Part shown: positions 1 to 64,000 of the stretch, one piece after another | Layout of the letters: every line of letters begins with the position of its first letter | Numbering within the stretch: position 1 is the first letter of the stretch | NCBI GenBank assembly: GCA_000091205.1 | Contig: AP006499.2 | Source: Cyanidioschyzon merolae | Taxonomy: Eukaryota | Direction: 5' to 3' (one strand) | Length of the DNA stretch: 64,000 nucleotides | The notes under the pieces: generated by a model | What the model was told of the DNA's origin: nothing | Seen by the model: only the letters and a program-made list of their open reading frames with translations | Databases searched by the model: none | Program-made: the position numbers and the translations under genes

Positions 1-621
1 ATTATAAACAAAAAGCCGGTGCGCTTCACCTGATAACTCTGCTCTACGATAACCGTAGCCCGCGAGCGAACAGCACCAACAACGCACAGGCTGCGAGCTG
101 CACCGATCCCGTTTCGAGCACGTTTAAACCGGCGTGCGGAACGCCCACGTGGCCGTGACCCCCCGTATACCGCACGCGGCTGTGCCTGCACACGCAGCGG
201 CCGTCGTACGATCGAGCGCAGCCCTTGCGGGCACGCAGGGACGTTGCGCGGGGCGCTTGCCGCCACGGCCTGGGCATCCGCGGGAACACGAGCCGGATCG
301 CCTGCCGATGCATGCGCCAGGTACGCAAAAGGAGCTTTGTTCTGTTTTCCCCTATTTGTTTGCATAGGACGCATGATTTGTATGCACATGGCAGCGCCGC
401 TTGGAGCAGCGATACAACGTCTTCGGCGAGCGTCGTCGCGCTGCACAGCAGACAGGGCGCATTCGCGACTAGACGAAGCGCACAGGTGGTATGCGGCTCG
501 AGGTTCGCGTCTCGTGGCAACGTGTGGGCAGCATCCGGGAGCGAGATACGTCGCCACTGCGATGTTTGCGTTGGTTGCGCGGGCGCTCCGAACTCTTTCT
601 GAATGGACTAGCACTGAAGAA

Positions 622-1166
622 CCACGCGTCTGGAGTCGCATCCTCGAACTTGATGGTCATGACTCACCAGTTCATTGCGAGTATCCGTCGAGGACACTAA
701 AATGTCGGGGATTGGATGCATATCGAGAAACCACGCGTCTGGAGTCGCATCCTCGGACTTGATGGGTATGACTCACCAGTTCATTGCGAGTATCCGTCGA
801 GGACACTAAAATGTCGGGGATTGGATGCATATCGAGAAACCACGCGTCTGGAGTCGCATCCTCGGACTTGATGGGTATGACTCACCAGTTCATTGCGAGT
901 ATCCGTCGAGGACACTAAAATGTCGGGGATTGGATGCATATCGAGAAACCACGCGTCTGGAGTCGCATCCTCGAACTTGATGGGTATGACTCACCAGTTC
1001 ATTGCGAGTATCCGTCGAGGACACTAAAATGTCGGGGATTGGATGCATATCGAGAAATCATGCGTCTGGAGTCGCATCCTCGAACTTGGTGGGTATGACT
1101 CACCACTTCATTGCGAGTATCCGTCGAGGACACTAAAATGTCTAGAGGTTGACTCCGCGTCTGGAT
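622..1166. repeat. Tandem satellite, ~109-nt unit, ~5 copies (last copy divergent)
   Basis: Unit starts ('ccacgcgtctggagtcgcatcctcg...') recur at 622, 731, 840, 949 and 1058 with >90% identity. Confidence 0.85.
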
Positions 1167-2219
1167 GAGTCACCGGCGGAGCCGCTCATCCCTGGTGGTA
1201 TTTCCTGCGCAAACACTTTCCAGGAAATCATCTGGGAACGTGATTCAGGTCGGTGTCACGCAACATTTTTCAGATGTCTTTTCGCAGGATAGACAGAGTT
1301 GCGGCTCGCTGTTGCCACGACTATCGATAGGGATGGTGCTGAACACCTGGTAAACATCTCCTCGAAACAGGAGTGTTGTTCCGAAGCCACAAGAATGCGC
1401 CGCCGCCGAGCGCCAAAACTCGAACAGCGCACCTCTCCTCGTGATCCAATACAGGCTCAAATTTTGGGGAAAGATGCAGTATGCACGAGAAAACGGCATA
1501 CGCATGCTTGGACTAGATGTTTAAACGGGAAAGCGCGAGGGCCTGCCACACGCGACGTTTTTGAGCGCCACACCGCACGCTCTAATGGCAACACCCCGAA
1601 TATGGCAAAGCAACATGCGCGAAACTATGGCGCTGGACCCGACAGCTACAATGGCGAACAGCTGACTCAGACCTTTGCACTGTACGTTCCGACCTGTGCA
1701 TCGCCGCAGCTACGCAAAAGCTTCCGCTTCTGTTCCGAAACTGTGATCACAGGTCTTGCAGTGCTGCCGATCGCGAAACGCATAGCAGGCTGCGAGTCGA
1801 GGGGCAAGGTACCAGAGGCTGCCCTTCCCGGGCAGCACCAGGCCTCACACACACGGACGAGGGTGAGGTTTCCGTATCGGGCGCGTACAAGAGGCAAGCG
1901 CTTCGCCTGGGCCGTACAGCGTAGAGCCTACGGAGCCACTTGTGTCCCGGTTCTGTGGCGAGTCAGAAGCAGTCGTTTTGGCTGTGAACCCGCGCTGCTG
2001 GGCACTGCGAAGCGTCGAGTGACGCGCACTTCGAACGCCGCGGGTACTCTCCAGGGTGCAGGCGGGCGCTTGTTTTCAATACCTACCGACCGTTCGGAAC
2101 AGGAGCGTAGACACGACGACCAAGTGATCGCTCCCAGTCGGCCAGACGGCTACCAAAGTTTGGCTGCGAACGGCACCTGCTCACAGTACTAGCAGCGCAG
2201 GGGTAGCGACACCCGTGTC

Positions 2220-4844
2220 ATGAACCTGTTCGCAGACCCGCCTTTAACTGCATTCGTGAAGGCGCTTCGTTCGCACCAGCACGAGGAGTTGTCTTTTGTG
2301 CAAAAGCAGCTTGAGCTGCTTCGAAGCGAGTGCGAGGACCGCGATCCGGAAAAGAAAGCCTGGGCCTTGCTGAAGCTGACTCACCTGAACCAGCACCTAC
2401 TAGCAGGCGACCTATCGTTCACCGCTTTTCCTATCGTGGAAACAGCCACTCGGTCTGTTCTATGGCAAAAACAGGTCGGATTGCTTGCTGCGAGTCTGCT
2501 CTTCCATTCTCAGACTCCGGAGACACTGCTACTCGCGAATCAATTGAGAAAAGATCTTCACAGTGGCAACCGCAACGAACAGGCGCTTGCGCTGACAGGG
2601 TTTGCGGGTTTCGCCTCCGCGGACCTCGCTGAGGCTTTGTGGCCCGACGTTGCAGCGCTGTTCACGAGCGCTCGTCCGTACCTGCGTAAGCGAGCAGTGG
2701 TCGCCTTCCATCGCAGCGTTCGTCAGTGCCCAGAGGTGCTGCCAGCGTGCTGGCCTCGCTTTGTCAACCTCCTGCAGGACGCCGACCCTTCCGTGGTCTG
2801 CGCATCAGTCACCGTTGCACTCGAAGAGGTGCATACGTATCCAGAACTGTTTATACAAGTGATTCCCCGTTTTTATGAAATCGCCAGCCAGGGCGGTAGC
2901 AATTGGTTGCTCATCAAAGTCCTGATGGTTCTCGACGCTCTGTGTGCACATGAACCGCGTCTACCAAAGAAACTCGCATCTTTGGTGACAAGCATGATAG
3001 AGGCAACCCAGGCCAAGTCGTTGGTGTTCGAATGTTGCCGAGTCGCATGTCGTCGCTTGGCCGATGACGGCCATTTGCTCTGTGTTGCCATTGCTCGTCT
3101 AATTGCGTTTGTTGAGGGTACCGATCAGAACCTTCGATACTTGGCGCTGAAAGTACTCCGCAATGTTGTCGAGTACCGGCCATCGATCATTTCGCAGAAA
3201 CAGTTGCAAGGCGTTCTCAACGAGTTACAGAACAACGACATCCTGGTGCGGCTTGCAGCGCTAGAATTGCTTTCGAGCAGAGTGCATACTGCCGATGACT
3301 TACGATGCCTGGCTCAGAGCATGGAGCGGATGTCGCTGTTAGAGCCCGCACCGGGGCGGGCCCCGAACCGGGACACATCCGAGGAGCTGCGATTTCGCTC
3401 GATGTTGTTCAGTGAGCTGTGGCGATGCATTCGAAGGGTGTTTCCGGATGGATCCACTGATCTGGCAGAGGCAGATGCAGCGTGGTTGCTTGTGTCCATC
3501 GTTCGCCCGGCGCTTGTTCGGGCATCACAACTCGATGAGAAAAACGTGGAGCGGTTTGCGGTGTTGCTTTGGAAGCTTGTTCAATTACATGAATCGCTAC
3601 GCGGATCTGCAGCGGCTGTGTGTCGTCAGGTTCTCGACCGCTGCCTCTCGGAATCACACGATTGGATCCGGTACTACGGCGCTATTCGAGTTTGTGTTTG
3701 GATACTGGGCACCAGTCTTGAAGGTGTGAACGACTCGTCTCGTGCCGCCAATGACCTGGAACGACTCACGGGACTGTTCCAGCTTTTCGAATGCGTACGC
3801 ACGGGCGACGAGGAATTGGACAGTTTCGCAGCACTCCAGACGACGGTGCTGCGAACATTGCGCTTTTGCTGTGAGCATTTGCAGGCTGACTTTTCCTTGC
3901 AAGTCAGAGAGCGCCTCCAAAGAATCGTTCTATTGAGTCCAAGCGCCTTTGAGGAGCACTGGCGCCTCCTGGGCATCCAGCGAGACGTCCAACGCCGAGC
4001 GGGAGAGATCACTCGTCGCAGCGCCCCGCACCCCGGGGCACTCCAAGCGCTTTTGCGTTCGCTGCCCGCTCTCTCGTCACACGAACTATCCGAGTGTTGG
4101 GCTGATCCGCACGACTTGCCGCCACCGACACCGACACCAGCGATACGTCGACCACGAAAGCATTCGGAATCACAGGGCGCATCTCGGAGTGGCAACAATG
4201 CCGAGGCGGCGCTCCTGCTGCTCGACACCGTCGACGCCAATGATGTCGTACGTGCGCCGCTGACAGCACTGCCGTACAGGTCCGCTGCGCCCGCAAGTGC
4301 AACAAATGAATCCAGGGGCGAAAGAGACGCGAGCAGCGCGCATCCTCTGCAAGCGTCAGCGAGTGCGGGATTCACCACCGCATCTGATGTCTGGGCAGCA
4401 CATCGTTTCGCGAGTGCCCCCGACGACACCTCAACGGATGCCACAGGAATGGAGGCAGCGGGAGCAAGCGCCCGCTCCACCACCGAGCTCGAGCACCTCG
4501 CATTCTACCTCCGTGATGCACCGAGCGCGCACGCACACGCACGACACGCACACGCACCAGCAGCCTCCGTGCCCTCGAATCAGCAGGCTGCTGATGCGCT
4601 CTCGATCGGCGCCAGTCTGCAGGGCAATGCGTGCACCAGGCATGATGCGATGCAGGGCGCACGCATCGCAGGTACCAGCGATGCCCCGGATGATGCCCTG
4701 TTGATTGACTTTTGTGCACCGTATGCAGCAATCGACGGTGGTGATGCTCCTGCAGGTGATGATGCACCATCTACGACCGGGGCTGACAACTTGGGACCGG
4801 GTCGGTGTGTTGCGACCCCGGAGCATACCCAAGCAGCAGTGTGA
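2220..4844 (+). CDS. AP3D1: AP-3 complex subunit delta (adaptin large subunit); C-terminal low-complexity His/Ala-rich tail
   Basis: N-terminal half aligns with adaptin N-domain motifs: 'NQLRKDL', 'ALTGFAGF..ADLAE', 'RPYLRKRAV', 'SNWLLIKVLMVLDAL..EPRLPKKL', 'KSLVFEC', 'TDQNLRYLAL'. These match the AP-3 delta family. Confidence 0.7.
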   Translation: MNLFADPPLTAFVKALRSHQHEELSFVQKQLELLRSECEDRDPEKKAWALLKLTHLNQHLLAGDLSFTAFPIVETATRSVLWQKQVGLLAASLLFHSQTPETLLLANQLRKDLHSGNRNEQALALTGFAGFASADLAEALWPDVAALFTSARPYLRKRAVVAFHRSVRQCPEVLPACWPRFVNLLQDADPSVVCASVTVALEEVHTYPELFIQVIPRFYEIASQGGSNWLLIKVLMVLDALCAHEPRLPKKLASLVTSMIEATQAKSLVFECCRVACRRLADDGHLLCVAIARLIAFVEGTDQNLRYLALKVLRNVVEYRPSIISQKQLQGVLNELQNNDILVRLAALELLSSRVHTADDLRCLAQSMERMSLLEPAPGRAPNRDTSEELRFRSMLFSELWRCIRRVFPDGSTDLAEADAAWLLVSIVRPALVRASQLDEKNVERFAVLLWKLVQLHESLRGSAAAVCRQVLDRCLSESHDWIRYYGAIRVCVWILGTSLEGVNDSSRAANDLERLTGLFQLFECVRTGDEELDSFAALQTTVLRTLRFCCEHLQADFSLQVRERLQRIVLLSPSAFEEHWRLLGIQRDVQRRAGEITRRSAPHPGALQALLRSLPALSSHELSECWADPHDLPPPTPTPAIRRPRKHSESQGASRSGNNAEAALLLLDTVDANDVVRAPLTALPYRSAAPASATNESRGERDASSAHPLQASASAGFTTASDVWAAHRFASAPDDTSTDATGMEAAGASARSTTELEHLAFYLRDAPSAHAHARHAHAPAASVPSNQQAADALSIGASLQGNACTRHDAMQGARIAGTSDAPDDALLIDFCAPYAAIDGGDAPAGDDAPSTTGADNLGPGRCVATPEHTQAAV

Positions 4845-5825
4845 AGCGAGCTGCAGGCCGGACGTTCACACGGCAGTTTATGGGAAGCATGTGCTCGGCA
4901 TCCTGGATCATAGCAGACACGAGCGTCGACGCTGCAACAGGGACGTCTTGCTATTGCTATTGCTGTTGCTGGTGTTGGTGTTGTGGTGCGCTGACGTGCG
5001 TCTCGCACCAGTCCAGCATCGCGGAGGCCATTGGCCGGTGCAGAGCGCGCGCTGGGGTGAGGATCAGTCGGCAGCGGACGCAAGGTTACGGACGCGAATG
5101 CACGGGGCTCGTGCGGATTCACTCCAGAGTCTGGGTGCTTGCTGTTCATGGCTGTCGGGCCTGGATGTGTCTGGTATGGGGCTTGCGTCGCAGTTTGCGG
5201 CCGCGGCGACAGCTACAATTGATGACACGAGTGCGTGGATCATCGGCAGACGTGGCTGCTCCATCTGTCACGGTGCGCTGCCACGTGTGCACTGACCGGC
5301 CTTTCGACACACGGACGATCCATGGAAAATGAAAGCGGAGTAGCGAAGTGGACACGGATGCGCTCGAGTGCCTGCAACAGGCGGTAAGGAAGCGGCTGGC
5401 GATGTGCGAACGCTCCCACTGGGCGGCCGTCGGGCGACCCGGGGCTGGTCCATGAGTAGCTACCGCTTCGGGGGTCTACTTGTCATGACGGACACGCCAG
5501 CACAGTGGAAGCGAGGCTGCTTCGTGTAACGCAGAGCGTCCGGACTGCGCCTCCAGGCGGAGCGGCGAGGCCGTCTTTGTCGTCGTCGTCGTCGTCGCTG
5601 CTGCTGCTGCTACTGCTGGTACTCGCTGTGAAGCAGGCGGGTGCTAGCGATCGTCAGGCGTTCATCAATACGAAGCTCGAGGGCGGCGGATGACGTGCTC
5701 GCCGTAAAATCATCTGCTGTAGCAAGTTTGTCAAGCACCTAGTATAGACCCGTGCGTGTTCCGCGTCTTACGCACCGTGGAACAGCCACCAGTGCGGTGC
5801 GCTCGCTGCCCAGCGCGTTTGCAAC

Positions 5826-7433
5826 ATGTTCCTAGGTGCTGGACTTCGGGTTGGCCACGTCTCGAACAAAGTAATTGGGCGCGATCGTCGGCAACCGTAC
5901 GGTTTCCTGCGGTCGGTTCAAGGTGTCGTTTGCGCTTGCGCCGATAACGCCGGCTTCTTGCGTGCGCTGCAGAAGTGTCGAACGCGGATACGCGCTTCGT
6001 TCTGCTGCCCGGGGCACCACGGCCAGCCGGAGAAGCTGTGGCCCCCGCTCCGAGAAGTACTCGATCGAGAGCGGCATGCCCTCGTAACGCTTGATCTAGC
6101 AGAGCAACCCGAACTCGATAACCTGCAACAACCGACCGGCATTCTTCGTGCGGTGCAGGAGCGAGCAGCGGCCGTCTTCGATACCGTACATACCTTCTTT
6201 CTGGTCAATGGCTCGACCAGTGGCATCCTTGCTGCGCTGCTTGCAGTCTGCAGTCAGCTGGGTCAGGATCCGAGTCGCTTTTATGCCCTGGTGCCGAGAA
6301 ATGCCCATCAGTCTGTTTTTCATGCGCTAGCGCTGACTGGACTTCATCCCGTGTATTTAACCCCAGAGGTTGTGGATTCTCGCTACGATATCCTCGGGCC
6401 GGTTTCCGAGTCGACAATAGAGGCGGCACTCGTTGCTTTCGCGCCGCAGGTGGCGGTGGTGCTGCTGACCTCACCAACCTACCACGGGTTTGTGGCGAAT
6501 GTGCGCAGTATCGCAGCTCGATGTCGTCGATACGGGGCGTGGTTGGTTGTCGACGAAGCGCATGGTGCGCATCTGGGCTTCTCTCCCGAGTTGCCGCAGA
6601 GTGCGCGACAGATGGGTGCGGATCTGGTTGTACAGTCGACGCACAAGACCCTGATGGCCCTGACCCAAGCAGCGATGCTGCACGTGCCATGCGGTTCACG
6701 CCTCGCTGTCGAGGATGTGGCCGAAGCAGTCCGCATGGTTTCCAGCACGTCGCCGAACGCGTGGGTGGTGGCGAGTCTCGACGCCACCGTCGCCGCTCTG
6801 GCGGATACGCCCTGGTGTCAGGCGTGGTTCGAGCGAGCCTGCACTCTAGGGCAAGCGATCCGAAGACGACTACCGACGCTTCCGAATGACGACGCAACAC
6901 GTTGCTGTCTCCTGCTGCCGGACGACATCGATGGGTTTCTTTTCGATGCGCACTTGCTGGATCACTACGGGGTTTACATGGAACTTGCTGGACGTGCGAC
7001 GAGCACAGGTATCGTCACCGGGGCCAATGATGCGAGCCATGTTGCCATTTTGGAGGAAGCGTTCACAGCGTTGACCACGGACTCCCGCCTAAGAGGCACT
7101 CGTGAATCCAGGGTGCACACTTTGCGCCCCATGGACAGCTTGCAAGGCGTGTTTCGGGCTGCAAGCTGCACGCTTCGTGTGTCTCTGCATCAACGACGCC
7201 GCTGGTGCCCGCTGCAGCACGCCGCAAACCAAGTCGCTTCCGCGACAATCAGCGTTTACCCACCGGGCATTCCGGTCGTCTTGCCTGGCGAACGCATCGA
7301 TCCGCCACTGGTATCGTACTTGCTCGACGCATCGCGGTGTGGTTGTGCCATATCGGGCGTGCACGGCCCAGAGCAGCACGTTGCCGTCGTTGATGATGAA
7401 CCACCGGCGACACGATGCCACCAGGCGCCTTGA
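5826..7433 (+). CDS. Orn/Lys/Arg decarboxylase, bacterial SpeA/LdcC-type PLP enzyme (OKR_DC_1 major domain)
   Basis: 'CCPGHHGQ' (cf. hMPGHKGG), 'FLVNGSTSGILAALLAV', 'LVVDEAHGAHLGF', and the PLP-lysine motif 'VQSTHKTLMALTQAAMLHV'. Confidence 0.7.
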   Translation: MFLGAGLRVGHVSNKVIGRDRRQPYGFLRSVQGVVCACADNAGFLRALQKCRTRIRASFCCPGHHGQPEKLWPPLREVLDRERHALVTLDLAEQPELDNLQQPTGILRAVQERAAAVFDTVHTFFLVNGSTSGILAALLAVCSQLGQDPSRFYALVPRNAHQSVFHALALTGLHPVYLTPEVVDSRYDILGPVSESTIEAALVAFAPQVAVVLLTSPTYHGFVANVRSIAARCRRYGAWLVVDEAHGAHLGFSPELPQSARQMGADLVVQSTHKTLMALTQAAMLHVPCGSRLAVEDVAEAVRMVSSTSPNAWVVASLDATVAALADTPWCQAWFERACTLGQAIRRRLPTLPNDDATRCCLLLPDDIDGFLFDAHLLDHYGVYMELAGRATSTGIVTGANDASHVAILEEAFTALTTDSRLRGTRESRVHTLRPMDSLQGVFRAASCTLRVSLHQRRRWCPLQHAANQVASATISVYPPGIPVVLPGERIDPPLVSYLLDASRCGCAISGVHGPEQHVAVVDDEPPATRCHQAP

Positions 7434-8558
7434 TCGATCCACGCTATGCGTATCGGATGTACCACATGGGGTGCACCGGTTCAAGGCACGTTGGTCGGGC
7501 AACGAGTTCAGCACGCTGGCATACAATCCATAGCATCGAGAGCGGGAATCGCGATGCCGGTGACACAGCTCGCATTCTACATTTGCGGTGACTTGCACGG
7601 ATGGCACGCATGCGCGGATGCATGGACCTGTCCATACATGTACATGTATAGATCGCTGTGTGGATGTGAGCATGCATGCACACCAACGCCGCTCGCCGCT
7701 GAACTTGCGCGCATGCGTGGCGTTGCTCGACACGCGCGATGCAGATGCATGGCGCTGTGCGTGCGCATGCGTGTCCGCGGGCACAGACAGCGCGCTGCCC
7801 GCATCCGCTGCATCGACAGCGCGTTGGGGTGCGTGCCATGCGCGCGCCACCGGCGACACGTCGGCAGTGGAATCGCCACACAGATACCGCGTAGCTGTTT
7901 CGATGGCGCTGTCGAGATCTGTGACCTGCTTGCGTTTCGTCTGGGGGAAATTTCTTGCTGGCTCGCTGACTGGCGATCGATGCAAAGGCGTGATCCGTCC
8001 ATCCCGGATGCTTGTTGTTGTTGTGGATGCGCTGATGCGCTTGCTTGTCGCGATGACGCGTATACGTTCGGACGGCGCACGAGATGTGCCGGCTCTTTCC
8101 GAATCGATTCATATCGTGCTGGTGCGCTGCGCCTGGCCTACTGGTACGCTGCGACCCACATGGAATCCCGAGAAGGCTACCTTCGGCCCATACGCTCCCT
8201 CTGCTGCCTCGTTCCGAATGGTTTGATATCGGGCAGGTACGGTGCAGCTGACGATACCCGGTGCATGGAGATGCCACGCGGAAGCGCGTGTACCGCAGAT
8301 GCGCCAACGAGAACACAAACGCTTGAGTGATGCGCCACAGCGCACCTCAGCCGAACTCCATATGCATCTGCGGCGCGTGCTTCTCGCGCGTTTCAGTCAG
8401 CGCACGGAGGAGTCGTCTTTCGCGCCATGGATACGGATATGACGGCCGATGGAGTGCGCAAGTCGTCACCGTGGCCGGGCTGAAGCCAGAGGCGGAACCT
8501 GCCTCAACGAACGGCTAGCGGTACGCGGACGTCAGCGAAATGGTCGATCGCGTCTGGT

Positions 8559-9689
8559 TCATGCGCGGTAGTGTTTCTCTGGGAGGCTGCGAAGGCGTTC
8601 CGCAGCCTGCTCGGCAGTGAGATCACGCTGCGATTCGGCGAGCATTTCGAAACCGACCATGAACTTGCGAACGGTTGCACTCCTGAGCAATGGTGGATAG
8701 AAATGGATGTGAAAGAGTAGACCTGGTTCGGCGGTCGCGGCACCGTTCGCCACGGGCGCCTGGTGCAGCCCCATGCTGTACGGAAAACTGGTCTTGAAGA
8801 GATTGTCGTACCGAACTGTGACTCGCTGCAAAATGTCTGCCAGATCATCCTTCTGCGATGCATCTATGTCCAAGAGAGACTGGCACGAGCCAGTGGGAAG
8901 CACCATGACCTCGAACGGCCATACCGCCCAGAAAGGAACGAGTGCAACAAAATGCGGATTCTGGCAAACAATGCGCTCGTTAGGCCGCTGCAACTCTGCT
9001 TTCAAATAGTCCAAGAGTAGTTCTCGGCCCGTGTCAGCGTAATAGGCACTCTGCAGGCGCAGCTCGGTGGCAATCTCGTTCGGGATGAACGAGGATGCCC
9101 ATATCTGGCCGTGCGGGTGCGGGTTGCTGCAGCCCATCGCAGAGCCCTTGTTCTCGAAGATCTGCACGTGCCGGATCTGCGGCATGGTCGCTAGCTCAGC
9201 GTACTGCTCTTGCCAGGCATCGACAACGCGCCGAATCTCCGAACGACTCATCTCCGCCAGCGTCAAGTCGTGCCGAGGCGAAAAGCACACGACGCGACAG
9301 GTACCGGACACGGGCCGCGCTTGGAACAGCGTGGCGTGCGACGCCCGACTGGCCTCAGCGTCGGCACTGTCAGAGGGCCCATCTAACAGAAGCGCAGGAA
9401 AGTCGTTCGTAAACACAAACGTAGCGTCATACTGGGGGTTTCGGTGCGCGCCACCAGCCCGCGTGTTACCAGGGCAGAGGTAGCACTCGGGATCGTAGCG
9501 GGGTCGTTCTTCGCCACCAACCGTCTCCTGGGCGCCTTGCCAAGGCCGTTTCGCTCTGTGCGGGGAGCACAAGACCCACTCCCCTTTCAGAGGATTAAAC
9601 CTACGATGCGGGTGCTCGGTAAAGTCAAACGACGCCATAAAGACGGGAGTAGTGCAATGAAGCAAGCACCAAGCGCAACGACTTGCCAC
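8559..9689 (-). CDS. GALT: Galactose-1-phosphate uridylyltransferase
   Basis: 'CYLCPGN', '[24 protein letters not shown]' (HPH active site), '[19 protein letters not shown]'; full-length 376 aa. Confidence 0.85.
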
Positions 9690-9767
9690 CGCCTCAACAC
9701 ATCAGGGGCGCTCGCCGTCGCATGAATCGTCAGACGCCGTGGACATGCGCGAGCCGTACGATGGACG

Positions 9768-10545
9768 CCTCGCTCGCCCGGAATGCCGATCAGCATCGCG
9801 CAGTCGAGAATCCCTGCTCCATCGCAACGCTCCGTTGATCCGGCGTTCAGGAGCGCCTCGCTCGCCCGGAATGCCGATCAGCATCGCGCAGTCGAGGATC
9901 CCTGCTCCATCGCAACGCTCCGTTGATCCGGCGTTCAGGAGCGCCTCGCTCGCCCGGAATGCCGATCAGCATCGCGCAGTCGAGAATCCCTGCTCCATCG
10001 CAACGCTCCGTTGATCCGGCGTTCAGGAGCGCCTCGCTCGCCCGGAATGCCGATCAGCATCGCGCAGTCGAGAATCCCTGCTCCATCGCAACGCTCCGTT
10101 GATCCGGCGTTCAGGAGCGCCTCGCTCGCCCGGAATGCCGATCAGCATCGCGCAGTCGAGGATCCCTGCTCCATCGCAACGCTCCGTTGATCCGGCGTTC
10201 AGGAGCGCCTCGCTCGCCCGGAATGCCGATCAGCATCGCGCAGTCGAGAATCCCTGCTCCATCGCAACGCTCCGTTGATCCGGCGTTCAGGAGCGCCTCG
10301 CTCGCCCGGAATGCCGATCAGCATCGCGCAGTCGAGGATCCCTGCTCCATCGCAACGCTCCGTTGATCCGGCGTTCAGGAGCGCCTCGCTCGCCCGGAAT
10401 GCCGATCAGCATCGCGCAATCGAGAATCCCTGCTCCATCGCAACGCTCCGTTGATCCGGCGTTCAGGAGCGCCTCGCTCGCCCGGAATGCCGATCAGCAT
10501 CGCGCAGTCGAGGATCCCTGCTCCATCGCAACGCTCCGTTGATCG
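9768..10545. repeat. Tandem array, 88-nt unit x ~8.8, immediately upstream (5') of GALT
   Basis: Unit 'cctcgctcgcccggaatgccgatcagcatcgcgcagtcgag[a/g]atccctgctccatcgcaacgctccgttgatccggcgttcaggagcg' recurs every 88 nt from 9768. Copies alternate an A/G variant. Confidence 0.9.
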
Positions 10546-10739
10546 AGGAAGTACGCCAAGCATCAAGCGGCCGTCACGTGTGCGTGCTGCTCCCGGTCGC
10601 ACGCGCGCTCCTGCCGCCGACCCAGGCGATCTCGCGTCGGGCGCGCACCGCATTATGTCTGTACCATGCTTTGTTTGCTATTTAGGGTATCTTCTCATCG
10701 AAGAAGCGCCCTGGGACCTAACATCCAACTACACCAAGC

Positions 10740-11213
10740 ATGGCATTCGTTCTCTGTGCCGCTAAATATGGAAATCGTAGCTCCAGGAGGCGTTGCATGC
10801 GGAGGTCGCTGAACGCTCTGCACACCCGTCTCGCAGTAGCTGCGCACTTGAAGAAACTTAGGTGGAGTGAGTTCGAGGACCGTGCCGCGTACCAGCCACT
10901 GCCGGCAACGTGGCGAGGCGAGTTTGACTCGGTGTCGCCACTGGACGAGATGAGTGGTGGGCAAGTGAAACCTGTTAAAACCCAGGTTTTCGGACAAGTG
11001 TATGAGGAACCGGTTCCTCTGGAGCTTCGCGCCGAAGACGACGACGCCTTCCGTCGTTTCCAGGCGTTGATGCTCGCCGACCGTGCGGCAGAACTTGAGG
11101 CTTTGCAGCAGCGGCGTGCAGCGTACGGCGACGACGCTGGAGTCATGAGCAACATGCGTATAGAGACGATCTACGCGCAGCCATGTGTGGAATACTGGCG
11201 AGGTCGTTCTTGA
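10740..11213 (+). CDS. Hypothetical protein (157 aa); no recognizable domain
   Basis: Isolated ORF in a region without other calls. Coding status unproven. Confidence 0.2.
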   Translation: MAFVLCAAKYGNRSSRRRCMRRSLNALHTRLAVAAHLKKLRWSEFEDRAAYQPLPATWRGEFDSVSPLDEMSGGQVKPVKTQVFGQVYEEPVPLELRAEDDDAFRRFQALMLADRAAELEALQQRRAAYGDDAGVMSNMRIETIYAQPCVEYWRGRS

Positions 11214-12204
11214 AACGGCTGGAGCCGTCTGGGCACACGTACTGTCCAGAACCTGTGCACCGGGAATAGTCCCTATGATGAAAAATTCCTATTTTACTCG
11301 GAACGTAAAGCACGGCGCGAATCGCTTTCGCCTTGAGCCGCCGACGCATCCGCGCGCCGTATTTTTTGACTGCGGCCGCATTTGAGTCTGGCGTCTTGTC
11401 CATGCGTTGTGAGCGCGCGATAACGTGCAGGAGAAACGAGTAGTTCCAGAAGGTGCACCAGACACCATTCGGGTCGTAGGCCGATCTCCAAACGGCTTTT
11501 TGCGAGACGCACCTGTGAAGATGGAGGCTGTCGAGAGCGCGCGCCCTGCTCCGCACTGTACCAAATTCCGGGGACGATCGCGTTCGAGCGCGGGAGCAGC
11601 GCCTCCCGTAAGCAATACGGACCCCATCAAGGCAACCGCCGGGGCTGCGATGCGCGCTACCCCTGCGGGTGATGGCTCCTGAACGTGCACCATCACAGCT
11701 GGGCGTACCAGCGAGCGAACAAAGCGCATCAGCGAGCAGAGCACATGATCGTATGGAACATCGGCATCGGGGGAGCTTTTACTCGTATACGCTGTAGCAT
11801 CAAACGAATACTTAAACCCACATATACCAAGCATACCTACAAACCCGACGATTGTTTGCCCCTAACCGCACAAGCGGATGCATCGCAGCGGCGGCGGCGG
11901 CGGCGGCCGGGGCCGCTCCATATTTCTCCAGCAGGGATCCGATCGTTGACGCATCAAGCGGGTATCCCGGGATGGCGCGATCGCTGCCAGCCTCTGGAAT
12001 GCGGCTCCAGTCGGGACGGGGCGGGACCAGCCGGGCGTGCCCGCTGGTGTGGCATTCTCGACGCATGCCCAGTCGATGCTCCTCGGCGGCGCGTAAAATC
12101 GGCATCACCACCCGTCCGTGCGAACGTGCTGTGCGCATGCAAGAACGATGAGCTGCAGCGCTCTCGCAGACAGCGTCAGGCGACGTCGAGTTCGAGTGTG
12201 TGGG

Positions 12205-12293
12205 TTTTTTTTCATTGAGAAAACGTTTACTTTGGCCAGCGTTCGCCGATCATGCGCATTGTTCTTTTCTTACCTTTTTTTCTCTTTTTTTCC
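12205..12293. repeat. Copy of ~85-bp T-run-bounded dispersed element (paralog of 40431-40512)
   Basis: About 90% identity to 40431-40512 over 'ttttttttcattga.aaaacgtttac..ggccagcgttc.ccgat.atgcgcatt.ttcttttcttac.ttttttt'. Near-identical 20-nt direct repeats 'tcgag.tcgagtgtgtggg' sit at 12187-12206 and 12485-12504. Confidence 0.6.
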
Positions 12294-12512
12294 AGTGCGC
12301 GGTAATGTATCTATCAACCCCCCACTCCCAAGTTACATTACCTGCACTTCTTCTCGGATATTCTGGTCGTTTCGTACGTCCAATCGTGTGCCTAGTGCCT
12401 GCCGAACGCGACAGCAATAGCGCCTATAGCGCCGGTACGGTCGCTGCACGGAGACAGAACGGCGTTGCTGTACCACACAAAGGGCGCCGGCTCGAGGTCG
12501 AGTGTGTGGGTG

Positions 12513-12533
12513 AGCGCGCGCGCGCGCGCGCGC
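12513..12533. repeat. (GC)n dinucleotide microsatellite (~10 units)
   Basis: 'gcgcgcgcgcgcgcgcgcgcg'. Confidence 0.9.
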
Positions 12534-12842
12534 GTGATCAGAGCGAGGCACACCGCACGCACACCTAGAGTCGCTGTCCATGCGCCACGTGTGCATGAAC
12601 CCCGCGCACCGGTCCAAAACGGAGCGTGCGCCGTACCACCCCGGTGATCCAGGCGCGCCAAACTGGGACTAGGCGCGGCATCGCGACGAGCCTCTCGCAG
12701 AGCGCCCGTTAGCGACGTCCCGCACCGGCGCCGCCCAGTCGAGAACGAATGCCGCCCCCCGGTGATGCCAGACGCGCGCGAATGTTCGCCACTGTCGGAA
12801 TGCTTCCTGTTGCTGCGTGCTGGAGCAATACCTCGGACGGGA

Positions 12843-13403
12843 ATGAAGCATTTTTCGTGTGTTTGGAGTTTCATGTTTATGGTTGCCTGCTGGGCGAGCA
12901 TATGCTTTGCCGGCGGTGCAGCCGAGCCGTCGCTGCGATCGGCGCGAGTAACGAACGCGTTTACGCTGCCTGTCGAGGTGCGCGTGACCTACGGGCGCTA
13001 CAGTGCCAGCGCACAGAACGCCAGTCGACAACTGACAAGTGCAACTGTCGTTTTTCCAGGTGACTCTGCTGTTTTTGGAGAGGTTTTCGTACAACTCAGA
13101 GAACCCGCTGTTGTCGGCGCACTGACCGGTACGGGCTCGTCTTCGTGCGTGCAGGTCACGCTACCGATCGATTCCGTGCTAGCGTGTGCGTTTCCGAGCA
13201 ACGACACCAACATACCATACACTTATCCCGATAGTTGTGCATCGGCCAGTGCGCCGTACGGGGCTGAGAACCAGAAGAGAGGCAACTTTTTGGTATTGCC
13301 TGCAACCGCGGGCGGCTCGTCAGGGTCAGCACCTGTTTCGGTGGCGTACGCTGGTGGCGAGCCCGCCGCCAGTGCGCTGATTTCCGAAACCTGTAGCGTA
13401 TAG
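12843..13403 (+). CDS. Putative small secreted Cys-containing protein (signal peptide; no known domain)
   Basis: 'MKHFSCVWSFMFMVACWASICFAGG' is a hydrophobic N-terminal signal-like segment. The mature part is Ser/Ala-rich with 5 Cys. Confidence 0.3.
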   Translation: MKHFSCVWSFMFMVACWASICFAGGAAEPSLRSARVTNAFTLPVEVRVTYGRYSASAQNASRQLTSATVVFPGDSAVFGEVFVQLREPAVVGALTGTGSSSCVQVTLPIDSVLACAFPSNDTNIPYTYPDSCASASAPYGAENQKRGNFLVLPATAGGSSGSAPVSVAYAGGEPAASALISETCSV

Positions 13404-13819
13404 AGAGGTTGTATAGGATTCTAGCATAGGATATAAGTAGCGGAAATAGGTTTGAATGCCGTGAAAGTTGATCGGCTTTCTAGAGAGAACTGGCGATCGC
13501 CTTGATGTTGCACGCAACGATGCCTGACCCAGAGCGCGCTCGCAGGCGCACCAAATCGTCGATTCCTCGGCACGAATACAAACGGGATGCTCAATGTTTC
13601 CGTAAAGATACGGAATACCGACGTTATGCGCACCGTCGCGGATCCACTGTGGACACAAGCGCGATGCATTTCTCGTGCGTTCGTTATCCTTATACGCATG
13701 CACCAGTAGTATCGGCAGTGTCTTGGTGCTGCTCCCGCGGTGTCCAGGCGTGCGCATCGCCTAAACACTGAGTCCATTGTGGCGGCACCTGACGTACAAG
13801 AGAGAGAGTTGTCGCCCAC
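13326..13819 (-). pseudogene. Degenerate fragment of TnpB/Fanzor-like gene (N-terminal region paralog, copy D)
   Basis: Minus-strand translation 'LLVHAYKDNERTRNASRL...GIPYLYGNIEHPVCI' aligns with copy-1 '[18 protein letters not shown]...[15 protein letters not shown]'. The local region is AT-richer than its flanks. Confidence 0.35.
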
Positions 13820-14101
13820 TCCGGATACCGGTAGTATACGTGCACGCAGTAATTTCTAATGCGAGTCGTCGACCTCACATCGTCTATGACTCCATAGGTT
13901 CACGAGATTGACTGACGATCTGTTGTAAAAGGGAACCCCGAATCTGGGATTTTACAAGCACCCGTACAGCAACGCCGGCCTTGGCCACGATCGGTGCCGG
14001 TCGTATATGCGCTCGCTGCAACATCGAATTCGAGTCATCGCTTCCGTACCGTCCATGAGCTCGAGACGCCACCAGTGCCGGCGATATCCCCATACGTGCG
14101 C

Positions 14102-15550
14102 TCACAAGGCGATATGTGCCTGGGGCTTTCCAGCCGGCGGCTCAGCGGCGGACGTCCGCGAATCCGGGATGCTTCCCGTATTCCAGTCACGAAGGAGCGT
14201 TCTCCGTATAATTCCTGCTAAATGGAGCGATCCGATACAAACCACACTGTGCGGTTTTTCTGGACCAGCTGCCGTCGCAGCAAGCTCAACCGCACGGCGA
14301 AGCGCTTCTTCTGGAAGTGCCACTTTGAACACCGGCGTCTGAGACACCGCTGCAGCGTGATTGGCAACAACGCGATGCGCCCGCTCGTGCAGCTCATCAG
14401 CCGGCATGTACGATGGGTCATCACCGACCCGAGTGCAGATGATCGCACGCGGTGCGAAGCGCATCAAGGCCTCGGTAAACTCCTCAACTCGCTTGTCGCG
14501 GCCCATGGCTAAGACGATCCACGCTCCGCAAGGGAGGCGTTGTACGGTTTCAGGAATATGGGCCCCATCGACGAGCACGTTCACCGATAGCGTTCCGCGA
14601 TGGAGCGCAAACCACTCCATGCGTCCGGGAAGCATCTGCTTCATCTGCGGTTGAAGCAGCGACCAATCCGGTGGCTCGCACTGAAGCCAACCATACCGTG
14701 CTGCGAGCTCTTTTATTGCGCGCTCCGCCATCAACTGGTTGCGCTCTTCCCAGGAAGCCGCGTCTACGAAGACAACGGAGCGAGGAGCCGGCGGTGACAA
14801 CTGCTCCACCGTCTCCCGAATGACTTGCCGCAGCTCCGGTTGATGGACGCCCGAGATCAGTATACAACTCGGCCGCCATGCAATACCTGCCTTTTCACGA
14901 GCTATATCGGCTAGACCTGGCCCGATGATCTCCGCATGCTCCAGGGCAACGCTCGTGAGCAGACAGACCTCAGCTCCGAGAACGTTCGTGGAGTCCTTGG
15001 CGCCGCCCATGCCGCACTCGATGACAGCGTACTCGACACCAGCCGTTTTCATTGCTAGGAATCCGGCCGCCGTCATAACGTCAAACCAGGTAGGACGCTC
15101 GACCACCGGTACGCCGTCTTGCAGGAATGGATCAGCCGCAGCAAGGGCGCTCTCGAGGGCGTCTGCGAGCGCTTCGTCTTCGATGCACGCACCCTGCAGC
15201 CTGACTCGCTCTTGGATGCGCTCTACATGTGGTGAGGTATATGTTCCGACTCGGAATCCTTTTTGTTTGACCAGATACGCCGTGAGCATAGCCGCTAGGG
15301 TCCCTTTGCCCTTTGTCCCGGCAATATGAACGGCGCGATAGCAGTGCTGCGGACTTCCAAGCGCGTCCAGCAAACGCTTCGCAGGCTTCACGTCTACACG
15401 CATCTCCCGCTGCCGTTGACCCGTGTTCGCTCTTTGCAACCGTTCCCAGTTCACAAGTTCATCTAAGCGAGTCAGCAACTGTCGCAGACGCTGTGAGACG
15501 GTACCGTCAACGCCACGAGTAAAGACACCGCTGGCAGTGCGCCAAGCCAT
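14102..15550 (-). CDS. FPGS: Folylpolyglutamate synthase / dihydrofolate synthase (Mur-ligase family)
   Basis: P-loop 'HIAGTKGKGTLAAML', 'GTYTSPHVERIQERV', and Mur ligase middle/C domains. Confidence 0.8.
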   Translation of the reverse strand: MAWRTASGVFTRGVDGTVSQRLRQLLTRLDELVNWERLQRANTGQRQREMRVDVKPAKRLLDALGSPQHCYRAVHIAGTKGKGTLAAMLTAYLVKQKGFRVGTYTSPHVERIQERVRLQGACIEDEALADALESALAAADPFLQDGVPVVERPTWFDVMTAAGFLAMKTAGVEYAVIECGMGGAKDSTNVLGAEVCLLTSVALEHAEIIGPGLADIAREKAGIAWRPSCILISGVHQPELRQVIRETVEQLSPPAPRSVVFVDAASWEERNQLMAERAIKELAARYGWLQCEPPDWSLLQPQMKQMLPGRMEWFALHRGTLSVNVLVDGAHIPETVQRLPCGAWIVLAMGRDKRVEEFTEALMRFAPRAIICTRVGDDPSYMPADELHERAHRVVANHAAAVSQTPVFKVALPEEALRRAVELAATAAGPEKPHSVVCIGSLHLAGIIRRTLLRDWNTGSIPDSRTSAAEPPAGKPQAHIAL

Positions 15551-15699
15551 GGCTTTGTTGAGGCAAGTTAGCAGGTCGATTAACGCTGAGATTTTACTGG
15601 AGGTGAGCAGACACTATTGTCGCGTGGCGAAGGCACTACATAACGGTACGCACTAGCAACAGCAACAGCAGAAACTGCAAGGTGAAGACTGTTCCAAGG

Positions 15700-17259
15700 T
15701 CAGCGCGAACTTTTCGGGTGATAAGGGCGGCGCGAGGACGGCGGCGGTGGCGGCGGTAGTACCGGTACCCTCGCCGCTTGCGTCAGGTCCTGCATCCGAT
15801 CCTCATCTGTCGAGTTGTCTTCGGATGCCGCAGAGGAAATACTATACTCCATGTCAGAGGCGGATGACGCGCGAACTTGGGCCGACGACTCCACCAGAAT
15901 ACCGTCACGATCGACCGGAACATTACAGGCCTCGGTGTCCGACTTCCGCTTGTCCGTCCATGGCAACGGGCTCGTGAACCGGCTCAGCTCGGGATCAGTG
16001 CGGGCGAGATCCATCAGAGAAGACGAGCCCTGCTCGGTAATGGTGGCGGGAGCGATGTCAGGCGACACGCGTGGCGTCAGCACAGCGCTTCGATGACGTG
16101 GGCTTGCGACCTCGGGACTGAGAGGCTGTTGGGTATGTTTCCCGGAAGACAAGTGCTCCGCGGCGAACTCACCGTCGACTTCGGTACGCTCCTGGCCTTC
16201 GCAAAGTCCTGGATGCCCGCGCTCTCCATATGGCGGCTGCTTTGGGCGTCCCGGGATGCCAAGCTGCCCCTGCGCTGCAGTTGGACCCGATGCCAGATCG
16301 GCATCTACACTGGAGCGCGCGCTCTTGACCCCTGTACCATAAGGGGTCTCATCGGAAACAGACCAGCTGGGCGGCTCTATTGGACGTTGTTGCTGTGCAT
16401 TGAGTCGGAGTCTTGTGGAGAGCATTTGCCAGGCGACACGGGCGTCATCGCATGCTCGCAGCACCCAGTGGTGCAGCTTGGATAGCGTCGTCACTGCCGT
16501 GTACATTCCGCCCGCAAGTTGGCGGAGCGCAAGCAATCGCTCATTTTTCACATCGTAGACAACACGGAGACGAGCATGGCAAGCGTTTTCCTCCGCCTGC
16601 GTGGGGTCCAGCACGCAGCATGTCTCTTGAGAGCCTCGATGCTCATCGAAAAACAGAGCATACTCCAGGATCACAGGGTATACTTGCAGCTGCAGCGGGA
16701 CTGGCGGCCGCTCCCTCGGACTGAATAGTCGAACCCGTTCATCGCCATACCCGTGCCGCTCGATGGTAAAGTCTGGACGGCGAAAACGTTGTAGCGAACC
16801 GAGCGCAGCCAGTGACGCGTAAAAGAGCCCGCTACCATCCAGACTTTCGACACAGACTTGCACGGTAACCTGGAACGCGTATTTGCCGGCAACTATGCAG
16901 AGCGACTCGGGGTCAATACATCGAGACTCACGAAGGATGCGCTCTAGAAACACAGCCTCCTCTGAGAAGCTAACAGCGTCGCTTTGTTCGAGCAGCGTTC
17001 GCTCTGAGGCACCCGGCGAGATTCCGTAGACGACGCGGATCCATCCTTCGGTGGGTCGGTGCGGCGGCGGTGCAACCACTCGACAGGTTGTGGTTGCAAA
17101 CGTGATCGCACTCGAGCCGGCGAACACGAGGACGCCGCTCTCGCCTACAAGCTGGAAACGAAGGCGCCGGGCCTCTTCGGGTCGGCGACCATCAACGCGG
17201 AGCGGCAGACTCTGTAGAACGAACAGGAGCTCGTTGCTCGAATAGGGCTCATCTCGCAT
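15700..17259 (-). CDS. RRP45: Exosome complex component RRP45 (EXOSC9), RNase PH-like with C-terminal extension
   Basis: 'RVDGRRPEEARRLRF', and 'LERILRESRCIDPESLCIVAGKYAFQVTVQV...LQRFRRPDFTI...ERPPVPLQL' closely paralleling EXOSC9 'LERCLRNSKCIDTESLCVVAGEKVWQIRV...FRRPDV...ERDPVPLSI'. Confidence 0.8.
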   Translation of the reverse strand: MRDEPYSSNELLFVLQSLPLRVDGRRPEEARRLRFQLVGESGVLVFAGSSAITFATTTCRVVAPPPHRPTEGWIRVVYGISPGASERTLLEQSDAVSFSEEAVFLERILRESRCIDPESLCIVAGKYAFQVTVQVCVESLDGSGLFYASLAALGSLQRFRRPDFTIERHGYGDERVRLFSPRERPPVPLQLQVYPVILEYALFFDEHRGSQETCCVLDPTQAEENACHARLRVVYDVKNERLLALRQLAGGMYTAVTTLSKLHHWVLRACDDARVAWQMLSTRLRLNAQQQRPIEPPSWSVSDETPYGTGVKSARSSVDADLASGPTAAQGQLGIPGRPKQPPYGERGHPGLCEGQERTEVDGEFAAEHLSSGKHTQQPLSPEVASPRHRSAVLTPRVSPDIAPATITEQGSSSLMDLARTDPELSRFTSPLPWTDKRKSDTEACNVPVDRDGILVESSAQVRASSASDMEYSISSAASEDNSTDEDRMQDLTQAARVPVLPPPPPPSSRRPYHPKSSR

Positions 17260-17829
17260 AGAGTACGCTTTCTTCCGAAAGTGTTGGAAACGGGGTCAGC
17301 ACCCCGTCAGACCAGGTGTCCGTCGACTCGTCGGAATCTTGAATGCTGCTGCGCTGCGCTGCTCGACGACGGGGTAGACGCCCAAGCTCTGCAAGGCATT
17401 TGTAAAAGGCGTGCTCAAACGTACTGAGACAGTCGTTTCATCCCAGTTTCCCCTGTGTGACTGTATCAGAATCTAATTCTCGTTATATACGAGACCTAGG
17501 ATACCACATCCTCCATTTTGCATCAAGACACATCGGTCTCGAAGGATGGTGTGGTGTTTTTTGTCACTGAGCTGTGATGTTTGTGTTCCGTCTTACGACA
17601 AAACGGGGCAAGTCGCTGATTCGCTCTGATGCTGATCCTCAACTGCTCCGGATTGATGTGGCACTTGTTGTCATCGCGCTTCCCTTTGATGCCTGGGCTG
17701 GGAGCGTCTTCGACGAATCTAGCACTCTCGTAGCGCAACACATAGTGGATCCGAGATAAACACACGACCTGCTTTCTTTTTCTTTCGTTTCTTTATTGGT
17801 AATGACCCTCGTCGTCATCATTTCGTTCA

Positions 17830-20560
17830 AATTCGTGAGGCGACTTGCGCAACAAGAATACTCTGTCGACGCCCGGCATTCATAGCTATCCACCACATGC
17901 ACATTCCGCAATTCCCCGCACTACTGTTTGGTGGTTTCTTCCTGCACCGAACGTTGGACAAGAGCTCGGATGCTTGGCTCGCGCATCCCGGTCTCCGAAC
18001 CAGATGGCTGTATCTTGGCCACCTGGCACCAGCATGGGTTGCAGATCCCATGGATTGCATCCTGTTCGAATATGGGGCGGACGGCACCTCAGTCGCTCGT
18101 ACCCGGAACGAGCTCTGCGCTTTAGTCATTCAGGAAGAACGCTTAAATGCGCTCGCAGATACGTTTTGTAAGCCAAGTCCGTCGTCTCGCATCTGGTGAG
18201 ACGAGCAGTCACATGCTCTGTCTGTTGAATCTTGTTTTTTGCGTGTTCCTCGTGCTGTAAACGAGCCTCGCCTCGAGGCCGTATCTTCTGCTTCGGTCAA
18301 CGGCACGTATCTGACCCTGGGCTCGAGTACGCGACGGCGACCAGGTCCAGAATACCTGGCTCTTGGCCCACGAGTCTTTCGTAATTTTTCAGAGGCGGGA
18401 GGCTTTCTTCGTCTGCCATTTGCCCCGAGATATTCGGCGATGCGCTCAGTTGAAAGCTAGAACCGAACCCATCCGAGAGAAAATGGAAACTGAATGCACC
18501 GTTTCTGGTTTCGGCTGCTTAGATATTAAGGTTTTCGCGTTAAACCTTCCTCTTCATTTCCTCACTCGCTTTCCTTTCATTCTCAGCATGCCGTGGCGTC
18601 GTAGAATGCCCACGACACTCAAGTAAGTTAAAGGAACGTAACCAGTGATGAAGCCACGCTTTGTAGACAAGAGAGTGTACGTCGTGGGGCGTAGTGTACC
18701 TCTTCTGTCTTGTGCATCCTATTTTCGCCGGGAATTTGAAGCATTTACACACTTTTCTACCAATTCGTTTCACAGCGAAAGAGGCCAACGCTTCTTGGAA
18801 GAATGTCTCAGAGACATGCCTTGGGGAATGCATCTCTTCACGTCTTCCACGATCTCTGCCGCCAAGTTCAGCTTCGAATTACTTGTTCGGTCACTCGGAC
18901 GGAAGCGAACCTCGAGACTTTCGAACGATCCCGCGGGTACGACACAGGAAATCTCTTTTTCTCTCTCCCGAGGCTCTCTTTATTCATTTTCCATACTCCA
19001 GCTTGATCGAATCCTATCTAGGAACGACCACCCGTTTGTGGCCGCTCCGCTCGCCCGAGCTTCGGCCTTCTTGCATCCGCGTCCTCTCAGTGTCTGTTCG
19101 AAGCGAGATAAACGATCATGTGAACAGCGTCCGTCATCGCAAGCGAGAATCCCCAGAATGTGCAAGATCGCAAGGGCGTAGGGTTCCCTTCCCAGTCAGT
19201 TGCCTAAGGTAACTTTAAAACGGGAACGAGACACTTTATATTTCTTGGCGATGATGGTCTTGCAGGGAAGCAACCAGCTACATCTCGGTGAAGCGAACTT
19301 CCCCTTGGGTCACTCGCTCTCGTTCGTCATCCTCTCTCTCCCCAGCTCGAGTCAGACGGTACATTTTTTCTGTGCACCACAGGATGTGTTACACTGGTCC
19401 CAACAGCATAATGTCTTTCTTCACGTGGAAACATACCTTGAATCTCTAATTTATTCGAGAAAACCGAAGACTCGATACGTCATTTTGTTGCTCCAGAGGA
19501 GCTGAACCAGCTTTGCACAAGCGCTGGTGTATGGACGCTGCACTCGGTAACGACGAAATGGAACACACCTGGTCGCAGTGTTGCGATTTCTTTTCCGGGT
19601 TTTTTCAATTGTCCCGCCTTCTTATTCGAAACCCAGAAATAGGAACTTTCGGATTGACACGAACAATACGTATACATGGTTGTCGACTCGGAGAGGCCCC
19701 TTCGATTCGTAGCCATTGGAATTCCGTAGCTCCCGGGAATCACGATGATTCGCGACGCTCTCGAACAAGAATTCGTAAAATAACCTATACCATGATGCAA
19801 TGCATCCGTGCATGCCTCGAGTCATCTTGTATTTGCTAACATGCAGCATGTTCGAATAACGCATGCTTCATGTTTCGATCTTTGTGTCTCGAGGCAACTC
19901 GTCGGCGCTAGAATACGTGCCGCTGGATTGACGACACAAAAAAAAACGCGACATCGTTCATTGACGACTTGTTCGCAAGCTCGTGCTGAAAGTTTGCTGA
20001 GCAATCAAAGTCTAATAATCGATTCCATTCGATTGAAAAATCCTTCTCGGTTTACAATCATCGATGAAACGACATTCCACGTCATCTTGATATCTTGTAT
20101 GATGTATGGTTCCAGATGCTTCCGTCTTCGCATTTTGTACGGAAAACCGTCTTCGACTCGGACTTGAGTTGCCATGGCGATCGCTTCCGCTGGCGAGGTC
20201 GTCATTGCTCTGTATGATGCTTGTGGAACGGATCGAAAGATCTCTGTTTGATCGCCAACCTGGATTTTTCTTCCAGTACTTGTTTCATTGTGGACCAGAT
20301 CTCGTTCCACTAGCCCTCTATCGAATAGAACAGTGTACGCGTCACGGGTATCGCCCAGACGAAGCCCCTGGTTATAGAGTACGGCATCGAACGCGGAAGA
20401 GGAGGGCAGCATCAAGCCGATCCTCGTGCATTCGTCAAAGGAATGTACCAAGCGATAAAACAAGCGTTTACGCGCCACACGGCGACGCCGTGAGCAGGAG
20501 AAAGTGTACTAGACTCCTAGGAACATCTCACCACAGCCAGGTGTCACCAATACGAGGCGC
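17830..20560 (-). pseudogene. Degenerate TnpB/Fanzor-like copy 2 (multiple frameshifts/stops)
   Basis: Minus-strand ORF pieces are collinear with copy 1. 20005-20478 'FDAVLYNQGLRLGDTRD..LVERDLVHNETSTGRKIQVGDQTE..KMTWNVVSSMIVNREG' matches '[58 protein letters not shown]'. 19480-19800 'IIVIPGSYGIPMAT' matches RuvC-I '[14 protein letters not shown]'. 18540-18833 'QKRYTTPHDVH' matches '[10 protein letters not shown]'. Confidence 0.4.
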
Positions 20561-20912
20561 GCACGGAGGCTCGACATCACTTTGTTGAAAATGACAAGCA
20601 GAGCGTAGATCACAACTTCCATATGTGCAAGAGGTAGGTTGACAACAACCGCAAACAGCGAAATCTGGACTTGGACGCTACGATCAATATCTTTCGAACG
20701 TTGCCAACGGAGCTGTAGTGAACGATGAGACCAGCGTTTTGAAAGCTCGAGATATGAGAGAGCATTATGGGGAAAAGTCGATGAAAAAGCGAGTATTGGT
20801 TGCTGCTGATGACAGCGGAAATAGATCCAAAGTTGAGCATGTACTCCCGAGTTAGCAGAATGCACCTGTTCCATTTTTATATTAACATTGGCGTAGAATG
20901 GATCAGGTTCAT

Positions 20913-21791
20913 TCAAATTGCTCGATTGGGATCCTGACTGCGCGCAGAAGCTGCACTTTGTTCGCTGGTGAACGCCCTGCCAGAGGCTGGTTTCCGAGGC
21001 ACACCCCGCGTGGCCTCCGTCAGCCAGCCACCACCCGAGTCCTGGCCGTGACCGCTCGAAACCGCACTCGAGTTCATCGTTCGCCGTGAAGATGCGTCAG
21101 TGGTCGGCTCGATGTACTGCGCTGCGGGAGCCGAAACTCCACCCTTCTCCAGTCCGTCTGCCTGGTCGGTGTCCTCAGTGCCGGACGCTTGGCGTTTGCC
21201 CCAGAACCAGCCGCGCCCCGTTTTCGTGGACCCGGACGATGCTGATGCGGCCGCTGTGGTGTGCGTTGGGCCCGCATCCGCCGCAAACTCATGATTCTTG
21301 CCAAAGAAGACGTTGAGGAAACTGAAAGAGACGATGACGGCCCCAGATACAATTAGGAGCACTTTGCTCACGGTATCGCTGTCGCTAACACCAGCCGTGA
21401 TAGCCAGCGAACCGGTGAACATCTCGAACAAGCCACGTCCCCAGCGCCCTTTCAAGAACCCGAACGGGCGGAAAAAGAAACGAGGCCGACCGATTTCACC
21501 AAATATAATCAGCAAACCGAAAAACGCGACATACAGCATCACAATGAAGCCCAGCGGGTTGCGCAGCGCCTGTGCTGCTGTCGTGAAAAGCGTCACGAGC
21601 CCGAAAACTCCGGTGAAAACGAGAAAACCCCCCGAAACCACTGTGCACCACCGGAGCACTGTGCTTACCTTCCGCAGATCAGCCTCAAAGCAAATGCAGT
21701 TCTTCATCGAAACGAGCCCAAAACGTGCGATGAACGACGCCGACCGTGTACAGCAGTGGCGAACCGTACGCCCTGGACAGACCGTGTCCAA
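20913..21791 (-). CDS. Multi-pass membrane protein (possibly COPI-associated/TVP15-like); true start may be M at 21709
   Basis: Hydrophobic helices 'GGFLVFTGVFGLVTLFTTAAQ', 'GFIVMLYVAFFGLLIIFGEIG', 'LLIVSGAVIVSFSFLNVFF'. GC-rich like host genes. Lies directly between the two Fanzor-like copies. Confidence 0.35.
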   Translation of the reverse strand: MDTVCPGRTVRHCCTRSASFIARFGLVSMKNCICFEADLRKVSTVLRWCTVVSGGFLVFTGVFGLVTLFTTAAQALRNPLGFIVMLYVAFFGLLIIFGEIGRPRFFFRPFGFLKGRWGRGLFEMFTGSLAITAGVSDSDTVSKVLLIVSGAVIVSFSFLNVFFGKNHEFAADAGPTHTTAAASASSGSTKTGRGWFWGKRQASGTEDTDQADGLEKGGVSAPAAQYIEPTTDASSRRTMNSSAVSSGHGQDSGGGWLTEATRGVPRKPASGRAFTSEQSAASARSQDPNRAI

Positions 21792-24265
21792 CTGACGTGT
21801 AGACGCCTCCCCGTCTTTTCGGACCGGGCATCCACCACTGCTTCCAACTTCTTCTCATATAATTCCACTTTTAGAGGTTGTCCAATAAAGTTCTCTCTTG
21901 TCCAATCTGGAGGTCTTTCCTCCAGCACCGCACATTTCCTTATATGGATAGCGGCATTGAAGTCTCGGTTCACATACTCCATCCGTTTTTTGTTGCCATT
22001 GATTGTACGAACAAGCGCAAGGAGTCCACGAACGTTCGCCCTTCTTTCCATTTGCTCCCCCGTCATCGGTCCGTGCTTTGCTATTTCCTCAGGGCTCCGT
22101 TGGCACTTTTCTATCTCCACTCTCTGAAGTGTACACCCCAGTTCCTGGTGTGTATACGATGTTCGAAACTCATCTACAGGTATCGTAACAAAACGCCTTG
22201 CGCACGCCTTGTACACCCTCGTCGTTGGAGCTGGCGTAGTTCCTTTTTGGGTCATCCATCGTCCTGCCCCGTACGCTACAACCAGCCTTTGACTTTCATC
22301 CTCCTTCAGGACGCTCAACTCATTGAAAAATTCGCGAACGCCCGCTGGTTCCCACAATACAAATTCATTCGGAAACGAGCCCACCGGGGCTTGGTATACT
22401 CCTCCCACAGCGCATCCCAATGGGCAACACGAACTTCCATGAATTTCCGAAAAGCTTCAAAGTCCGCTCCACGGCTCGTCATCTCGCTCAGAGCTTCCAG
22501 GTGATCCTTCATTCCATGTCTCGACTTTCTTCCTCGCATTCATTATACCGGATTCTCGATGGTATCTTGCTCTCGAGAACCTCAAAAGACGCATGTCTTT
22601 CTGACGAAAGTTGCCCTCAGTACCATCTTCCGCACGCTTCGGTGCTGTGATGGTGATGATATTTGTGTTTCCGGGGTCCGCGCCAACAACAAAGTCGTTA
22701 TCCTGCACTTTCTGTGTCACAGGACCTGCCTTCTTGGTTTCTTCATGCTTCTCCGCGTAAACGACATGCACGTTATCCTCCACCTCCTGCGTCGCAGGAT
22801 CCACCTCCTTCTTTTCTTCATCCTTCGCCGCGTAAACGACAAGGTCGTTATCCTCCACCTCCTGCATCGCAGGACCAGCCTCCTCCCTTTCTTCATGCTT
22901 CGTCGTGTCAACGACAAGGTCGTTATCTTGCACCCTCTGCGTCGCAGGATCCGCCTCCTTCTCATCTCCATCCTTCGCCACGTCAACGACATGCACGTTA
23001 TCCTCCACCTCCTGCGTCGCAGGACCAGCCTCCTCCTTTTCTTCATCCTTCGTCACGGGCGCAGCTGAGGGAGGGACTGGCCGATCTGCCTTCAACCGCC
23101 GATAGTGTACACACAAGGCTACTCCATCGGTTTCGATCATTCCAGTGAATATCTTTTGTTTGCCGACTTTGAGCCGTTTGAAATCGAAGATATTCTTCCA
23201 GTACGTCTCCCGGTTTTCGCCGGTGAACTCTGTCCTCCTTACATCGAACTCCGGACTGATCTCCTTCATGATGCCGTAAAGGATTCTGGAATCGATGCTC
23301 ACAAAATGTGACTTGATGTTGCACATTGGAACCACGTTGAAGCGCTTCCCCATTAGGACAGCCTCCCGTCTCTCACACGCTTCATTTTTTTCCTCACTCA
23401 GCTTCGTTTCTGCCTTGCGTTCGAGCTCTCAGTCCAGAAACACGAAATATCGCAGGACGAGGCGATAGTATCTTTTCTTATCTTTTTTCATCTCTGATAT
23501 CTTGTCTGTTGGATTCACGAGCCCCAAGACTGCACGGTGCTCTTGTATAGCCGCACGGATTCCAGAAGCTTCATTCGTGAACTAGTTTGACGCTTTCTTG
23601 TCAACGATTTCGACCTCATCTTCACGCTTGCCATCTTTCGTGATGCCATTGATCATCGCCCATGTTCCTTTGCGAGATAGGCCCGGGTAGAGTGCAAACA
23701 CGGCGCGTATCATGAAACGTTCGAGGTTCACTGTCAAATGGTTCTTCAGGTTCGTGATGTACTTCATCGCCCCGTATATGTAAAAATTCGAGTCGCCCTT
23801 GTATCGAGTACCCTCGAAGCGGATTTTGGCGAAGTTTTCGTGGAGGTGCACTAGCACATTTTCCCTCCGCGTTTTCTCTCCACCAAGCATCAGGTGTCGA
23901 ATAAACGTCTTGTCGAAAAACTCGTCCGGAATCTCGACCGTTTCCATATCCGTCACGTCGCGATACATCTCCCTTGCCAAATGCATCAGTCCTGACGACG
24001 CCTTGACAACAATCTTGGAGTACGAGTCGACACGTTTTTTGATAGCGTCTCGCAACTTTTCCCTGTAGGGATCCTTGATATGTCCAAGACGAAAGGTTTT
24101 CACCACCTTCTCGTCGTACAGTCGTCTCTCGTGACGCCTTCGACGTAGGGCCTCCCCCTTTCGGTTCTTCTTCTCTCCCTGTTCTTCTGGACTCGGCACT
24201 GTTTTTTGTTTTTTTCTAGCAGCCGGCGACCATGGCCCTCCAGGATCGTGGACTTGCTTTTTCAT
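21704..24265 (-). CDS. TnpB/Fanzor-like RuvC nuclease (near-intact copy 1); ORF segments 24265-23582, 23353-22457, (22539-22315), 22420-21704 in different frames, probably joined by introns
   Basis: N-terminal basic NLS-like 'ARKKQKT...[17 protein letters not shown]'. RuvC-I '[18 protein letters not shown]' (D at about 22676-22678). Zn-ribbon-like '[35 protein letters not shown]' (HCCH). RuvC-III '[12 protein letters not shown]' (D at about 21962-21964). Confidence 0.55.
22676..23050. repeat. In-frame 75-nt x5 tandem duplication inside the Fanzor-like CDS, ending in the RuvC-I motif
   Basis: Minus-strand protein units '[25 protein letters not shown] / [25 protein letters not shown] / [25 protein letters not shown] / [25 protein letters not shown] / [25 protein letters not shown]'. 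Confidence 0.85.
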
Positions 24266-24582
24266 AACTTTCCTTTTATTAGTTTTTTTTTGAAAAAGAA
24301 CCCTCTTTGAACCCTTGTGTTATATACTGCGAAAAAACACTTGACTAGACTTGTTTGAGGTTTGAAGCAAAAACGAACTGAAAGACTGTACTTTGCCACG
24401 TCTTTAACGCAAGTACAGCTTGCACATTAGAGCAGCACGCTATTGATCAGGATCGCGTTTCCCTTCAACGGCGACAAGTGCGTCGCATCAGTTGACTGCC
24501 CGATCTCCCAGATGCGCTCAGTGAGCGCGCTGGGCGCATCGCCCCGTTAAAAACGCGCAAAGCACAGTGCCTCGACACAAGT

Positions 24583-25979
24583 CTACCCGTCGCGCACCGA
24601 GGCTAGGCGCAAGGCCGCTGGCGACGCCTTGGCTGGCCTGGTGTCGCTGCGCTCCGGAGACATCGACTCAGGTACCGAGTGTGGTGCCTGCGCAGACGCC
24701 GAGCGCCCCGTTACGAATAGAGAACGCACCGGTGAGCGTTCAAAGACCCCAGCAGACCGACAAGCATCCGCAAGTAGTCGACCGGCAGGTGTAAATACCC
24801 CAACGATCCAGCGCGTTGTTGTGGCAGCAGCAGTATCAGCGTCTCGTTCGGCTAACGTTGGTTGTAGAGACGCCAGCGGCACATACGGTTCAACACGAAT
24901 CACGCCCGTGCTTCCATACAGGTCGAACAGACCAAAGGAAGTTGTGCTAGTGTGCAGGACGTTACTAGGTCGAGTGCAGCGTCCCGCCCCGAGTTCGGTG
25001 GCGGCTCCAGCCACTCGGCCGGGAAAATACTGGCCAGCGAAAGCACTGCCTAAGCCACGAGCGCGACTGATGACCCAACGACCAAAACGCGCCTTTCTAA
25101 TAAAACGAGTTTGATCAGGCGCAACAAGTCCCGTCGAAGCCGCGTCACCAGCTGTTGGAGACTCGTGTCGCCAATGGCGTCGCGGTCCAGGCACGCTGGT
25201 AGTCGCTGCACTGGCACTGGTGTCGGTACCGGCAGTCGCTGCACTTCAGGGTCGCCCAACGCAGCCGCTTCCTCTTCATCCAGCGTCGTAACCAAGGTCC
25301 CGAAGCAGTCTACCTGCCCAAAGCTATGTTTCGCAAAGTAACTGGCAACCACCGGCTCAAGTCGACTCGCTAGAAGCGCATACAGCGGCCAACGACTCAA
25401 CAGTAGCACAGACTTTTGGACGAGACCTCGGGCTGTTGCAACAGCCTCCTCCTCAGCGCTAGCGATGCGACTGCAGTCCATCTGATGCTATCGGTAACAA
25501 GCTACACCGTACAACGTGTCGACAGTGACGCCCTGCCGAACCGTGAGGTACACCGTGTCGTGCTCGCGTCCATGCGCACCGTCGGGAAGCGCTCGCACGG
25601 CCACCTCGCGAAGCCAGTCGTTGTCAAGGTTCTGCGCTGAAGCTCCGGAGCGATCTTCTGTCTGGTTCACTTGCCAGTTCACCGACAACTCATCCGCTAA
25701 CTCAGCACACTCGACTTGGTACTCGTGCTTGGCGTGAAACCTGAACGCAAACCCGCGTTCACCGAACGGATCCGCAAAGCGCACGGCCGGTCGATCGTCG
25801 AGACGCCGCCCTCCTGCCCCATGCGATCTAGGCAGCGGGTATCGCTCTGTGCACAGAAGCGCGTTAAAACGGGTAGGCGTCGACTTCAGTGCAGCGGTGC
25901 AGCGAGGTATCCGTCTGAGTTGACTGAAAGCAGTTCGTGTCATGGAGACACGGTCGGCGGTCAGCGGGAAGGAAACCAC
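24583..25979 (-). CDS. Hypothetical protein split over three frames (25979-25488, 25481-25050, 25194-24583); possible introns; weak longin/DENN-like feel
   Basis: Consecutive minus-strand ORFs. No confident motif. Confidence 0.2.
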
Positions 25980-26094
25980 GCAGATAACACCGAGCGGCAG
26001 GGGTGCAACACGCGCACCTGAGGGCCGTCACGCGTCCGTGGGCGCTGCAGCTGCTCGTGACGCGACCCTCGTGTTCCCCGAGGCACCGAAACGC

Positions 26095-26568
26095 ATGAGC
26101 CCTATGGCAACACGTCGTCTGCATAAAGAGCTCTCGGACTGGCACCTTTCGGGGCGGACCGCGGAGAGTAACCCACAGCCGGCCATCTTTCTGGAAACCC
26201 CGGTGACGCGCCTCGACGAGTGGTTTGTCTCCCTGCGCGGCGTCGAGTCGACGCTCTACGCAGGTGAGGTCTACCGTTTACGATTTCGCTTTCCCAGTGA
26301 TTACCCCATCGAAGCACCGGAGGTGGTGTTTCTGGGAAATCCGCCGGTTCACGAACACGTGTACTCGAACGGTCATTTGTGTCTATCGATTCTCTACGAT
26401 AACTGGTCGCCAGCGCTGACTGTCAACTCGGTGGCACTCTCTATTCAAAGCATGCTGAGCAGCGCAACTCAGAAACGACGCCCGCCAGATAACGATGCAT
26501 ACGTGCGAAACTGCCGAGGCAGGTCGCCGAAGCACACGCGCTGGCTCTTCCACGACGATGGGGTTTGA
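26095..26568 (+). CDS. UBE2W: Ubiquitin-conjugating enzyme E2 (UBE2W-like)
   Basis: 'RRLHKELSDW', 'YAGEVYRLRFRFPSDYPIEAPEVVF', and the UBC active site 'HVYSNGHLCLSILYDNWSPALTV'. Confidence 0.7.
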   Translation: MSPMATRRLHKELSDWHLSGRTAESNPQPAIFLETPVTRLDEWFVSLRGVESTLYAGEVYRLRFRFPSDYPIEAPEVVFLGNPPVHEHVYSNGHLCLSILYDNWSPALTVNSVALSIQSMLSSATQKRRPPDNDAYVRNCRGRSPKHTRWLFHDDGV

Positions 26569-27284
26569 AACCGGTGCGCATCTCGCTGCTCCGAGCACAG
26601 CAGCGCGCACCATTGTCTCGACCAGGCATGCTCGAGCGGTTGCAAGCGTTCATTCGGAAGACTCGGTATCCATCGTGGATGTGTGTTCGGCGAACCCGGC
26701 TCGATGTCGCCGTCAACGCGCGACGCTCGGGCGCGCACCGCGACATCCAGCGAGCAACACCGGCGCCTATCGAACGCACCGCTCAGGAGCGTATCGTTGC
26801 CAAATCTGGATGCGGGCAGCGAATCGATACTGGGGCATCCGGGGGGCGGGCGGGAACCTGGAACCCCGAACACTGCGACAAGCCGGACATTGGTGTCGTG
26901 AGTGGCGCGGCGAGCGATATCACGCACGCGCGGGATGCTGAGAACGCTCCTGGACATTAGTGGTCAGGGATTTGGAGCTGGCTGCGTTGCTTGATCAGAT
27001 CGGTACCGTTGAACAGCGGGTACGGTGCCCGAATGATCATTGGGTAGCCTGGAACGATGTTCCCGAAGCGACGCTCTGCGACCGCAGCGCGACACGCTTT
27101 GGCACGTCCAGGGCAAGGCATCGTGTCCGGGTCGCCAGTCAATGGTGCCAGGTGCTGACCGCCCGCCGCCTGTGGTGATGTGTGCGGAGTGGCACCTGCG
27201 CCACCGCGTTGACAGCGGTGGCTACGTCAGACGCGGTTGTGGTTTGGAATCACGCGTGCACAAAATGCATCGCGTTGTAAGTGA

Positions 27285-27329
27285 CGGTGGTGGCGGCGGT
27301 GGCGGCGGTGGCGGCGGCGGCGGCGGCGG
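27285..27329. repeat. (GGY)n trinucleotide microsatellite
   Basis: 'ggtggtggcggcggtggcggcggtggcggcggcggcggcggcggt'. Confidence 0.9.
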
Positions 27330-28139
27330 TTTGAATCTATCGTAAGCATCCGCACTGAACATGCTCAGATGCTTGACGAGTGGCGTCCATGTGCCCGGTG
27401 ATTTGGGATGTAGTTTGTACCTCCATTGCCGCCTAGTCAACTGAGGTCCGTAGTTCGCAGGGATGCGATTCGCGAACGCTGACGTTGCGGATACATTCGA
27501 ACGCGATCGACCCGCGCTCATCTGCAGTTGCAGCGTTTTACGAAATGGTCCCTGGTGAGCCTCGTGCAAGCGCAGTCCGCAAATCCCGAGTTTGCGGACA
27601 CCCTGAAACATCATCGCTGCGCGTAAAACGCACCAGCTTTGCAAATAGCGCTGAGCCGTGTATCGCGTCAGGGTCTGAGCCATGTCAGCGGAAAAGGCAG
27701 GCCTGTGCGATGATGTCGGATATCGTGGATTTGCTGAGACAGTTGTCGCACAGGTACCCGCTGGCATGGAATCACGGCCGCTAGCCCCGTGCCAGATGAA
27801 AATGGAACGCTGAACTGCTCGCTCTGTTCCTGAGCTTCGTCGTTGCTTCTGAAGATTTCATAGATATACAGGATCGATTTTCGAGGTCCAGCGACAGGGG
27901 TTTACGGATTCATGCGTTGATGGAGGATCCTCGGTTGTAGCTTAGGAGTGGCCTCTTCAACGCTTTGCTCCTGAAATTCGATATGTCTCGGGAATCGAAA
28001 TGATTCCTGATGCCCTAGAACAAAGTTTCATAAAATACCCACCATCATGATAAAATTTACAAGTCGAAGCTTCGATTCGACTGCTTTCCTTACGTGTAGC
28101 ATGCTCAGATCACGCTTGCTCCAAGTTTTCGGCCTTTAT

Positions 28140-28830
28140 GATTCAGGGCCAATCGCGGGCACAGCACTGCGCGCCGCAGCATCGATGACCACGAAAAAAT
28201 ACATCGATCTCCTCTCTTGACGGCTTGTCCGGGTGCTCATGCAGAGAGTTCACTGAATCCGCCGGGGGTAAATACCGGATACCATTCGAAAAGAAAATTC
28301 GTTTGTCTTTGTGACGATCGATTGTACGGGATTCGAAAGAGACAGCACGATACTTCTGACGGGATATGCTCCAAAGGGTCACCGTCTCTGCTGGAGCTGT
28401 TGTGAGAGGTCTTACGCTCGGAGTTCGTTCATCGTCGAGATCGCTTCCAGTGGCGATTCCGTCATCGTTTTCCACATAGGGAGCGTAGACGAATCGGGAT
28501 TTCTCGACTTTATTCTCCAGCCGAGAAATTTATCCTTACAGTACTTGCTTCATCATGGACAAGATCGCGTTCCAGAAATTCTCTATCGAATGCGACAGCC
28601 TGCGCTTGGGCGCGCAGCGTACTCGCCAAGGGCTTCGCCCGGAAGATGCCCCCGGTTATAGGGTATTGCGCCAGGTGCGGACGCTGAGGCATGCAGCGGG
28701 TGAGCCTTCTGTTCCTGGCAAAGGCATGCACACAGCACTGAAGCAAGCGTCAACACAGGGCAGTGCTCTGACAAGGAGGATGGAGTGTAGTGTGCATACG
28801 GGAACGCCTAACCAAAGCCATGTGTCATCG
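28140..28830 (-). pseudogene. Degenerate fragment of TnpB/Fanzor-like gene (copy B; N-terminal ~230 aa equivalent, intron-less at the copy-1 intron site)
   Basis: 28510-28746(-) '...FLERDLVHDEASTVRINFSAGE' aligns with copy-1 '...[18 protein letters not shown]'. 28143-28475(-) 'IDRHKDKRIFFSNGIRYLPP...SREEIDVFFRGH' aligns with copy-1 'IVDKK|[12 protein letters not shown]...[11 protein letters not shown]'. B reads straight through where copy 1 has the 228-nt gap at 23354-23581. Confidence 0.4.
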
Positions 28831-29716
28831 TTTCGATTGGCGCACCCAGGCTCTGTACAACGACAATGAACATGGCAAGCGAAGCGCAGATCGGTACCTT
28901 TCCCTGTTCATGAACTACGTTGACAGCAGACGGAAGCTGCGAATTCGGAAGTTGAACGCTGCAGGCAACATCCCTTGAATGCTGATAGCGGCGCTTGAGC
29001 GACAAACGAGACTAGTGTGCTTTAAGACGGAGGCGAGCGAGGAAATGAAAGCAGACTTGGCGGGAAAAAGCCCGCAATGGCTGGTGTTGGTGACACTTGG
29101 ACGAGGCCCGAGCGCCCACATGTAAGCCGGAGCTGGTGCTCACATTCCATTCTGTTCTGGCATCGGCACAGCCGCGACCAATACGTTCCGTTTAATCGTC
29201 GAGTCCCATGTAGTGCATGCCTTCTCGCCAAAACGATTCGTCGTGACGCAACGCCATGCTGCAGGATGGATCATGCGTAATCGAGCACATCCTGGTGCCA
29301 TACAGCCGCGTCATTTCCATAGATTCGACGACGCGGTATCGCCATAGCGACACTACGGCAGTCGGCTGCACGATGTACACGGGAGGCGCCGCGTTCGCAT
29401 CGCCCATCCGTCGAATGCCGCTCACCCCGCAAAATCGTGCGTTTCCAGACGCTCACAGCAAGTAGGACGCGGTCATGTATGGCCATGTGTCAAGCCACGT
29501 GAATCGGAAGCAGGAACTGTGCCACTACACGATTCGAAGCCGAATCCTTGCATGGGGATAAAGACTGCGCCTCGCCTTTAGCTCCAAAAGTGTGGCGTTC
29601 GGTCTGTTCGGCCGCCGTCTCTACTTGCATCTCTGGCGGATGCTCGAATGCACCAGCGAAATTTGACGTAGCTGCCTAGTCTTCAGATAAACGCTCCTGC
29701 AGCGTGCATCTTGCGC

Positions 29717-31336
29717 TTACAGGGTCGGTGCCTGCCGCGATGCTCCGGCCGCAGCCTCGCATCCGAGGCGTGACAACCCACGCTGTGACATGGTTCGTAC
29801 GCACGCGCACATTTCATCCTCCATTTTGTTCTCCTGTACGATTCTAGAGGCCGTCTGTAAAATCTTTTCTTTTGGCAGACTACGGAAAGGTCGAAGTTCG
29901 AAACCAATTCGCTTCGCCTGGACCTGCTCCAGCGCAGTGTCCAGCTCGGAAGGCCACTCGTACGCAGTGTTGTCACCCGTTGTCTGGTCCGCACTGACGC
30001 TTTCCATGCATTTCGCATTCGTATTCGTTTCCGCGGTAGGCAGTGGCGCGGTTCGTTGAGGGCTCGGTCCCGGATGGTAGTGCATCCGAATCTCGGCACG
30101 GAATAGATCTCGCAATCGCTCAGCGTCCAGGCGAGTGTTCTCGAAACCAAAGTCGCCCGCATCCCAGACTGGGACTGTATACGAAGGCGCTCGACCGCCA
30201 TCAACATCATCAAAATATGGATGAGAGAGCGCCTCGGCGGCCGTCAGCCGCAACCGTGGGTTCACGCACAGCATCTGACGCAAAAGATCGACGGCATGCG
30301 GCTCCGCTGTTGGGAACAGGCTCCCCAGATCCACCGGAGGTCGCTCAGGCATACGACGCAGATACTCACGCACCTGAGGAGAACGAAACTCTCGAACAGA
30401 ATGCGCATCCGGTTTGCCAAGCAATCGAGTGATGAGGTCCAGTTGATCCAGTCCGTCTTTGCCGATAAAGAGCGGTCGGCCGCCAGAGAGCATCTCCGCA
30501 AAGATGCACCCAGCCGACCAAATGTCAATTGCAGTACTATAATGGGTGTAGTTGCATAGAAGAAGCTCTGGCGCTCGATACCAGCGTGTTTCCACATAGC
30601 CCGTCCATAGAACGAGATTCTCGGGCTCTCGCAGCTTCGCAGCGCGCGCCAGCCCAAAGTCGCAGATACACAGGCGCACGGTATTCGGCATATTCGTGAC
30701 CAGCAGATTATCCGGCTTCAAATCTCGGTGATATATACCCGCTGCGTGCATGTATTGTAAGCCGCACAACAGGTCGTAAAGCAGCTTCTTGACTAGTCTA
30801 TTGCGATATGCCGTCGTCAACTGCGAGTTGGTGTACAGGATCGCATTCGCGCGCCGCAGTGTCGCCGGCAGATACTCAAGAATAATGAACACGTCATCGA
30901 AGCGCAGCGTGTCCCTGGGCATCAATACATCCAAAATCTGAACGATATTCGGGTGGCCGCGCAACAGACGCAACAACTTGAGTTCCCGGAGTACGCGAAT
31001 CGCCTCGGGTGGGTGCTCAAACACGTTGCGAATGTGCTTGATGGCTACATCTCGGCCGCTGAGCGTATCTCGGGCCCGATAGACCTCACCATAGGCACCG
31101 CGGCCCACGAGGCACTGGAACGTATACCGCTGGGAGGAAAGAGCTGCAACGCCAAGCGCTGCCGCGTTCGGTACGGTTGTTGTTTCGGTTCGAGCACCTT
31201 GCGGCGGTGGCGTTCGCTGCTGCGACATCCGCTTGTCCACTGTATTCGTCAAAGAATATCGTCTAGAGATAGGTGCTGGCTTCCAGAGCCCAGGATCCGG
31301 TGAACGCTTCTCGTTGTTCGTGCAGCGATCGTCCAC
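29717..31336 (-). CDS. Mitogen-activated protein kinase (TGY activation-loop type)
   Basis: 'GRGAYGEVYRARD', 'VAIKHI', 'HRDLKPDNLLV', 'DFGLARA', activation loop 'WTGYVETRWYRAPELLL', and a CD-domain-like C-terminal region. Confidence 0.75.
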   Translation of the reverse strand: MDDRCTNNEKRSPDPGLWKPAPISRRYSLTNTVDKRMSQQRTPPPQGARTETTTVPNAAALGVAALSSQRYTFQCLVGRGAYGEVYRARDTLSGRDVAIKHIRNVFEHPPEAIRVLRELKLLRLLRGHPNIVQILDVLMPRDTLRFDDVFIILEYLPATLRRANAILYTNSQLTTAYRNRLVKKLLYDLLCGLQYMHAAGIYHRDLKPDNLLVTNMPNTVRLCICDFGLARAAKLREPENLVLWTGYVETRWYRAPELLLCNYTHYSTAIDIWSAGCIFAEMLSGGRPLFIGKDGLDQLDLITRLLGKPDAHSVREFRSPQVREYLRRMPERPPVDLGSLFPTAEPHAVDLLRQMLCVNPRLRLTAAEALSHPYFDDVDGGRAPSYTVPVWDAGDFGFENTRLDAERLRDLFRAEIRMHYHPGPSPQRTAPLPTAETNTNAKCMESVSADQTTGDNTAYEWPSELDTALEQVQAKRIGFELRPFRSLPKEKILQTASRIVQENKMEDEMCACVRTMSQRGLSRLGCEAAAGASRQAPTL

Positions 31337-32518
31337 TGTGCCCCAGGTACCTCGAAGGCACGAGTCAGTTCAAGGCATGCAATCGATAGTTCAGAATTGT
31401 TCGAACTAGAGATTTGCACTCTTCCTTGGTCTTTTCTCAAAAACAGTATGAAGAGAATCTGCTGCCAAACTCGCCTGGAGCTGGATTCGAGCTAGGTCAG
31501 CATATGCCGTACCGGGGCGAGGTCTGGGGCCCGTTTGAGCCTGCCCACTCGCTGGACAGCACTTGCCAACGAGATGCACTGACACGCCCTACGCTGCTTA
31601 TCAGTTCAGCTCAGGAAATGCGGTTTTGCTGCGAACGCCCCCTGGGCCGTGGCGCAAGTCCACAGGCTGTATGAAGCCACCGGTAACGCTCGTCGTCGCG
31701 CCGGCTGGTGCGCGCATCCCGCACAGCCTCGAGCGACCGTGCGCAAGCGCACAGCGTTGCTGTTCATCGGTCGCTGGAGCGCAACAACAGCGACGGCATC
31801 GACAACGACAACGGCGAGATATACACGGCATTGCTTGTGTTGTGGGCATTTGCGGGATGCTCGAAACTCGGCGTATTGCTGAATCGATAGAGTCTCTACT
31901 TCCGAGAAATACACCGCCCTGCGAACGGAGGTATGCAGGTTTGTTCCGAGATGGACTGCTCCTCCTCTCTGGTCTCCGATAGCATCCGCGCATCGCGAGC
32001 TTAACTCGTTGGATTCATCAATCTTATCCGATGCAACGAGTCGAGCGCCCACGCAAGCGTCTGGGGTAGGCTAAACCCGCCACCGGATAGACTGCTGGAC
32101 ATAGATGAAGCGCGCACTAGCGGCGGGACACCGTCCTGACCTTGATGGAAAGTTAGCGTCGCTGTTGACGAGCTGAGACTCCATCCAGAGTCACCCAGTC
32201 TTTTCGTTGTGCAGCAGAACGGTTTCCATGGACCCCAGATACCCGATTGCGCGAGATGCGTACGGGCATGCAAACGGCACGCGATGCCGCAGCTGTGTAC
32301 AGATTTGTGTATTTGTGTACAGCGTGATGTGGATGCGTGCACGCGTGCATCCATCTCGCGGAACAGTCGATCGAGGCGGGACGCATCCAATAGGGACAAT
32401 CATTGACAAGTTGTTCACGATCCTGCTGGTGTACCCAATGCTGCAGGGGAGCAATTCGGGATCGAGTCGTGTACGTTGTGCCTCGAACCTGGCTACCTGA
32501 CTGTGCACCTGTGCTGCT

Positions 32519-34690
32519 ATGGCCTCTGAGGAGGCCGTACTAGCTGGTAACTGTAGCAGCGAGCAGGATGCGTCGGGCACTGCAGTCGTTGCGTGCGCAG
32601 AGTCGGCGGCATCATTCGACGAGCAGGCTGCAGCAGCGCAACAGAATCAACTGCTCACTGCCGCTGCAGCAACAGACGGCAGCAGTGCGCGCGATGAAAA
32701 ACACAGCACGGAAACAGAGGAGGCTTTGAGGGCAAGCGTAGCGTCCGCGCCGTTCCAGCAGTGCTCCTCTGCTGGGGCGATGTTTCCCAGCGCCGCGGAC
32801 GAGCTCGTGGAGCGAGCGCTGCACGATGATCGGTCGCTGGCAGCCTTGCTGAACGCGGACGGTCCGGTACGATGGCCGTCCTCCGAAGTGGTGCTCCATC
32901 AGGTAGCATGCTCTCTCGAGCGGCGTTACCTGCTGCACCCCGGAACCATGTACATCTCAAAAAGGTACTTGTGCTTCCAGCTCACGTCAAGCGGCAGCTC
33001 ATCGTTTCTGGAGGCTGCAGGAGCCTCCGCTAGTAGCTTTCTCAGCTTTGGATATAGGTCCAGCCCAGCGGCAAACAGCGGTTCTGCTGCACTGGCCCAA
33101 GCGGAACGGCGCAGTGTCCCTGAAGCAGACGGAGACGCCGTCTGCTCCGCCAGGGACTGTGCCTCGAGCGTTGCTTCCCCGCGTTCTGCGAGCGGCAACG
33201 GTACCACGGTCTCGCCAGGAAGTTTGGCGCAGCAGAGGGCTAGCGATTCCGGGTCTACGACGCTCTGGCTGATTCCCTTCGAGGCAGTGACTTCCGTTCG
33301 CAAATCATCATACCTGTATCTGGAGAGCGCGTTGGAGGTTTCGACGACCTTTGGTCTCTGCAATCATACTCGACATGGCGGCGTGTTCTGGACGAAACCG
33401 CAAGAGGCTGTCTCAGGGATCAAACTACTCCGGTTTGCTGCCTTTTCTGAGCCGAACCGGGATGTCGTGTACCAGTACGTCATGAAGGCTTGGATGGCTC
33501 GACTGAGTCTGCTCGCGCTGGAGGGTCGACTCCCGCTCACGATGCAGACACCCAGCACACAGCACGCTCTGGACAACGCAGGGAAGCCCGCGACGCAACC
33601 GGGCTCTGAAAACAATATGTTTATCGCGGGCGTTTCGGAGGTGAAAAACGAACCTCGCACCACCAAGACGAATACAGCGGTTACCGGTGGCCTCGCGCTG
33701 TCAAATGCTGTGGCTTCTCAGGAGACGCTGAAAACGCCAGACACCAGCGCCAACGGGTCTGTTGTGGAGTCACTATCACGGGAGGACGGTGCTGCGGTTG
33801 CAGTTGAAACGCCCTACGACATCGACGCGGGACAAGTTGTGCTCGAGATACCAGCACACATCACCTCTGCCCAGACAGCTGACAAGGTCCCCGAGGCTTT
33901 GCTCTTTGAACTCTTTTTCGCCGATACCGCAACGCTGCCCAAGCAGTTGAATGAGGCCCTCGGACACACGGAGCTGCAGATGAGCACCTGGCAACTCATT
34001 GAGCCAGCCTCGGACGCAGCTGTGCATGCTGCGAGCGCTTTCCCATCACGCCATCGGACGATATCATATCAGGTGACGGTGCGGCGGGGTATCCTGAGCT
34101 TCACCGGTCACTGCACGGAGTCGCAATCGTTCCGCTTAACGCCCCCGGCATTGCGGGATGCCGGATACCCGTACGGAGCGCTCTACGAAATGTCCGTCAT
34201 CACTCGAGACATGCCCTCATCGGACACGTTTCTTGTCCGCCAGCGAATTTTTTTCGATATGCAGCAGATAGACAAGGTGTGGCGAGTACGCGTTCGCGCG
34301 GTTCTCGGTATCCAGTGGCTTGGACGCACCGTCTGGCGGCCTTTCATCGAGCGCAGTGTGGCGGCTCAGAGCCGCCACGCCTTTGAGCAGTACAGCAAGC
34401 TGATGGACGCAGAAATATCCAAGTTTCGGGCACGAGAAGGTGCAGCTCAAATTCAGCATCATCCGCATGCCTCCAAACCAGAACCAATCATCGCTGTGAT
34501 GTGGGTTGTGCTCGCGAGCAGGGTGCGATCGCTGGTGCAGCGCACTGCTCGGGCCGTGGAACAGGCCCTGGTACGACTACCACCACCGCTGCTCGCTCGT
34601 CTGTTTCTTACGCAAACGGTTCTCTTAATGCTTTGCTCAGGTTTATGCGGGTATCTGTTGGGGCAGCTGAGTTCGCGCAGCTTGCCATAG
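32519..34690 (+). CDS. GRAM domain plus VASt-like domain protein (LAM/Ysp2-like lipid-transfer family?) with C-terminal TM segment
   Basis: GRAM-like 'HPGTMYISKRYLCFQLTSSG...LWLIPFEAVTSVRKS', a later VASt-like block, and a C-terminal hydrophobic 'LFLTQTVLLMLCSGLCGYLLG'. Confidence 0.4.
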   Translation: MASEEAVLAGNCSSEQDASGTAVVACAESAASFDEQAAAAQQNQLLTAAAATDGSSARDEKHSTETEEALRASVASAPFQQCSSAGAMFPSAADELVERALHDDRSLAALLNADGPVRWPSSEVVLHQVACSLERRYLLHPGTMYISKRYLCFQLTSSGSSSFLEAAGASASSFLSFGYRSSPAANSGSAALAQAERRSVPEADGDAVCSARDCASSVASPRSASGNGTTVSPGSLAQQRASDSGSTTLWLIPFEAVTSVRKSSYLYLESALEVSTTFGLCNHTRHGGVFWTKPQEAVSGIKLLRFAAFSEPNRDVVYQYVMKAWMARLSLLALEGRLPLTMQTPSTQHALDNAGKPATQPGSENNMFIAGVSEVKNEPRTTKTNTAVTGGLALSNAVASQETLKTPDTSANGSVVESLSREDGAAVAVETPYDIDAGQVVLEIPAHITSAQTADKVPEALLFELFFADTATLPKQLNEALGHTELQMSTWQLIEPASDAAVHAASAFPSRHRTISYQVTVRRGILSFTGHCTESQSFRLTPPALRDAGYPYGALYEMSVITRDMPSSDTFLVRQRIFFDMQQIDKVWRVRVRAVLGIQWLGRTVWRPFIERSVAAQSRHAFEQYSKLMDAEISKFRAREGAAQIQHHPHASKPEPIIAVMWVVLASRVRSLVQRTARAVEQALVRLPPPLLARLFLTQTVLLMLCSGLCGYLLGQLSSRSLP

Positions 34691-35546
34691 GGCTTGCAAG
34701 CGCAAAAGATTTGGTGTACAGCGCTCCCGCTCTGGAGCTCGCCATGCAATGAACAACGAGTCTGTGAAAGGCCACAGATTGTTTCAGTGTCAGAGCGTGA
34801 TCGCTTCCGGGTTGCACGGTCACGATGACCAGCATTGACGCTGAGGTTTTGGCTGGCGCACCGCCCCTGGGAGCTTGCTTCCCTGGGAAACCGGGCATAT
34901 GCCATGGTAGCGCCGTGCACCATGCATGCTGGTGCGACTGTGTAGCGCGCGCGTGCGCGATCACGACAAGTACGCACATCAGAGCGACGACAAACGCCAC
35001 CAGGTTCGAAGCTGTGCTGCGAATGACTATCTGCGATTCGAGTCGGGATCAGTCTAACATCTGAGAATGATCACATTGAGCATGATTCGGCAAACCGTGT
35101 GTTGCTGTGTACTGCTTTGCGATGTTATGCGCCGTATGATTCCTTCATGGTACATGATCGACGAGTCAACGCAATCACGCACCAGATTCGTGAACACCGC
35201 CAGGAACCAGGCACCGATCGCAGCGCCTCCGCACACGCTACCACGCACACGTTGACCCAGTGCAGGATGCCGTTTGTGAATACTCCACAAGATCGATCCA
35301 GCGACGTTCAAGATGTTGTTCGGAGACCAGGCGGTTTGGCCTCGACCTTTCGCACTGCCGCTCGAGGCGCTGGCAGGCACGCAGGCACGCGTGCACCACT
35401 GCAACACGGAAATATCCACGCGAAGCCGGTTCAATGCATCGATCGAACACTGGGCAAAGAAACTCGCTGATACCCATCCATCACGACGTTCGACGCTGCA
35501 TCCATCGTGGGCGCGCTTGCACAGAATCCGTCCCATTCGGATCGCT

Positions 35547-36821
35547 TCATACGAGAACATCTGCACCCGGAGGAAGAGGCGCTCCCCGATTCCCCGACGA
35601 CACGGTATGTGTACACTCGTGCGCAGCATCAGCCGTAACGTCTTGCCGTACCGGGTAGCCGTCTGCGTAGTAGACGCGCTCGAGGCATAGTCCGTGCGCC
35701 GGAGCAGGTTTCACCCGGGGCGCAATGAGCGCACGCCCTCGACTGCCTTGCTGCAGCGCATCGACAACAAGCGCATCATCTAACTCGCCTCGAGCGACTG
35801 CGAGAAATGTTCCCATGATGTTCCGAATCATCCTGTAAAGCGCACCATCGAGCTCGAACTCGAATTTCCACACAGGTACAATACTATCTACGGGGGATGG
35901 CTCGACCGAGATTCGTCGGATCGTTCGTACCGTTGAACGCTGGATCTGGTGGCGATCGGCCTTTCCCGGTGGGCTGCTTGCGAACGCTCCAAAATCATGT
36001 GTTCCTACGAATGTCTGCAACATCTGTTGCGCTACCGCCCAGTGCTGCATCTGGCGGTAATCTGTGTACGCGTAACGATGGTAGAGCGGGTCGATCCATG
36101 CACCAGCAGAAAGGCGATAAACGTAGCGTTTGCCTTGTGCTCGGTAGATTGCATGCCAGGGCAGCAGCTGGTACGTTCGTGTCGAGGGTACAAGATACCA
36201 GGCCGGCGGCGGTGAGACCTCCATCGCTCGTACCTGAATCGTTCGGGGAAGGAGTCGATTCAGGGCATGCTCCAGTCGAGATGGCTCAAATGCGGATGTA
36301 GCGGCCTTCTGCTCGGGAATATCAAAGTGTATGACTTGGCCTCGAGCATGAACACCAGCGTCGGTGCGTCCAGCACCGACTACCTGGCAGTGCCAGGGAT
36401 AACCTCCGAGACGTTGTTGCAGGGCCGCTTCGAGTCGGCCCTGGATCGTTGGTGTCGCTCGTGACTTTGCCTGTCGCTGAAAGCCGTGAAAGTCGGTGCC
36501 ATCGTAGGCGACTACAGCTCGATAGCGCACGAGGTTCTCTGTCGATGGTGCGCTACCCGCGTTGCGAGTAGGCTGCTCACCGGCGAGGCACGCAACCGGC
36601 GACAAGTGACTGCCTCCGGGCAGCCAGCAACGGCGCTCTCGAAGGCATCGCCAGAATTGGCCTAGCCTCGACGCGTGCACGACAAGAAGCAAGCGCTTCT
36701 TTTGCAACTGCGGTCGAGTGACACTCGTAACCCAAGCAGGACGTTTTTTGAGGTCGCCCAGTGCTGCTGGGAAACGCACCTGCTTTGAATCACTAGAGGC
36801 ACTGTGAAACTGGAGTTTCAT
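35547..36821 (-). CDS. tRNA pseudouridine synthase, TruA/PUS family
   Basis: 'YRAVVAYDGTDFHGFQRQ' and 'GAGRTDAGVHARGQVIHFD' (catalytic Asp motif). Confidence 0.7.
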   Translation of the reverse strand: MKLQFHSASSDSKQVRFPAALGDLKKRPAWVTSVTRPQLQKKRLLLVVHASRLGQFWRCLRERRCWLPGGSHLSPVACLAGEQPTRNAGSAPSTENLVRYRAVVAYDGTDFHGFQRQAKSRATPTIQGRLEAALQQRLGGYPWHCQVVGAGRTDAGVHARGQVIHFDIPEQKAATSAFEPSRLEHALNRLLPRTIQVRAMEVSPPPAWYLVPSTRTYQLLPWHAIYRAQGKRYVYRLSAGAWIDPLYHRYAYTDYRQMQHWAVAQQMLQTFVGTHDFGAFASSPPGKADRHQIQRSTVRTIRRISVEPSPVDSIVPVWKFEFELDGALYRMIRNIMGTFLAVARGELDDALVVDALQQGSRGRALIAPRVKPAPAHGLCLERVYYADGYPVRQDVTADAAHECTHTVSSGNRGAPLPPGADVLV

Positions 36822-38962
36822 ATATACATGATCAGTGAAACAAAAAACGTTCTACGACTTTTGAGGGTAAAACTATATCAACGCGCAGAAGCTTCCCAGT
36901 TTGTTTTTCGTACCGGCCGACTGCTATAGGCTTCAGCTCCTCCTGGTAAATCTCGAGAATCAGGGGCTGCCCCACGAGCTCTGATCGCCTAACCTCCTCG
37001 GGTCTTGTCTTCAGCGTCGCCCATGTCCTGATATATGAATGGCGGCGTTCAGGTTTTGTATTCACGAACTCCATGCGTTTGCGGACCCTGGTTGAACGCA
37101 CGAATACACGGAGTCCTCGAACTCGTGCCGCCTGTGCCACTAAAGTCTCGACATACTCCCGTCGAGTAAACGCCTTTTCTCACCCATGTCCGTTCCTGTT
37201 CTTCTTATTGGTCAAATGGTCTGCTTCGCTCGGTGGTCGGCGAGGAGGAGGATTTTTCCTTTTTCAAGCATCCGGGGATGACAGGCCGTCAGGATCCGTG
37301 ACCTCCGTGTCCATAACTTTCCCCTGGATTTTTATTTCCTCAAAACGAACGCATCCCTTTATGCCGTTCGATGAGGACCTTCCCGGAGGCAGAAGGACTT
37401 GCGGAATAAAGACGACCGGTGCCGCTGGTTTCACCGTGGGCTGTACGCCTCAGCGATTCGCTCCGTCGACCGATCATTACACTTCACGATGGAAAACACG
37501 CCTGCGACGGGGATGGACCACGGAGTGTACCCAGGAATGAAAAGCAGCTCTACTCTCGATAGAATCCACAAAAGTTCGAATGCAATGGGAAAAGTCTCCA
37601 ACGATTAGGGAACGGCGTGCTGTTGTATGAGTCTTCTCTACGAGCGAAACTGAGGCCGCCAAATGAATCCACTGCAAATAGAACAGATGAAGAGGTCATT
37701 GGCCTCTTGGATTTCGATCCTACATAGAAAGGACTCCATCTCCACGAATACCCATGAACGCTCCCATCGCCGCGTCCGCAGAAAGCCTCATCGACAGAAA
37801 AACAAACCCCAGTCCCTGTGCTTCATATCGATGGTAACTTACCAGGAACATTGCTGTAGTTACGATTTCGGTCGAAGATGGCCGCGCTTGAACTAGGACT
37901 TTTGCGACTATATCCCAGTGTTTTCGAGACTACACGAAAAAGCTGGTGAGAAATAGAGACGCCCGTTGCGGCTGATATCGTCGGTTTCACCTACCCCAAA
38001 GTGAACAACGGGTCGCCTTCGACCATCTTTCGCAAGCAGTCTATGAATGTACCTGTTTTGGCGCGGAACGCATATACTTGGTCCTTTCAGTGTTCCTCAT
38101 CCAGCCGAGTCCATTGGTATGACTGATCTGAGGGAGGAATGCAGTCCTCATTGAACTGTTCACTAGAGCATATATCTAGACGCAATGCGTCTACGATCTA
38201 TCGAGTACATCGCATAGCGATTTCGATCTCGTGCTATACACCGCAGCAGGGATGAAACAGTACTGCGTTGGAAGGCTATAAGAAGTGATGCTCCGTAGCG
38301 TTAAGCGAAACCGCGGCGCCTCGACCTGGCGCGCGTCATTCGCATCACCTGCCTTTTAGAGAATAAGCTATCGATGAAGCCTCGCTTTGACAGAAATGGG
38401 GCGCGCTGTGGTGTGTTCGACACCCACATTGCGCTTCTTGACAAACGTCCCAAACGAAGACCATTTGCGTTGACGCCGTACCGACGACGCGAAGCGCCCA
38501 GCCAGCGGATCCGTCCTAGGCCTCGCTGGAGGGCGGCGCCTCCTTTGAAACGGCTCCGACCAGCTACGGCTGCAACAGCCGTGCACGTTCAGGAGCGCCC
38601 GTGCAACGCGTCGTCAAGTCGCCGGCGTCGAATGCGTGTTCGCTCCGACGGCTGCCTGGAAGCTACTTGGGCACGCCACTCTACTCAGTAAAGTGACGCA
38701 CTTCAGTCAATGTCATCCGGTGCATACGCGTTTACCAATAGTTCATGGTGAGAGGCGCAGCACGTCTGCATGTTCGGTCGACGATATCGCAACCGCAAGC
38801 ACACGCGATCCCGCGCAGAAAAGCCTTCCCTGTCCCTCTGCATCGGAACGAAATATCCGCGCAGAAATGTCTTCTCGCATGGTGAAGCGCTTCGCTCCCG
38901 AACGCAGTGCGTCAACTGCAGGAATTGCTTCCCGCCAAGTGCGCACGCGCGTGATACGATAC

Positions 38963-38989
38963 CATCATCATCATCATCATCATCATCAT
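38963..38989. repeat. (CAT)9 microsatellite
   Basis: 'catcatcatcatcatcatcatcatcat'. Confidence 0.9.
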
Positions 38990-38999
38990 CCGTACTCGC

Positions 39000-40325
39000 C
39001 TAGGCGAACCACGCCACACTGCGTAGGACGTACATGCGTAATCCGTAGGCTAACGCGCAACACAGTGCCTGCAAGATCATCAAAACAAGGCAGAGCTGTC
39101 GCTCCGTCATTGGGCCGCAGAGCAGGAGGACCAGGTTGAGCAGGTTCATGTGGCTCGGAACGCCCTCAAGCTTGCGAGTCTTCGGATTCAGCCGCGGCAG
39201 TCGATGGCGCGGACACCGGATGATCCCCAGTAATTGCGGTAAGCTGTACAGGAAATTGAACACCTGCGGAACGAAGAAGAGGAGGAGCGTCTCGCTGTAG
39301 TGTCCCAAGATCGCAGCCATGGCCAAACACATACCTGCAAAGTAGCAGTAGGTATCGCCGACGAATACTGCCGAAGGATACCAGTTGTGAACAAAGAGCG
39401 CGGCGCTGGTCGCCAGGAATGGCACGATCAAGTCCAAGGAAAACAGATGGTTCGCTCGTAGACGTTCGGGGTCTGCAACTGGCAAGGCGAACCAGCCTCG
39501 CAAATGCGCTGCATTATGTAACGCAACAGCACAGCCGATGACGATGGCTTGACCAACTTCCAAACCATTGATTCCCGCGTGAATGTTAATGGCATTTGAG
39601 CAGAACACCGCCAGCAGGAGCATGTAGAGTTTGTATATCCAACCGAGATCGACCAGTCGCGGTACAACAACGGGTAGTTTCCAGAGCTTGGCCCATTCTT
39701 TGCCGTATGAAAACGAGGCCACTTTGGTGAGCAGCCAACCGAACCACTGTCGAACCGGCTGCGGTACGATGACCGTTGTGGAGCCGGTGTAGGCTGCCAA
39801 CAACGGCAGAGCCGCCACGCTCGGTAGAATCATCTTATCGCGCCAACGCAGATCAAGCACATCATCCGCGAACCCAAGCAGAATCATAAATGTTACGGAG
39901 GCGAGGGCGGCGTTGTAGAAAGGGGTCGCCTCTGGACCCCGGAACAAGTGGAAGAAGCACAGCCCGCAGAGGTATACGGCAGCCGCTACAAGGCCCAGCG
40001 CTTCTGGCACCAAGGGCTGCTCTTGCGTCGCATCAGCGCCCTCTTGCTTCGTCGGCGGCTTGTTCAAGTCACGCCCATAGAGTCCTGCTTTGATGAAAAG
40101 CGGTGAGAAACGCGGGATCAGAACGAGCGTCGCGAGGAACACACCGGCGGAGCTCCACCAGTTGAGCGCTATGTGCGCACGTGCCTCTGCATCCAGCTGT
40201 ACGTAAACAGCTCCAAGTGCCGCCAAGATGAGCGCGAGCGCGTAACGAGCGTTCCATATGCGTGCTCGTAGGCAACGAGGATGCTTGATCGTACTTGACA
40301 TTGTTGCACCGCTGACGCAGCACAA
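39000..40325 (-). CDS. ALG7: UDP-GlcNAc:dolichyl-phosphate GlcNAc-1-phosphotransferase (GPT)
   Basis: Multi-TM protein with glycosyltransferase family 4 motifs: 'FADDVLDLRWRDKMILP', 'NAINIHAGINGLEVGQ', 'VFVGDTYCYFAGM'. Confidence 0.75.
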   Translation of the reverse strand: MCCVSGATMSSTIKHPRCLRARIWNARYALALILAALGAVYVQLDAEARAHIALNWWSSAGVFLATLVLIPRFSPLFIKAGLYGRDLNKPPTKQEGADATQEQPLVPEALGLVAAAVYLCGLCFFHLFRGPEATPFYNAALASVTFMILLGFADDVLDLRWRDKMILPSVAALPLLAAYTGSTTVIVPQPVRQWFGWLLTKVASFSYGKEWAKLWKLPVVVPRLVDLGWIYKLYMLLLAVFCSNAINIHAGINGLEVGQAIVIGCAVALHNAAHLRGWFALPVADPERLRANHLFSLDLIVPFLATSAALFVHNWYPSAVFVGDTYCYFAGMCLAMAAILGHYSETLLLFFVPQVFNFLYSLPQLLGIIRCPRHRLPRLNPKTRKLEGVPSHMNLLNLVLLLCGPMTERQLCLVLMILQALCCALAYGLRMYVLRSVAWFA

Positions 40326-40430
40326 AACGCACGAGTCGCGTGCGTTCGAACACGTTGCGAAAGGATGGCGCTGTCGTAGCCGCTGTGGCGGTTATGCGCT
40401 TCTTCCTCAGAGAGATGCCGCGGCCTCGAT

Positions 40431-40512
40431 TTTTTTTTCATTGACAAAACGTTTACGTAGGCCAGCGTTCTCCGATTATGCGCATTTTTCTTTTCTTACT
40501 TTTTTTTTGTGT
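40431..40512. mobile_element. ~82-bp non-autonomous insertion with perfect 13-bp target-site duplication (MITE/retroposon-like)
   Basis: Direct repeats 'ccgcggcctcgat' at 40418-40430 and 40513-40525 flank 'ttttttttcattgacaaaacgtttacgtaggccagcgttctccgattatgcgcatttttcttttcttactttttttttgtgt'. About 90% identical to 12205-12293. The minus strand ends in an A9 tract. Confidence 0.5.
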
Positions 40513-41129
40513 CCGCGGCCTCGATGCTGCGGTACCTCGCAGCGGGGGTCGGCGGGGAACCGTGGCGCCCTTAGGCTTCGCGGCAACGCAGATGCAGGTC
40601 GGTCCGGGAACGGACACCCAAATGCCGAAGCGCCCTTGCCTCCATGACAGGGGCATATATGCAAGCGTTAATGTTTGTTGCCTGATGATAGCCAGCACAC
40701 CTGGTTTCGGGAGCTTCTGAGTCGAGTTCATTGATCCTCCAGGGATGAGCGTTCCTCGTTCGCCGCGTCGGGCGGGATCTTCGTGAATGTCGTCGAGGAA
40801 GGCGACATCTCCGCACTCCGCGAAAGCGTCCCGGATAGGCGCGTCCTTCTCGTTGAAGGAAGGACGGACAGGAGGTCAGGCGAATACAACGATGCCTGAA
40901 GTGGAAGGGCATGCCCTTCGTCGGTCCTCGGTCGCAGCAGGGCATTCGCGGGATTCGGCGTCAGCGCCATGGAACTTGCACAGAGACAACAAGATGCGCC
41001 GTTGAACGCGCTGAACCCGCATTCGATGAAGATGGAACACTGTACTGCTCGGTATGCGCCTGCCTTGGGATTTTTCTGGACTTTTTTTTTAAATTGTGGA
41101 TTCTCGACACTCGACGTGCAGTGATAAGG

Positions 41130-41450
41130 GCTTAAGGATTCGTTCGTAGTTTTAGTTTTCTCGACTTGATCTCCATCCTGGAATTTCGTTCCAATTCCTG
41201 CCTCATCATGGACAACACTCCGATGCACAAATCCGCTAGCGAGTAGAACAGCGTCTGCTTCTATGTGCAGCGGACAGGGTGCTCGCTTCGGGATTGTCGG
41301 GACGAAGCTCTTGATCGTTGTGTACGACAACTGGCGCTGCAAAACGAAGGCGAGCATCAAGTGTATCCCTGTGTACCCGTCACGCGCATGTGGCGAGCGA
41401 AGAAGCAAGCATTCACCCGCCACAGGGCGGCGCTCGGAGGACACATTGTG
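41130..41450 (-). pseudogene. Short degenerate fragment of TnpB/Fanzor-like gene (copy C)
   Basis: 40728-41444(-) 'ADAVLLASGFVHRSVVHDEAGIGTKFQDGDQVEKT' aligns with copy-2 'FDAVLYNQG..LVHNETSTGRKIQVGDQTE' and copy-1 '[23 protein letters not shown]'. Nucleotide similarity to 20270-20520 and 28530-28800. Confidence 0.35.
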
Positions 41451-42320
41451 GTGGATCTATGGAAAAATTGGCCCCAGTCCATCATCATCTGGGCGAAATT
41501 CGCACCAAACTTGTTCAACAAAGAATCTGAAAATGGCAAACAGGCTTTAGATCCAACCACCTGCTGGGCAGGATATGCGTCGACAAGAGCCCGCAGCAGA
41601 AAGTCAGGATATTGATGCTCTCCTTCGTATGATTTTTCGTGTGCTGGCAACGGAGCTCGAGTGAAGACACACCCTGTCGAATTTGAATCCGGAGATATGC
41701 GAGACAGGGATAGGAATCAGTCGCAGAACAAGCCCGCAAAAACTGACCCTTCTGGGGACGCGTAGAGACCCGGACGCTGGTGCGTACGCCCGAGTCGCTC
41801 GGTACGTACACCTGCTCCATTGTAAGCGAACATGTATATAAAGATATCAATAGGCACCTAATGCAATAAAACTAGACACATATGGGCACAGGATGTGTGC
41901 GTTTTCGCTGCGTGCCGCACGCCGCGCACCCCCCGCGAAATCGAAACGCTTGCGTCGGCAAGCCGCAGGAGCGCGCGCGCGCTCGTAGCCCCGCAGCCGT
42001 TTCGATCTGGAGCGCGCAGGGTACCCGGCCCCGACGCCGATGATGCGATGGGGTGACGGCCCTGGCGTTGCGTCCGCTGCAGCGGGTCGCTCGTCAGCGG
42101 GAGGCGTTGCAAACGGAACGTCCTGCGCTGGGCGGCAGCGATGCGCAGCGGCGCACTCCACAACGGCACCAGCAGCAGCACCAGCAGCAGAGCTGTTCTC
42201 GATATCGGAGCATTCGTCGACCGCGGCAGCTGCTGAAGAGGCCGCGATACGCACAGCAGCCGCCCGTGCCTGCTACCAGGGGTCGCGTTCGGCTCTGCTG
42301 TATCAGGCGTCGACGTTCCG

Positions 42321-43832
42321 TTGTTGGGCGAGGTGTGTTGTCGCTGTGGGTGCACCAAACGGACCGAATCGGTCGTTGATTTCATAACATACGAACTGCG
42401 TGCAAGCACAAGTTCTTGCTCATCGATCGTTAGAAGGTGTCCGAGCTCAGTACACAACGTTGTTCGCAGTATGCAGGCGACACCAGGCCTTGCGGTGCAA
42501 GCTGGTACGACGCCTGAGGTACGCAAATGGAAAGCTGACAACTCGCGGCAGCTTTACTCAGACGCAAAGGCATCACCCGAGAAACTGCTTGAAAGAGCGT
42601 GGCTGCGGCTTGGCCGGCGCGATGCAGACGCCTTGCGAGAAACGTCAACGCGAGCTACTGCCAATGCATCAGCGTCAGCGGCAGAGTTGGCTACCAGGGC
42701 ACCGTTATCGCCAGTGCTGTCTCGGGTAGATAGCAAGGACGCCAAGCTCCACTATACGCTGCAGCGCAGCACGTCCAAGGCTGTCATCTATGCTTCCGAG
42801 GATCCTCATCGGAACAGCAAGAACAAGGCTATCTCCAAGAGACAACTCGTCACTGAATGGACTCCCGACAAACGCATAGCCATGCAGGTGCCGGATGAAC
42901 GCCCGCGGGGCACTGTAACGGCAGCAACTGGCCCGGTGTCGACGGCGGTCCTGCGAACGCCAACCGCCTCTACCCCGGAACGACGACCCTGGACGCTGGG
43001 CGACTTTGAGATCGGAAGGCCACTGGGGCGCGGCAAATTCGGTAATGTTTACCTTGCACGGGAAAAAAGGACGCGCTACATTGTGGCACTCAAGGTCCTG
43101 TTCAAGGCTCAGTTGCAGAAAGCCGGTGTCGAGCACCAACTGCGTCGCGAGATTGAGATCCAGTCGCATCTACGGCATCCGAATATTCTTCGCCTTTTCG
43201 GGTATTTCCACGACGATACGCGCGTCTTCCTAATCCTGGAATACGCCGGGCGAGGTGAGCTGTACCGCGAACTCCAGAGATGTGGCCGTTTCAGCGAGCG
43301 CCGCACGGCGACCTATATCGCGCAACTCGCACACGCACTGGAGTACTGTCACCGCAAGCACGTTATCCACCGAGATATCAAACCGGAAAACTTGCTCCTA
43401 GGCATCTTCGGAGAGTTGAAGATTGCCGATTTTGGTTGGAGCGTGCACGCACCGCAGTCTCGTCGGAATACACTGTGCGGCACCCTAGATTATTTACCGC
43501 CGGAAATGGTTGAGGGCGCGCCACATGATGCGCGCGTCGATATCTGGAGTTTGGGCGTGCTCACCTACGAGTTCCTGGTGGGAAATCCGCCTTTCGAAGC
43601 GCAGAGTCACGAAGAGACGTACCGACGCATTGCACGAGTGGATCTGCGCTTCCCGCCGAGCGTCTCTGCGGGGGCGCGAGACCTCATCCGGAAGCTGCTG
43701 GTGCGCGACCCGGCCGAGCGTCTGCCACTCGATGCTCTGCTGAAGCACCCGTGGATTCAGGCCAATGCTGAGTTCGTGCCACGAATCGGTGAGTTGTCTT
43801 TACCGCCGCGAATGCACGCTGCGGAACAATAG
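42321..43832 (+). CDS. Aurora-family Ser/Thr kinase with ~220-aa N-terminal extension
   Basis: '[21 protein letters not shown]', '[10 protein letters not shown]', '[23 protein letters not shown]', '[11 protein letters not shown]', 'DFGWSVHAP...[15 protein letters not shown]'. Confidence 0.75.
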
Positions 43833-44256
43833 GCGACGGGCATCGCCTGCATCGAACTGCTCGGTTACGGCGCTGACATAAAGTCGGCAGTGCACTAGGT
43901 AGCTTTCGCAGCGAGCCCTGAATCCTCGATGCCGGTCCACGCTTCCATGCAGGCTGCTGCGGTGGACGTCACGCTGATGCGCAATCAGCAACGTTCGTTT
44001 CGCCCGCACTGTCGCTGCAGGTTCCGGGCGATGCGTTCACGCGAGTCCGTATTTCCCGTGGACGTCCGCCCGTACATCCATGCAAACAAGTGCAGATACC
44101 GTTGCCACGTGCGACTTGCGCACCTGCTCCGAGTGAAGCGCACGTTGCCGTCGCGTCGCATGACGCACGCTCGCTACCAACACGCTGACCAGACTTGCGT
44201 CTGCTATTGGCGAGGGCGCACGTGCCTCGCTGTGTGTGCATACATGTGTGCGCAGC

Positions 44257-45048
44257 TCAGCGCTCGTCGGAACGAGCCTCCCGCTTATCCTCCTTCAGCG
44301 CGTCTCGTTTGTAAATGACCTCATCGATGAGACCGAACGCTTTCGCGGCCTCCGCAGACATGAAATGATCGCGCTCCATTTTGTCCGCAATAACATGCTT
44401 ATTCTGACCCGTGTGCTTGGCGTAGAGCTCGTGCAAACGCTCACGCAGAAACAGAATCTCATTGGCGTGGATGGCAATATCTGAAGCCTGCCCGCCGGCT
44501 TGCCCACTCGGCTGATGAATCATCACACGAGCGTTCGGTAAGCAGCGGCGCTCGCCCGGCTCACCCGCGCATAGCAGCAACGATGCCATAGAGCTCGCCT
44601 GGCCCAAGCAAACCGTGTGCACCGGAGCAGATATATATTGCATGGTGTCGTAGATCGCCATCCCCGCTGAGATGATGCCCCCTGGTGAGTGAATGTACAT
44701 AGAGAGCGCCTTCGCCGGCGCTACCGACTCCAAGTACAGCAACTGCGCAACGACGAGAGAGGCCACGGTATCCGTGATAGGACCGTTGAGCACAATAATA
44801 CGCTCTCTGAGCAGACGCGAGTATATGTCGTAGACGCGCTCTCCTCGCGGTGTCTGTTCGAGGACGATGGGTACGAGTTGCGCTTGAGCGGCGTCAGCGC
44901 CTGCTGTCGTGGGCCCAGCGTCGAAGCCCGGGCCGGTTCGGTTCGGAATCCCAGGGCGGAACCAGGAGTAAAAGCGAGCACGTGCACCTAGACGCGAAAA
45001 AGTTTGCGCAGACGGCAGGATTCGAACCTGCGCGGCGAGACACCACAT
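44257..45048 (-). CDS. CLPP: ATP-dependent Clp protease proteolytic subunit (organellar ClpP) with N-terminal presequence
   Basis: '[22 protein letters not shown]', 'MYIHSPGG', '[15 protein letters not shown]', 'RVMIHQP'. The annotated first Met (45048) lies inside the tRNA-Ser gene. Confidence 0.75.
44997..45001 (-). terminator. Pol III T5 terminator immediately 3' of tRNA-Ser
   Basis: Minus-strand sequence after the tRNA 3' end is 'CAAACTTTTTCGCG'. Confidence 0.45.
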
Positions 45049-45139
45049 GATACCGAGGCGTCAGCGCGAGGCAATGTATACCAGCACTGGCTGCAGAACG
45101 CGTTCGAGTCATGCACCTTAACCACTCGGTCACGTCTGC
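45007..45139 (-). tRNA. tRNA-Ser(CGA) with ~51-nt intron (about 45052-45102) 3' of anticodon position 37
   Basis: Minus strand: acceptor GCAGACG/CGTCTGC (7/7 bp); D-arm ACC-GAGTGGTTAA-GGT; anticodon stem CATGA/TCATG with loop CTCGAA[intron]A; long variable arm TGGTGTCTCGCCGC; T-arm GCAGG-TTCGAAT-CCTGC. Near-identical in architecture to yeast tRNA-Ser(CGA). Confidence 0.8.
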
Positions 45140-45575
45140 CGGATAATCATACCATTGCGTGCGAAATCTGTATATAAAGGGTATTGGGGGAGTTGCGGCT
45201 CGAGGCGGCGCTTGGCGCTAGCGGCGCGCGTGTGCCTTCGTCCACCCTGACTTGCTCGCTCGATTGCTTGCGGGAACGACCTGGCAATCGAGCTGCGCAC
45301 TGTGCGGGGAACGCTTTCACAAGCTCACCGAGCGACTGGCGTTAAGCTGAGTGCGCGAATGCCTAGTGTCTTCGGCGCAACGGGACACTGACGCTGCTCT
45401 CTTGTTTCCCTTAGAATAGTGGTGTAAGGCACGTGATCGCGCACGGGGTCTGTGTTCGATGAGTCACGTGCCCGCTGCGCCTGTGTGTGTTGATGATGCG
45501 CGAACAAGGTATGAAGTGATCGAGTGTTGTAACGTTTAGGTCCTTCTCTGGCGTGATATGAGCGGGGGATAGGAA

Positions 45576-47786
45576 TTAATCGCGAACATAGCGACCGGTT
45601 ACTCGGGGAAGTGCATGCAGGCTGCCGTTGACTGTTACGAGGATCGCGGGGAGCGCGCTCGAGTCGCTGCTCTTGTTCAAGGGGCTCTCACGATGCTGAG
45701 TCGCAATGCGTGAGCGGTTCGCGCTGGTTAGCAGGGCGACCTGCTGTTCGAGCTTCTGCGTGACACGCTCTGCGCAGCGCATGTCATTTTCAATATCGGA
45801 TAGTGTTGATGAGGACTCGCTGGGCGAGCGCCAGCGCGAGCTGTGCTCCGGATCAGCAGAAACTGGGCTGCGCAGCAGAGTGTCCGCTGGTGAGGGGTGC
45901 TCGTGCGCTGGGCTTTCTCCGGCAGAGTGAACATGCTCGGCGAGTGCGCAGGGTGAGGGATCTTCCGATGCCGAGTCGTCGCCCGTACTAGGGACCAGAC
46001 CGGCAGCGATCTCCCGCCGTACTGCAGCAGCCTCGACCCGCAAGGCAGCGTTTGCGAGCATCATTCCCTCCAGCGTCGTCACGAGATTTTCAATAACGTC
46101 AATGGGTGGCACCCTGGCAAATGCACTCGCAACTAGTTTGGTATGCTCGCCACTCGCGTCACCACAAGCAGATGCATGTCTTTGGAGCAGACTAGCGGCT
46201 TCGTTCAAAAGTCTTGCATGGTCGGAATCGGTGCAGTCTCCTAGAAGAGAACGCAATCGAGAAGCGAGCGCGCCGAAAACCTCCGAATGACTCGCACACA
46301 ATTGGTCGAGGGAGCTGCTTGACGCATTCGTGAAATCCCGAGCATAGGGTGGATCCCACTCCATCGAGTCCGTATTGGCTTTGTGCTGGAAGGCGCCTTC
46401 GTCACTGGTATCGATCGGATCTCTCTGCTTCTGGTGTTTGTTGCTGGATCGACAGCAATCCTCGTGACGAAGGGTAGCTGTTCGCTGGTTCGCTGGACGT
46501 GGTCCGCTCGTCTCGATGGACAGGCTCGGTGATGCAGATCGCCGCGAGTCATGATCGACTTGTTCAGCTTGTTCCTCGTATGGTCGGGGCACGGGCTCTC
46601 CGGTGATCTGAGACGCAGAAGCAGCCGGTCTTGACTCGGCTGTACTCGCTTTCGCATCGGGCTCGGCGTCTGCAGTTATCGTTTTGCCACTGCCAACATC
46701 TTCGCTCTTCGACGAGGGCATTTCAAGATTCCTGCAACCGATTTGCGCCACGTCTCGCGAGCCTCTCAATAAAGCATATGAGCGACGAGTATCAGGTTCT
46801 GGGGACTTGCCTGAAGGCAGCCCCCTGTGACCTGGAGCTGCTTGGGAGTCGTCCGCGAAACGCACGCAGACTGATCCAGGACGGCCTGCAAGCCCCAGTA
46901 CAGAGTCGCTTTGCGAGCCACGCTGACCCTCACAAATCGCTTCCGTATCCGGGTCAGCGTCCTCGGCTGGCCGTGGTGCACAGCTGTCCTCGGTACACCT
47001 GTGTCTCCAAAAGGATGCGCGAGAGTTCGCGGCAACGTGAACGAGTGCTCGCGTTCGCAGCTCGAGAAACCTCCAGCATGCTACAATTATCAGGCGCAGC
47101 TTGCACCATACATAAACTGCGCGACGAAGAATCGCCCTCCACCAGATTCCCATTGTAGCACGCCAGCGCCAGTGCGCCAAGCCCCCAAGTGCCAGCAAAA
47201 CTGCCGCCACCATAGCACCAACAGGCCGAGCGTGCTGACCCCAGCACTCGCGGGGTGGAGCGGTGGGCCAGTGAGAGACCAGCGCCTTCGTCCAGTGCTT
47301 GATGCGCAACAACGCGTGTCCAGGTGTTGCGGCCGCTTCGCCTTGCCCAAAGATGCGCCCATACTCTGGGTACTCTCGTAAGAGCGTCTGATGCGCGAGC
47401 GCACGGATTGACTCTCCTCGTCTTTCCGCAGCGACCCAGTGCGCGAGTGCCGCACCGCTTCCGATAACCATACCGATGTAGACTCGCCGGCAAGCCCGGT
47501 ACCAGGCCTCAGGGAAAGCGCTTGAACAGCTGCGCTCCGCGTCAGGTGCAACCGTTGACGCCGCTACGCACACGTTGTCCATTGTTCGGCGCAAGCGCAG
47601 CGGGAATTTGAATTGATGTCGCTGGGGCTCGCCGCCCTGCCTGAATCGCTGGCGGACGGACGGACGCCCTGGGGGTGAGGCGGCACCAACGGCGACGGCA
47701 GCGGGCCGCATTGCGATGCGCATCGGAATCGGCACGTTTCGGAGGTGCCACCGATGCGTTCGTTTGATCCGATATTGTAAAGACAA
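45576..47786 (-). CDS. Hypothetical protein (736 aa), low complexity, no recognizable domain
   Basis: Long ORF with a coding-like N-terminal third; the remainder is Ser/Ala/Asp-rich. Confidence 0.3.
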   Translation of the reverse strand: MSLQYRIKRTHRWHLRNVPIPMRIAMRPAAVAVGAASPPGRPSVRQRFRQGGEPQRHQFKFPLRLRRTMDNVCVAASTVAPDAERSCSSAFPEAWYRACRRVYIGMVIGSGAALAHWVAAERRGESIRALAHQTLLREYPEYGRIFGQGEAAATPGHALLRIKHWTKALVSHWPTAPPRECWGQHARPVGAMVAAVLLALGGLAHWRWRATMGIWWRAILRRAVYVWCKLRLIIVACWRFLELRTRALVHVAANSRASFWRHRCTEDSCAPRPAEDADPDTEAICEGQRGSQSDSVLGLAGRPGSVCVRFADDSQAAPGHRGLPSGKSPEPDTRRSYALLRGSRDVAQIGCRNLEMPSSKSEDVGSGKTITADAEPDAKASTAESRPAASASQITGEPVPRPYEEQAEQVDHDSRRSASPSLSIETSGPRPANQRTATLRHEDCCRSSNKHQKQRDPIDTSDEGAFQHKANTDSMEWDPPYARDFTNASSSSLDQLCASHSEVFGALASRLRSLLGDCTDSDHARLLNEAASLLQRHASACGDASGEHTKLVASAFARVPPIDVIENLVTTLEGMMLANAALRVEAAAVRREIAAGLVPSTGDDSASEDPSPCALAEHVHSAGESPAHEHPSPADTLLRSPVSADPEHSSRWRSPSESSSTLSDIENDMRCAERVTQKLEQQVALLTSANRSRIATQHRESPLNKSSDSSALPAILVTVNGSLHALPRVTGRYVRD

Positions 47787-49995
47787 ATCCTGTTTTATAC
47801 AGTTTCTTCCGTTTTGTAGATGCAGGTACCGTTTCGATGATGCTGCCGACGACGCCGTGCAGCGCTAGGCGCCCGCGGCCAGCACGCTCGCAACGGGCAG
47901 CGTTTGCGCGCATGCATGAACCTCTGCCAGTGCGCGTGTGCGGCACCAGGAAGCACTGAGACGTGTTCGAGGCTGTGCTCTGAAGCCCGCCTGTCTGCCT
48001 GTCTGCCTGTCTGCCAATTGCGGACGCTGTGATCCCGGTAAATCATCCATGTGGCACCACTGCGGCAGGCAGTGCAGAGCTTGAATGCAGCACTCATCGA
48101 CTACCCAGCGTACGATAGCGACGACGCACATTCCGCGTGTTGACACGCGCCGGGTACCTATGGTCGGTGGCTGGAGATCGACAGGGAATGCCAGGTACCG
48201 ACGCCTTACAAAACGCTTTTGCCCGAACTGTGCCTGCTATGCAATGCGTATCGTCGGTCGAGCGACTGACGTCACACTGCAGCGCGCCCAGTAGCGAGAT
48301 GGTGCCAGAAACCTCGTACACGTCATCCAGTCATGCGTCAGGACGATACCTGGAGCTATGAGCACGTCATTTTGACTCTTTCGCTGCAGAGTTCAGCGAC
48401 GATCGACGACGGCATTCGGGAACTGTTTCTGTACCATCTCCGTATGGCAACAGCAGCGGGGTGCTTCCAGGGGCGCAACGGACCCGTGCGCCACACTTGC
48501 CACCCGGAGAGTCGCTTGAACGAATTATGATACCCCGATGCCAAGTAGGGTCTGCAGTTCGTCGAAATCAGGGTCGTGACTGGTGTGTGGACTACCATGC
48601 AGTCGAATACGGGTGAGTCTCGGCCGCTTTCCTGGCTACCGATAACCACGGCACATCCTGGAATCCCCGATTCGTCTCATCGATCCCAGACTATCAGGAA
48701 GGTTTCAGCGACATCGACGCGCTCGAAGCGAGAACGCATAACGCTTCACGATGCGAGGGTTTGCCTTCACCACGAGGGACTCGGATGCTTCCGAGTCGTT
48801 CATGCTGTGCATTCTGATGAACGAGTTGAGGTTAGGCGCAAGCGCCACCTGTTTCTACGTGCTCATCCTCTGACCGAGATCGCTCACAAAGATACGCGTT
48901 CACGTACCCTGGACATTGCCTATCGTATCGAGGAAGCGGGATGCAGTGCGCGATCCGCCACAAAAACGACCGCAGCGCGCTGGATGCGATGCAAAAGCGC
49001 AAAGGCACCCCTGCTGTGCACGAAACGCAACGAATGGCGGCGACTTGCAAGAGATCCACATTGAAACTGCTACAACAAAGCGGTTCATAACCGCTGGGCG
49101 AGCGCTATATAGCTGATACGTGAAGAAACGCAATACCACAAACGGCGCTTCTAGGACGGCCAACACACTCGCGTCATTCGCTCGATGCAGCAGAGCAATT
49201 TTTACATGCACCGTCGACGAAACCCAGCGCCCTGCCTGGACTTGTTTCGCAATATCGCAAGAACAAAGATGCGCTCGTAGGTACCAGAACATGCAGCGCA
49301 TTGCTCTCTCGAGTGAAGCGTGCCGTTGAATCCGCATCCAATGTCATGCAGAATCTGGAACTGGCCCAGCATACACGAATTCATAATTGCCGGCAGGTAC
49401 AGCACCTGTTGACGCGGCTACACCAAGCCGCATCTCGACGAGACTCGATTATGCTGTTTTCGTATCCCGTCAGCGGGTACGGAAAACGGAAACGGCAGCG
49501 GATCGCACCCCGTGATTTCGTGCTTATGGATCGGAAGCGCTGTTGTTCCTGTCATGGTGGCCTCGACGAGAGGTGCCACTCGCAATCCAAACATTCGCCA
49601 CGAATCAGGCTACTGGTGCAGATGCAGTTGATGGTTCAGCAGACGTTGTCAAATGACATCCTCTGTCGCATACGATACTGCACAACGAACGGATTTAACG
49701 ATGCTGCACATGTAGAACAAGTGCATCCGAGGAGACGCTCCACGTTCCGCAGCGTAGATTGCTTTCTGCCTTGACACTATTCCAAAGCGAACCGTCGCCC
49801 CAGGTGTCTCCATACAGCGCGGAGCGTCTGTGCTTCGACCGCGCATCCATTTACCACTGCAACCATTGAACAAGTCGTGCTTCTCGGCGTTATCTAGACC
49901 GGGTCCAACGGTGATGTGCATCGAACAAGTGACCTGTGAGCAACAATGGGCGTACTGGGGATGACAGACTCCGCAACTCGCGCGAGGTGCTCCTC

Positions 49996-50178
49996 GAAAC
50001 CCCGTAATACTCGGGGAATACGTCAGGCCATAAAGCCGAATGGCCCCGACGATGCATCATTGCATGCAAAGAAGCAGCATAACCTGGAAACCCCGTAATA
50101 CTCGGGGAAAACGTCAGGCCATAAAGCTGAATGGCCTCGACGATGCATCATTGCATGCAAAGAAGCAGCATAACCTGG
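49996..50178. repeat. 91-nt x2 tandem repeat with internal inverted repeats, in 3' flank of the WDR82 gene
   Basis: 'gaaaccccgtaatactcggggaa.acgtcaggccataaagc.gaatggcc.cgacgatgcatcattgcatgcaaagaagcagcataacctgg' occurs twice. Contains hairpin 'ccccg-taatac-tcgggg'. Confidence 0.85.
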
Positions 50179-50204
50179 AGTTGCCTTAGCAACCCGAACA
50201 TCGA

Positions 50205-51320
50205 TCAAACATAGTCGAGTGTTGCCGGGTCTGGTTGCCAGAAGACCACATTCTGACACGCGCTTACGAGCAGTGCGTACTGCGGATTAAACCCTAACGC
50301 CCGCGAATACATGGAATGCCCGTGCAGAACGTGACACGGATTCCCCGTCGCCCTTTCCCAAATGTGAATGCTTGCATCTTCTGATCCCGAAAGCACGTAC
50401 TGTGAGTCCGGACTAAAGCATGCGTCAAGCTCATAGGCCTGGTCATTCGCGTGGCCTCTACAGAGTGTCTGCAGACAACCGTTGAATGCGTCCAGTATCT
50501 GAATGCGTGGATTCGGTTCAGCCGCACCTACGAGCAGTGAGCGGCCGTCGCCGCTAAACTTGAGTACGGTTGGCTCAGAGGTTGTTACGTTGCTCTCAAA
50601 GTCGATAAATGGGCCCTCATCCCATTTGCGGAGATCGTAGAGCTTAATCACGAGTTTCAACAGGTCACTGAATGCTACTGCAGCGACAAGACCAGATGGA
50701 TCGACGGCAACTGCGGGGCGCCCTCGTACCTGCAGCACGCCTGCACAATGGGGATAACGAATGTCCCAGAGCCGCATGGTGCCGTCCAATGCTGCTGACA
50801 TGAACGAATCATCATTCGGCGTCACTGCGATGGAAACAACGCGCGCACGATGACCACGAAAGTACCGTATGTATTTGCTCTCCGTTAACGACAGATAGCG
50901 AATATGATCGTCCCAGGACAGCGGCGCATTGTCCGGTGCCCGGGCTTGGAGTGAACCGCTGCCGGGGTCCAGAACTGGTTTGCTTGCGCATAGTACTGCA
51001 GATTTGTGGTTACCGAAGCGAATGACACCGCACCCGTAGCGTTTCACTGGTATTGTCGTCAAGAGTCTGCCTTGAACGGCGCTGTACACACTGATGAGGC
51101 CATCATCACCACCGGCCGCTACGATTTCGCCATCAACCGAAAAGTCTAGAGTGCAGACCTGTTCTTGATGGACATTTTTGAAGACTTTTGTTTTGCGCAG
51201 GCTCTGCATCGCTCGGTTGTTTAGCCTCACTATCGGAAGGTCTCGCTGCTGCGAAGTGAAAACTCTGGGCTCCATGCTCCAATTCCGTACTGAACAGCGA
51301 ACGAAATTGACAACGTTCAC
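50205..51320 (-). CDS. WD40-repeat protein WDR82/Swd2-like (COMPASS / PP1-PNUTS component)
   Basis: WD repeats 'GGDDGLISVYS', 'YFRGHRARVVSIAVTPNDDSFMSAALDGTMRLWDIR', 'GSEDASIHIWE'; 371 aa. Confidence 0.65.
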   Translation of the reverse strand: MNVVNFVRCSVRNWSMEPRVFTSQQRDLPIVRLNNRAMQSLRKTKVFKNVHQEQVCTLDFSVDGEIVAAGGDDGLISVYSAVQGRLLTTIPVKRYGCGVIRFGNHKSAVLCASKPVLDPGSGSLQARAPDNAPLSWDDHIRYLSLTESKYIRYFRGHRARVVSIAVTPNDDSFMSAALDGTMRLWDIRYPHCAGVLQVRGRPAVAVDPSGLVAAVAFSDLLKLVIKLYDLRKWDEGPFIDFESNVTTSEPTVLKFSGDGRSLLVGAAEPNPRIQILDAFNGCLQTLCRGHANDQAYELDACFSPDSQYVLSGSEDASIHIWERATGNPCHVLHGHSMYSRALGFNPQYALLVSACQNVVFWQPDPATLDYV

Positions 51321-52029
51321 TGCCAGGTTCTTTGAGCTTAAAGGTAGCGCTTCACAGCCAAGAGCACCTCGAGACGCCCGTGTCTAGTCCCAGTTAATAT
51401 TTTGGCTCGGGAGCAAGTCACTTTGGAGCGCCCGCTCCCGAGGCACTGCCCTGCGTTCTCCGGCCACGGTTCAATGGCGCGTTAGCCCTGACGCGGGGGC
51501 TTGTGAAATCGCGGACCTGCAGCGACCACGTCTCTACACCCGCTTACTTGGTGGCAGCAAGCTGCGGTGTTTCAGCGTGTGTCGACGCAATGAACCAGTC
51601 TGCAAGCGGGAAAGCAACAAAAACAACACTGGCAAAAGTCCCCAGGTCTCCGAAAGCGATGAGTTAAACGGCTTGGCCTCGACTGAGCTAAACGTTCGCT
51701 ACAGGGCCATGACACCAGTCAGGCCACTGAAATAACGCCAAGATTAATGATGGTGCAGGCACCGTGAACTTGCTCAGCAGCTGAGGCGCGTTCCACAGGT
51801 CGTTTCAGACGTTGTTCGACACCAGAACCCGCCGCATACGAAGGCACGACGCGCTGCGTTGCAGAGCGAACATGTGCTGTCCATATATATTCCAATAGTA
51901 ACACTTTTGTACTATGTGCAATGGACGTCGACGCAGCGGCGAGCCACGAGCCGCGCCCCTACTCGACAGGGATGTTCATCGAACAGTGTATAAGGCAGCT
52001 GCGTCGCGCTCTGGAACGACTAGTGCACC

Positions 52030-52344
52030 ATGCAGAACGCGAGTGGACGTATTGTCGATCTCTATGTACCTCGAAAATGTTCCGTGACGAACAGGCTGAT
52101 TTCCGCAAAGGACCACGCATCCGTACAGCTGAATATCGCAAAAGTTGACCCTGATACGGGACGGATGGTTCCCGGCGAGCACCTGACCGTCGCTTTGACC
52201 GGATCGATAAGACGCTTGGGGCTGAGCGATCAGGCGGTTTTTAGACTGGCCAAGGAAAAGGGAGCGCTCGATGACTTGCGTGGTGGTGGTGCTGTTGGTG
52301 TTGGCTCAGGCGCTTCAGGCGGCGCGGAGGAGCGCACGGACTAG
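52030..52344 (+). CDS. RPS21: 40S ribosomal protein S21e (with Gly-rich C-terminal extension in the ORF)
   Basis: 'MQNASGRIVDLYVPRKCSVTNRLISAKDHASVQLNIAKVDPDTGR...SIRRLGLSDQAVFRLAKEKG' parallels the eS21 consensus. Confidence 0.7.
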   Translation: MQNASGRIVDLYVPRKCSVTNRLISAKDHASVQLNIAKVDPDTGRMVPGEHLTVALTGSIRRLGLSDQAVFRLAKEKGALDDLRGGGAVGVGSGASGGAEERTD

Positions 52345-52580
52345 CTGACGCGGGCACGCACCTGCGCAGCGCTAGGGACCTGTCCGCGGCGGCGGCGCTA
52401 AGCACTGAGCGCCAGCTTCCCAAGTGCAACATTCGTCTGGTTTGCGCGAAGACATCTGCCAAGGAAGAAACGCGTCGATATAGTTGCGTGAGCAACATGT
52501 AGACGCGCGACTCCCTGTGAGCGCCTCTTGCTCGAAAACGGAGAGCGTGACCGCAGCGCTCTGCTCGGGCGCGCGAGACG

Positions 52581-53297
52581 TTACCGCTTCGGTTTGCTTG
52601 AATCGATACAACTGGTCGGACTTTGCTGCTCGTAGGTATTCGGTGATTGCACAGCGTTATTTGGAGACCCACAACCAAGCTCTTGAAGTAAACGTTCCCG
52701 ATGCGCCACTGAACCCCCAGAGCCGGGATCTGGGTTTCCCGGCTCGCTTGCAACGCTTTGCATGAGGTGCTCGAGGCGCTCCCGAGACATACCGGCTTCA
52801 CGGATGCGCTGCACTAAATAGCGACGTAGGCCATCGGTGCCGTGGTTGTCACGAACGTGTCGTAGTTCCCGAAAGAGCATGCTCGATGCAGCTCTGATCG
52901 CGTCTGCCATACGCGGGTCCAAAGAAGTAGCGACCAGCGGCGAGACCTCTTCTGGCTTTTCCGCTGCTTTTGTGCGCTCTTGTTGCAGTTTCGTCGCAGC
53001 AGGCTCCGCCGTTCGGAGGCTTTGCTGTGCGGCAGACTGGCTTTTGAGAATAGGGAGCAGGTCAAGCGTGCTACGGCTCAGACGATGAAGTTCTTCCAGT
53101 GCCTTGTGTTGCGCCTGAGCGCGTTCCAGTAAGGCGCGGGCAACAGTTACTTCTTGCTGGAGTCTCTGGCGTACCAGTTTCTCCAACCGCCGTCCCTGCC
53201 TCCAATACGTAAAGAACTGGTACAACAATCTCACGCCGCTCCACATGACGTGAAGTGTCGGCTTTCTTGATCTGTAGCAGCCTCTAAAGCACAGCAA
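52581..53297 (-). CDS. Hypothetical coiled-coil protein
   Basis: Heptad-rich ORF. No domain recognized. Confidence 0.25.
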   Translation of the reverse strand: MLCFRGCYRSRKPTLHVMWSGVRLLYQFFTYWRQGRRLEKLVRQRLQQEVTVARALLERAQAQHKALEELHRLSRSTLDLLPILKSQSAAQQSLRTAEPAATKLQQERTKAAEKPEEVSPLVATSLDPRMADAIRAASSMLFRELRHVRDNHGTDGLRRYLVQRIREAGMSRERLEHLMQSVASEPGNPDPGSGGSVAHRERLLQELGCGSPNNAVQSPNTYEQQSPTSCIDSSKPKR

Positions 53298-53620
53298 TCA
53301 GGCCACGAAGAACCTGTCTAGGCAAAAAATGCCGATCCCATAGAAAGTCGACCGCTTCGCGCCCAGCAAACTCGACTTGTACGGCGCTGGCTCTCGCCGG
53401 TCCACGGGTAGTAGAGCGCTTCAGCCGGCGCACCGGGTGTGTGCCAGGAACGTCTTTGCAACACACGCTTTAGCAACCAAACCGCTGATTAAGAAGTGCC
53501 GTCAATTTCAGCCGTTCGTGCGGTATTCTGAAGTGAGGAAACAATCAACCAACCAACCGTTAGCCAGTCAGCCAGCGCTGAACCCTCAGCGTCGGCGAAG
53601 AGCAACCAGCCAAGGCGCAG

Positions 53621-54436
53621 GTGCACAAAAGACCAGGTCCAGCGCGGCGCTCACGCTCCGTTATGGGGGTTCTGGGAGACGCGTCCGCTCGTTGGCCCTG
53701 GCTGGTACAGTTGGGAACGGAGCCAGAGGACACCATCCTGAGGGTTGTTTATGAACACCAAAAAGTTGCAGCTGAAGAGGAGCGGCCCTGGTTCGTGACC
53801 CTATCGTTCGCCCAGTCACTTGACGGGCGGATCGACTTTCGCGAGACAACCGGGGCCGCTCCCCTGCGACTGTCTAGTCCCCGGGCGCAACGTCTGACAC
53901 ACGCACTTCGAGCTATGCATCATGCAGTTGCTGTCGGGTGGAACACCCTGGTATCAGACGACCCGTTGCTCACAGTGCGTTGCGGTATACCGGGAACGCA
54001 TACGCCTCCAGGTTGGACGCAACCTCGACCAGTGGTCCTGCTCCCGCACGACGGCACCCGTGAGTCTACAGGCCTGAAACAGTCACGCCTGTGGTGCCAG
54101 CGCCGACACGAGCTGCTGCTGGTGCCTCGCGAGGCTGACTGGCGCGCCGAGGTCAGTGCACCCTCGCTCTTTGTTGAAGGCGGCAGACGGGTGATCTCCA
54201 GTCTACTCCAAGCGACAACGACAGACGACGCGCTTGGGCGACGTTGCAACCTGGTTATCATCACGATTGCGAATTGCTTCATTGGAAACGACGTGCGGAG
54301 CGTTCCGGCCTTTACGCGTGGTTCATCGAGTGCGCACACGTGTCGACTTGGACACTTGCGCAGCTGGATGCTCGAAGATGAGCTGATTCTGCTCGGTATC
54401 CCGGCCGGTGCGGATACCGAGCGCACGCCATCCTGA
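53621..54436 (+). CDS. RIB7: Riboflavin-biosynthesis pyrimidine reductase (RibD C-terminal domain)
   Basis: 'WFVTLSFAQSLDGRIDF', 'LRAMHHAVAVGWNTLVSDDPLLTVR', and a C-terminal 'ELILLGIP'. Confidence 0.55.
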   Translation: MHKRPGPARRSRSVMGVLGDASARWPWLVQLGTEPEDTILRVVYEHQKVAAEEERPWFVTLSFAQSLDGRIDFRETTGAAPLRLSSPRAQRLTHALRAMHHAVAVGWNTLVSDDPLLTVRCGIPGTHTPPGWTQPRPVVLLPHDGTRESTGLKQSRLWCQRRHELLLVPREADWRAEVSAPSLFVEGGRRVISSLLQATTTDDALGRRCNLVIITIANCFIGNDVRSVPAFTRGSSSAHTCRLGHLRSWMLEDELILLGIPAGADTERTPS

Positions 54437-54838
54437 ACGGCTGTATGCAACGAAACCACCATCTAGAAACGCCTGGGGAGCAAAGCGATTTGCATATCCG
54501 GCAGCGAGCTGAAGGCCGGCGACTCGAGTCGCTGGGAAGCGGGGCACTGGGCACCACGGTAGCTCCGCCAGCAACCTCGAACGAGGCCATCAGACCTGGA
54601 CTGACTGCCCAGGTGCTTTCGGTTCCACGACTGGCGCTCGCTCCCGGAAGCAGGTAAGCGAGTGTGCGGGTATCTCCTTCATTCGTCAAACTACAGCACC
54701 GGCATCAGCAACAGAGCAGCCGATGATGAAGCTTCGGGGAAGCAGACGCCGACGCCGACGCCGCCCCACCTGCCCCCGGGTGCACGCCAAACGCCACGCG
54801 GATGCCGCGCAGATCGATCACGTGATCCATACGTCTGT

Positions 54839-54864
54839 GGCGGCGGCGGCGGCGGCGGCGGCGG
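54839..54864. repeat. (GGC)n microsatellite
   Basis: 'ggcggcggcggcggcggcggcggcgg'. Confidence 0.9.
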
Positions 54865-55992
54865 GAATGCATGCGTGCACGCATACGCCCGCGCATCGAT
54901 GAGCTGCCCTGTACTGGTGGCAGTCGTCGAGCGGCTGCGATTGCTGCCAGGCTCTATTGCGCGTGCATCGGTGCATTGGGACACGACGCAGTGCAGATTT
55001 TTCCTCTTTGACACATCGTTGAAACACCCACGCAGACGGACGGCAGACCAGCGATTCCCGATTGCGCGATGGATATGAGCGATTCGCGAAGCATCCGTCG
55101 TTGCACGCCGTCATTCCATACTCAAGACCCATACGTACTCGCGGGGGTACTTGTTACGTTTCACGTTGCATCGGGCGCGGCGTGCATGCTTTAAGCGTTC
55201 GCGATAGCACGCACGGCGCCGGCGCGTACGCAGCACAGACATAGAACGGCTGTGCGATACCACAGAAGGCATTGAATCCGTAATGTCGATGCTATTCGCT
55301 GCGGCGATCGGGGTACGGCGGAGCGCGCTCGGTGGGTGGCCCCCGCCCGAGAATCCCGCAACCACAGAATCAGGTTCCGAATTGCATGGCGAGCTCATGC
55401 ACCTGCTCCCAGCAGCAGCGTATCGGAGCAGTCGGGGAACCCAGACCAGTAGTTGCATTGACAACGTAAACGAGCACCGTCTGATCGCGAGAATGGACCC
55501 AGCGACGTTGGCATCCGACCGGAGCCTGCGCTTCGTTGGCGCTCGTACTTGATGAAGCGCGCGACGCTGCGATCGGCAGGACTGACGTTGACCGCCATCT
55601 CTGTAGTCACGCACCTGGGATGCACGAATACCGCTGCTGGAGCGACGCTCGAGGATGCGCACGCGACCCATACCAATCGGGGAGCGCCATCGTCGACGAT
55701 GGCGATAAAGGCACGGCGCCCGCTGGAACGCGTGAATGCCGAATACCGGCGACCAACACGACGCCATGCGGCTGCACAGGGCCGGGCAGTCGGTGCTCCT
55801 GAGTCGTCGCGCGGGCTCGTGGCGGTGCAGCTGGCACCGACCGAAGCCCTGCCGCAGGCGCAGCTTCGTTTTCGACGGCGATCCGTCGTTGTCGTTGGCG
55901 TCGTCGTCGTCGTCGAGACGATGCACCACACAGAGCTGCTGCCCCGGATCCGGCGAGGCCAGTGAACCACGCGCCCATGCTGCAAGCATACT

Positions 55993-58014
55993 TTATAGAT
56001 CGATATCAAAGTGAACCGTGGGTTGCCAGCGAAACAGGGGCACCTTCCCGTGTCCCTCTTGTTCCGCAAGATCCGCGTCGTTGCAAATACTCGCGTTGAA
56101 CGTGTGTGGACCGCGAGAAGTGCTCGCGATGAGCTGAAAGTTCCCGTATCCACGTGGACGTAAGGCGGTATTCAAACCGAAACCGATGACAACACCGCGC
56201 TGTTTTGACGGCGGTGCCATAGCCCGTTTCTCCATCCGCGTCATGGCCTGAAGCTGGGCAGTCGGCGAGTCCCGGTATTTGTTCGCTGCCTCGAGCAAAG
56301 TGTTCTGCAGATCTGTTCGGCTGCTACGATACGAGAGTCGCATGCTGGGTACCAGTAGTTCTTCGGCTTTTCGATTGAAAAATTCATCCATCCTCCGAAC
56401 GAGGAACTGACACTCGAACTCGCTGACCATGCCGCTCCGATCTGCGATGAGGGCGAGCATCTGGTCTCGGAAACGGGTCATTGTTTGATTCTGTAGCAGC
56501 TGGATTTGTCGATTGAAAAGCGCTCGGATATGATTCTGAAGTGTCGACACGAGCTCGTGGCGTTTGCGGTTCCGAACGAGCGATGCGCTGCTACTGGTCA
56601 AGGCACTTGTTTCGGAGTCGTACTTTTCGCCGGTGGTCGTCAACAGTTCTTGGGCCTTACTCCCGAAACCATCCACCAACTTGCCGCTGTCGACCTGGTT
56701 GTACCACTTGGATATTTGCTCTAACGCTGAGCGGAGCAGGCGATCGTAGACGACTCCGCAACGATGCGCTGCTACTAGTTCCGCGTAGTCTGGCAGGCCT
56801 CCTTCCTTGGGCTCAATGAGTTCTCTCCATACCATGTCCACGTACGTCGCAAATCCTTCCACCGGTAGCTCCTTGGAGTAACGGGGCGCCAGTAGGTTTT
56901 GGTAGATTTCTGCTGCGTCCGCGGACGAGCTGCTCTGCGGCCAGAGCACTGCGCCAGTGGCACCCCTGCCGGTGAGAAAGCGGCTCCGAAGCGCATCGAT
57001 CGCCTTGTTGTACGCCTCCGCCCGATAGCGGCGATGCGGAAGCGAGATAACTTCGATATCAAAGTGATCCCCAATGCGTGCATCGCGGTATTCAACTGGC
57101 TTCTCCACCTGAGTTGCCCATACAGCCTCGAGGTCACGCTCAATAATCGCAGCGATTGCCTCGAGAGGCGACCCATCATCGTGATCGTGGACGATGAATA
57201 AGATTTTGCTCCTAGCAGGCGATTCCTTCGTGAAGAGCTTCAGATGCTCACTAAATATGGTCCTTATGAGGGGCACATATCCAGAGGCCTCGGCTCGACC
57301 GATGTCTGCGTACCAAACGTTCACCAGCATCACATCCGATATCGTCGTTGCCAGCATCGCCACGCGTATCGCTCGTGGAACCGTCAGTTGGAGTGCGCGT
57401 TCACGAGCGCCAGCCCCGGCGTGATCGGCAGCGTTGGCGCTGTCTCCGCGGCGCCCAGTGAGCCTTGCTCGGGACTCCGCTTCGACGAGGAGTGCCTCAG
57501 CTTCGGCGTCTTCGAGCTCTGCAGTTTCCTCGGTTTCTCGGCCGTCGATTCCTTCTGAATCAAGAAGCAGCAGCCACGGCGCTTGAGGGCCGGCAACGCT
57601 GCAAAAACAACCACGAGTACCGCGAGCGTGTCGCGCAAATGTCCGTCCTGTCGCAAAACGGGTCCCAAAGAGGTCGTTCAAAAGCGCCGACTTGCCACTG
57701 CCCCGTGGTCCGAGACTCGTCACCACTGCGAGTTCGCGCTGTCCTAAGAAGCCGGCCTCGTTGCCGGCGACATTATTTGCGGTTAACTCGGCATCTAGAG
57801 GCCGTACGTTCAGAGATATCCAGTCGCCAAGCGCAGGATTCAGCTCCCCCTGCGTGCTGATCATGTGAAGCGGCGCAGTCGCCCCGCTCGCGACACCCGC
57901 ACTTGCCATAGTCAGCGGCTTGTGTTGCGTTCTCGGTGAATCGCACTGTAGAAGTTTGACGCAGCACCGGTCCTCTCGGCAGGTGTTTCTATCGCTGGCA
58001 CGTGCCGAGCACAC
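55993..58014 (-). CDS. SEY1: Sey1/RHD3 (root hair defective 3) atlastin-like dynamin-family GTPase
   Basis: 'VVTSLGPRGSGKSALLNDLFGTRF' (GxxxxGKS P-loop in an RHD3 context) and a long helical middle domain. Confidence 0.7.
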   Translation of the reverse strand: MCSARASDRNTCREDRCCVKLLQCDSPRTQHKPLTMASAGVASGATAPLHMISTQGELNPALGDWISLNVRPLDAELTANNVAGNEAGFLGQRELAVVTSLGPRGSGKSALLNDLFGTRFATGRTFARHARGTRGCFCSVAGPQAPWLLLLDSEGIDGRETEETAELEDAEAEALLVEAESRARLTGRRGDSANAADHAGAGARERALQLTVPRAIRVAMLATTISDVMLVNVWYADIGRAEASGYVPLIRTIFSEHLKLFTKESPARSKILFIVHDHDDGSPLEAIAAIIERDLEAVWATQVEKPVEYRDARIGDHFDIEVISLPHRRYRAEAYNKAIDALRSRFLTGRGATGAVLWPQSSSSADAAEIYQNLLAPRYSKELPVEGFATYVDMVWRELIEPKEGGLPDYAELVAAHRCGVVYDRLLRSALEQISKWYNQVDSGKLVDGFGSKAQELLTTTGEKYDSETSALTSSSASLVRNRKRHELVSTLQNHIRALFNRQIQLLQNQTMTRFRDQMLALIADRSGMVSEFECQFLVRRMDEFFNRKAEELLVPSMRLSYRSSRTDLQNTLLEAANKYRDSPTAQLQAMTRMEKRAMAPPSKQRGVVIGFGLNTALRPRGYGNFQLIASTSRGPHTFNASICNDADLAEQEGHGKVPLFRWQPTVHFDIDL

Positions 58015-58057
58015 CAGGAACAGTGCAACGCGCTAGACTAGGTAGGACAGACGGCGC

Positions 58058-58090
58058 ACTGCTGCTGCTGCTGCTGCTGTTGCTGTTGCC
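58058..58090. repeat. (CTG)n microsatellite just upstream of SEY1 start
   Basis: 'ctgctgctgctgctgctgctgttgctgttgcc'. Confidence 0.9.
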
Positions 58091-59307
58091 TACAATCGCT
58101 GTGCCGGGCGGCGTACGCAGCCGTGTAGGAGCAGCAGCAGCAGCGCCTTTCGCTCGACTGATGCTCACCGAGCGCCGGCGGCGCCGCGGGCGAGGCGTAC
58201 CGTCGCCGCCGCGGTCCATCACCTCAGAATCTGTACTAATCTGTCCATCCGCATTCGTGCGCTTGGAGCGCCGCTCAAGCGGCAGTGTGCTGTTCCATGA
58301 CGGGCATGGCGCTTGGCACCGGCGGGATCGCTTGAACGAGCCGTTACCCCCCCAGGAGATGAGTCGCTGATGGTTGATCAGACCTGGAGAATCTGGTATG
58401 GCATGACCGGTGCTTTTCCTAGTGGCGATTGGAAACGTGCAACTGGGATCATTGTTTAGACGTACCGATCCCAGAAGAGAAAAATGGGATACAGAGTCTC
58501 GGTGTTAGCGCAAGAACCTGCTGAAACCGAGTACGAACTCGTTGTGCAACGGCTTGTCGTAGAGCGTCCCGCGCTCCATGGTCGCATCCTGCGAGGCTGT
58601 AGTCGACCTAGACTTCTCGACACGCTGGGATTTTCTGTGAATAAGAACTTTATCTATCCACGATGCGGAACGAAGGGATTCGCTGCGCTTTGCGGGTACG
58701 GACACTTCCGCTGTACACGTCCAGTCTAAGAGCGGACTCAAGTTCCATGTGGGAAGCCTCAAACTGCGTCGTTATCGCACCTTTCCAAGGCGGGCGGCAA
58801 ATCCTCAATTCGCATGTTCCATCACATCGGATGACCCGAGCGTCTATGGGCGTCCTCATACACTGGCTGCACTCACGGTTCCCGGTCAATGATCGTAGTG
58901 TGCTATCTCGAGTAGCGGGATCCGAAACCCCTGACGCGCGCACACGTGCATCTCTGTGTCGGGCGTACGCAAGTCCACCAGCGCCTCCAATGGTTATGCC
59001 GATTCCGATGTGTTATGCCATGTTGGACGCGTCTCCGGTACACTGGATGGCTGGCGCGCTCGCGAAACGGCCCCAGGAATGGTGGTGGTCGAGGACCCCG
59101 CTCTCGTTTAGGAGACGAGTCATGATATGAGGCGATAGGCGACAACATACCGCTCGGACGGTGTCTCCGAGGTGCGCCCCGTGAAAACATGCCTCTCCAA
59201 AGTGACGGGAGCGATCTCGTAGAGAGATATCTATCAGCAACACGCGGGTTTCAATGCATGGTCTGCAAAGCGAGGCAGCAAGCAGGCACAAACACCATCC
59301 CGAGCGA

Positions 59308-59610
59308 CTATGGCCGCGGTGGAAGCGTTGACGTTGGACCCGCTAAACCAGGACCCATACCGCCGGGCATTGTACCCTGACCCGGCAGTTCGTCCTCAAA
59401 CCCTTCGTGGCGCTTATCATTCCAGGCATAGCGCAGAGACTTTTCTATGAGATCTACGTGCGTCAGGAGCATTCGCCGACAGCAGTATCGCTTCAGCCCC
59501 AGGGCGTCAAGCGCCTCTGCTTCTGTTTTCTCTCGCAGTAACTGGAGATAGGGTTCCCACTTATCACCTATAACCTTTCCACACGTAAAACACCGCACTG
59601 GTATGATCAT
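59308..59610 (-). CDS. RPB10: DNA-directed RNA polymerases I/II/III subunit RPABC5 (RPB10)
   Basis: '[25 protein letters not shown]...[27 protein letters not shown]'. Confidence 0.75.
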
Positions 59611-60940
59611 CGCGTTCAGCGCGCAGCGTCTACGCGTGAACGTGCCGAGGTACCCGCGCTCTACGATGCTCCCTCACGACCAAGCTTCACCTTCAGAAGC
59701 GATCCTTGGTTGATTTGGAGTAGACTTGTCCCCGTTTATGAGCTCTTTGCTGTCAAAGAGCGCGCACAGACGCAAGTCAAACAGAAAGCTCTCGATGATC
59801 TGGTGTTCACGCGATAGCGAATAGCGCCAGAACGCCAGCGAGAACGCGCACACGAATCCAGCGCTAACTCTGGTGGAGCGCGGAGCGTTTGCGCCCCCTC
59901 TGAAACAGTGGACTTTCTTTCATAGTGCAAGACGACTTTCGCGTTCCTGGGTGTATCTGGTCTAGAGCAATGGATTTTAGACGAGAACGAATATTGGCTG
60001 TGGGAGCTTCGGCCCAGTTTTGCTCCAGCGCAAACGCTGAACTCCGGGCGAAGCATGGATGTCCCAGCGCTACGACGCGTGCGTTAGAGCAGCGTCCGCA
60101 TCGACATGCATCAGAGCGTTCTCGAAACCCATGCAACACTAAAAACTCGTTGCATCGAGTACGTAAAACAAAACCGCTTGAATCCGAGACAATGCAGCAG
60201 TGATACATCGGCCTTGAGTCTCGATTGTTGGAGAAGATACGAGGGCGTGCTCGCTGGGTGTACTCGGATGGTAACAAGGGCGGTTTCGCGGCTCAGGGCG
60301 GACGCCTCGACAGCAAGGGCCATTACGGACGCACGCTGCAGCGTATCCTGGTACACCCATATCAGACTGAAAAAGGGACGGGTTCTACCGAGTTGAATCG
60401 GGCGTACGCGCTCAAGTTCGGGTCCGTTCCCGTTATCATGAAGACCAGTCATTGTGGGCTTTCTCTGTAATCGCTTCCCTTTCGTTCATCCTATATCAGA
60501 GCTTTAGAACGCTCTACTCTTGTTTAACCACAACTCCGTCATCAACAGTGAAAAGATGTTGCGTAGAGCGTACAAGCTCTGATTTAGACGCTTCCGCCGG
60601 TTTCCGACGTATTTCATACACAGGCGGATGCCGCCATCGCCGCATCGCCTGGCGCTTCCGACTTGTCTGCTCCTACAAACTCAGTGCGCCCTTCGCAGGG
60701 GTACCTCTCGGGTTTTATCTACTGTTCCCATTTATCCAACAAAATTCCTCCTCCGAGTGCAGCCCCGTGGCACGACAGAGCTTGCTTCATCGCTCGGTAG
60801 ATGCTCTTGAAGCGTACGCGATGCTCGCTTAATGCATTGGTACGTTTACGCACCATGTGCCGTACTGACAATCATGGGCTGCTGGTTCTGAGCGAGCCCA
60901 TCGAAGGCCGTTCTGTTCGCTGCACGTGCAGGCGGACACT

Positions 60941-61465
60941 TTACCATTCCATAGATGATTTTTTGAACGCGATGTCGTCCATGATAATTCGAGTCCTTGA
61001 ATGAAAATCCAGGTTGGAAAACGAGAATTCGAGAAATTTCGATGCTTCTACGCTCGCATCGTGCAAAGCAGCGACGCACCCTCCACTGAAAGCAATTGCT
61101 AAGGTTGCTCGAGCTTGAGCCAAAAATCCGTTTCCATCCAAATAGAAGAGACGGGAATCTCCAGAAGCATATCTCACGAGAACGATCATGCCGCTGTCGA
61201 GTACCAATTCCTTGATGTCTCGCATGGAGTTAGTGTGCGCCTTTCGAACGAACTCGATTGCTTGATGTGACAAGTTCAGCGAACTTTCGGCACGAGCGTA
61301 GGAGCAAGTCCTCGAAGTACGACGTCGAGTTTTCTTCTCTCCGGTCCAGTGGCGCGCCTTGTGGCGCTCGCAAGCTGTTGTAGAAAATGCGAAAGCTTGA
61401 TGCATGTGTGATTTGAGCATGCTTCTCGTCATGAAAAGAGAAGCATCGAGACCTTTACACATCAA
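60941..61465 (-). CDS. Possible roadblock/LC7-fold protein (LAMTOR/dynein light chain-like); weak
   Basis: 'ELVLDSGMIVLVRYASGDSRLFYLDGNGFLAQARATLAIAFSGG' resembles the roadblock pattern. Confidence 0.2.
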   Translation of the reverse strand: MMCKGLDASLFMTRSMLKSHMHQAFAFSTTACERHKARHWTGEKKTRRRTSRTCSYARAESSLNLSHQAIEFVRKAHTNSMRDIKELVLDSGMIVLVRYASGDSRLFYLDGNGFLAQARATLAIAFSGGCVAALHDASVEASKFLEFSFSNLDFHSRTRIIMDDIAFKKSSMEW

Positions 61466-61959
61466 CCGGATATCGATATCGGCTGCTTTACGAACCTTTG
61501 CTCGAGGGCGTGGCGAATCATCTTGATTCCGGCAACGACCATGAACTCCAGCGGCGAAGAATCGAGTGCGCCACTATGAAAAAAAACACCAAGAAGCCGA
61601 AAACCACGTGTGCACTCGTGCGCCCTTATTGCTGTTCTTGGAATACCGAGGCTGCGCATCCAAAAAAGCGGAAAAAAAATCGAAAGGCAGGAACAGAGCG
61701 AGCAGTTCAGGGTTCCGTTTCAGTCTGAAACTGATGTTTGCGTACAGGGCCGAGCACCGCGCCGTTGCCGCAGTTGCTTGGCGCTCCGCATAGCGCTGGA
61801 CTCGACAGGGACCATTCGCCACTGGACAGCGTGGTTTTCGATAAACGTGCGGCAAGCATTGCGGAGACACCGTGGAAAACCGAGACCGCTCCCGGAGCTT
61901 GGCATGCGGCAAATTCAAACCCATGCTGACCGGTTGCCGCTGCCAGTGGCAAACGTCAT

Positions 61960-63093
61960 CTATTCGGTGCCCGCCGGTGAAGTTGCAGAGCTTGTGCCGG
62001 TCCGGATGCGTTTCCGTGGTCGCGCAGACGGGGCAAGTTCCAGCGTTTCCAGACTCTGACGCGGCAGGTAAACTTTTCCGACCTTGGACAATCGGGCTGG
62101 ATCATATTTCACGTTCTTCTCACGACGTGGTAGCGTAGAGCCGGCAGCTGCACGCAGTTGCTCCTGCGTGGGCATTGTTTGACGCATCAGCGCATCACTC
62201 GCAAAGCGAGTACGACGCACTCGCCAATCCATCCACGGCATGGCGGGTTCGAGTCGTACCAGCGGCAGGCGCACGTCGCCCTCGGCTCGTTTCTTCAGTC
62301 GCACAAGATAGTGTCGAAACAGAATGCGCAGATCCCCGCATCCATCCGACTCAACGGTTTCCAATACGCTTCTAGGCGGCGACTGCGCCACCAGTACGAT
62401 CACTTGATCGATGCCAGCAAGGTTCACCTCTTCCAAATCGTAAGCCCGGAAAAAGTCCAGAAACAAGTTCCGCAGTCGCTCGCCGTGGGGTACTTTCGCC
62501 CATGCATCGCCCAGGAAACACAAGCAAGGTTTCGACCCTATGGAGCCAGCGCGTTTTGGGGCCTCAGTGTCCTGTTCCGGGGTTTTCAGTGACTCGACGC
62601 CTACTTCGATCATGTCCAGCACCCGACCGTCGAAACTTCGGCCAAGCACGAGGCCATGCGGACGCTTTTTAGCGTGCGTGGCGATCGCGAACAAGGAGCA
62701 GTCATTTCTCTGTAATAAGAACTCTAACGGGCCCTCACCGCCGAGCTCGAAAGGACGCACTTCGTTCCGCTTCCTTAGAACAGTTACCAGAGGTGCTTTG
62801 AGCCGCGCTAGCGAACGAAGAGCGCCAATCGCTACCTGCGAAGTCTTGCTTGCTCGCAGGACAAGCAGCCTTTTCGGGTTTTCCTCGAGTTTCGGTTCTC
62901 GCTTTTGGAGGGCACGCTTACCCGCCCTCGTGCGCGGTTTTGTTGTTGACGACATGGACAACGTCTGGGGCAAGGCGCAGCACGAAACGAAGCGATAGGT
63001 TGATGACCGATCGACGGGAGGCGACGCTACGCGTGCTGCGCAAGCGAGTCCAGCATCATATGTCTTTATGGAATACGTGCGCTGTGGACCCAT
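61960..63093 (-). CDS. RPF2: Ribosome production factor 2 (Brix-domain protein)
   Basis: 'KPRTRAGKRALQKREPKLEENPKRLLVLRASKTSQ' N-terminus followed by a Brix-domain-like core. Confidence 0.6.
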   Translation of the reverse strand: MGPQRTYSIKTYDAGLACAARVASPPVDRSSTYRFVSCCALPQTLSMSSTTKPRTRAGKRALQKREPKLEENPKRLLVLRASKTSQVAIGALRSLARLKAPLVTVLRKRNEVRPFELGGEGPLEFLLQRNDCSLFAIATHAKKRPHGLVLGRSFDGRVLDMIEVGVESLKTPEQDTEAPKRAGSIGSKPCLCFLGDAWAKVPHGERLRNLFLDFFRAYDLEEVNLAGIDQVIVLVAQSPPRSVLETVESDGCGDLRILFRHYLVRLKKRAEGDVRLPLVRLEPAMPWMDWRVRRTRFASDALMRQTMPTQEQLRAAAGSTLPRREKNVKYDPARLSKVGKVYLPRQSLETLELAPSARPRKRIRTGTSSATSPAGTE

Positions 63094-64000
63094 TTTCTCT
63101 CCGACGATAAAACGTTTCCATGGACAATGGGTCCCAGATTGTGAGATGGATAATGATTATCGAAAGAGCGTCCATCATGACGCACTTACCTCCGAGTTCC
63201 ATTACCTATACTTGCTTCCAGATGTACTGGTCGTTTCGTATGTCCTATCGGTCACAGAGTACCTGCTTTGGGCGCCTGCGGTAGCGCTTATATATCGCTG
63301 ATGCCGATGCATCACGGAGACAGAACAGCGTTGCCATACCGTTGAGTTCGCTCGGGCGTACTGTGAAATGTTTGGCTCCCTTCCCAGTGTCATCAATACC
63401 AACCTTTGCAGGCTTTTTCTGTGACCGTTTCCCGTCGCTTTCTCTTATCCCTGGCTTGACATGCACCAGTCTCGCCTTTCTATCAAGAACAGCTGTCCAG
63501 TGTCGAAGGACGTTGATCACAGCGTTCAATGGCCGACTTGCCGCTTCAGGCTGTTGTCGACGCATACCATGCACAGGTGAACGTTGCGATCTATGCTTCG
63601 CTTGCGATTTTCATCTTCCATGGATAGAGCTTCGGTTGCCCTGTCGCAGATTTGGCACGTCCGTGTAATCGGATGTTCGCATATGTCCACCACACCGCAT
63701 CCTCCGAGGTGCACCCTGTTTCACGTGAACACTCGCGTCGTCGCTCGCTACGTACCCGTGACGAATACGAGAAATCGTCTCGATGCCTTCCTCCATCTAC
63801 GCGCTCGGTGCAGTACCCTGGAATCACGGGCTTCTTCTGTGCGATCCAACTGCCGCTGCTCTGGCTGTTGCAAGCACGTGTTGTACTATTCTATAACGGA
63901 CTTATCGAAGACGATGTATTCAACGACGAAACTATTACTTGAAGCAAAATCAAGGCTGGACAAGAAGGCAGGGAACCTCGATCTGTCCATGGTCGCTTCG

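Follow-up and report, generated by a model that had tools for sequence, protein, structure and literature searches.

A decayed Mariner/IS630-type element with a Fanzor1 remnant, probably a deletion derivative, beside a COPI-associated gene of Cyanidioschyzon merolae

Background

Mariner-type Fanzor1 elements have been described as PUl-1 and PUl-4 of Pythium ultimum and as PGv-1 (Bao and Jurka 2013, PMC3627910). These are about 3.4-3.8 kb in length, end in inverted repeats of roughly 24-33 bp, show TA duplications and carry a Mariner-like transposase together with Fanzor1, and the motif given for Fanzor1 and TnpB proteins is D-X(125-275)-[TS][TS]-x-x-C4 Zn finger-X(5-50)-RD (PMC3627910). For C. 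merolae the same study lists CMe-1 alone and describes CMe-1A as an element of ~3.2 kb with a 734-aa Fanzor and without transposase, inverted repeats or target duplications, while a P-MITE survey recorded no MITEs in this alga (PMC3964958).

The DNA analysed here, referred to as the window, is a stretch of 64,000 nucleotides from chromosome 17 of C. merolae 10D. A sequence-only reading had claimed that positions 17830-20560 are a degenerate minus-strand copy of a neighboring Fanzor element (copy 1), arranged in tandem with it. The layout of PUl-1, PUl-4 and PGv-1 is exactly that of intact parent-type elements L036/L037 and L025/L026 described below, whereas the copy found in the window, element A, is very probably a 1.35-kb deletion derivative, fully decayed, densely represented and resident in a red alga. 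Element A and CMe-1A share a genome and both carry Fanzor1-type RuvC-II, Zn-ribbon and RuvC-III motifs, but there is no nucleotide similarity between them, and inverted repeats are present in element A and lacking in CMe-1A.

Results and discussion

Gene content and base composition of the locus

The features surrounding element A were as follows.

17260-19540, no strand: spacer without assigned content, 51% GC
20913-21707, minus strand: host gene for a COPI-associated membrane protein (COPI_assoc), 264 aa
21730-24603, minus strand: copy 1, a pseudogenised CMe-1A Fanzor1 element

The host gene was identified through Pfam PF08507 (E 9.8e-10) and its coding sequence is also annotated at 264 aa in locus L001. 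A membrane gene had been expected between the two Fanzor-related regions and does lie there, although its coding sequence is 20913-21707 rather than 20913-21791. The stop of the copy-1 frame noted at 21704 is a TGA at 21704-21706, which overlaps the host start codon (21705-21707) as ATGA.

Copy 1 contains three in-frame stops and two frameshifts in this strain, and its extent was set by nhmmer against loci L006-L008. Relative to the L001-type strain, a divergence of 4.6% is restricted to copy 1, and either gene conversion or assembly chimerism may account for it. Its protein has thirty homologs, falls in Pfam DUF8286 and corresponds to CMe-1 as given in the supplement to PMC3627910. A 26-sequence CMe-1 family HMM (applied with --max to all six translated frames of the window) matched only copy 1 and, at 36958-37140, a fragment.

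The interval 17830-20560 is 50% GC and 19541-20893 is 47% GC against 58-60% in the flanking coding sequences, in agreement with the earlier remark that the region is AT-richer than its neighbors. No coding, RNA or repeat homology was detected in the spacer at 17260-19540, including no Pfam match in six frames and no match to the CMe-1A consensus over its first 630 nt, and the sole nhmmer match in 440 kb of related sequence was its own allele in L001. Nothing was detectable in 17830-19540 by six-frame Pfam or by nhmmer against related loci. Rfam gave no match within 17000-25000, neither tRNAs nor local repeats were found on scanning the interval, and megablast of 17400-20900 against a phage collection returned no match.

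Anatomy of element A

Element A was delimited by nhmmer, a family HMM and alignment of the terminal inverted repeats, and matched four other copies in the window with nhmmer E values of 1e-109 to 1e-41. Its parts were as follows.

19541-20893, plus strand: element A, decayed non-autonomous Mariner/IS630-type transposon with a Fanzor1 tail, 1353 bp
19541-19565, no strand: 5' terminal inverted repeat, CACTCGGTAACGACGAAATGGAAC..., flanked by TG and not TA
19796-20310, plus strand: IS630/Tc1-mariner transposase remnant (HTH and DDE_3 as far as the second catalytic Asp) with one frameshift
20057-20077, plus strand: first transposase Asp motif, IIDETTF
20287-20310, plus strand: second transposase Asp motif, IVDQISFH
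20329-20739, plus strand: remnant of the Fanzor1 C-terminal third, its frame interrupted by in-frame stops
20365-20385, plus strand: RuvC-II-like motif, PLVIEYG
20521-20634, plus strand: Zn-ribbon (TNB) remnant
20662-20691, plus strand: RuvC-III motif, NLDLDATINI
20868-20893, no strand: 3' terminal inverted repeat, GTTCCATTTTTATATTAACATTGGCG, followed by TA at 20894-20895

Copy A alone had no significant match in Pfam, and its annotation derives from the consensus of the family and from tblastn searches with proteins of the parents. The intact L040 transposase matched 19868-20215 on the plus strand (E 4.6e-6), while the only match in the window to the intact 770-aa L025 Fanzor was 20329-20739 on the plus strand (E 4.4e-11, residues 555-734). 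Plus-strand segments of copy A showed 54-73% identity to the family consensus protein, and the copy keeps EHLTTARC...HMC and NLDLDATINI but has stops and lost cysteines.

The Fanzor part lacks RuvC-I and everything else up to about residue 528, the similarity of the family to the intact Fanzor beginning at 529-555. The Asp upstream of the Fanzor part is a residue of the DDE_3 transposase, and element A does not contain a RuvC-I Asp with the full Fanzor1/TnpB motif. The Zn-ribbon (TNB, PF07282) followed by RuvC-III of the form RD-x-NAA-x-NI is present at the level of the family. The transposase is likewise an incomplete DDE/DDD enzyme, the third catalytic residue, which the parents have in their PPYSPWFNPIEN motif, being missing.

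A dispersed family and its intact relatives

Element A is one of five copies of a 1.35-kb family in the window, of which the other four were located as follows.

27784-29168, plus strand: copy B
41014-41838, plus strand: copy C, with a further internal deletion and both ends kept
60354-61736, minus strand: copy D
63297-64000, minus strand: copy E, cut by the window end

Four more copies occur in other Cyanidioschyzon loci and at least a dozen further sites were found in metagenomes. The copies are dispersed and about 60-65% identical in pairwise comparisons, and differences between them showed no codon-position bias. In the terminal repeat consensus the 5' end, CACCCGTGTCAGATTAAAATGGAAC, matches the 3' end at 22 of 25 positions, and the repeats are homologous to those of the intact L036 element. 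A TA flank was seen at three of the six recognisable 5' ends and four of the eight 3' ends (7/14), with most others one base off; such imperfect flanks are expected of old copies and fit them, without amounting to proof.

The family consensus matched Pfam DDE_3 over profile positions 3-100 of 146 (E 3.6e-6, 1.3 bits below the curated cut-off) and Cas12f1-like_TNB at 28.9 bits (cut-off 26.3), and its RuvC-III reads RNRDLNAAINI. Among NCBIfam models, an IS630 transposase was matched at 88-238 of 299 (E 2.3e-9) and guided_TnpB at 329-388 of 389 (E 1.6e-3). The consensus thus matches both bacterial IS630 transposases and TnpB, but at scores far below the 100-bit family cut-offs, and the family represents eukaryotic relatives in the form of partial remnants. 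Comparison of the family with the CMe-1 family by hhalign gave a probability of 95.4% (E 1.8e-8) and, in a second run, 90.9%, over 106-150 columns. Sequence searches of the PDB with the family profile and the intact parent Fanzor gave no meaningful match.

Intact parent-type elements of 3.6 kb were found in metagenomes, with a transposase, a 765-aa Fanzor1 and near-identical inverted repeats. Both termini of L036/L037 (23-49 and 3611-3637) consist of CAACCGTGAAAATTAAAATGGAACA adjoining TA, the transposase matches DDE_3 with E 4e-28 and the Fanzor gene lies downstream, and the same gene order occurs in L025/L026, L027 and L040. Between the Fanzor of an intact parent and a CMe-1-type protein, identity is only 24%. 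In all copies of the Cyanidioschyzon type the transposase match ends at or before residue 264 and the Fanzor match starts at or after residue 529.

Origin by internal deletion

Taking together the observed family membership, inverted repeats, domain content, intact parents and synteny (see below), we conclude that 19541-20893 is very probably a dead non-autonomous Tc1/mariner (IS630-like) DNA transposon and a deletion derivative of a Mariner-Fanzor1 parent. The existence of intact parents carrying transposase and Fanzor1 identifies the 1.35-kb family as an internal-deletion, non-autonomous and now decayed derivative. The ancestor would have been ~3.6 kb long with the order TA, 25-27-nt inverted repeat, HTH-DDE transposase (~320 aa), Fanzor1 (~765 aa), inverted repeat and TA. 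A single internal deletion of ~2.26 kb (the difference in length between the 3615-bp parent and the 1353-bp element) may have removed the transposase C-terminus with the third catalytic residue, the intergenic spacer and Fanzor residues 1 to about 528, and would have joined transposase residues ~1-257 to Fanzor residues ~529-746, the two parts being out of frame with each other in the consensus of the family. The derivative, with both inverted repeats, was probably mobilised in trans, through cut-and-paste transposition to TA sites, and would have multiplied in the Cyanidioschyzon lineage, after which its copies presumably decayed neutrally to about 60-65% pairwise identity and are now likely to be inactive. 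The family may descend from exactly the metagenomic parent lineage.

This history would resemble that of Ds/dSpm-like derivatives and MITE precursors, in which both termini are kept and coding capacity is lost by one internal deletion, with the 1.35-kb family presumably amplified in trans and copy C deleted further, although the family is longer than a typical MITE.

Could the joined transposase N-terminus and Fanzor C-terminus instead be a functional fusion protein under selection? Two metagenomic copies, P0068 and P0069, do cross the junction in one open frame; they do so in frames that differ from each other, however, and the two parts stand in different frames in the 9-copy consensus. Such a fusion would moreover lack both the third catalytic residue of the transposase and the RuvC-I of Fanzor, and none of about 40 copies proved to be intact, leaving this explanation very improbable.

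Coding strand of element A

One minus-strand frame over 19483-20916 is nearly open, with 3 stops in 478 codons compared with 15-19 stops in each of the other five frames, and short peptide motifs in this frame are repeated among the copies. These features would suit a family encoding an unknown protein on the minus strand of copy A, with the plus-strand matches being incidental, but in the other copies each frame of that strand is interrupted by 9-22 stops and the differences between copies show no third-position excess. The 478-aa conceptual protein had no homolog among 5.8 billion proteins, and Pfam gave no match on single minus-strand ORFs or on whole minus frames. The open frame is the exact codon-aligned antisense of the Fanzor frame, as illustrated by KDVDGSVQV, the antisense of which is the plus-strand Fanzor motif DLNAAINIL, and the plus-strand matches were significant in three independent libraries as well as against intact proteins. 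A minus-strand protein is therefore hardly credible, and we attribute the unusually open frame to codon-aligned antisense bias and chance, without proof.

The same open frame, together with the lower GC content of the interval, is what speaks for a degenerate minus-strand copy of the copy-1 Fanzor element in tandem with it, as in the sequence-only reading, and we regard that possibility as close to untenable. Collinear remnants of copy 1 had been claimed, yet no minus-strand similarity to copy 1 was found, the best blastn and tblastx matches having E values of 0.03-0.17 and not being collinear. Membership of the same family was contradicted by the CMe-1 HMM, the best score of which in 17260-20960 was -2.4 bits, on the plus strand and no better than in shuffled sequence, with no match in the minus frames, and by hhalign, in which the conceptual protein from the minus strand matched that family with a probability of 0.09% (E 0.6). 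All significant matches were on the plus strand. The search for shared termini yielded 25-nt inverted repeats in element A and no ends in common with copy 1, and CMe-1A has no such repeats (PMC3627910).

The proposed RuvC-I, 'IIVIPGSYGIPMAT' (19708-19749, minus strand), runs antisense to the 5' portion of element A, ahead of the point where transposase homology becomes recognisable, and neither this motif nor the Fanzor N-terminal region exists in element A, a truncated transposase standing in their place. The plus-strand coding of the relic places it inverted (convergent) and not in tandem with respect to copy 1. The limits of 17830-20560 also gave way to those of element A (19541-20893), within which only about 20329-20739 is Fanzor-derived. 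The earlier view that a degenerate Fanzor relic adjoins the host gene was therefore correct in substance and mistaken as to strand, extent, family and content.

Independent insertion on both sides of COPI_assoc

The COPI_assoc gene is closely hemmed in, as the 3' repeat of element A ends 17 nt before its stop codon and copy 1 lies 22 nt away on its 5' side. The Cyanidiococcus ortholog is 79% identical at the nucleotide level and syntenic, the gene order RRP45-like, COPI_assoc, E2 being kept, and the spacers around it are 738 and 725 bp in comparison with 3650 and 4368 bp here, the 738-bp spacer being the entire counterpart of the one to which 17260-19540 belongs. No copy of the element A family was found at the Cyanidiococcus locus.

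The syntenic gene with short Cyanidiococcus spacers argues for independent insertions and not for a composite element, in which the tightly bracketed gene would be a passenger; the latter can be set aside, as element A and CMe-1A are of different families with no common ends, the gene and both neighbors are syntenic in Cyanidiococcus without either element, and the other copies of each family stand singly. Of the two options offered previously, repeated insertion or a composite element, the first was thus borne out in the form of independent insertions into both spacers. Copy A would have inserted in the 3' spacer of COPI_assoc and the CMe-1A Fanzor1 element, independently, in the 5' spacer. 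As one of many such relics in the C. merolae genome, element A is an ordinary one.

Conclusions

In Fanzor and TnpB loci the guide (omega) RNA normally comes from the 3' end of the gene or from its downstream tail. The 1.35-kb derivative keeps both inverted repeats, on which a transposase would act, and the 3' Fanzor end with its downstream tail, which are exactly the portions that a Fanzor element served in trans would require, and it is conceivable, though unlikely, that the family was a 'guide-only' satellite that once expressed a guide RNA for the Fanzor1 of its parent or, in a weaker variant, that its relics now give a terminator or promoter to abutting host genes, e.g. COPI_assoc. If true, a guide-only satellite could explain why copies are so dense in a genome otherwise poor in transposons.

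The main value of this analysis is as a correction, since motifs read by eye on the wrong strand had given a plausible but wrong anatomy. Outside the window, the intact metagenomic elements with transposase and Fanzor1 could be candidates for studying Fanzor biology in a Mariner context. The usual picture of C. merolae is of a genome almost devoid of transposons and MITEs, and the 2013 survey credits it with one Fanzor1 family; it also holds what is very probably a dense and ancient family of Mariner-Fanzor1 deletion derivatives, with five copies in a 64-kb window.

Absence of a minus-strand copy of CMe-1A

A degenerate minus-strand Fanzor copy had been proposed from the sequence alone at 17830-20560, in tandem with copy 1, the pseudogenised CMe-1A Fanzor1 element on the minus strand. 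Comparison of 17200-20950 with 21650-24500 by blastn (word size 7) and tblastx gave no significant or collinear match. A CMe-1 family profile HMM (26 members, all filters off, six-frame translation of the whole window) identified copy 1 and, at 36958-37140, a small fragment, but nothing in 17260-20960, where the top score of a dedicated search, -2.4 bits (plus strand), did not exceed that of shuffled sequence. For the conceptual 478-aa protein of the minus strand, hhalign to the CMe-1 family gave a probability of 0.09% and no homolog was present among 5.8 billion proteins, while the three minus frames were without a Pfam match. Collinear minus-strand remnants of copy 1, described by the sequence-only reading as N-terminal, RuvC-I and Zn-ribbon regions, are ruled out by these nulls; the composition, the host gene and the degenerate frame that it reported are real.

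The minus frame of copy A (19483-20916) has 3 stops in 478 codons versus 15-19 in the other frames, and in the other copies of its repeat family each frame of the matching strand contains 9-22 stops. This open frame is the exact codon-aligned antisense of a Fanzor frame, the sense frames being broken. It was probably what drew attention to the region and probably reflects antisense codon bias and chance.

A repeat family with transposase and Fanzor parts

The interval 19529-20901 was identified by nhmmer as one copy of a dispersed repeat with four other copies in the window (E 1e-109 to 1e-41 against copy A) and four further copies in unrelated Cyanidioschyzon contigs.

Other family copies in the window (nhmmer)
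27772-29176, plus: copy B
41158-41825, plus: copy C, with a further internal deletion and both ends kept
60349-61721, minus: copy D
63342-window end, minus: copy E

Copies were pairwise identical at about 55-60% of positions, or marginally more, and their mismatches showed no codon-position bias. Members of the family end in terminal inverted repeats of 25 nt (5' consensus CACCCGTGTCAGATTAAAATGGAAC; 3' consensus, reverse complement, CATCCATGTCAGAATAAAATGGAAC; 22/25 match). TA was present at 3/6 recognisable 5' ends and 4/8 recognisable 3' ends, with most others one base off TA; copy A (19541-20893) has TG before its left end and TA after its right end.

A family consensus built from nine copies was decisive: a recurrent minus-strand peptide, KDVDGSVQV, becomes DLNAAINIL when read in antisense, and this is the signature by which RuvC-III of TnpB and Fanzor is recognised. 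Read in window-plus orientation, the family consensus encodes an N-terminal part (...SLFVAIDETVF...GSKFLDLFSSLDFPSSTRFIMDNIAFHKS) and, in another frame, a second part (...RALARAADSVIAEGIAQKKPMIVGYGTGRGNGG...VVDIWEHLTTAKCHRCEG...RNRDLNAAINILRLL). Matches included the IS630 transposase of NCBIfam (E 2.3e-9, profile 88-238 of 299), Pfam DDE_3 (E 3.6e-6, 27.3 bits, below the cut-off of 28.6) and HTH_33 (E 0.009), together with Pfam Cas12f1-like_TNB (E 1.3e-6, 28.9 bits, cut-off 26.3) and NCBIfam guided_TnpB (E 1.6e-3, profile 329-388 of 389). Alignment to the CMe-1 family by hhalign gave 95.4% for the consensus (E 1.8e-8, 150 columns, RuvC-II to RuvC-III) and 90.9% for the family profile. Segments of copy A were 54-73% identical to the consensus protein.

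Features of copy A
19541-19565: 5' inverted repeat
19796-20310, plus: transposase remnant, one frameshift
20057-20077, plus: first Asp motif, IIDETTF
20287-20310, plus: second Asp motif, IVDQISFH
20329-20739, plus: Fanzor tail with in-frame stops
20365-20385, plus: PLVIEYG
20521-20634, plus: Zn-ribbon remnant
20662-20691, plus: NLDLDATINI
20868-20893: 3' inverted repeat

A Fanzor-derived relic is therefore present as had been claimed, but on the other strand, in another transposon family, truncated and inverted. With sense plus for copy A and minus for copy 1, the two are convergent rather than in tandem.

Locus and host genes

Exact look-up of an E2 W enzyme (BAM81969) and the VASt-domain protein CMQ040C, both encoded in the window, placed it on chromosome 17 of strain 10D. 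Four metagenomic contigs match this locus at 97-99% identity, and the orthologous locus of Cyanidiococcus yangmingshanensis spans 20.6 kb. The gene order FOL3-like, RRP45-like, COPI_assoc, E2, kinase, VASt and PseudoU synthase is kept there, with coding identity of 68-81%, while the spacers around COPI_assoc, a COPI-associated membrane-protein gene (20913-21707, minus), are 738 bp and 725 bp versus 3650 bp and 4368 bp in the window. The proposed comparison with relatives found both elements in the L001 metagenomic strain (98% identical) and zero copies of the copy A family in the 20.6-kb Cyanidiococcus locus. Synteny and these short spacers without a family copy indicate that COPI_assoc occupies its ancestral position. 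Given this, and the origin of copy A from another transposon family, copy A is not part of a composite element carrying a passenger gene. Element A and CMe-1A were either inserted independently or lost in the sister genus.

The 3' repeat of element A lies 17 nt after the COPI_assoc stop codon and the CMe-1A 3' end 22 nt before its ATG, which is overlapped by the TGA of the copy-1 frame as ATGA. As the gene is bracketed by transposon ends (20893-20913 and 21707-21730), its promoter/5'UTR and 3'UTR/polyadenylation site must be within transposon-derived DNA.

Most of the originally proposed interval is covered by 17260-19540 (2.3 kb, 51% GC), which had no match in Pfam (every frame), Rfam or tRNA searches and no similarity within 440 kb of related sequence beyond its own allele. 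Since the entire orthologous Cyanidiococcus spacer is 738 bp, it is reasonable to guess at older insertions that can no longer be recognised.

A 143-aa ORF (25050-25481, minus) with a Pfam Avl9 match lies in the GC-rich stretch 24604-25941, which separates CMe-1A from the E2 gene. It is absent from the orthologous Cyanidiococcus spacer (600-725 bp) and may represent part of a gene, or a gene gained or lost in one lineage.

Copy 1 and other CMe-1A sequences

The copy-1 frame runs from 24265 to 21704 on the minus strand with three in-frame stops (TAG 23584, TGA 23431, TGA 22459); alignment to three other copies placed the element at about 21730-24603. The protein, for which 30 homologs were found (Pfam DUF8286, in one case PF07282 as well), matches CMe-1 Fanzor1 as printed in the supplement to Bao & Jurka 2013 (PMC3627910), where CMe-1A is described with about 150 copies, 3169 bp, no inverted repeats and about 80% identity to consensus; copy 1 is thus an element already known. 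About five units of a 75-bp tandem repeat (22677-23057, 79-84% identical) lie within its ORF just upstream of RuvC-I and encode repeated peptide units, whereas the published consensus protein contains only one of them.

The window copy has two compensating frameshifts when compared with the L001 allele, which is far more intact, with the TAG as its sole in-frame stop. Strain 10D and L001 differ at 4.56% of sites in copy 1 (21730-24603) and 2.6% in 24604-25941, but only 0-1.3% in the adjoining genes and spacers and in elements A and B. The raised divergence and the more intact allele suggest either that the CMe-1A copies, roughly 150 in number, have undergone ectopic gene conversion or that the assembly is chimeric.

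A relic of about 470 bp (36879-37352; nhmmer E 1.8e-14 and 7.8e-6; HMM fragment 36958-37140) is the window's true second CMe-1A-related copy, an internally deleted derivative joining a 3' part (equivalent to 21793-22040) to a 5' part (equivalent to 24168-24303). Fragments matching roughly the initial 250 nt of the 5' consensus, the part common to TE-N2_CMe, were located at 12216-12498, 55046-55278 and 63103-63352 (E 6e-30 to 9e-47), the last adjoining family copy E. A search with the 5' 630 bp of the consensus placed none of them upstream of copy 1, from which this 630-bp part therefore appears to be missing. Window self-comparison also revealed near-perfect tandem arrays at 620-1142, 9766-10544 and 49992-50179 (repeat periods near 109, 88 and 91 bp; units 93-99% identical to one another).

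Parent-type elements

A metagenome scan with the family consensus identified 48 loci, of which about 30 were further decayed two-part copies and others were intact. In L036/L037, an element of about 3.6 kb (L036 23-3637) has TA|CAACCGTGAAAATTAAAATGGAACA at each end and encodes a transposase of 326 aa (DDE_3 E 4e-28; HTH_33), which is complete and includes PPYSPWFNPIEN, with a Fanzor gene downstream on the same strand. The same order was found in L025/L026 (about 1300-4870), L027 and L040, and the intact 765-aa Fanzor1 of L026 (TNB E 1.7e-5) occurs on 40 metagenomic contigs. These appear to be intact autonomous Mariner/IS630-type elements in which the gene for a complete DDE_3 transposase precedes that for a 765-aa Fanzor1, and they carry inverted repeats almost identical to those of the C. 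merolae relics. The parent transposase matched 19868-20215 (plus) and copy B in the window, and the parent Fanzor had a single tblastn match (20329-20739, plus, E 4.4e-11, residues 555-734). The parent Fanzor, at only 24% identity to a CMe-1-type protein, is of a different Fanzor1 lineage.

Across all the Cyanidioschyzon-type copies, the transposase match never extends past residue 264, and no Fanzor match begins before residue 529. These common breakpoints point to one ancestral internal deletion, which would have removed about 2.26 kb (3615 minus 1353 bp). A selected transposase-Fanzor fusion protein is unlikely, since the halves are in different frames in the consensus and the two metagenomic ORFs crossing the junction are in different frames from each other. 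Element A belongs to the known kind of Mariner elements carrying Fanzor1 (PMC3627910) and is ordinary in mechanism.

Follow-up and report, generated by a model that had tools for sequence, protein, structure and literature searches.

A decayed Fanzor1 insertion beside a COPI-associated membrane-protein gene, and a candidate omegaRNA scaffold at the right end of its family

The locus considered here raises the question of where a guide RNA for a Fanzor-like nuclease would be encoded. The window, i.e., the whole stretch of Cyanidioschyzon merolae DNA that we analyzed (64,000 nucleotides), contains a minus-strand open reading frame (ORF) with RuvC-like motifs, whose apparent end is a TGA at 21706-21704. 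The first-pass annotation took the right end of the element to lie at and below 21704 and proposed that a guide RNA should map to 20900-21710, in a region that abuts or overlaps the 5′ end of a membrane-protein gene. Our analysis leads to another placement. We consider it likely that the flagged interval encodes a host protein, that the decayed right end of a Fanzor1 element lies upstream of it, and that the module shared by the Fanzor1 family at this end is the best candidate for an omegaRNA scaffold.

The interval 20900-21710 is nearly filled by a single coding sequence on the minus strand, with its ATG at 21707 and its stop at 20913:

20913-21707, minus strand: host gene coding for a COPI-associated membrane protein, identified by Pfam PF08507, orthologs, and DNA homology to locus L085.

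In Pfam, this downstream ORF matches COPI_assoc (PF08507) with E=8e-10 and 39.3 bits against a cut-off of 30, which bears out the earlier reading of the ORF 20913-21791 as a membrane-protein gene. In addition to this score above the gathering threshold, five homologs were found, among them named Cyanidiococcus and Cyanidium proteins. The orthologs of Cyanidiococcus yangmingshanensis and Cyanidium caldarium are 66% and 51% identical to the window protein, respectively, and both begin at the same MKNCI... methionine. The window protein has conserved transmembrane segments, and orthologs occur in other Cyanidiophyceae. The longer minus-strand ORF (20913-21791) overlaps the Fanzor-like ORF, but the true host start is the ATG at 21707-21705, which shares two bases with the Fanzor-frame TGA at 21706-21704 (ATGA). 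The contact between element and gene is thus as close as had been proposed, with overlapping ORFs and an element boundary 5-9 nt from the ATG, but the gene starts at 21707 rather than at 21791.

Apart from this coding sequence, we found no sequence features within 20900-21700, and Rfam (whole window at the gathering threshold; 20400-22600 at E<=10) returned only chance-level matches near the interval. An intron-containing tRNA is present in the window, as would suit the genome of a Cyanidiophyceae alga. The interval 20900-21710 is an ordinary conserved host gene, not an RNA locus. Compared with the rest of the PF08507 family, the gene is an ordinary member whose sole oddity is a transposon end immediately upstream of its start codon.

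The origin of this oddity is illustrated by two loci of a related alga, L085 and L086, in which a ubiquitin-conjugating enzyme (UQ_con) gene is followed by the COPI_assoc gene with about 800 nt between the two and no Fanzor; in the window, the corresponding distance is 4.2 kb. Since the same neighborhood exists without Fanzor, the element in front of the COPI_assoc gene is, on this comparison of loci, a lineage-specific insertion. The DNA homology between the window and L085 begins exactly at the host ATG. The intergenic DNA of this insertion-free relative does not align with the window and, as a consequence, the right-end boundary of copy 1 (the insertion in front of the COPI_assoc gene) cannot be fixed to the base.

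The inserted element, on the minus strand, begins at about 24542 and ends at about 21716. Its main features, together with a second copy in the window, are as follows:

21704-24265, minus strand: Fanzor1 pseudogene, copy 1, from three-frame translation and comparison with locus L007.
22679-23057, minus strand: four tandem 75-nt repeats (25 amino acids, acidic) inside the ORF, upstream of RuvC-I, from a repeat search.
24502-24542, minus strand: 5′ boundary of copy 1, with a short palindrome, from blastn boundaries (24542/24538) at several loci.
36866-37140, minus strand: copy 2, a heavily decayed C-terminal Fanzor1 fragment (tblastn, 40% identity).

The copy 1 frame starts at the ATG at 24265, and the three RuvC motifs can be read in its translation: D (GADPGNTN), E (VDEFRTS), and D (NRDFNAA). 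This D...E...D series is invariant across the family alignments, while the number of 25-amino-acid repeats varies among the family proteins. The frame is interrupted by two in-frame stops (TAG at 23584-23582 and TGA at 23431-23429) and by two frameshifting deletions (8 bp near 22516 and 1 bp near 22331). The deletions are seen against L007, the counterpart of this locus in a second strain, with 97% identity and only one of the stops, the first (TAG). Upstream alignments show that other copies share more than 500 nt of additional upstream sequence, in two variants, which makes copy 1 a 5′-truncated copy. An active copy would be expected to carry an intact ORF, and copy 1 does not. Taken together, the two stops, the two frameshifts, the 5′ truncation, and the loss of the terminal hairpin described below suggest that copy 1 is a relic and almost certainly inactive. 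For copy 2, the nhmmer match (37046-36880) covers only positions 1-162 of the model, and the right-end model has no match there. Just downstream of copy 2 is a pseudouridine-synthase-like ORF.

Both copies had been annotated as Fanzor-like, and the family to which they belong does match Fanzor1, by profile and by fold. Searched against the PDB, a profile of 43 family members matches PpFz1 (9cf0, E=1.1e-22), SpuFz1 (8gkh, 1.8e-18), and GtFz1 (9cer, 8.3e-10). The fold test was run on family member P0117 in place of copy 1, which is too broken to model; P0117 is 47% identical to the reconstructed window protein, and its AF2 model has a pLDDT of 87.7. In Foldseek, the top seven matches to this model are all Fanzor1 structures (SpuFz, PpFz, GtFz), with E from 9e-18 to 1.6e-15 and TM up to 0.63/0.71, in keeping with a bilobed TnpB/Cas12-like fold with a RuvC domain, and Cas12f and Fanzor2 structures match far more weakly. 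Searches for the nuclease with single sequences gave nothing significant in Pfam (window ORFs) and nothing in the PDB. The C4 zinc finger that the definition of Bao and Jurka places between the E and RD motifs is absent from the window protein and its close relatives, where this segment holds only two cysteines (LGC...EKC), and the Pfam TNB match is insignificant (E=0.23). The TNB zinc ribbon seems, from the sequences, to be degenerate in this family. On the combined evidence of profile and predicted fold, the protein family is a genuine Fanzor1.

The family is large. At least 457 tblastn-confirmed stretches were found in metagenome contigs of the same alga or algae, and the 79 loci that we fetched, chosen via the protein, represent 45 distinct insertion sites. 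Most copies are pseudogenes, but some ORFs are still intact, with proteins that end in ...SWRRFV or ...SWRLLG directly before the stop. The DNA identity among copies is 70-87%. Neither the repeat search nor the upstream alignments revealed terminal inverted repeats (TIRs), and neither the element nor those flanks that we examined contained a transposase ORF. Because the 5′ ends of the copies vary, falling into at least two classes with different truncation points, neither a left end nor a TAM could be defined. A more distant relative, L089, adjoins a DDE_3 mariner-type transposase. The 3′ ends of L089 and of another distant relative, L088, are unrelated to those of the family, and the covariation statistics given below cover this family alone.

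These properties match the published description of CMe-1A, an element of C. merolae of about 3 kb with about 150 copies that are about 80% identical to their consensus, without TIRs or target-site duplications (TSDs), and with a 5′ part common to another repeat (PMC3627910). Like CMe-1A, the present family has a Cyanidiophyceae host, an element of about 3 kb with a single Fanzor1 ORF and no TIRs or obvious TSDs, very many old copies that are about 75-80% identical (some intact), and a 5′ region shared with another repeat. Going by the published description, we therefore regard it as a Fanzor1 element of the CMe-1A kind. Where the two accounts differ is at the 3′ end: a 3′ module is not mentioned in the 2013 paper, which appeared before omegaRNAs were known.

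The comparison of 45 paralogous insertions shows where the ORF truly ends and what follows it. The features at this end of copy 1 are listed in the order in which they are read on the minus strand:

21776-21955, minus strand: last ~60 codons of the Fanzor1 ORF, conserved without codon periodicity in the last ~50 codons.
21773-21775, minus strand: CAG codon at the position of the family stop (TAG/TAA), from the alignment of 45 paralogous insertions.
21758-21772, minus strand: small hairpin SL1 (GGCG, 7-nt loop TACGGTT, CGCC), from the alignment and RNAalifold.
21746-21757, minus strand: conserved single-stranded linker ACTGCTGTACAC (family consensus ACTACTGTACAC), from the alignment.
21713-21750, minus strand: remnant of the terminal hairpin (TACAC...), degenerate in copy 1, from the alignment to 44 other insertions and from folds.

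Since the family stop is replaced by CAG in copy 1, its frame runs on to the TGA at 21704, and the stretch from 21772 to 21704 is read-through. Beyond the stop, the aligned insertions share a 3′ module of about 70 nt that consists of a small hairpin, a linker, and a terminal hairpin. The SL1 stem is nearly invariant, with 96.7% of its cells paired, while its N7 loop is hypervariable; the linker is the most conserved non-coding block among the aligned insertions. In the terminal hairpin, the upper stem is usually CGTCGTTCGA/TCGAACGGCG, and in many copies the pairing reaches 15-19 bp, with (TA)CAC... pairing with ...GTG(TG); the lower stem differs too widely in length between copies to give a clean seed alignment. 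Past this hairpin and its tail, the flanks of the 45 insertions are unrelated, i.e., the boundary is sharp. In the window, family conservation stops at 21731-21716 (nhmmer alignment end at 21716, envelope to 21710), which leaves the position of the right end uncertain by about 5-15 nt (21731 to 21712, with 21731 as the looser reading). The module of copy 1 thus occupies about 21775-21716 and ends 5-9 nt upstream of the host ATG.

The module may begin even before the stop. In the family alignments, third codon positions between +60 and +240, counted from the RMEYVNRDF anchor, are as conserved as the other two, whereas upstream of this region position 3 is clearly less conserved; in the window, the constraint at nucleotide level starts at about 21925. 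Because conservation here is at the nucleotide rather than at the codon level, the last ~50 codons may be part of an RNA or DNA element, of which they would form the 5′ part.

These results bear directly on the placement proposed in the first-pass annotation. The right end does not lie at and below 21704, since the family stop aligns to 21775-21773 and the homology ends at about 21716; likewise, the place to look for a guide RNA is not 20900-21710, which is host coding sequence, but the module upstream of it, at about 21716-21775. That the omegaRNA scaffold itself lies inside 20900-21710 and overlaps the membrane-protein gene is accordingly highly improbable. The one observation that points there is the read-through end of the ORF at 21704, and it is outweighed by the end of the family homology upstream of the interval, the position of the true family stop, the conservation of the coding sequence across the Cyanidiophyceae (including a relative without Fanzor upstream), and the lack of any credible Rfam match.

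A nuclease-linked 3′ element is itself a feature of the family. The expectation that a guide locus sits at the 3′ end of the nuclease gene and reaches the right end is correct insofar as the family shares a partly structured element at exactly this place; it fails in the coordinates, and copy 1 is decayed. Similarly, comparing the 3′ flanks of the copies and their paralogs, as had been suggested, reveals the shared structured element in 45 insertions, but the hairpin is lost in copy 1 and the module is missing from copy 2. Copy 1 keeps SL1 and the linker, while its terminal 48 nt reach only -9.3 kcal/mol on folding (z=+0.7; the family mean is -17.7), and the fold of 21712-21778 gives a structure unlike that of the family. 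Of the 85 matches to the right-end module, 83 adjoin the 3′ end of an ORF, a proportion biased by the choice of loci via the protein; no ORF-less “ghost” copies were clearly found among these matches, again at protein-selected loci.

We assessed the reality of the structures with folding and covariation statistics. Across the family, the terminal 48 nt have a mean minimum free energy of -17.7 kcal/mol compared with -9.4 for ORF windows and -10.8 for flanks of the same copies, and the terminal hairpin reaches z<-2 in 23 of 45 copies. Both sides have changed at 7 of the 9 upper-stem pairs. Perfect long hairpins are kept despite differing sequence at L041 (CAACGTTTTT/AAAGGCGTTG), L031, and L019, the arms of the latter two being entirely different in sequence. 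Outside the terminal hairpin, the picture is different. The 250-nt consensus fold has z=-5.9, but the whole proposed structure has 83.9% of its cells paired compared with 83.0% in shuffles. Of 500 shuffles, 44 attain the covariation score of this structure, and compensatory changes are nearly absent from all helices but the terminal hairpin. RNAalifold on the MAFFT alignment of 45 sequences recovered only the 4-bp GGCG/CGCC stem. Covariation support outside the terminal hairpin is weak. Two elements of the consensus fold were set aside on these grounds: a long-range helix of 7-9 bp (CAGTAGTGG/CCACTACTG), which has no covariation support and is not claimed, and the pairing of the linker with CAGTGGTGG at 21840-21832, which covariation does not support. 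Conservation among the copies largely reflects common descent, given that most of them are pseudogenes. The hairpins are real; that the module acts as RNA is what we infer from its position and layout.

The pairing that is maintained at the very end of the element, through changes in sequence, could instead serve at the DNA level, with the hairpin recognized by a transposase supplied in trans. Subterminal hairpins of IS200/IS605 elements and end hairpins of Helitron and Helitron2 elements act as DNA signals of this sort. The copies have a common 3′ end and variable 5′ ends, in keeping with such a signal. In addition, G-T mismatches are not in excess over A-C mismatches (30 G-T and 28 A-C in the terminal hairpin, 45 and 43 elsewhere), so that neither strand is favored as RNA. 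This equality gives no sign of strand-specific selection and is as expected from the neutral decay of dead copies. On the other hand, one hairpin pair is most often T-G (25 of 45 copies), a state that forms a wobble on the sense strand only, and a transposase gene was not seen in or beside the copies examined. Moreover, a single sequence serves as right-end signal and as omegaRNA scaffold in TnpB and Fanzor systems, and a DNA role is therefore compatible with an RNA role. As to the type of element, Bao and Jurka point out that Helitron2 elements, which have a hairpin at either end, often carry Fanzor1 genes, and that CMe-1A lacks TIRs and TSDs (PMC3627910). For the present family, the likeness to IS200/IS605 or Helitron elements is confined to the right-end hairpin, no Y1/HUH or Rep/helicase gene having been found in the element or in the flanks that we examined. 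Overall, we regard a DNA-level transposition signal, either in place of an RNA or in addition to it, as possible but the less probable account.

The preferred reading, an omegaRNA scaffold, draws on the known systems. An omegaRNA is expected on the strand of the nuclease gene, from the 3′ end of the ORF to the right end, and this is where the module 21775-21716 lies, unlike 20900-21710; it is further expected to show a conserved scaffold that gives way abruptly to copy-specific sequence, as the 45 independent insertions do. In SpuFz1, the scaffold is a region of about 75 nt from the stop codon to the right end, and the transcripts extend 14-15 nt past the conserved region into variable sequence, which is the guide (PMC10432273). 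The omegaRNAs of the solved Fanzor1 complexes measure 75-150 nt and comprise a first stem-loop, one to three more, and then the guide (PMC11423790). The red-algal module resembles those of SpuFz1, PpFz1, and GtFz1 in its location (between stop codon and right end, or overlapping these), in its size (about 70 nt after the stop, possibly more, vs 75-150 nt), and in its layout, with a small first stem-loop, one or more further stem-loops, a sharp boundary, and a variable flank as the guide site. It differs in that it has no sequence similarity to them and is known here from sequence alone, in that the elements lack the terminal inverted repeats of the other three, and in that the SL1 stem has 4-6 bp vs 7 bp in the solved complexes. 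As in IS200/IS605 TnpB elements (e.g., ISDra2), the 3′ end of the nuclease ORF overlaps a structured right-end element, and the terminal hairpin could have two roles, one in transposition and one in the guide RNA; the differences are the absence of TnpA, the eukaryotic host, and a nuclease that is Fanzor1 rather than TnpB.

By this analogy, the module would be transcribed on the sense strand, ending at the element boundary, and the transcript would run 14-20 nt into the flanking DNA, which would supply the guide. Applied to copy 1, the scaffold would extend from about 21775 (or earlier, possibly about 21955) to 21716, and the guide from about 21715 to 21697, across the host start codon:

21697-21715, minus strand: hypothetical guide-equivalent, 15-19 nt 3′ of the right end, covering host 5′ leader and start codon; placed by analogy with SpuFz1.

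At most, then, the only part of the system inside the flagged interval would be a hypothetical guide of about 15 nt.

The closeness of the element to a start codon in the window invites yet another explanation, in which the 3′ region owes its conservation to a role as outward-facing promoter or leader of the downstream host gene and makes insertions beside start codons tolerable. Of 40 independent insertions, 31 have the longest downstream ORF on their own strand and 9 have it on the opposite strand (binomial p=7e-4), and in 12 of the 31 no more than 25 nt separate its first ATG from the estimated right end. In the window, the gap between copy 1 and the COPI_assoc ATG is 5-9 nt, and copy 2 likewise sits just upstream of an ORF, the pseudouridine-synthase-like one. 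For these counts, the downstream gene was taken to be the longest ORF, read from its first ATG, a rough criterion where the DNA is GC-rich, and a promoter role leaves unexplained why hairpin pairing is maintained through sequence change. We consider this explanation quite unlikely. Somewhat less unlikely, though still speculative, would be a combination, in which the two-hairpin module is an undescribed omegaRNA of the Cyanidiophyceae Fanzor1 family, insertions prefer host starts in the same orientation, guides match the 5′ leaders and start codons of host genes, and the element 3′ ends act in addition as leaders or promoters for these genes. If true, this would amount to a eukaryotic OMEGA system that is interwoven with the expression of host genes, in a genome that is very compact.

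For the window itself, these findings mean little: the flagged stretch holds a host gene of an ordinary kind, next to a relic Fanzor copy. The apparent insertion bias (31 of 40 on the same strand, by crude ORF-based gene calls) would, if a preference for sites directly upstream of host start codons is real, bear on how such elements persist in a genome of 10-17 Mb. At the level of the family, the analysis provides a concrete omegaRNA candidate, with boundaries and architecture, for the Fanzor1 elements of thermoacidophilic red algae. The CMe-1A family has been known since 2013, and in the literature that we searched no guide RNA is described for it. The algae inhabit sites of low pH at 40-56 C, so that any active member of the family would be an RNA-guided nuclease of eukaryotic origin with natural thermotolerance.

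The 3' end is common to the Fanzor1 copies, and the right-end module (a candidate omegaRNA scaffold of about 70 nt, with a small hairpin, a linker and a terminal hairpin) lies directly behind the family stop codon. In the alignment of 3' ends from 45 independent insertions, this codon (columns 183-185) is polymorphic: it is TAG or TAA in about 28 of the 45 copies and CAG or CAA in about 10. In the CAG/CAA copies, among them copy 1 of the window and the copy that encodes protein P0004, the ORF runs through the right-end module. Directly 3' of the terminal hairpin, many copies have GT-rich bases or something like a simple repeat, such as TGGTGTGTG, (GTGC)n and (GGTGGC)n (see the flanks of metagenome loci such as L020, L043, L044 and L057). 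These bases may be an element tail, a target preference or a trace of the insertion mode.

Copy 1 features and dispersed repeats in the window
21775-21773, minus: family stop-codon site of copy 1, CAG/CAA class
22679-23057, minus: four tandem 75-nt units encoding an acidic 25-aa repeat, inside the Fanzor ORF
24502-24542: 5' boundary of copy 1
12328-12476, 55212-55261 and 63192-63340: dispersed repeats of families D5 and D6 (repeat search)

The 5' ends vary, with individual copies truncated at different points. Two classes of copies share more than 500 nt of additional upstream sequence, namely variant A (loci L019, L021, L011 and L060) and variant B (loci L051, L049 and L026). This variability recalls the 5' part of CMe-1A that is shared with the repeat TE-N2_CMe. 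Two of the D5/D6 repeats are weakly similar (69-73%) to the upstream region that Fanzor copies of variant B carry, and they may be pieces of a TE-N2-like element. Within the ORF of copy 1, the acidic 25-aa array sits just upstream of the RuvC-I motif; its repeat number varies among the family proteins, being higher in P0006 than in P0004.

Among the distant relatives, P0126 is 65% identical to the AF2-modelled family member P0117, and a gene for a DDE_3/Tc1-mariner-type transposase immediately precedes it (L089, region 435-3600). On contig L088, a stem-loop lies directly 3' of the Fanzor stop codon, and nucleotides 1-32 are repeated directly at 2293-2325, about 140 nt past that codon.

Other features of the window
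511-1164: tandem array of five 109-nt units
9678-10681: tandem array of 88-nt units in about nine registers, up to 100% identical
49992-50173: tandem array of two 91-nt units
12205-12281 and 40431-40507: 77-nt direct repeat, 91% identical, 28 kb apart, with a T-run at each end
45007-45139, minus: 133-nt tRNA match (Rfam, 48.9 bits)

ARAGORN called no tRNA at the last of these positions. The match is presumably an intron-containing tRNA; such tRNAs are typical of Cyanidiophyceae.

We found that the longest downstream ORF lies on the same strand as the element in 31 of 40 Fanzor1 insertions (binomial p=7e-4; loci L005-L084, 45 insertion sites), a count that uses a crude calling of ORFs by greatest length and first ATG. 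In 12 of these 31 insertions, the first ATG is at most 25 nt from the estimated right end. Both Fanzor copies of the window match this same-strand, upstream-of-ORF pattern (at 21707-21716 and 36821-36880). Altogether, copies of the Fanzor1 family tend to sit immediately 5' of a same-strand host ORF.

Follow-up and report, generated by a model that had tools for sequence, protein, structure and literature searches.

The window analysed here is a stretch of 64,000 nt from Cyanidioschyzon merolae (contig AP006499.2 of assembly GCA_000091205.1), and three proteins encoded in the flanks of the locus under study are exact matches of the C. merolae 10D entries BAM81962, BAM81963 and BAM81972. On the minus strand, immediately upstream of a gene for a COPI-associated protein and in the same orientation, lie four open reading frames (ORFs), 23582-24265 (227 aa), 22457-23353 (298 aa), 22315-22539 (74 aa) and 21704-22420 (238 aa), which were initially interpreted as segments of a near-intact, spliced TnpB/Fanzor-like nuclease gene. 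Both these ORFs and the motifs quoted from them in the original prediction are present in the sequence. The features recognized at the locus are the following, in the direction of the element:

21732..24542, minus: whole element, one CMe-1A copy, core unit only (DNA homology to 80 related loci and consensus alignment)
24266..24542, minus: 5' leader preceding the ATG of the Fanzor gene, homologous to consensus 646-905
23585..24265, minus: ORF segment 1, basic NLS-like N-terminus and first helical part, aligning to CMe-1 residues 1-227
23582..23584, minus: premature stop TAG; AGG (Arg) in the consensus, K/E/R in the aligned relatives
23429..23431, minus: premature stop TGA; CGA (Arg) in the consensus and aligned relatives, within 'FVFLDRELE'
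22677..23057, minus: tandem array of five 75-nt units, coding for an acidic repeat of 25 aa, after the 'ETDGVALC' strand and before RuvC-I
22676..22678, minus: catalytic Asp of RuvC-I ('GADPGN'), encoded by GAC; no variation in alignments A1 and A3
22330..22515, minus: out-of-frame segment, defined by global alignment to the consensus
22169..22171, minus: Glu of RuvC-II ('VDEFRTS'), encoded by GAG and relocated as in other Fanzors; no variation in A1 and A3
21965..22168, minus: equivalent of the NUC/TNB domain without the CxxC...CxxC zinc ligands (weak PF07282 match)
21962..21964, minus: catalytic Asp of RuvC-III ('NRDFNAA'), encoded by GAC; no variation in A1, conservation of at least 90% in A3
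21773..21775, minus: site at which the family has its stop codon (consensus TAG), mutated to CAG here
21732..21931, minus: 3' tail, comprising the ORF end and about 40 nt past the family stop position (alignment A4)

Identity and extent of the element

The CMe-1A/Fanzor1 family entered the literature in 2013, together with a DNA consensus and a protein sequence (Bao & Jurka, 2013, Mobile DNA 4:12, PMC3627910), and the novelty implied when the locus was first noticed has to be set aside. CMe-1A was described as a transposable element with a consensus of 3169 bp and about 150 copies that match it at about 80% identity, without terminal inverted repeats (TIRs) and with a single-exon gene for a Fanzor1 protein of 734 aa, CMe-1 (Bao & Jurka, 2013). 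According to the same authors, copies that are still intact exist, and copies with an open frame of about 734 aa and an intact terminal hairpin would be the candidates for activity. In blastn searches consensus positions 646-3145 aligned to positions 24531-21738 of the window in two segments, one of 1557 nt (85.5% identity) and one of 1034 nt (86.6%). The same consensus interval, aligned globally, was 87.2% identical over 2517 aligned positions, and the published CMe-1 protein could be aligned to the window product over its residues 1-734. Homology at the DNA level with 80 related loci, none of which is syntenic with the window, starts at up to position 24542 and ends sharply at 21732, and the element is thus larger than the ORF. 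A second, word-indexed homolog search with a diverse alignment returned further Cyanidiales copies only.

The copy shares organism and family with the published element, and its protein has a single-exon layout, a basic stretch at the N-terminus and the family's catalytic motifs; a search for terminal inverted repeats at the element found none, as in the published description. It differs from the consensus in the four additional 75-nt units, the two nonsense codons, the two frameshifts, the lost stop codon, a degraded 3' terminus and the absence of the 5' 635 bp, which the consensus shares with TE-N2_CMe. Fragments similar to TE-N2 were detected at 63102-63346 and 12328-12497 of the window, away from the Fanzor locus. 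The start of the copy at around consensus position 646 indicates a 5'-truncated or differently headed copy rather than a separate family. At least four different modules were found upstream of the leader among the relatives, so the 5' end of the element cannot be placed. In one subfamily of relatives a 5' palindrome was observed. Altogether, the locus very probably represents one copy of CMe-1A, the Fanzor1-bearing transposable element of C. merolae, in a decayed and non-functional state.

The reading frame and its interruptions

The ORFs belong to a single underlying frame, which runs from an ATG at 24263-24265 to a TGA at 21704-21706 and is interrupted by mutations. When the stops were removed and the frame was corrected, the translation retrieved 44 homologs with a best score of 1159 bits, a result far beyond chance. 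The conceptual product has a length of about 827 aa, in place of the 760 aa first estimated, because it carries five of the 75-nt units compared to one in the family consensus; the extra repeat amounts to 300 nt (four units) and is in-frame. Four units are present in L089, an independent metagenome contig from a strain that is 97% identical. This acidic region is predicted to be disordered: in P0001, the closest intact relative, the corresponding residues 374-470 have an AlphaFold pLDDT below 50.

The two nonsense codons (TAG and TGA) are single-base changes of Arg codons. The out-of-frame segment, which had been taken as a 'frame-B bridge' between two coding segments, is flanked by a deletion of 8 nt (around 22515) and a deletion of 1 nt in a run of T (around 22330), and in the relatives the equivalent region reads 'WN(A/S)GMK(D/E)HLEA...RAFANFFNEL' in one frame. 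Owing to the loss of the family stop codon, the frame continues to the TGA at 21704-21706 and overlaps with the start codon (ATG) of the next gene. The relatives and the consensus read through every one of these breaks.

The original prediction explained the changes of frame by short introns, whose removal would connect the ORF segments to encode a catalytically competent nuclease, a reading which takes account of the proximity and order of the segments and of the survival of the three catalytic motifs. In the proposed introns, however, the intact relatives P0001, P0002 and P0004 encode residues throughout, the interval 23354-23581 is homologous coding sequence with nonsense codons rather than an intron, the published consensus is single-exon, and the two deletions relative to that consensus together with the two Arg codon substitutions fully account for the frame changes and the stops. 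Only a few dozen introns are present in the whole genome of C. merolae. The coding homology inside the proposed introns refutes the intron-containing gene on sequence grounds, and any probability left to it is negligible.

It could also be supposed that the organism carries an intact gene and that the stops and frameshifts arose as errors during sequencing or assembly, in favour of which one of the deletions lies in a T homopolymer. This is exceedingly improbable as contig L089, which is 97.3% identical to the window copy over 3008 nt with a single gap, has ORFs that end and start at the same places, meaning that the breaks are not sequencing errors; besides, the two nonsense codons are substitutions and not indels, and among some 60 distinct related copies the majority show breaks of the same kind.

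The description of this locus as a near-intact and apparently catalytically competent copy is thus not supported, as the frame contains two nonsense codons as well as two deletions that shift it, and has lost the family stop codon. The decay is moderate, with three intact catalytic codons, a nearly full-length coding region and 87% identity to the consensus. Judged from its sequence, the window copy would be unable to make a full-length protein and is, with high confidence, best read as a pseudogene.

Relationship to Fanzor1 nucleases

Assignment of the encoded protein to a known family required a family profile. Pfam searches with the separate ORF pieces and with the joined protein gave only a sub-threshold match to PF07282 (E 0.23), a phmmer search of the C-terminal piece against the PDB gave no match, and the precomputed Pfam family on the homologs is a domain of unknown function (PF26935/DUF8286). 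With profile A1, hmmsearch against the PDB retrieved PpFz1 (1.3e-10), SpuFz1 (2.1e-7) and GtFz1 (4.2e-6) and no other matches, and in these alignments the DPG, DE-x-x-T-S and RD motifs coincided.

The fold was examined on P0001 and not on the window copy, to which P0001 is 76% identical (MAFFT alignment). A few intact copies such as this one, found on L004, occur in hot-spring metagenomes. The AlphaFold model of P0001 (pLDDT 79.9, pTM 0.78) produced seven Foldseek matches with E values of 0.001 or lower, all of them Fanzor1 proteins (E 6.5e-16 to 6.2e-14), followed by Cas12 proteins at E values of at least 0.02; superposed on SpuFz, the model reached a TM score of 0.70 (normalised to SpuFz). 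The solved structures of SpuFz1 (8GKH, 9CEU-9CEZ), PpFz1 (9CF0-9CF3) and GtFz1 (9CER-9CET) share the overall fold of the model (Foldseek E about 1e-15) as well as the order of motifs, namely a 'TDG' strand, the DPG of RuvC-I, 'DE(F/Y)xTS' and the 'NRD' of RuvC-III, at a sequence identity of 12-15%. On the basis of the profile matches, of the predicted structure and of the three catalytic codons that are intact in the window, the protein family of this locus is assigned to Fanzor1, and the anticipated TnpB/Fanzor-type RuvC nuclease gene is supported.

The motifs pointed out in the original prediction agree with this assignment. The N-terminus is indeed basic and NLS-like, with 'ARKKQKT' and a stretch of 17 residues, and the 15-residue stretch quoted as RuvC-I, the 15-residue stretch that includes the Glu codon and the 12-residue stretch of RuvC-III are all present. 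The RuvC-I motif matches 'IDPN' of SpuFz1, which holds D383, 'VDEFRTS' is aligned with 'LDEYKTS' of SpuFz1 and 'IDEFRTS' of PpFz1, and the RuvC-III Asp is aligned with 'WNRD' of the solved Fanzor1 proteins. The relocated glutamate of Fanzors (PMC11832414) and E541 of SpuFz1 (PMC10432273) have been described previously. As had been expected, the D-E-D positions correspond to the RuvC triad, with the relocated glutamate directly ahead of the NUC domain, matching the motifs with D383, E541 and D606 of SpuFz1 with a residue count that agrees within one position.

The degenerate state of the Zn ribbon was also correctly recognized, since no CxxC pair (C4 zinc finger, OrfB_Zn_ribbon) was found between RuvC-II and RuvC-III in the window product. 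Among 112 scorable sequences, i.e., top representative hits and added homologs having both flanking motifs, the zinc ligands are missing in 84 and kept in 17. The C4 zinc finger forms part of the defining motif of Fanzor1 (Bao & Jurka, PMC3627910) and is retained by SpuFz1 (PMC10432273), in contrast to the NUC domain of CMe-1A, which lacks this CCCC finger; Bao & Jurka nevertheless classified CMe-1 as a Fanzor1 in spite of this absence, so the loss of zinc ligands represents a departure at the level of the clade and not a reason for exclusion. Other differences from the characterized Fanzor1 proteins are the long disordered acidic repeat before RuvC-I and the lack of flanking inverted repeats, which in Spu-1 elements measure 30 nt.

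TnpB of IS200/IS605 elements (ISDra2) and Cas12f belong to the same RuvC superfamily, and by analogy with TnpB, which is likewise carried by transposons, a guide RNA would be expected from the 3' end. The structural match of the P0001 model to Cas12f is weak (E 0.09-0.3), and compared to bacterial TnpB the protein is eukaryotic and larger, has a relocated glutamate and an NLS-like tail, and no TnpA partner was seen. The dN/dS values between copies of the family (0.3-0.5) indicate that the protein was under selection for a long time, although the copies existing today are mostly dead, and in the RuvC half codon positions 1 and 2 are more conserved than position 3.

The 3' end, the insertion and their implications

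The 3' tail is conserved between copies (alignment A4) and may, by analogy with related systems, be regarded as a candidate scaffold of a guide RNA (omega RNA). In the family, 352 related stretches were confirmed, and additional ones matched a pattern. A sliding conservation profile did not reveal raised nucleotide conservation in the tail, column-pair covariation and helix scans were dominated by noise with no clear winner, and no match was found in Rfam. RNAalifold produced no consensus structure for this region, also when run through ViennaRNA, a weak negative as an obvious conserved hairpin also gave nothing. Just beyond the tail the relatives have terminal or subterminal hairpins of several unrelated sequence versions (z -0.8 to -6.0), which recall the right ends of IS200/IS605 elements; in the window copy this structure is degraded or lost (z +0.96).

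The remnant ends 25 nt upstream of the ATG of the COPI-associated gene. In a related species, the syntenic region (L083) leaves about 0.8 kb between the UQ_con and COPI_assoc genes, compared to about 4.2 kb here, and the insertion, judged from this sequence comparison, is lineage-specific. A search for target-site duplications by means of an empty site was unproductive, as L083, the sole insertion-free ortholog, is too diverged (about 68% protein identity) and all the near-identical strain contigs carry the insertion or break inside it.

The short distance and common orientation, along with the retention of the insertion in strains that are 97-99% identical, would fit a co-option of the remnant, either as promoter or 5' UTR of the COPI-associated gene or as the source of a truncated protein or guide-like RNA. 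This is very unlikely: the window copy shows no sign of constraint and has lost its terminal hairpin, the related species expresses the COPI-associated gene without any insertion, and in such a compact genome nearly every intergenic insertion adjoins the start of a gene.

The decayed CMe-1A copy very probably has the following history. An intact element is about 2.5-3.2 kb long, without terminal inverted repeats and with one intron-less gene for a Fanzor1 of roughly 734 aa, comprising a basic NLS-like tail, helical REC/WED parts, a split RuvC domain, the relocated 'DEFRTS' glutamate and a NUC domain devoid of zinc ligands. Judged by its homology to characterized Fanzor1 enzymes, such a protein would associate with a guide RNA transcribed from the element's 3' end and cleave DNA that matches this RNA. 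The copy in the window was inserted directly upstream of the COPI-associated gene in the same orientation and afterwards suffered the two nonsense mutations, the two frameshifting deletions, the loss of the stop codon, the expansion of the 75-nt repeat and the loss of the 3' hairpin.

A broader and rather doubtful proposal concerns the family as a whole. The Cyanidiales Fanzor1 proteins might be part of a large uncharacterised lineage of Fanzor1 (conserved 'VRGLLWC.ST...FVNRDxNAA') without the NUC zinc finger. The absence of inverted repeats, the structurally conserved hairpin at the end of the elements and the 5' palindrome of one subfamily might hint at a hairpin-dependent, single-strand mobilisation of the IS200/IS605 or Helitron type in a eukaryote. 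Among the few intact members known from hot acid springs, such as P0001 on L004, there could be RNA-guided nucleases that tolerate heat and work independently of zinc.

In annotations of the window, the locus is best masked or labelled as a pseudogene of CMe-1A/Fanzor1, and it is not a candidate for a programmable nuclease. For the mining of Fanzors it is relevant that zinc ligands, the usual hallmark of TnpB/Fanzor proteins, are missing in three quarters of the scorable top representatives (84/112), and the dN/dS of the family along with the existence of a few intact hot-spring copies may be useful facts at the family level.

Relation to the published CMe-1A family and to Fanzor1

One Fanzor1 family has been described from Cyanidioschyzon merolae, represented by the protein CMe-1 on the element CMe-1A (Bao and Jurka, 2013, PMC3627910). 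The CMe-1A consensus measures 3169 bp and stands for about 150 copies, about 80% identical to it; terminal inverted repeats are lacking, no target-site duplications were established, CMe-1 is a 734-aa protein encoded by a single exon, and the 5' 635 bp constitute a separate repeat, TE-N2_CMe (PMC3627910). When the consensus DNA, taken from the supplement of that paper, was aligned to the window, 24531-21738 corresponded to consensus positions 646-3145 with 85-87% identity (two blastn segments) or 87.2% (global alignment), and the alignment of the CMe-1 consensus protein to this copy spanned residues 1 to 734. An independent DNA comparison, against 82 related hot-spring metagenome loci, put the homology limits at ~24542 on one side and at 21732, a very sharp boundary, on the other; a search for terminal inverted repeats at the window element found none. 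The locus is a pseudogenised copy of the element family published in 2013. TE-N2_CMe-like fragments, sharing 78-80% identity with the initial ~250 nt of the CMe-1A consensus, were also detected at 63102-63346 (+) and 12328-12497 (+), where this part stands alone, distant from any Fanzor ORF.

The locus belongs to Fanzor1, and the original prediction of a TnpB/Fanzor-like RuvC nuclease was right as to the protein family, as evidenced by profile matches, the predicted fold of an intact relative and the aligned catalytic motifs. The joined translation has 44 homologs; P0001 (752 aa, 1159 bits), the top match with an intact frame, shares 68% identity with it by BLASTP when four of the five repeat units of the query are collapsed, and 76% with the full five-repeat translation in a MAFFT alignment. 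The family profile matched only three proteins in the PDB, all of them Fanzor1, from Parasitella (1.3e-10), Spizellomyces (2.1e-7) and Guillardia (4.2e-6), with the DPG, DE-x-x-T-S and RD motifs in line; at a cut-off of E <= 0.001, an exhaustive profile search matched 4697 representative proteins. P0001 was modelled with AlphaFold from a 40-sequence alignment (mean pLDDT 79.9, pTM 0.78), and the model gave seven Foldseek matches in the PDB at E <= 0.001, all to Fanzor1 (E 6.5e-16 to 6.2e-14; TM 0.70 against SpuFz, normalised to SpuFz), followed by Cas12 proteins at E >= 0.02 only. In the Spizellomyces protein SpuFz1 the metal ligands are D383, E541 and D606 (PMC10432273), and the Fanzor glutamate sits about 50 residues C-terminal of the canonical TnpB position (PMC11832414). 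The D, E and D of the window copy lie in motifs that align with those holding these three ligands, and the residue count from the alignment agrees within one position.

Reading frame of the window copy

All the ORFs and every motif of the original prediction were found in the window, and three-frame translation clarified how the ORFs relate to each other: in essence they form a single frame on the minus strand running from 24265 to 21704 (start ATG at 24263-24265, terminal TGA at 21704-21706), with the following features.

Features of the window copy relative to the CMe-1A consensus, and candidate catalytic codons
about 23846 and 21995-21999, minus strand: small 3-nt indels, in frame
23582-23584, minus strand: premature stop TAG (AGG in the consensus)
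23429-23431, minus strand: premature stop TGA (CGA in the consensus)
within 22677-23057, minus strand: four additional 75-nt repeat units, in-frame expansion
22676-22678, minus strand: candidate catalytic Asp codon in 'GADPGN', intact
about 22515, minus strand: 8-nt deletion, frameshift
about 22330, minus strand: 1-nt deletion in a T run, frameshift
22169-22171, minus strand: candidate catalytic Glu codon in 'VDEFRTS', intact
21962-21964, minus strand: candidate catalytic Asp codon in 'NRDFNAA', intact
21773-21775, minus strand: family stop lost (TAG to CAG), frame extended to 21704

Together, the 8-nt and 1-nt deletions shift 62 codons out of frame, and between ~22515 and ~22330 the coding sense is carried on in the adjacent frame. 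With two premature stops, two frameshifting deletions and a lost family stop, the gene is not near-intact as had been proposed. Neither are introns involved, since the intact relatives P0001, P0002 and P0004 as well as the published consensus encode residues across both stretches suggested as such, and the promise of a programmable nuclease does not extend to this pseudogenised copy. Sequencing errors were ruled out as the cause of the breaks by L089, a metagenome contig of a closely related strain (97.3% identity over 3008 nt, one gap), in which the ORFs end and start at the same places. Among ~60 distinct related loci only two or three maintain a full-length frame and the majority are disrupted in the same way. 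Exact fragments of the window ORFs are missing from a protein collection that includes NCBI, which indicates that the locus carries no gene annotation.

Genomic setting and element ends

The ORFs around the locus are long, intron-free and typically eukaryotic (adaptin, RHD3/Sey1 GTPase, Brix, COPI-associated protein, pseudouridine synthase), and three neighboring proteins match C. merolae 10D BAM81962, BAM81963 and BAM81972 exactly. The COPI-associated-protein gene, which has the same orientation as the element, starts at an ATG (21705-21707) located 25 nt downstream of the element's 3' limit (21732); as the element has lost its own stop codon, the TGA of the Fanzor frame overlaps this ATG (ATGA, 21704-21707). 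In L083, a locus from a related species (COPI protein 68% identical), the same neighbors, encoding a ubiquitin-conjugating enzyme and the COPI-associated protein, lie ~0.8 kb apart versus ~4.2 kb in the window, hence the insertion is lineage-specific.

A second, far more decayed Fanzor1 remnant occurs at 36880-37353 (-), with 44% identity to CMe-1 residues 647-728, a destroyed RuvC-III 'NRDFNAA' motif and weak DNA matches to CMe-1A 872-960 and 2849-2971. About 60 nt separate its end from the downstream pseudouridine synthase gene (35547-36821), which is oriented alike; this layout mirrors that of the main copy and the COPI gene. Separately, 19688-20339, within a low-GC patch at 18-24 kb (50-52% versus ~58% elsewhere), shows 65-75% similarity to the flanks of Fanzor copies in five unrelated metagenome loci (L001, L011, L017, L048, L078) and probably represents another repeat family.

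In relatives, the element extends 17-27 nt beyond the window homology limit and ends in a hairpin, of which several unrelated sequence versions exist (z -0.8 to -6.0; <= -1.75 in six of the eight tested); at the 3' end of the window copy this folding is lost (z +0.96). By analogy with characterized Fanzors, the 3' tail and hairpin would form a guide-RNA scaffold, with the flank supplying the guide. Examination of the 3' tail for such a scaffold revealed no consensus fold, convincing covariation, excess conservation or Rfam match. The terminal hairpin may just as well serve as a transposition signal at the DNA level. The first 6-10 nt past the hairpin are often alike, 'G(A/T/G)TGGTG' (many loci, e.g., L001, L013, L014, L020, L040, L058), so that the true terminus may be located slightly beyond the published consensus end or insertion may prefer a target motif. 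On the 5' side, where relatives display at least four different modules, one subfamily (L007, L021, L046, L050, L060, L064, L065) carries a perfect 12-nt palindrome, GGACACGTGTCC, ~40 nt upstream of where homology to the window copy begins; in combination with the 3'-terminal hairpin, some elements thus carry sequences able to form hairpins at each end.

Evolution of the Fanzor1 protein

The window copy lacks the zinc-ligand cysteines that SpuFz1 and TnpB retain as a CCCC finger between RuvC-II and RuvC-III. Zinc ligands were absent in 84 of 112 Fanzor1-like sequences carrying both flanking motifs (the scorable ones among the 150 top-ranking representatives and four further homologs), with CxxC...C..C kept in 17; no statement of this loss in most close representatives was found in the Fanzor papers examined. 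In place of CxxC...CxxC, these close representatives (among P0090-P0238, and in a family alignment) share a conserved 'VRGLLWC.ST...FVNRDxNAA' block.

The 75-nt in-frame repeat (22677-23057) is a fast-evolving disordered acidic linker within the protein: its 25-aa acidic unit falls in a region directly before RuvC-I predicted to be disordered in the P0001 model, and is present once in the 2013 consensus, five times in the window and four times in L089. Several units also occur in other copies, such as P0011.

Between family copies dN/dS is 0.3-0.5, and in the RuvC half conservation amounts to ~0.89 at codon positions 1 and 2 versus ~0.72 at position 3. It follows that much of the divergence among copies arose under selection on the protein, as was likewise argued by Bao and Jurka (PMC3627910).

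Follow-up and report, generated by a model that had tools for sequence, protein, structure and literature searches.

The repeated block inside a nuclease gene on the minus strand of the analyzed window (the whole 64,000-nt, or 64-kb, stretch of DNA, which comes from chromosome 17 of Cyanidioschyzon merolae 10D) is very probably a neutral coding minisatellite of variable copy number, located in the linker between the WED domain and RuvC-I of a copy of CMe-1A, a transposable element of the Fanzor1 family. It is an ordinary finding, in that the repeat is a fresh example of a well-known kind, the coding minisatellite for a disordered segment. The array consists of five head-to-tail units of 75 nt, or 25 codons, that are in frame with both flanks, and was delimited using Tandem Repeats Finder, dissection of the individual units and a chance control:

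23056-22682, minus strand: coding minisatellite, five units of 75 nt (25 codons) each
23056-22982, minus strand: unit 1 (25 residues), ending DNVHVV(D)
22981-22907, minus strand: unit 2 (25 residues), ending DNDLVV(D)
22906-22832, minus strand: unit 3 (25 residues), ending DNDLVV(Y)
22831-22757, minus strand: unit 4 (25 residues), ending DNVHVV(Y)
22756-22682, minus strand: unit 5 (25 residues), ending DNDFVV(G), with ADPGNTN directly after it

An earlier note on this DNA had described five in-frame 75-nt duplications at 22676-23050, which differs from our delimitation only by a 6-nt shift in register; its description of units ending in DN[VD][HLF]VV, with ADPGNTN following the last of them, also agrees with our dissection. 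Tandem Repeats Finder called the array at a period of 75 (22696-23052, 4.8 copies, 80% matches, score 424) and alternatively at a period of 150 (22678-23054, 2.5 copies, 83% matches), with scores for the array ranging from 424 to 502. Pairwise DNA identity among the five units ranges from 73% to 91% (mean 0.80). In a chance control that drew runs of five adjoining 75-mers from 20,000 random positions of the window, the mean was 0.264 ± 0.032, and no sample other than the array itself attained 0.80. Several long open reading frames (ORFs) also run across the array on the plus strand or in another minus-strand frame (22559-23068, 22663-23148 and 22717-23046), and we rejected these as genes, since they are free of stop codons only because the repeat is. 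Three further minisatellites lie elsewhere in the window, repeating every 109, 88 and 91 nt, and the presence of these other arrays indicates that tandem duplication of blocks of about 100 bp is common in the C. merolae genome.

To place the array in its host gene, we used blastn against the published CMe-1A consensus (3,169 bp; supplement 2 of PMC3627910), together with frame translation, alignment to the consensus and tblastn:

21738-24531, minus strand: copy of the CMe-1A Fanzor1 transposable element, matching positions 646-3145 of the 3,169 in the consensus by blastn
21773-24265, minus strand: Fanzor1 (CMe-1) reading frame, pseudogenized

The origin of the window is secured by six of its ORFs, which match C. 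merolae 10D proteins exactly (BAM81962, 81963, 81967, 81968, 81971 (CMQ040C) and 81972). The blastn alignment of the copy to the consensus falls into two pieces divided by the extra units: consensus positions 646-2196 align to window positions 24531-22978 with 85.5% identity, and positions 2117-3145 to 22757-21738 with 86.6% identity. Similarity to paralogous loci extends over nearly the same span, from about 24543 to 21732, and residues 1-734 of the CMe-1 protein map to 24265-21776 by tblastn. The host element is therefore one that is already known, CMe-1A having been published in 2013 as the single Fanzor1 family described in the C. merolae genome (Bao & Jurka 2013, Mobile DNA 4:12; PMC3627910). 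According to that paper, the family numbers about 150 copies with roughly 80% identity each to a consensus of about 3 kb; they lack terminal inverted repeats (TIRs), and most are broken, a few being still intact. The window copy is from the same organism, shares 85-86% nucleotide identity with the consensus, and encodes the same protein from MxKxVxDPGGP to the C-terminus. It differs in having five units where the published consensus has one, in lacking the last ~24 nt, and in lacking the 5' module, which comprises the 645 nt before consensus position 646 and resembles TE-N2_CMe (635 bp). Among the related loci (best 80 of 157 matches), 27 likewise start at consensus positions 600-700, and 22 have the 5' module.

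A further difference from the consensus is that the window copy is a pseudogene. On the minus strand, three ORFs in a single frame surround the array (24265-23582, 23353-22457 and 22420-21704). The frame is broken by two premature in-frame stops (TAG at 23584-23582 and TGA at 23431-23429), and alignment to the consensus shows two deletions, one of 8 nt near 22515-22517 that shifts the frame and one of 1 nt at 22330 that restores it, leaving an out-of-frame stretch between about 22517 and 22330. In addition, the TAG stop of the consensus has become CAG at 21775-21773. Together with the two premature stops and the two frameshifts, this loss makes the copy a pseudogene. Neither the pseudogene status nor the membership in CMe-1A had been mentioned in the earlier note.

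That note had taken the gene for a RuvC nuclease, and the alignments place it in the TnpB/Fanzor class. The three acidic residues of a split RuvC domain (D, E, D) are present in order in the window gene, and the variable linker in which the array sits is bounded upstream by a conserved strand of the WED beta-hairpin:

23114-23134, minus strand: ETDGVAL, conserved strand of the WED beta-hairpin, from alignments
22661-22684, minus strand: RuvC-I motif GADPGNTN, catalytic Asp codon GAC at 22678-22676, aligned to D383 of SpuFz1
22157-22177, minus strand: RuvC-II motif VDEFRTS, Glu codon at 22171-22169, aligned to E541 in LLDEYKTS of SpuFz1
21950-21970, minus strand: RuvC-III motif NRDFNAA, Asp codon at 21964-21962, aligned to D606 in YWNRDML of SpuFz1

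Native SpuFz1 numbering is used here; in the structure 8gkh, chain residue 777 corresponds to D383 and chain residue 935 to E541. In a profile search of PDB sequences, SpuFz1 (8gkh) was the sole match, with E = 4e-9. A Foldseek search of the PDB was made with the model of P0001, the protein of a four-unit paralogue, and gave E-values of 6e-6 or lower for Fanzor structures only (SpuFz, GtFz and PpFz, probability 1.00), which were the sole matches at E ≤ 1e-5, while Cas12f and Cas12e appeared with non-significant E-values only. The TM-scores to SpuFz, GtFz and PpFz are low (0.19-0.29), because the P0001 model itself has a pTM of only 0.35. Pfam gave nothing significant, OrfB/TnpB models included, on the three ORF pieces, on P0001, or on the more distant homologues P0017 and P0022; the Cas12f1-like_TNB model reached a non-significant E = 0.043 on P0022 alone. 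The label PF26935 (DUF8286) also came up, and is weak and uninformative. The zinc-finger pattern CxxC...CxxC between RuvC-II and RuvC-III is absent from both the window copy and the consensus, which have just ELGC-x10-C at this point. On the strength of its ordered motifs and of these matches, we assign the gene to the TnpB/Fanzor-type RuvC nucleases.

Within this framework, the array occupies the segment that leads into RuvC-I, as had been proposed. It had further been suggested that the units before the last were decayed copies of the catalytic motif (VVDVAKDG and similar strings), and this does not hold: the residues that follow each VV, of the form [VA][TA]K[DH]EE..., are the start of the next unit. 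These strings are homologous to a 10-residue stretch of the linker that precedes the array, and the duplicated block ends just before ADPG. To see how the extra units might be accommodated in the protein, we compared AlphaFold2 models of P0001, which has four units (103-sequence alignment, mean pLDDT 58, pTM 0.35), and of the single-unit homologue P0017 (mean pLDDT 69, pTM 0.56); both are of moderate quality, and low pLDDT serves here as a proxy for disorder. The strands of the ETDGVAL hairpin are predicted in both models (residues 350-358 and 363-369 in P0001; 375-383 and 387-395 in P0017). In P0001, where the array covers residues 383-482, residues 373-472 are modeled as coil with a pLDDT of 26-31, and the only strand of the region is formed by residues 479-484 (FIVGAD), which carry the catalytic Asp. 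In P0017 the order is the same, with the WED hairpin, a linker of 20 residues (10 of them at low confidence) and RuvC strands 1-3. Only the last copy, with FIVGAD, forms RuvC strand 1 in the P0001 model; the earlier segments LIVD, FIVD and LVVD are not predicted as strands. The models therefore predict that the extra units make up a disordered acidic loop within a naturally variable linker. What had seemed unusual for a nuclease core would, by these models, lie outside the core, in the variable stretch between WED and RuvC.

We also considered whether the block could be an intron, or a minisatellite inside one that is removed by splicing, a possibility that the earlier note had raised. Units 1 and 2 do start with GT (GTGACG and GTGGCG). 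However, the 3' sides of the unit boundaries read GAC, TAC or GGC and never AG, the array continues the reading frame of the sequence on either side, the single ancestral unit belongs to the published protein, and the open frame of the paralogous locus L001 (encoding P0001) retains its four units. C. merolae has very few introns. We therefore consider splicing of this block extremely unlikely.

To determine how widespread the expansion is, we collected paralogues by scanning metagenome contigs from Cyanidioschyzon-like populations and retained the best 80 of 157 matches; the window copy is the only one from the 10D genome, all the other paralogues being from Yellowstone-type metagenomes. The length of each array was taken as the distance between the conserved anchors that flank it. 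Among the matches listed, 75 loci gave lengths of 63, 75 or 77 nt, 147 or 150 nt, 225 or 228 nt, 288, 291 or 300 nt, 372 or 375 nt, 450 nt and 522 nt. After near-identical loci had been merged, 44 distinct arrays remained among the matches listed, with one unit (5 arrays), two (9), three (11), four (9), five (7), six (2) or seven (1). The expansion is therefore a variable feature of the whole family and is not peculiar to the window copy, and it behaves as a minisatellite. In the consensus protein published for CMe-1 there is a single 25-residue unit, and the distant homologues P0016, P0017 and P0022 (~46-31% identity) have a single unit or a short linker without repeats. A second, profile-based search for homologues was saturated by fragments of CMe-1A and returned no new distant families. 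The terminal unit, recognizable by a characteristic 11-residue sequence, is common to nearly all copies.

The earlier note had called the expansion recent, and one could accordingly suppose that it arose in situ, in the window copy alone, after insertion of the element. In favor of some local change, units 1 and 4 share the variant DNVHVV, which we saw in none of the other paralogues' arrays, and no other pair is as similar as these two (91%), making at least one local duplication or conversion likely. Yet even this pair differs at 7 of 75 positions, and the five units differ from each other by 9-27%. The window units resemble those of other paralogues, often at the matching position in the array, at 0.88-0.92, as against 0.76-0.91 for their best partners inside the array, a comparison that we use qualitatively only, because the gap-free nearest-neighbor test is blurred by 3-nt indels (e.g., in L002 and L014). 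Furthermore, the syntenic Yellowstone locus L003, which is 97.8% identical over 8 kb and whose flanks have thus diverged by 2.2%, also has five units, and its array differs from that of the window at 2 of 375 nt. The five units of L003, the similarity across paralogues and the shared terminal unit all argue that the window array is mostly inherited and old, and we regard a recent origin specific to this copy as very unlikely. The same locus bears on the concern that the array is an artefact of assembly or collapse. Minisatellites are liable to mis-assembly, but units that have diverged by 9-27% are easy to assemble, and L003, which belongs to an independent metagenome assembly, gives five units as well; we see next to no chance that the array is artefactual.

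How units are gained can be read from two genomic sites at which different populations have arrays of different length: L062 (four units) and L043 (three units) represent one site, and L014 (seven units) and L023 (three units) the other. The flanks in both pairs are 98-99.5% identical over ~9 kb. In L062, the added units repeat an in-frame stop, so that EV*DKDLVVD occurs twice, and in L014 they repeat another, with T*KVHDNDFVVG occurring three times; in each case the stop is already present in the shorter allele. Units were thus gained after the death of the gene. Since the stop codon was duplicated along with the units, expansion continues in dead copies, which points to a process at the DNA level; we infer that the 75-bp units slip during replication or are exchanged unequally. 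The reading frame is kept through the gain and loss of units because 75 equals 3 x 25.

An opposing explanation holds that selection maintains the acidic repeat as an intrinsically disordered module with a function in the active Fanzor1 protein, the number of units serving as an adaptive tuning knob; such a module might be a DNA-mimicking autoinhibitory loop, a spacer that sets the geometry between WED and RuvC, or a module for interaction or localization. Several observations are in line with this. The best-preserved copy, L001/P0001, which contains the sole long open frame among the matches listed (819 codons, with D-E-D motifs intact), has four in-frame units. The composition of the units, which are K/E/D-rich with DNDxVV at the end, is kept among paralogues. 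Finally, almost every array has a length divisible by 3, including those that deviate from whole units (63, 147, 228, 288, 291, 372 and 522 nt), with a single array of 77 nt as the exception; this suggests that part of the history of the array took place under selection for an open frame, and that the array was present in active elements. Against a function of the extra units, however, one unit suffices in the consensus and in the distant homologues, the family shows one to seven units with no preferred number, dead copies continue to expand with stop codons duplicated, and the array is predicted to be unstructured. In addition, when the window's units are compared with each other, codon positions 1, 2 and 3 account for 52/59/38 differences, without an excess at the third position, whereas in the rest of the gene the window copy differs from the consensus at 69/59/135. 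The repeat units show no constraint by this measure, whereas purifying selection acted on the body of the protein during the family's active period. We therefore find a selected module very unlikely. A narrower proposal concerns the few intact CMe-1 copies, such as L001, in which the expandable acidic loop just ahead of the catalytic Asp could act as a DNA-mimicking or autoinhibitory tether whose length tunes nuclease activity, or could mark an insertion-tolerant site for Fanzor1 editors; we rate this as improbable too, and slightly more so.

The reading that we prefer, a neutral minisatellite, can be put as a sequence of steps. The ancestral state would be one 25-residue unit, an acidic linker together with the first half of RuvC strand 1. 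Early in the CMe-1A family, the 75-bp block that encodes it would have been duplicated head to tail, and whole units would since have been gained and lost through slippage or exchange of the kind described above. In the protein, additional units would extend the disordered acidic loop, with the real beta-strand supplied only by the unit next to ADPG, and they would be tolerated rather than functional; we infer that the extra units have no function. The five-unit array of the window would then be inherited for the most part, except that units 1 and 4 may be linked by a single local duplication or conversion.

Among characterized proteins, the closest to the host gene is SpuFz1, the Fanzor1 of Spizellomyces punctatus (PDB 8GKH and 9CEU-9CEZ), which is the best Foldseek match (E = 6e-9) as well as the PDB sequence match reported above, and which has the same order of TDG hairpin, linker, xDPx strand, DExxTS and NRD. 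Identity is only ~14%, with TM-scores of 0.24-0.29 to a model of moderate quality. The linker of SpuFz1 at this point is ~45 residues long and non-repetitive, and SpuFz1 has CxxC-type cysteines after RuvC-II, which CMe-1 lacks. Moreover, the activity of SpuFz1 and its omega RNA have been shown experimentally (Saito et al. 2023, PMC10432273), while CMe-1 is a predicted nuclease.

Among the relatives of Fanzor proteins, TnpB and Cas12 are RuvC nucleases whose guide RNA comes from the 3' end of the element. CMe-1A resembles bacterial IS200/IS605 TnpB and type V Cas12 in its split RuvC domain with D-E-D residues and in having a conserved hairpin at its extreme 3' end; it differs in that CMe-1 proteins have no significant match to the Pfam OrfB/TnpB models. 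The hairpin occurs in two sequence forms, with a mean z of -2.0 and z < -2 in 13 of 23 copies. The RNAalifold consensus for the last 280 nt of 24 copies is weak (-8.8 kcal/mol) and shows no covariation, and Rfam gave no match within window positions 21000-25000.

Regarding the repeat itself, the words "tandem", "minisatellite" and "expansion" are absent from the main text of PMC3627910, and the literature that we searched contained no paper linking Fanzor with a 75-nt repeat. Coding minisatellites (VNTRs) that encode disordered regions are reported, for example, for length-variable repeat genes of yeast (bioRxiv 10.1101/339663) and for the tandem repeats of Borgs (PMC9879509). The CMe-1A array is like them in having a period that is a multiple of 3, a copy number that varies between alleles and paralogues and a segment rich in charged residues that is predicted to be disordered. 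It differs in that its host is a mostly pseudogenized transposon nuclease and in that the array can be traced in ~150 paralogous copies. Selection on the CMe-1A repeat was not seen in our comparisons.

For annotation it matters that the array is reduced to one unit in the published CMe-1 consensus; length differences of 0 to 450 bp are to be expected at this point when copies are annotated or counted. The WED-to-RuvC-I junction accommodates up to ~150 extra residues, and at least one carrier has an open frame. Acceptance of extra residues in an open-frame copy hints that this site may tolerate insertions in Fanzor1 proteins, which we offer as a lead only. Lastly, because populations differ in array length at the same locus, the array might serve to tell strains of Cyanidioschyzon apart.

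Counted by codon position, the differences between the reading frame of the window's Fanzor copy (24265-21773) and the CMe-1A consensus number 69, 59 and 135 at first, second and third positions, respectively, so that third positions differ about twice as often as either of the others. Judged from this excess, much of the divergence of the copy accrued in lineages in which the protein was still under selection, in agreement with the long-lasting coding capacity of CMe-1A remarked on by Bao and Jurka (PMC3627910). Across the roughly 80 paralogous loci scanned, only one CMe-1 copy retains a long stop-free frame (L001:5800-8256, on a metagenome contig). This frame has 819 codons, four repeat units and intact D-E-D motifs, and its protein (P0001) shares a 90%-identity cluster with 21 members, which are found on contigs that vary widely in length. 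We regard it as a candidate active Fanzor1 gene of Yellowstone-type Cyanidioschyzon.

The extreme 3' terminus of CMe-1A (consensus ~3125-3169) forms a hairpin, seen for example at L023:5470-5508 and L061:5400-5437 in two paralogous loci, which is retained as two distinct sequence forms:

Form 1: GCGTCGTTCGA-CTT-TCGAACGGCG
Form 2: AACGTTTTTC-TTTT-GAAAGGCGTT

Its folding z-score averaged -2.0 over 23 copies and fell below -2 in 13 of these, and an invariant GGCG...CGCC hairpin lies immediately upstream. The terminal hairpin could be the end of an omega-RNA scaffold, or else a transposition signal. The window copy stops at ~21738-21732, and the 3' half of its terminal hairpin is gone. About 1.6 kb past this 3' end, a stretch of ~380 nt (19745-20127), possibly a further dispersed repeat, matches L001:12678-13056 with 66% identity. 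The matching DNA lies near another CMe-1A copy, and with respect to the Fanzor gene the match is inverted.

At its 5' side, the window copy (21.7-24.5 kb) is without the TE-N2_CMe-like module that makes up the first ~635-645 nt of the consensus. Among the related loci, this module is present in 22, and 27 start at consensus 600-700. Two fragments in the window match the module, and a second CMe-1 relic was found as well:

12328-12497, plus strand, 5'-module fragment, 78-80% identity within the initial ~250 nt of the consensus
63102-63346, plus strand, 5'-module fragment, 78-80% identity to the same ~250 nt
36880-37353, minus strand, CMe-1-like relic, matched by tblastn and blastn

The relic, which adjoins a pseudouridylate synthase gene (35547-36821), is far more decayed than the 21.7-24.5 kb copy: 36880-37128 corresponds to CMe-1 residues 647-728 at 44% identity (tblastn), and the CMe-1A consensus matches at 37001-37123 and 37260-37353 (blastn).

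The window also holds three minisatellites, younger than the 75-nt Fanzor array:

620-1142, period 109 nt, 4.8 copies, 98% matches
9766-10544, period 88 nt, 8.9 copies, 98% matches
49992-50179, period 91 nt, 2.1 copies, 95% matches

None of their periods is divisible by 3, and none overlaps an ORF of at least 300 aa in the window. In addition, a GGC/GTGGCGGCG microsatellite at 27281-27329 gives rise to poly-Gly and poly-Pro runs in ORFs of both strands.

Follow-up and report, generated by a model that had tools for sequence, protein, structure and literature searches.

SINEs, as exemplified by the Alu/L1 pair and by the tRNA-SINEs of plants and green algae, are short, non-coding and dispersed, with a defined 5′ end and an A tail. 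They are flanked by target-site duplications, are frequently 5′-truncated, fall into subfamilies and depend on LINE machinery. The family described here from Cyanidioschyzon merolae, whose genome contains such machinery, is alike in these respects. It is unlike them in having no detectable tRNA, 7SL or 5S head and no A or B boxes, and in carrying an internal TTTT near its 3′ end. Moreover, whereas the TT|AAAA nick of L1 is loose, the first-nick target of the C. merolae element, (G)C|ATC, is unusually specific.

Similar likenesses are encountered in RIME/ingi, NARTc/L1Tc and SIDER of the trypanosomatids and in the R2 'SIDE', which are non-autonomous, a few hundred bp long and A-tailed. LINE-deletion derivatives of the RIME/ingi type also share a near-constant duplication length, 12 bp in ingi/RIME versus ~13 bp in the C. 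merolae family, as well as a recognisable target preference. RIME, NARTc and SIDE are defined by both ends being common with a parent LINE, and the C. merolae family is compared with them by other features alone; among them there is no obvious counterpart to a 575-nt form enclosing the start of a shorter one. Lastly, processed retro-pseudogenes of small RNAs carry the same hallmarks of insertion, and a structured RNA source is plausible here too. Unlike such pseudogenes, the C. merolae family has subfamilies, tens of copies and a consistent full-length form, and we know of no source RNA gene for it. In the way it works, the element resembles a SINE, or a non-autonomous retroposon that relies on a LINE.

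In the C. merolae genome paper the count of non-LTR retrotransposons is 26, of which three retain an intact RT ORF; eight DNA elements are listed as well, and a SINE-like family of this kind is not mentioned (PMC1955436). SINEs do not figure among the repeat classes that Ensembl gives for the species (PMC11050394). A RepeatModeler survey from 2023 reports 0 SINEs, 2,857 unclassified fragments and 1.34 Mb of unclassified repeats (PMC9812998); its LINE fragments number 295 and add up to 230 kb (PMC9812998 Suppl. Dataset 4). Our own search, made in the literature, found no description of the family.

An A-tailed insert flanked by a 13-bp duplication

The window, by which we mean the whole 64-kb stretch of DNA analysed, belongs to C. 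merolae chromosome 17. It contains an AT-rich segment, copy A, against a background of ~57% GC. The segment precedes the ATG of a GlcNAc-1-P transferase (NAGT) gene by 130 bp and has the same orientation as this gene. The features of copy A are as follows.

40431..40512, minus strand: copy A, probable 5′-truncated retroposon, corresponding to the final ~82 nt of the consensus
40431-40438, minus strand: A8 tail of copy A, by direct reading of the letters
40418..40430, no strand: target-site duplication of copy A, tail side, exact 13-mer CCGCGGCCTCGAT (sense strand ATCGAGGCCGCGG)
40513..40525, no strand: target-site duplication of copy A, 5′ side, exact 13-mer CCGCGGCCTCGAT

The preliminary description of this locus had read the 13-mer as a perfect insertion signature, and this is borne out: the 13/13 repeat directly abuts 40431-40512. 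Its sequence occurs exactly twice in the window, both times against copy A, with no further occurrence even when one mismatch is allowed. The chance of an exact 13/13 repeat around a segment is ~2e-8, or ~2e-6 with a slack of 11 positions per end. On the minus strand, copy A runs from ACACAAAAAAAAAGTAAG to GTAAACGTTTTGTCAATG, followed by A8 and then by the duplication. The retroposon-like tail reported earlier on this strand is likewise present, the element ending in ...GTCAATG plus A8 and the next A being the first base of the duplication. The reconstructed empty target reads ...GAGAGATGCCGCGGCCTCGATGCTGCGGTACC....

The 82-bp segment did not hold up as the unit of the family, since it matches only positions 217-290 of a 291-nt consensus (nhmmer, E 9e-20; matched 40434-40507). 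It differs from the profile consensus at 5 of these 74 positions, and four of the five are positions at which full-length copies also disagree. We consider it very probable that copy A is a 5′-truncated copy of a SINE-like, non-autonomous non-LTR retroposon, made by target-primed reverse transcription.

Further copies in the window

With a family profile built from eight full-length copies, nhmmer located four minus-strand copies in the window. Two of these, C and D, are additional to the copies bearing the conserved 3′ 20-mer described below.

12205..12497, minus strand: copy B, full-length short form (~291 nt plus tail), profile positions 1-291, E 2e-93 (nhmmer; matched 12207-12497)
12497, minus strand: 5′ end of copy B, CCTCGAGCCGG, a start point common to eight other independent full-length copies
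12205-12212, minus strand: A8 tail of copy B
12192..12204, no strand: target-site duplication of copy B, tail side, 13 bp TCGAGTGTGTGGG (sense strand CCCACACACTCGA)
12498..12510, no strand: target-site duplication of copy B, 5′ side, 13 bp TCGAGTGTGTGGG (sense strand CCCACACACTCGA)
63106..63349, minus strand: copy C, old and diverged, profile positions 13-281, E 5.5e-28 (nhmmer)
55089..55274, minus strand: copy D, old and diverged, only the 5′ two-thirds recognisable, profile positions 9-194, E 1.5e-13 (nhmmer)

Copies A and B are 90.9% identical over 77 bp at 12205-12281 (BLAST, with MAFFT in agreement), and in both of them the T8 run adjoining the left repeat is the precise point where homology sets in. 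The claim of a second, ~90% identical copy near 12205 is thus right as to identity, while the aligned stretch is really the 3′ part of the full-length element at 12205-12497. A 20-nt direct repeat, taken previously as the bracket of this copy, does exist, its proper positions being 12186-12205 and 12492-12511. Only 13 of its bp are target-site duplication; the rest is the element's own 5′ end, CCTCGA, which resembles the flank by coincidence. A (GC)n microsatellite (12511-12535) directly adjoins the 5′-side duplication.

A gap of 13 bp separates the 3′ end of copy C from the first ATG of the ORF downstream of it, which encodes a Brix domain (61960-63093, minus strand; Pfam), so that the 5′ leader of this gene appears to be built of retroposon sequence (63093-63120). 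Copy D overlaps the far end of an ORF at 55111-55989, which is in the same frame on the minus strand as the neighbouring RHD3/Sey1-type GTPase ORF (55993-58014), with a single stop codon between the two.

A dispersed family with a common 3′ end

We scanned the metagenome contigs of JGI with TTCATTGANAAAACGTTTAC, a degenerate 20-mer taken from the conserved 3′ end, and obtained matches at 97 loci. About 60 matches, from acidic hot-spring samples, carry the rest of the element and represent 22 C. merolae-like sites with unrelated flanks; the other matches are chance occurrences in unrelated organisms. The family profile detected 10 more copies, mostly diverged and without the exact 20-mer, in 299 kb of unique flank. 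Scans of viral contigs (with two patterns) and of prokaryotic genomes gave no match. Rather than being confined to the two copies first seen, the family occupies ~33 distinct genomic sites with different flanks (20-mer scan and profile search together), and reading-frame comparison found no ORF conserved between copies. The earlier proposal of a small, non-autonomous dispersed family is confirmed.

Nine independent full-length copies begin at the same CCTCGAGCC (also given as CCTCGAGCCGACGCCCTC) and finish with ...GTAAACGTTTTGTCAATGA plus a stretch of A residues, giving a consensus of ~291 nt with 50% GC. Intact copies all end GTCAATGA(A)5-10, with tails of 5-10 nt. The 5′ truncation point varies while the 3′ end, GTCAATGA(A)n, is kept, yielding copies of 45, 52, 75, 82, 91, 96, 107, 127, 185, 212, 246 and ~291 bp. 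A rarer long form of ~575 bp, starting CTACCTTCTAG, was found at two sites (L113/L049 and L089); it has its own 14-bp duplication, and the start of the short form sits inside it. With the exception of these two sites, homology between sites extends over no more than ~300 bp. Full-length copies at different sites are 84-90% identical, and older subfamilies 66-79%.

The copy number can be estimated from two deeply assembled samples with 17 and 19 pattern-bearing sites, 14 of them common, from which a Lincoln-Petersen calculation gives ~23 genomic copies with an intact 3′ 20-mer. That a single 64-kb window has two such copies is probably a consequence of the way it was flagged. Diverged copies occur at ~1 per 30 kb, a density biased by a sample chosen around known copies; were it typical of the genome, relics would number several hundred in all.

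The copies might alternatively be the 5′-truncated 3′ ends of an autonomous C. merolae LINE and not members of a separate non-autonomous family. LINE tails would bear identical hallmarks of target-primed reverse transcription, and the genome has 26 to 295 LINE copies or fragments. However, nine independent copies have one exact 5′ start, with duplications right there, and two more share the 575-bp start; common exact starts of this kind would not arise by random truncation. Furthermore, none of the 22 pattern-bearing sites exceeds 575 bp and no RT ORF lies nearby, motif scans of 510 kb of family-bearing loci, of long ORFs and of the window, with Pfam searches of the window ORFs, having found no RT motif. 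We judge an origin as LINE tails very unlikely, and treat the copies below as a non-autonomous family in its own right.

The head of the element and its RNA structure

SINEs as delimited in SINEBase are short, non-coding and dispersed with unrelated flanks, which holds for this family, and possess a Pol III-derived 5′ head with an internal promoter, which was not found here; we therefore call the element SINE-like and not a SINE. Neither copy B nor the long form matched a tRNA, 5S, 7SL or snRNA (Rfam cmscan, E up to 10). Over the window, Rfam at its gathering threshold returned nothing relevant to the element, and ARAGORN found nothing. Pol III A/B boxes, which the preliminary description had proposed to check for, and a tRNA-type head were not detected by Rfam or ARAGORN. 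The head may be a very diverged derivative of a Pol III RNA. The sense strand also contains TTTT 12 nt before the A tail. This motif would be a Pol III terminator, and the biology of a classical SINE transcribed by Pol III is accordingly not supported.

The consensus as a whole folds no more stably than its shuffles (z = -0.46). A long hairpin was delineated in the head (alignment A2, columns 37-118), in which 93% of cells are paired and four pairs show compensatory changes separating subfamilies. Sliding the hairpin by 1-3 columns lowers pairing to 31-38% of cells. Double-change cells number 12 against 5.1 expected, and none of 500 shuffles reached as high a count, a control that is inflated by sequence relatedness. 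Taken together, these values are suggestive of source RNAs under structural constraint. A 10-bp helix is predicted between GAUAGGACGU and ACGUUUUGUC, the most strongly conserved pair of blocks. This helix is invariant, and so is neutral as evidence on structure.

A conserved hairpin is also what one might look for in retro-pseudogenes of a functional, as yet unrecognised cellular non-coding RNA gene, of which the family would be a by-product without selfish master copies. The pairing retained in the head through compensatory changes agrees with this, as do central and 3′ blocks that are conserved even in old copies. Against it stand the lack of any Rfam family in the search above, the inflated shuffle control, and the occurrence of several subfamilies and a long form, as expected of evolving master elements. 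We accord this explanation very little probability, and favour a retroposon with master copies of its own.

Insertion signature and target preference

Target-site duplications were curated for 15 sites and measure 8-21 bp, with a median of 13 bp. Among the 15 reconstructed targets, the tail-side junction is strongly patterned: position -1 is C in 11 (binomial p 3e-4), position +1 is A in 12 (p 3e-6), position +2 is T in 11 (p 3e-5) and position +3 is C in 13 (p 4e-6), while G occupies position -2 in 8. The consensus of this junction is (G)C|ATC. No motif was found at the opposite, 5′-side junction of the same targets. The common 3′ end, one-sided truncation, A tail and ~13-bp duplications are hallmarks of target-primed reverse transcription as carried out by non-LTR retrotransposon machinery.

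The remaining candidates, a miniature DNA transposon (MITE) or an immobile conserved regulatory motif, would suit a short, intergenic sequence such as copy A, placed shortly ahead of the NAGT start codon, yet can practically be dismissed: terminal inverted repeats, which together with a short duplication of fixed length mark class II elements, are absent (the ends match at 11-12 in 23-30 positions, the chance level), the duplications are long and variable, the A tail is at one end only and truncation is one-sided, and the 32 sites show no clear bias toward gene 5′ ends (31/51 flanking gene ends, ORF-based).

Proposed mechanism

For the retroposon reading, we infer an RNA intermediate, a mobilising enzyme and a transcribing polymerase, which may have acted as follows. 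An RNA of ~291 nt, or more rarely ~575 nt, ending in ...GUAAACGUUUUGUCAAUGA(A)n would be captured by the reverse transcriptase/endonuclease of a C. merolae non-LTR retrotransposon. The endonuclease would make its first nick in the bottom strand, preferentially at (G)C|ATC, and the exposed ...GAT-3′ end would prime on the A tail, with reverse transcription proceeding toward the 5′ end of the RNA. A second nick ~13 bp away would then give rise to the 13-bp target-site duplication. In copy A, reverse transcription would have stopped after ~82 nt, while in copy B it would have reached the 5′ end of the RNA. Weighing against this reading, the RT scans described above revealed no autonomous partner.

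Occupancy in populations and in the sister genus

Site A is filled in all 24 of the C. merolae population contigs spanning it; the element itself is 100% identical in them, and around the site their identity to the window is 98.9-99.8%. Another five contigs, which are shorter, have their start within copy A, as is expected of contig breaks at a repeat. The length of the A tail of this copy differs among population contigs, ranging over A8-A11 (40430-40438; L121-L127), in the manner of a short microsatellite. Site B is filled in 10/10 contigs covering it. No empty allele was present at either site among all C. merolae contigs reaching them, and mobility consequently rests on the duplications and on family structure, not on a comparison of filled and empty sites within the species.

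Another site is structurally polymorphic between populations. One sample (L077) has a single 52-bp truncated copy there, while in three others (L039, L091, L095) this copy and its 13-bp target-site duplication are repeated in tandem.

Gene order is conserved in Cyanidiococcus yangmingshanensis and in a lineage related to it, and the NAGT protein is 77% identical. No family copy was found in the four syntenic Cyanidiococcus loci (~21 kb); a sequence residing in relatives without target-site duplications, which would have pointed to an ancient motif in place of an insertion, was accordingly not seen. The spacer between the kinase and NAGT genes measures 0.45-0.8 kb in Cyanidiococcus versus 2.17 kb in C. 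merolae, a comparison which, as the intergenic DNA of the two genera is unalignable, supports just the absence of the family and a shorter spacer. Cyanidioschyzon intergenic regions are reported to have been expanded by repeats (PMC9812998), and the shorter Cyanidiococcus spacer agrees with such an expansion.

Implications for the Cyanidioschyzon repeat landscape

The family bears on why intergenic regions are ~2x as long as in the sister genus. If a density of ~1 degenerate copy per 30 kb is true, hundreds of insertions of the family would have gone into the intergenic expansion by which Cyanidioschyzon differs from Cyanidiococcus. A defined consensus, duplication length and target motif would shift part of the unclassified repeats into a known class, and the motif would directly read out the target preference of the C. 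merolae LINE endonuclease. The family would also supply presence/absence markers for Cyanidioschyzon lineages.

The general principles of mobile-element biology are unchanged by these observations. Specialists may nevertheless find some surprise in the narrow (G)C|ATC target, in an unrecognisable head with a conserved hairpin, and in the existence of a SINE-like family, missing from published repeat classifications, in a genome advertised as nearly transposon-free. We suggest, tentatively and with some doubt, that the Cyanidiophyceae may here have their first characterised SINE-type family, combining a head from no known Pol III RNA, a conserved RNA hairpin and a partner endonuclease with a narrow (G)C|ATC target.

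Neighbouring genes, transcripts and other repeats

The genes of the window are intronless and lie on both strands; they include adaptin, GalT, FPGS, a pseudouridine synthase, NAGT and kinases. GC-rich, intronless genes would also suit a trypanosomatid, an origin that the mixture of strands and the protein matches to Cyanidiophyceae exclude. NAGT, at 39000-40301 on the minus strand, shows complete identity with C. merolae BAM81973/XP_005538009. The 3′ end of its mRNA lies at 38268, which gives a 3′ UTR of ~730 nt, according to two metagenome contigs that are polyadenylated and cDNA-like (L118, L125). One of them starts at ~40357, downstream of copy A; the other starts at 41099 and reads through copy A in sense orientation as part of a longer transcript. 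No evidence was seen that family copies have acquired a function.

Other dispersed repeats in the window lie at 17407-19498, 19718-20127, 21732-24520, 27786-29093, 36823-38244, 41154-41455, 60953-61728 and 63123-63811. They show ~66-72% identity with non-syntenic C. merolae contigs, and no Pfam domain was found in the ORFs tested inside the 18.6-24.3 kb repeat blocks. These are probably the 'WSV486-like' or unclassified repeats of the literature. A dispersed unit of ~520 bp adjoins old retroposon heads at two loci (L018 and L047/L083); it was considered as an extension of the element and rejected, being a separate dispersed repeat.

Among the known traits of C. merolae are tRNA genes that are permuted or rich in introns. 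One tRNA gene of the window, at 45007-45139 on the minus strand, carries a long insertion, spanning 133 bp for a 71-position model; it was detected by Rfam at 48.9 bits and missed by ARAGORN.
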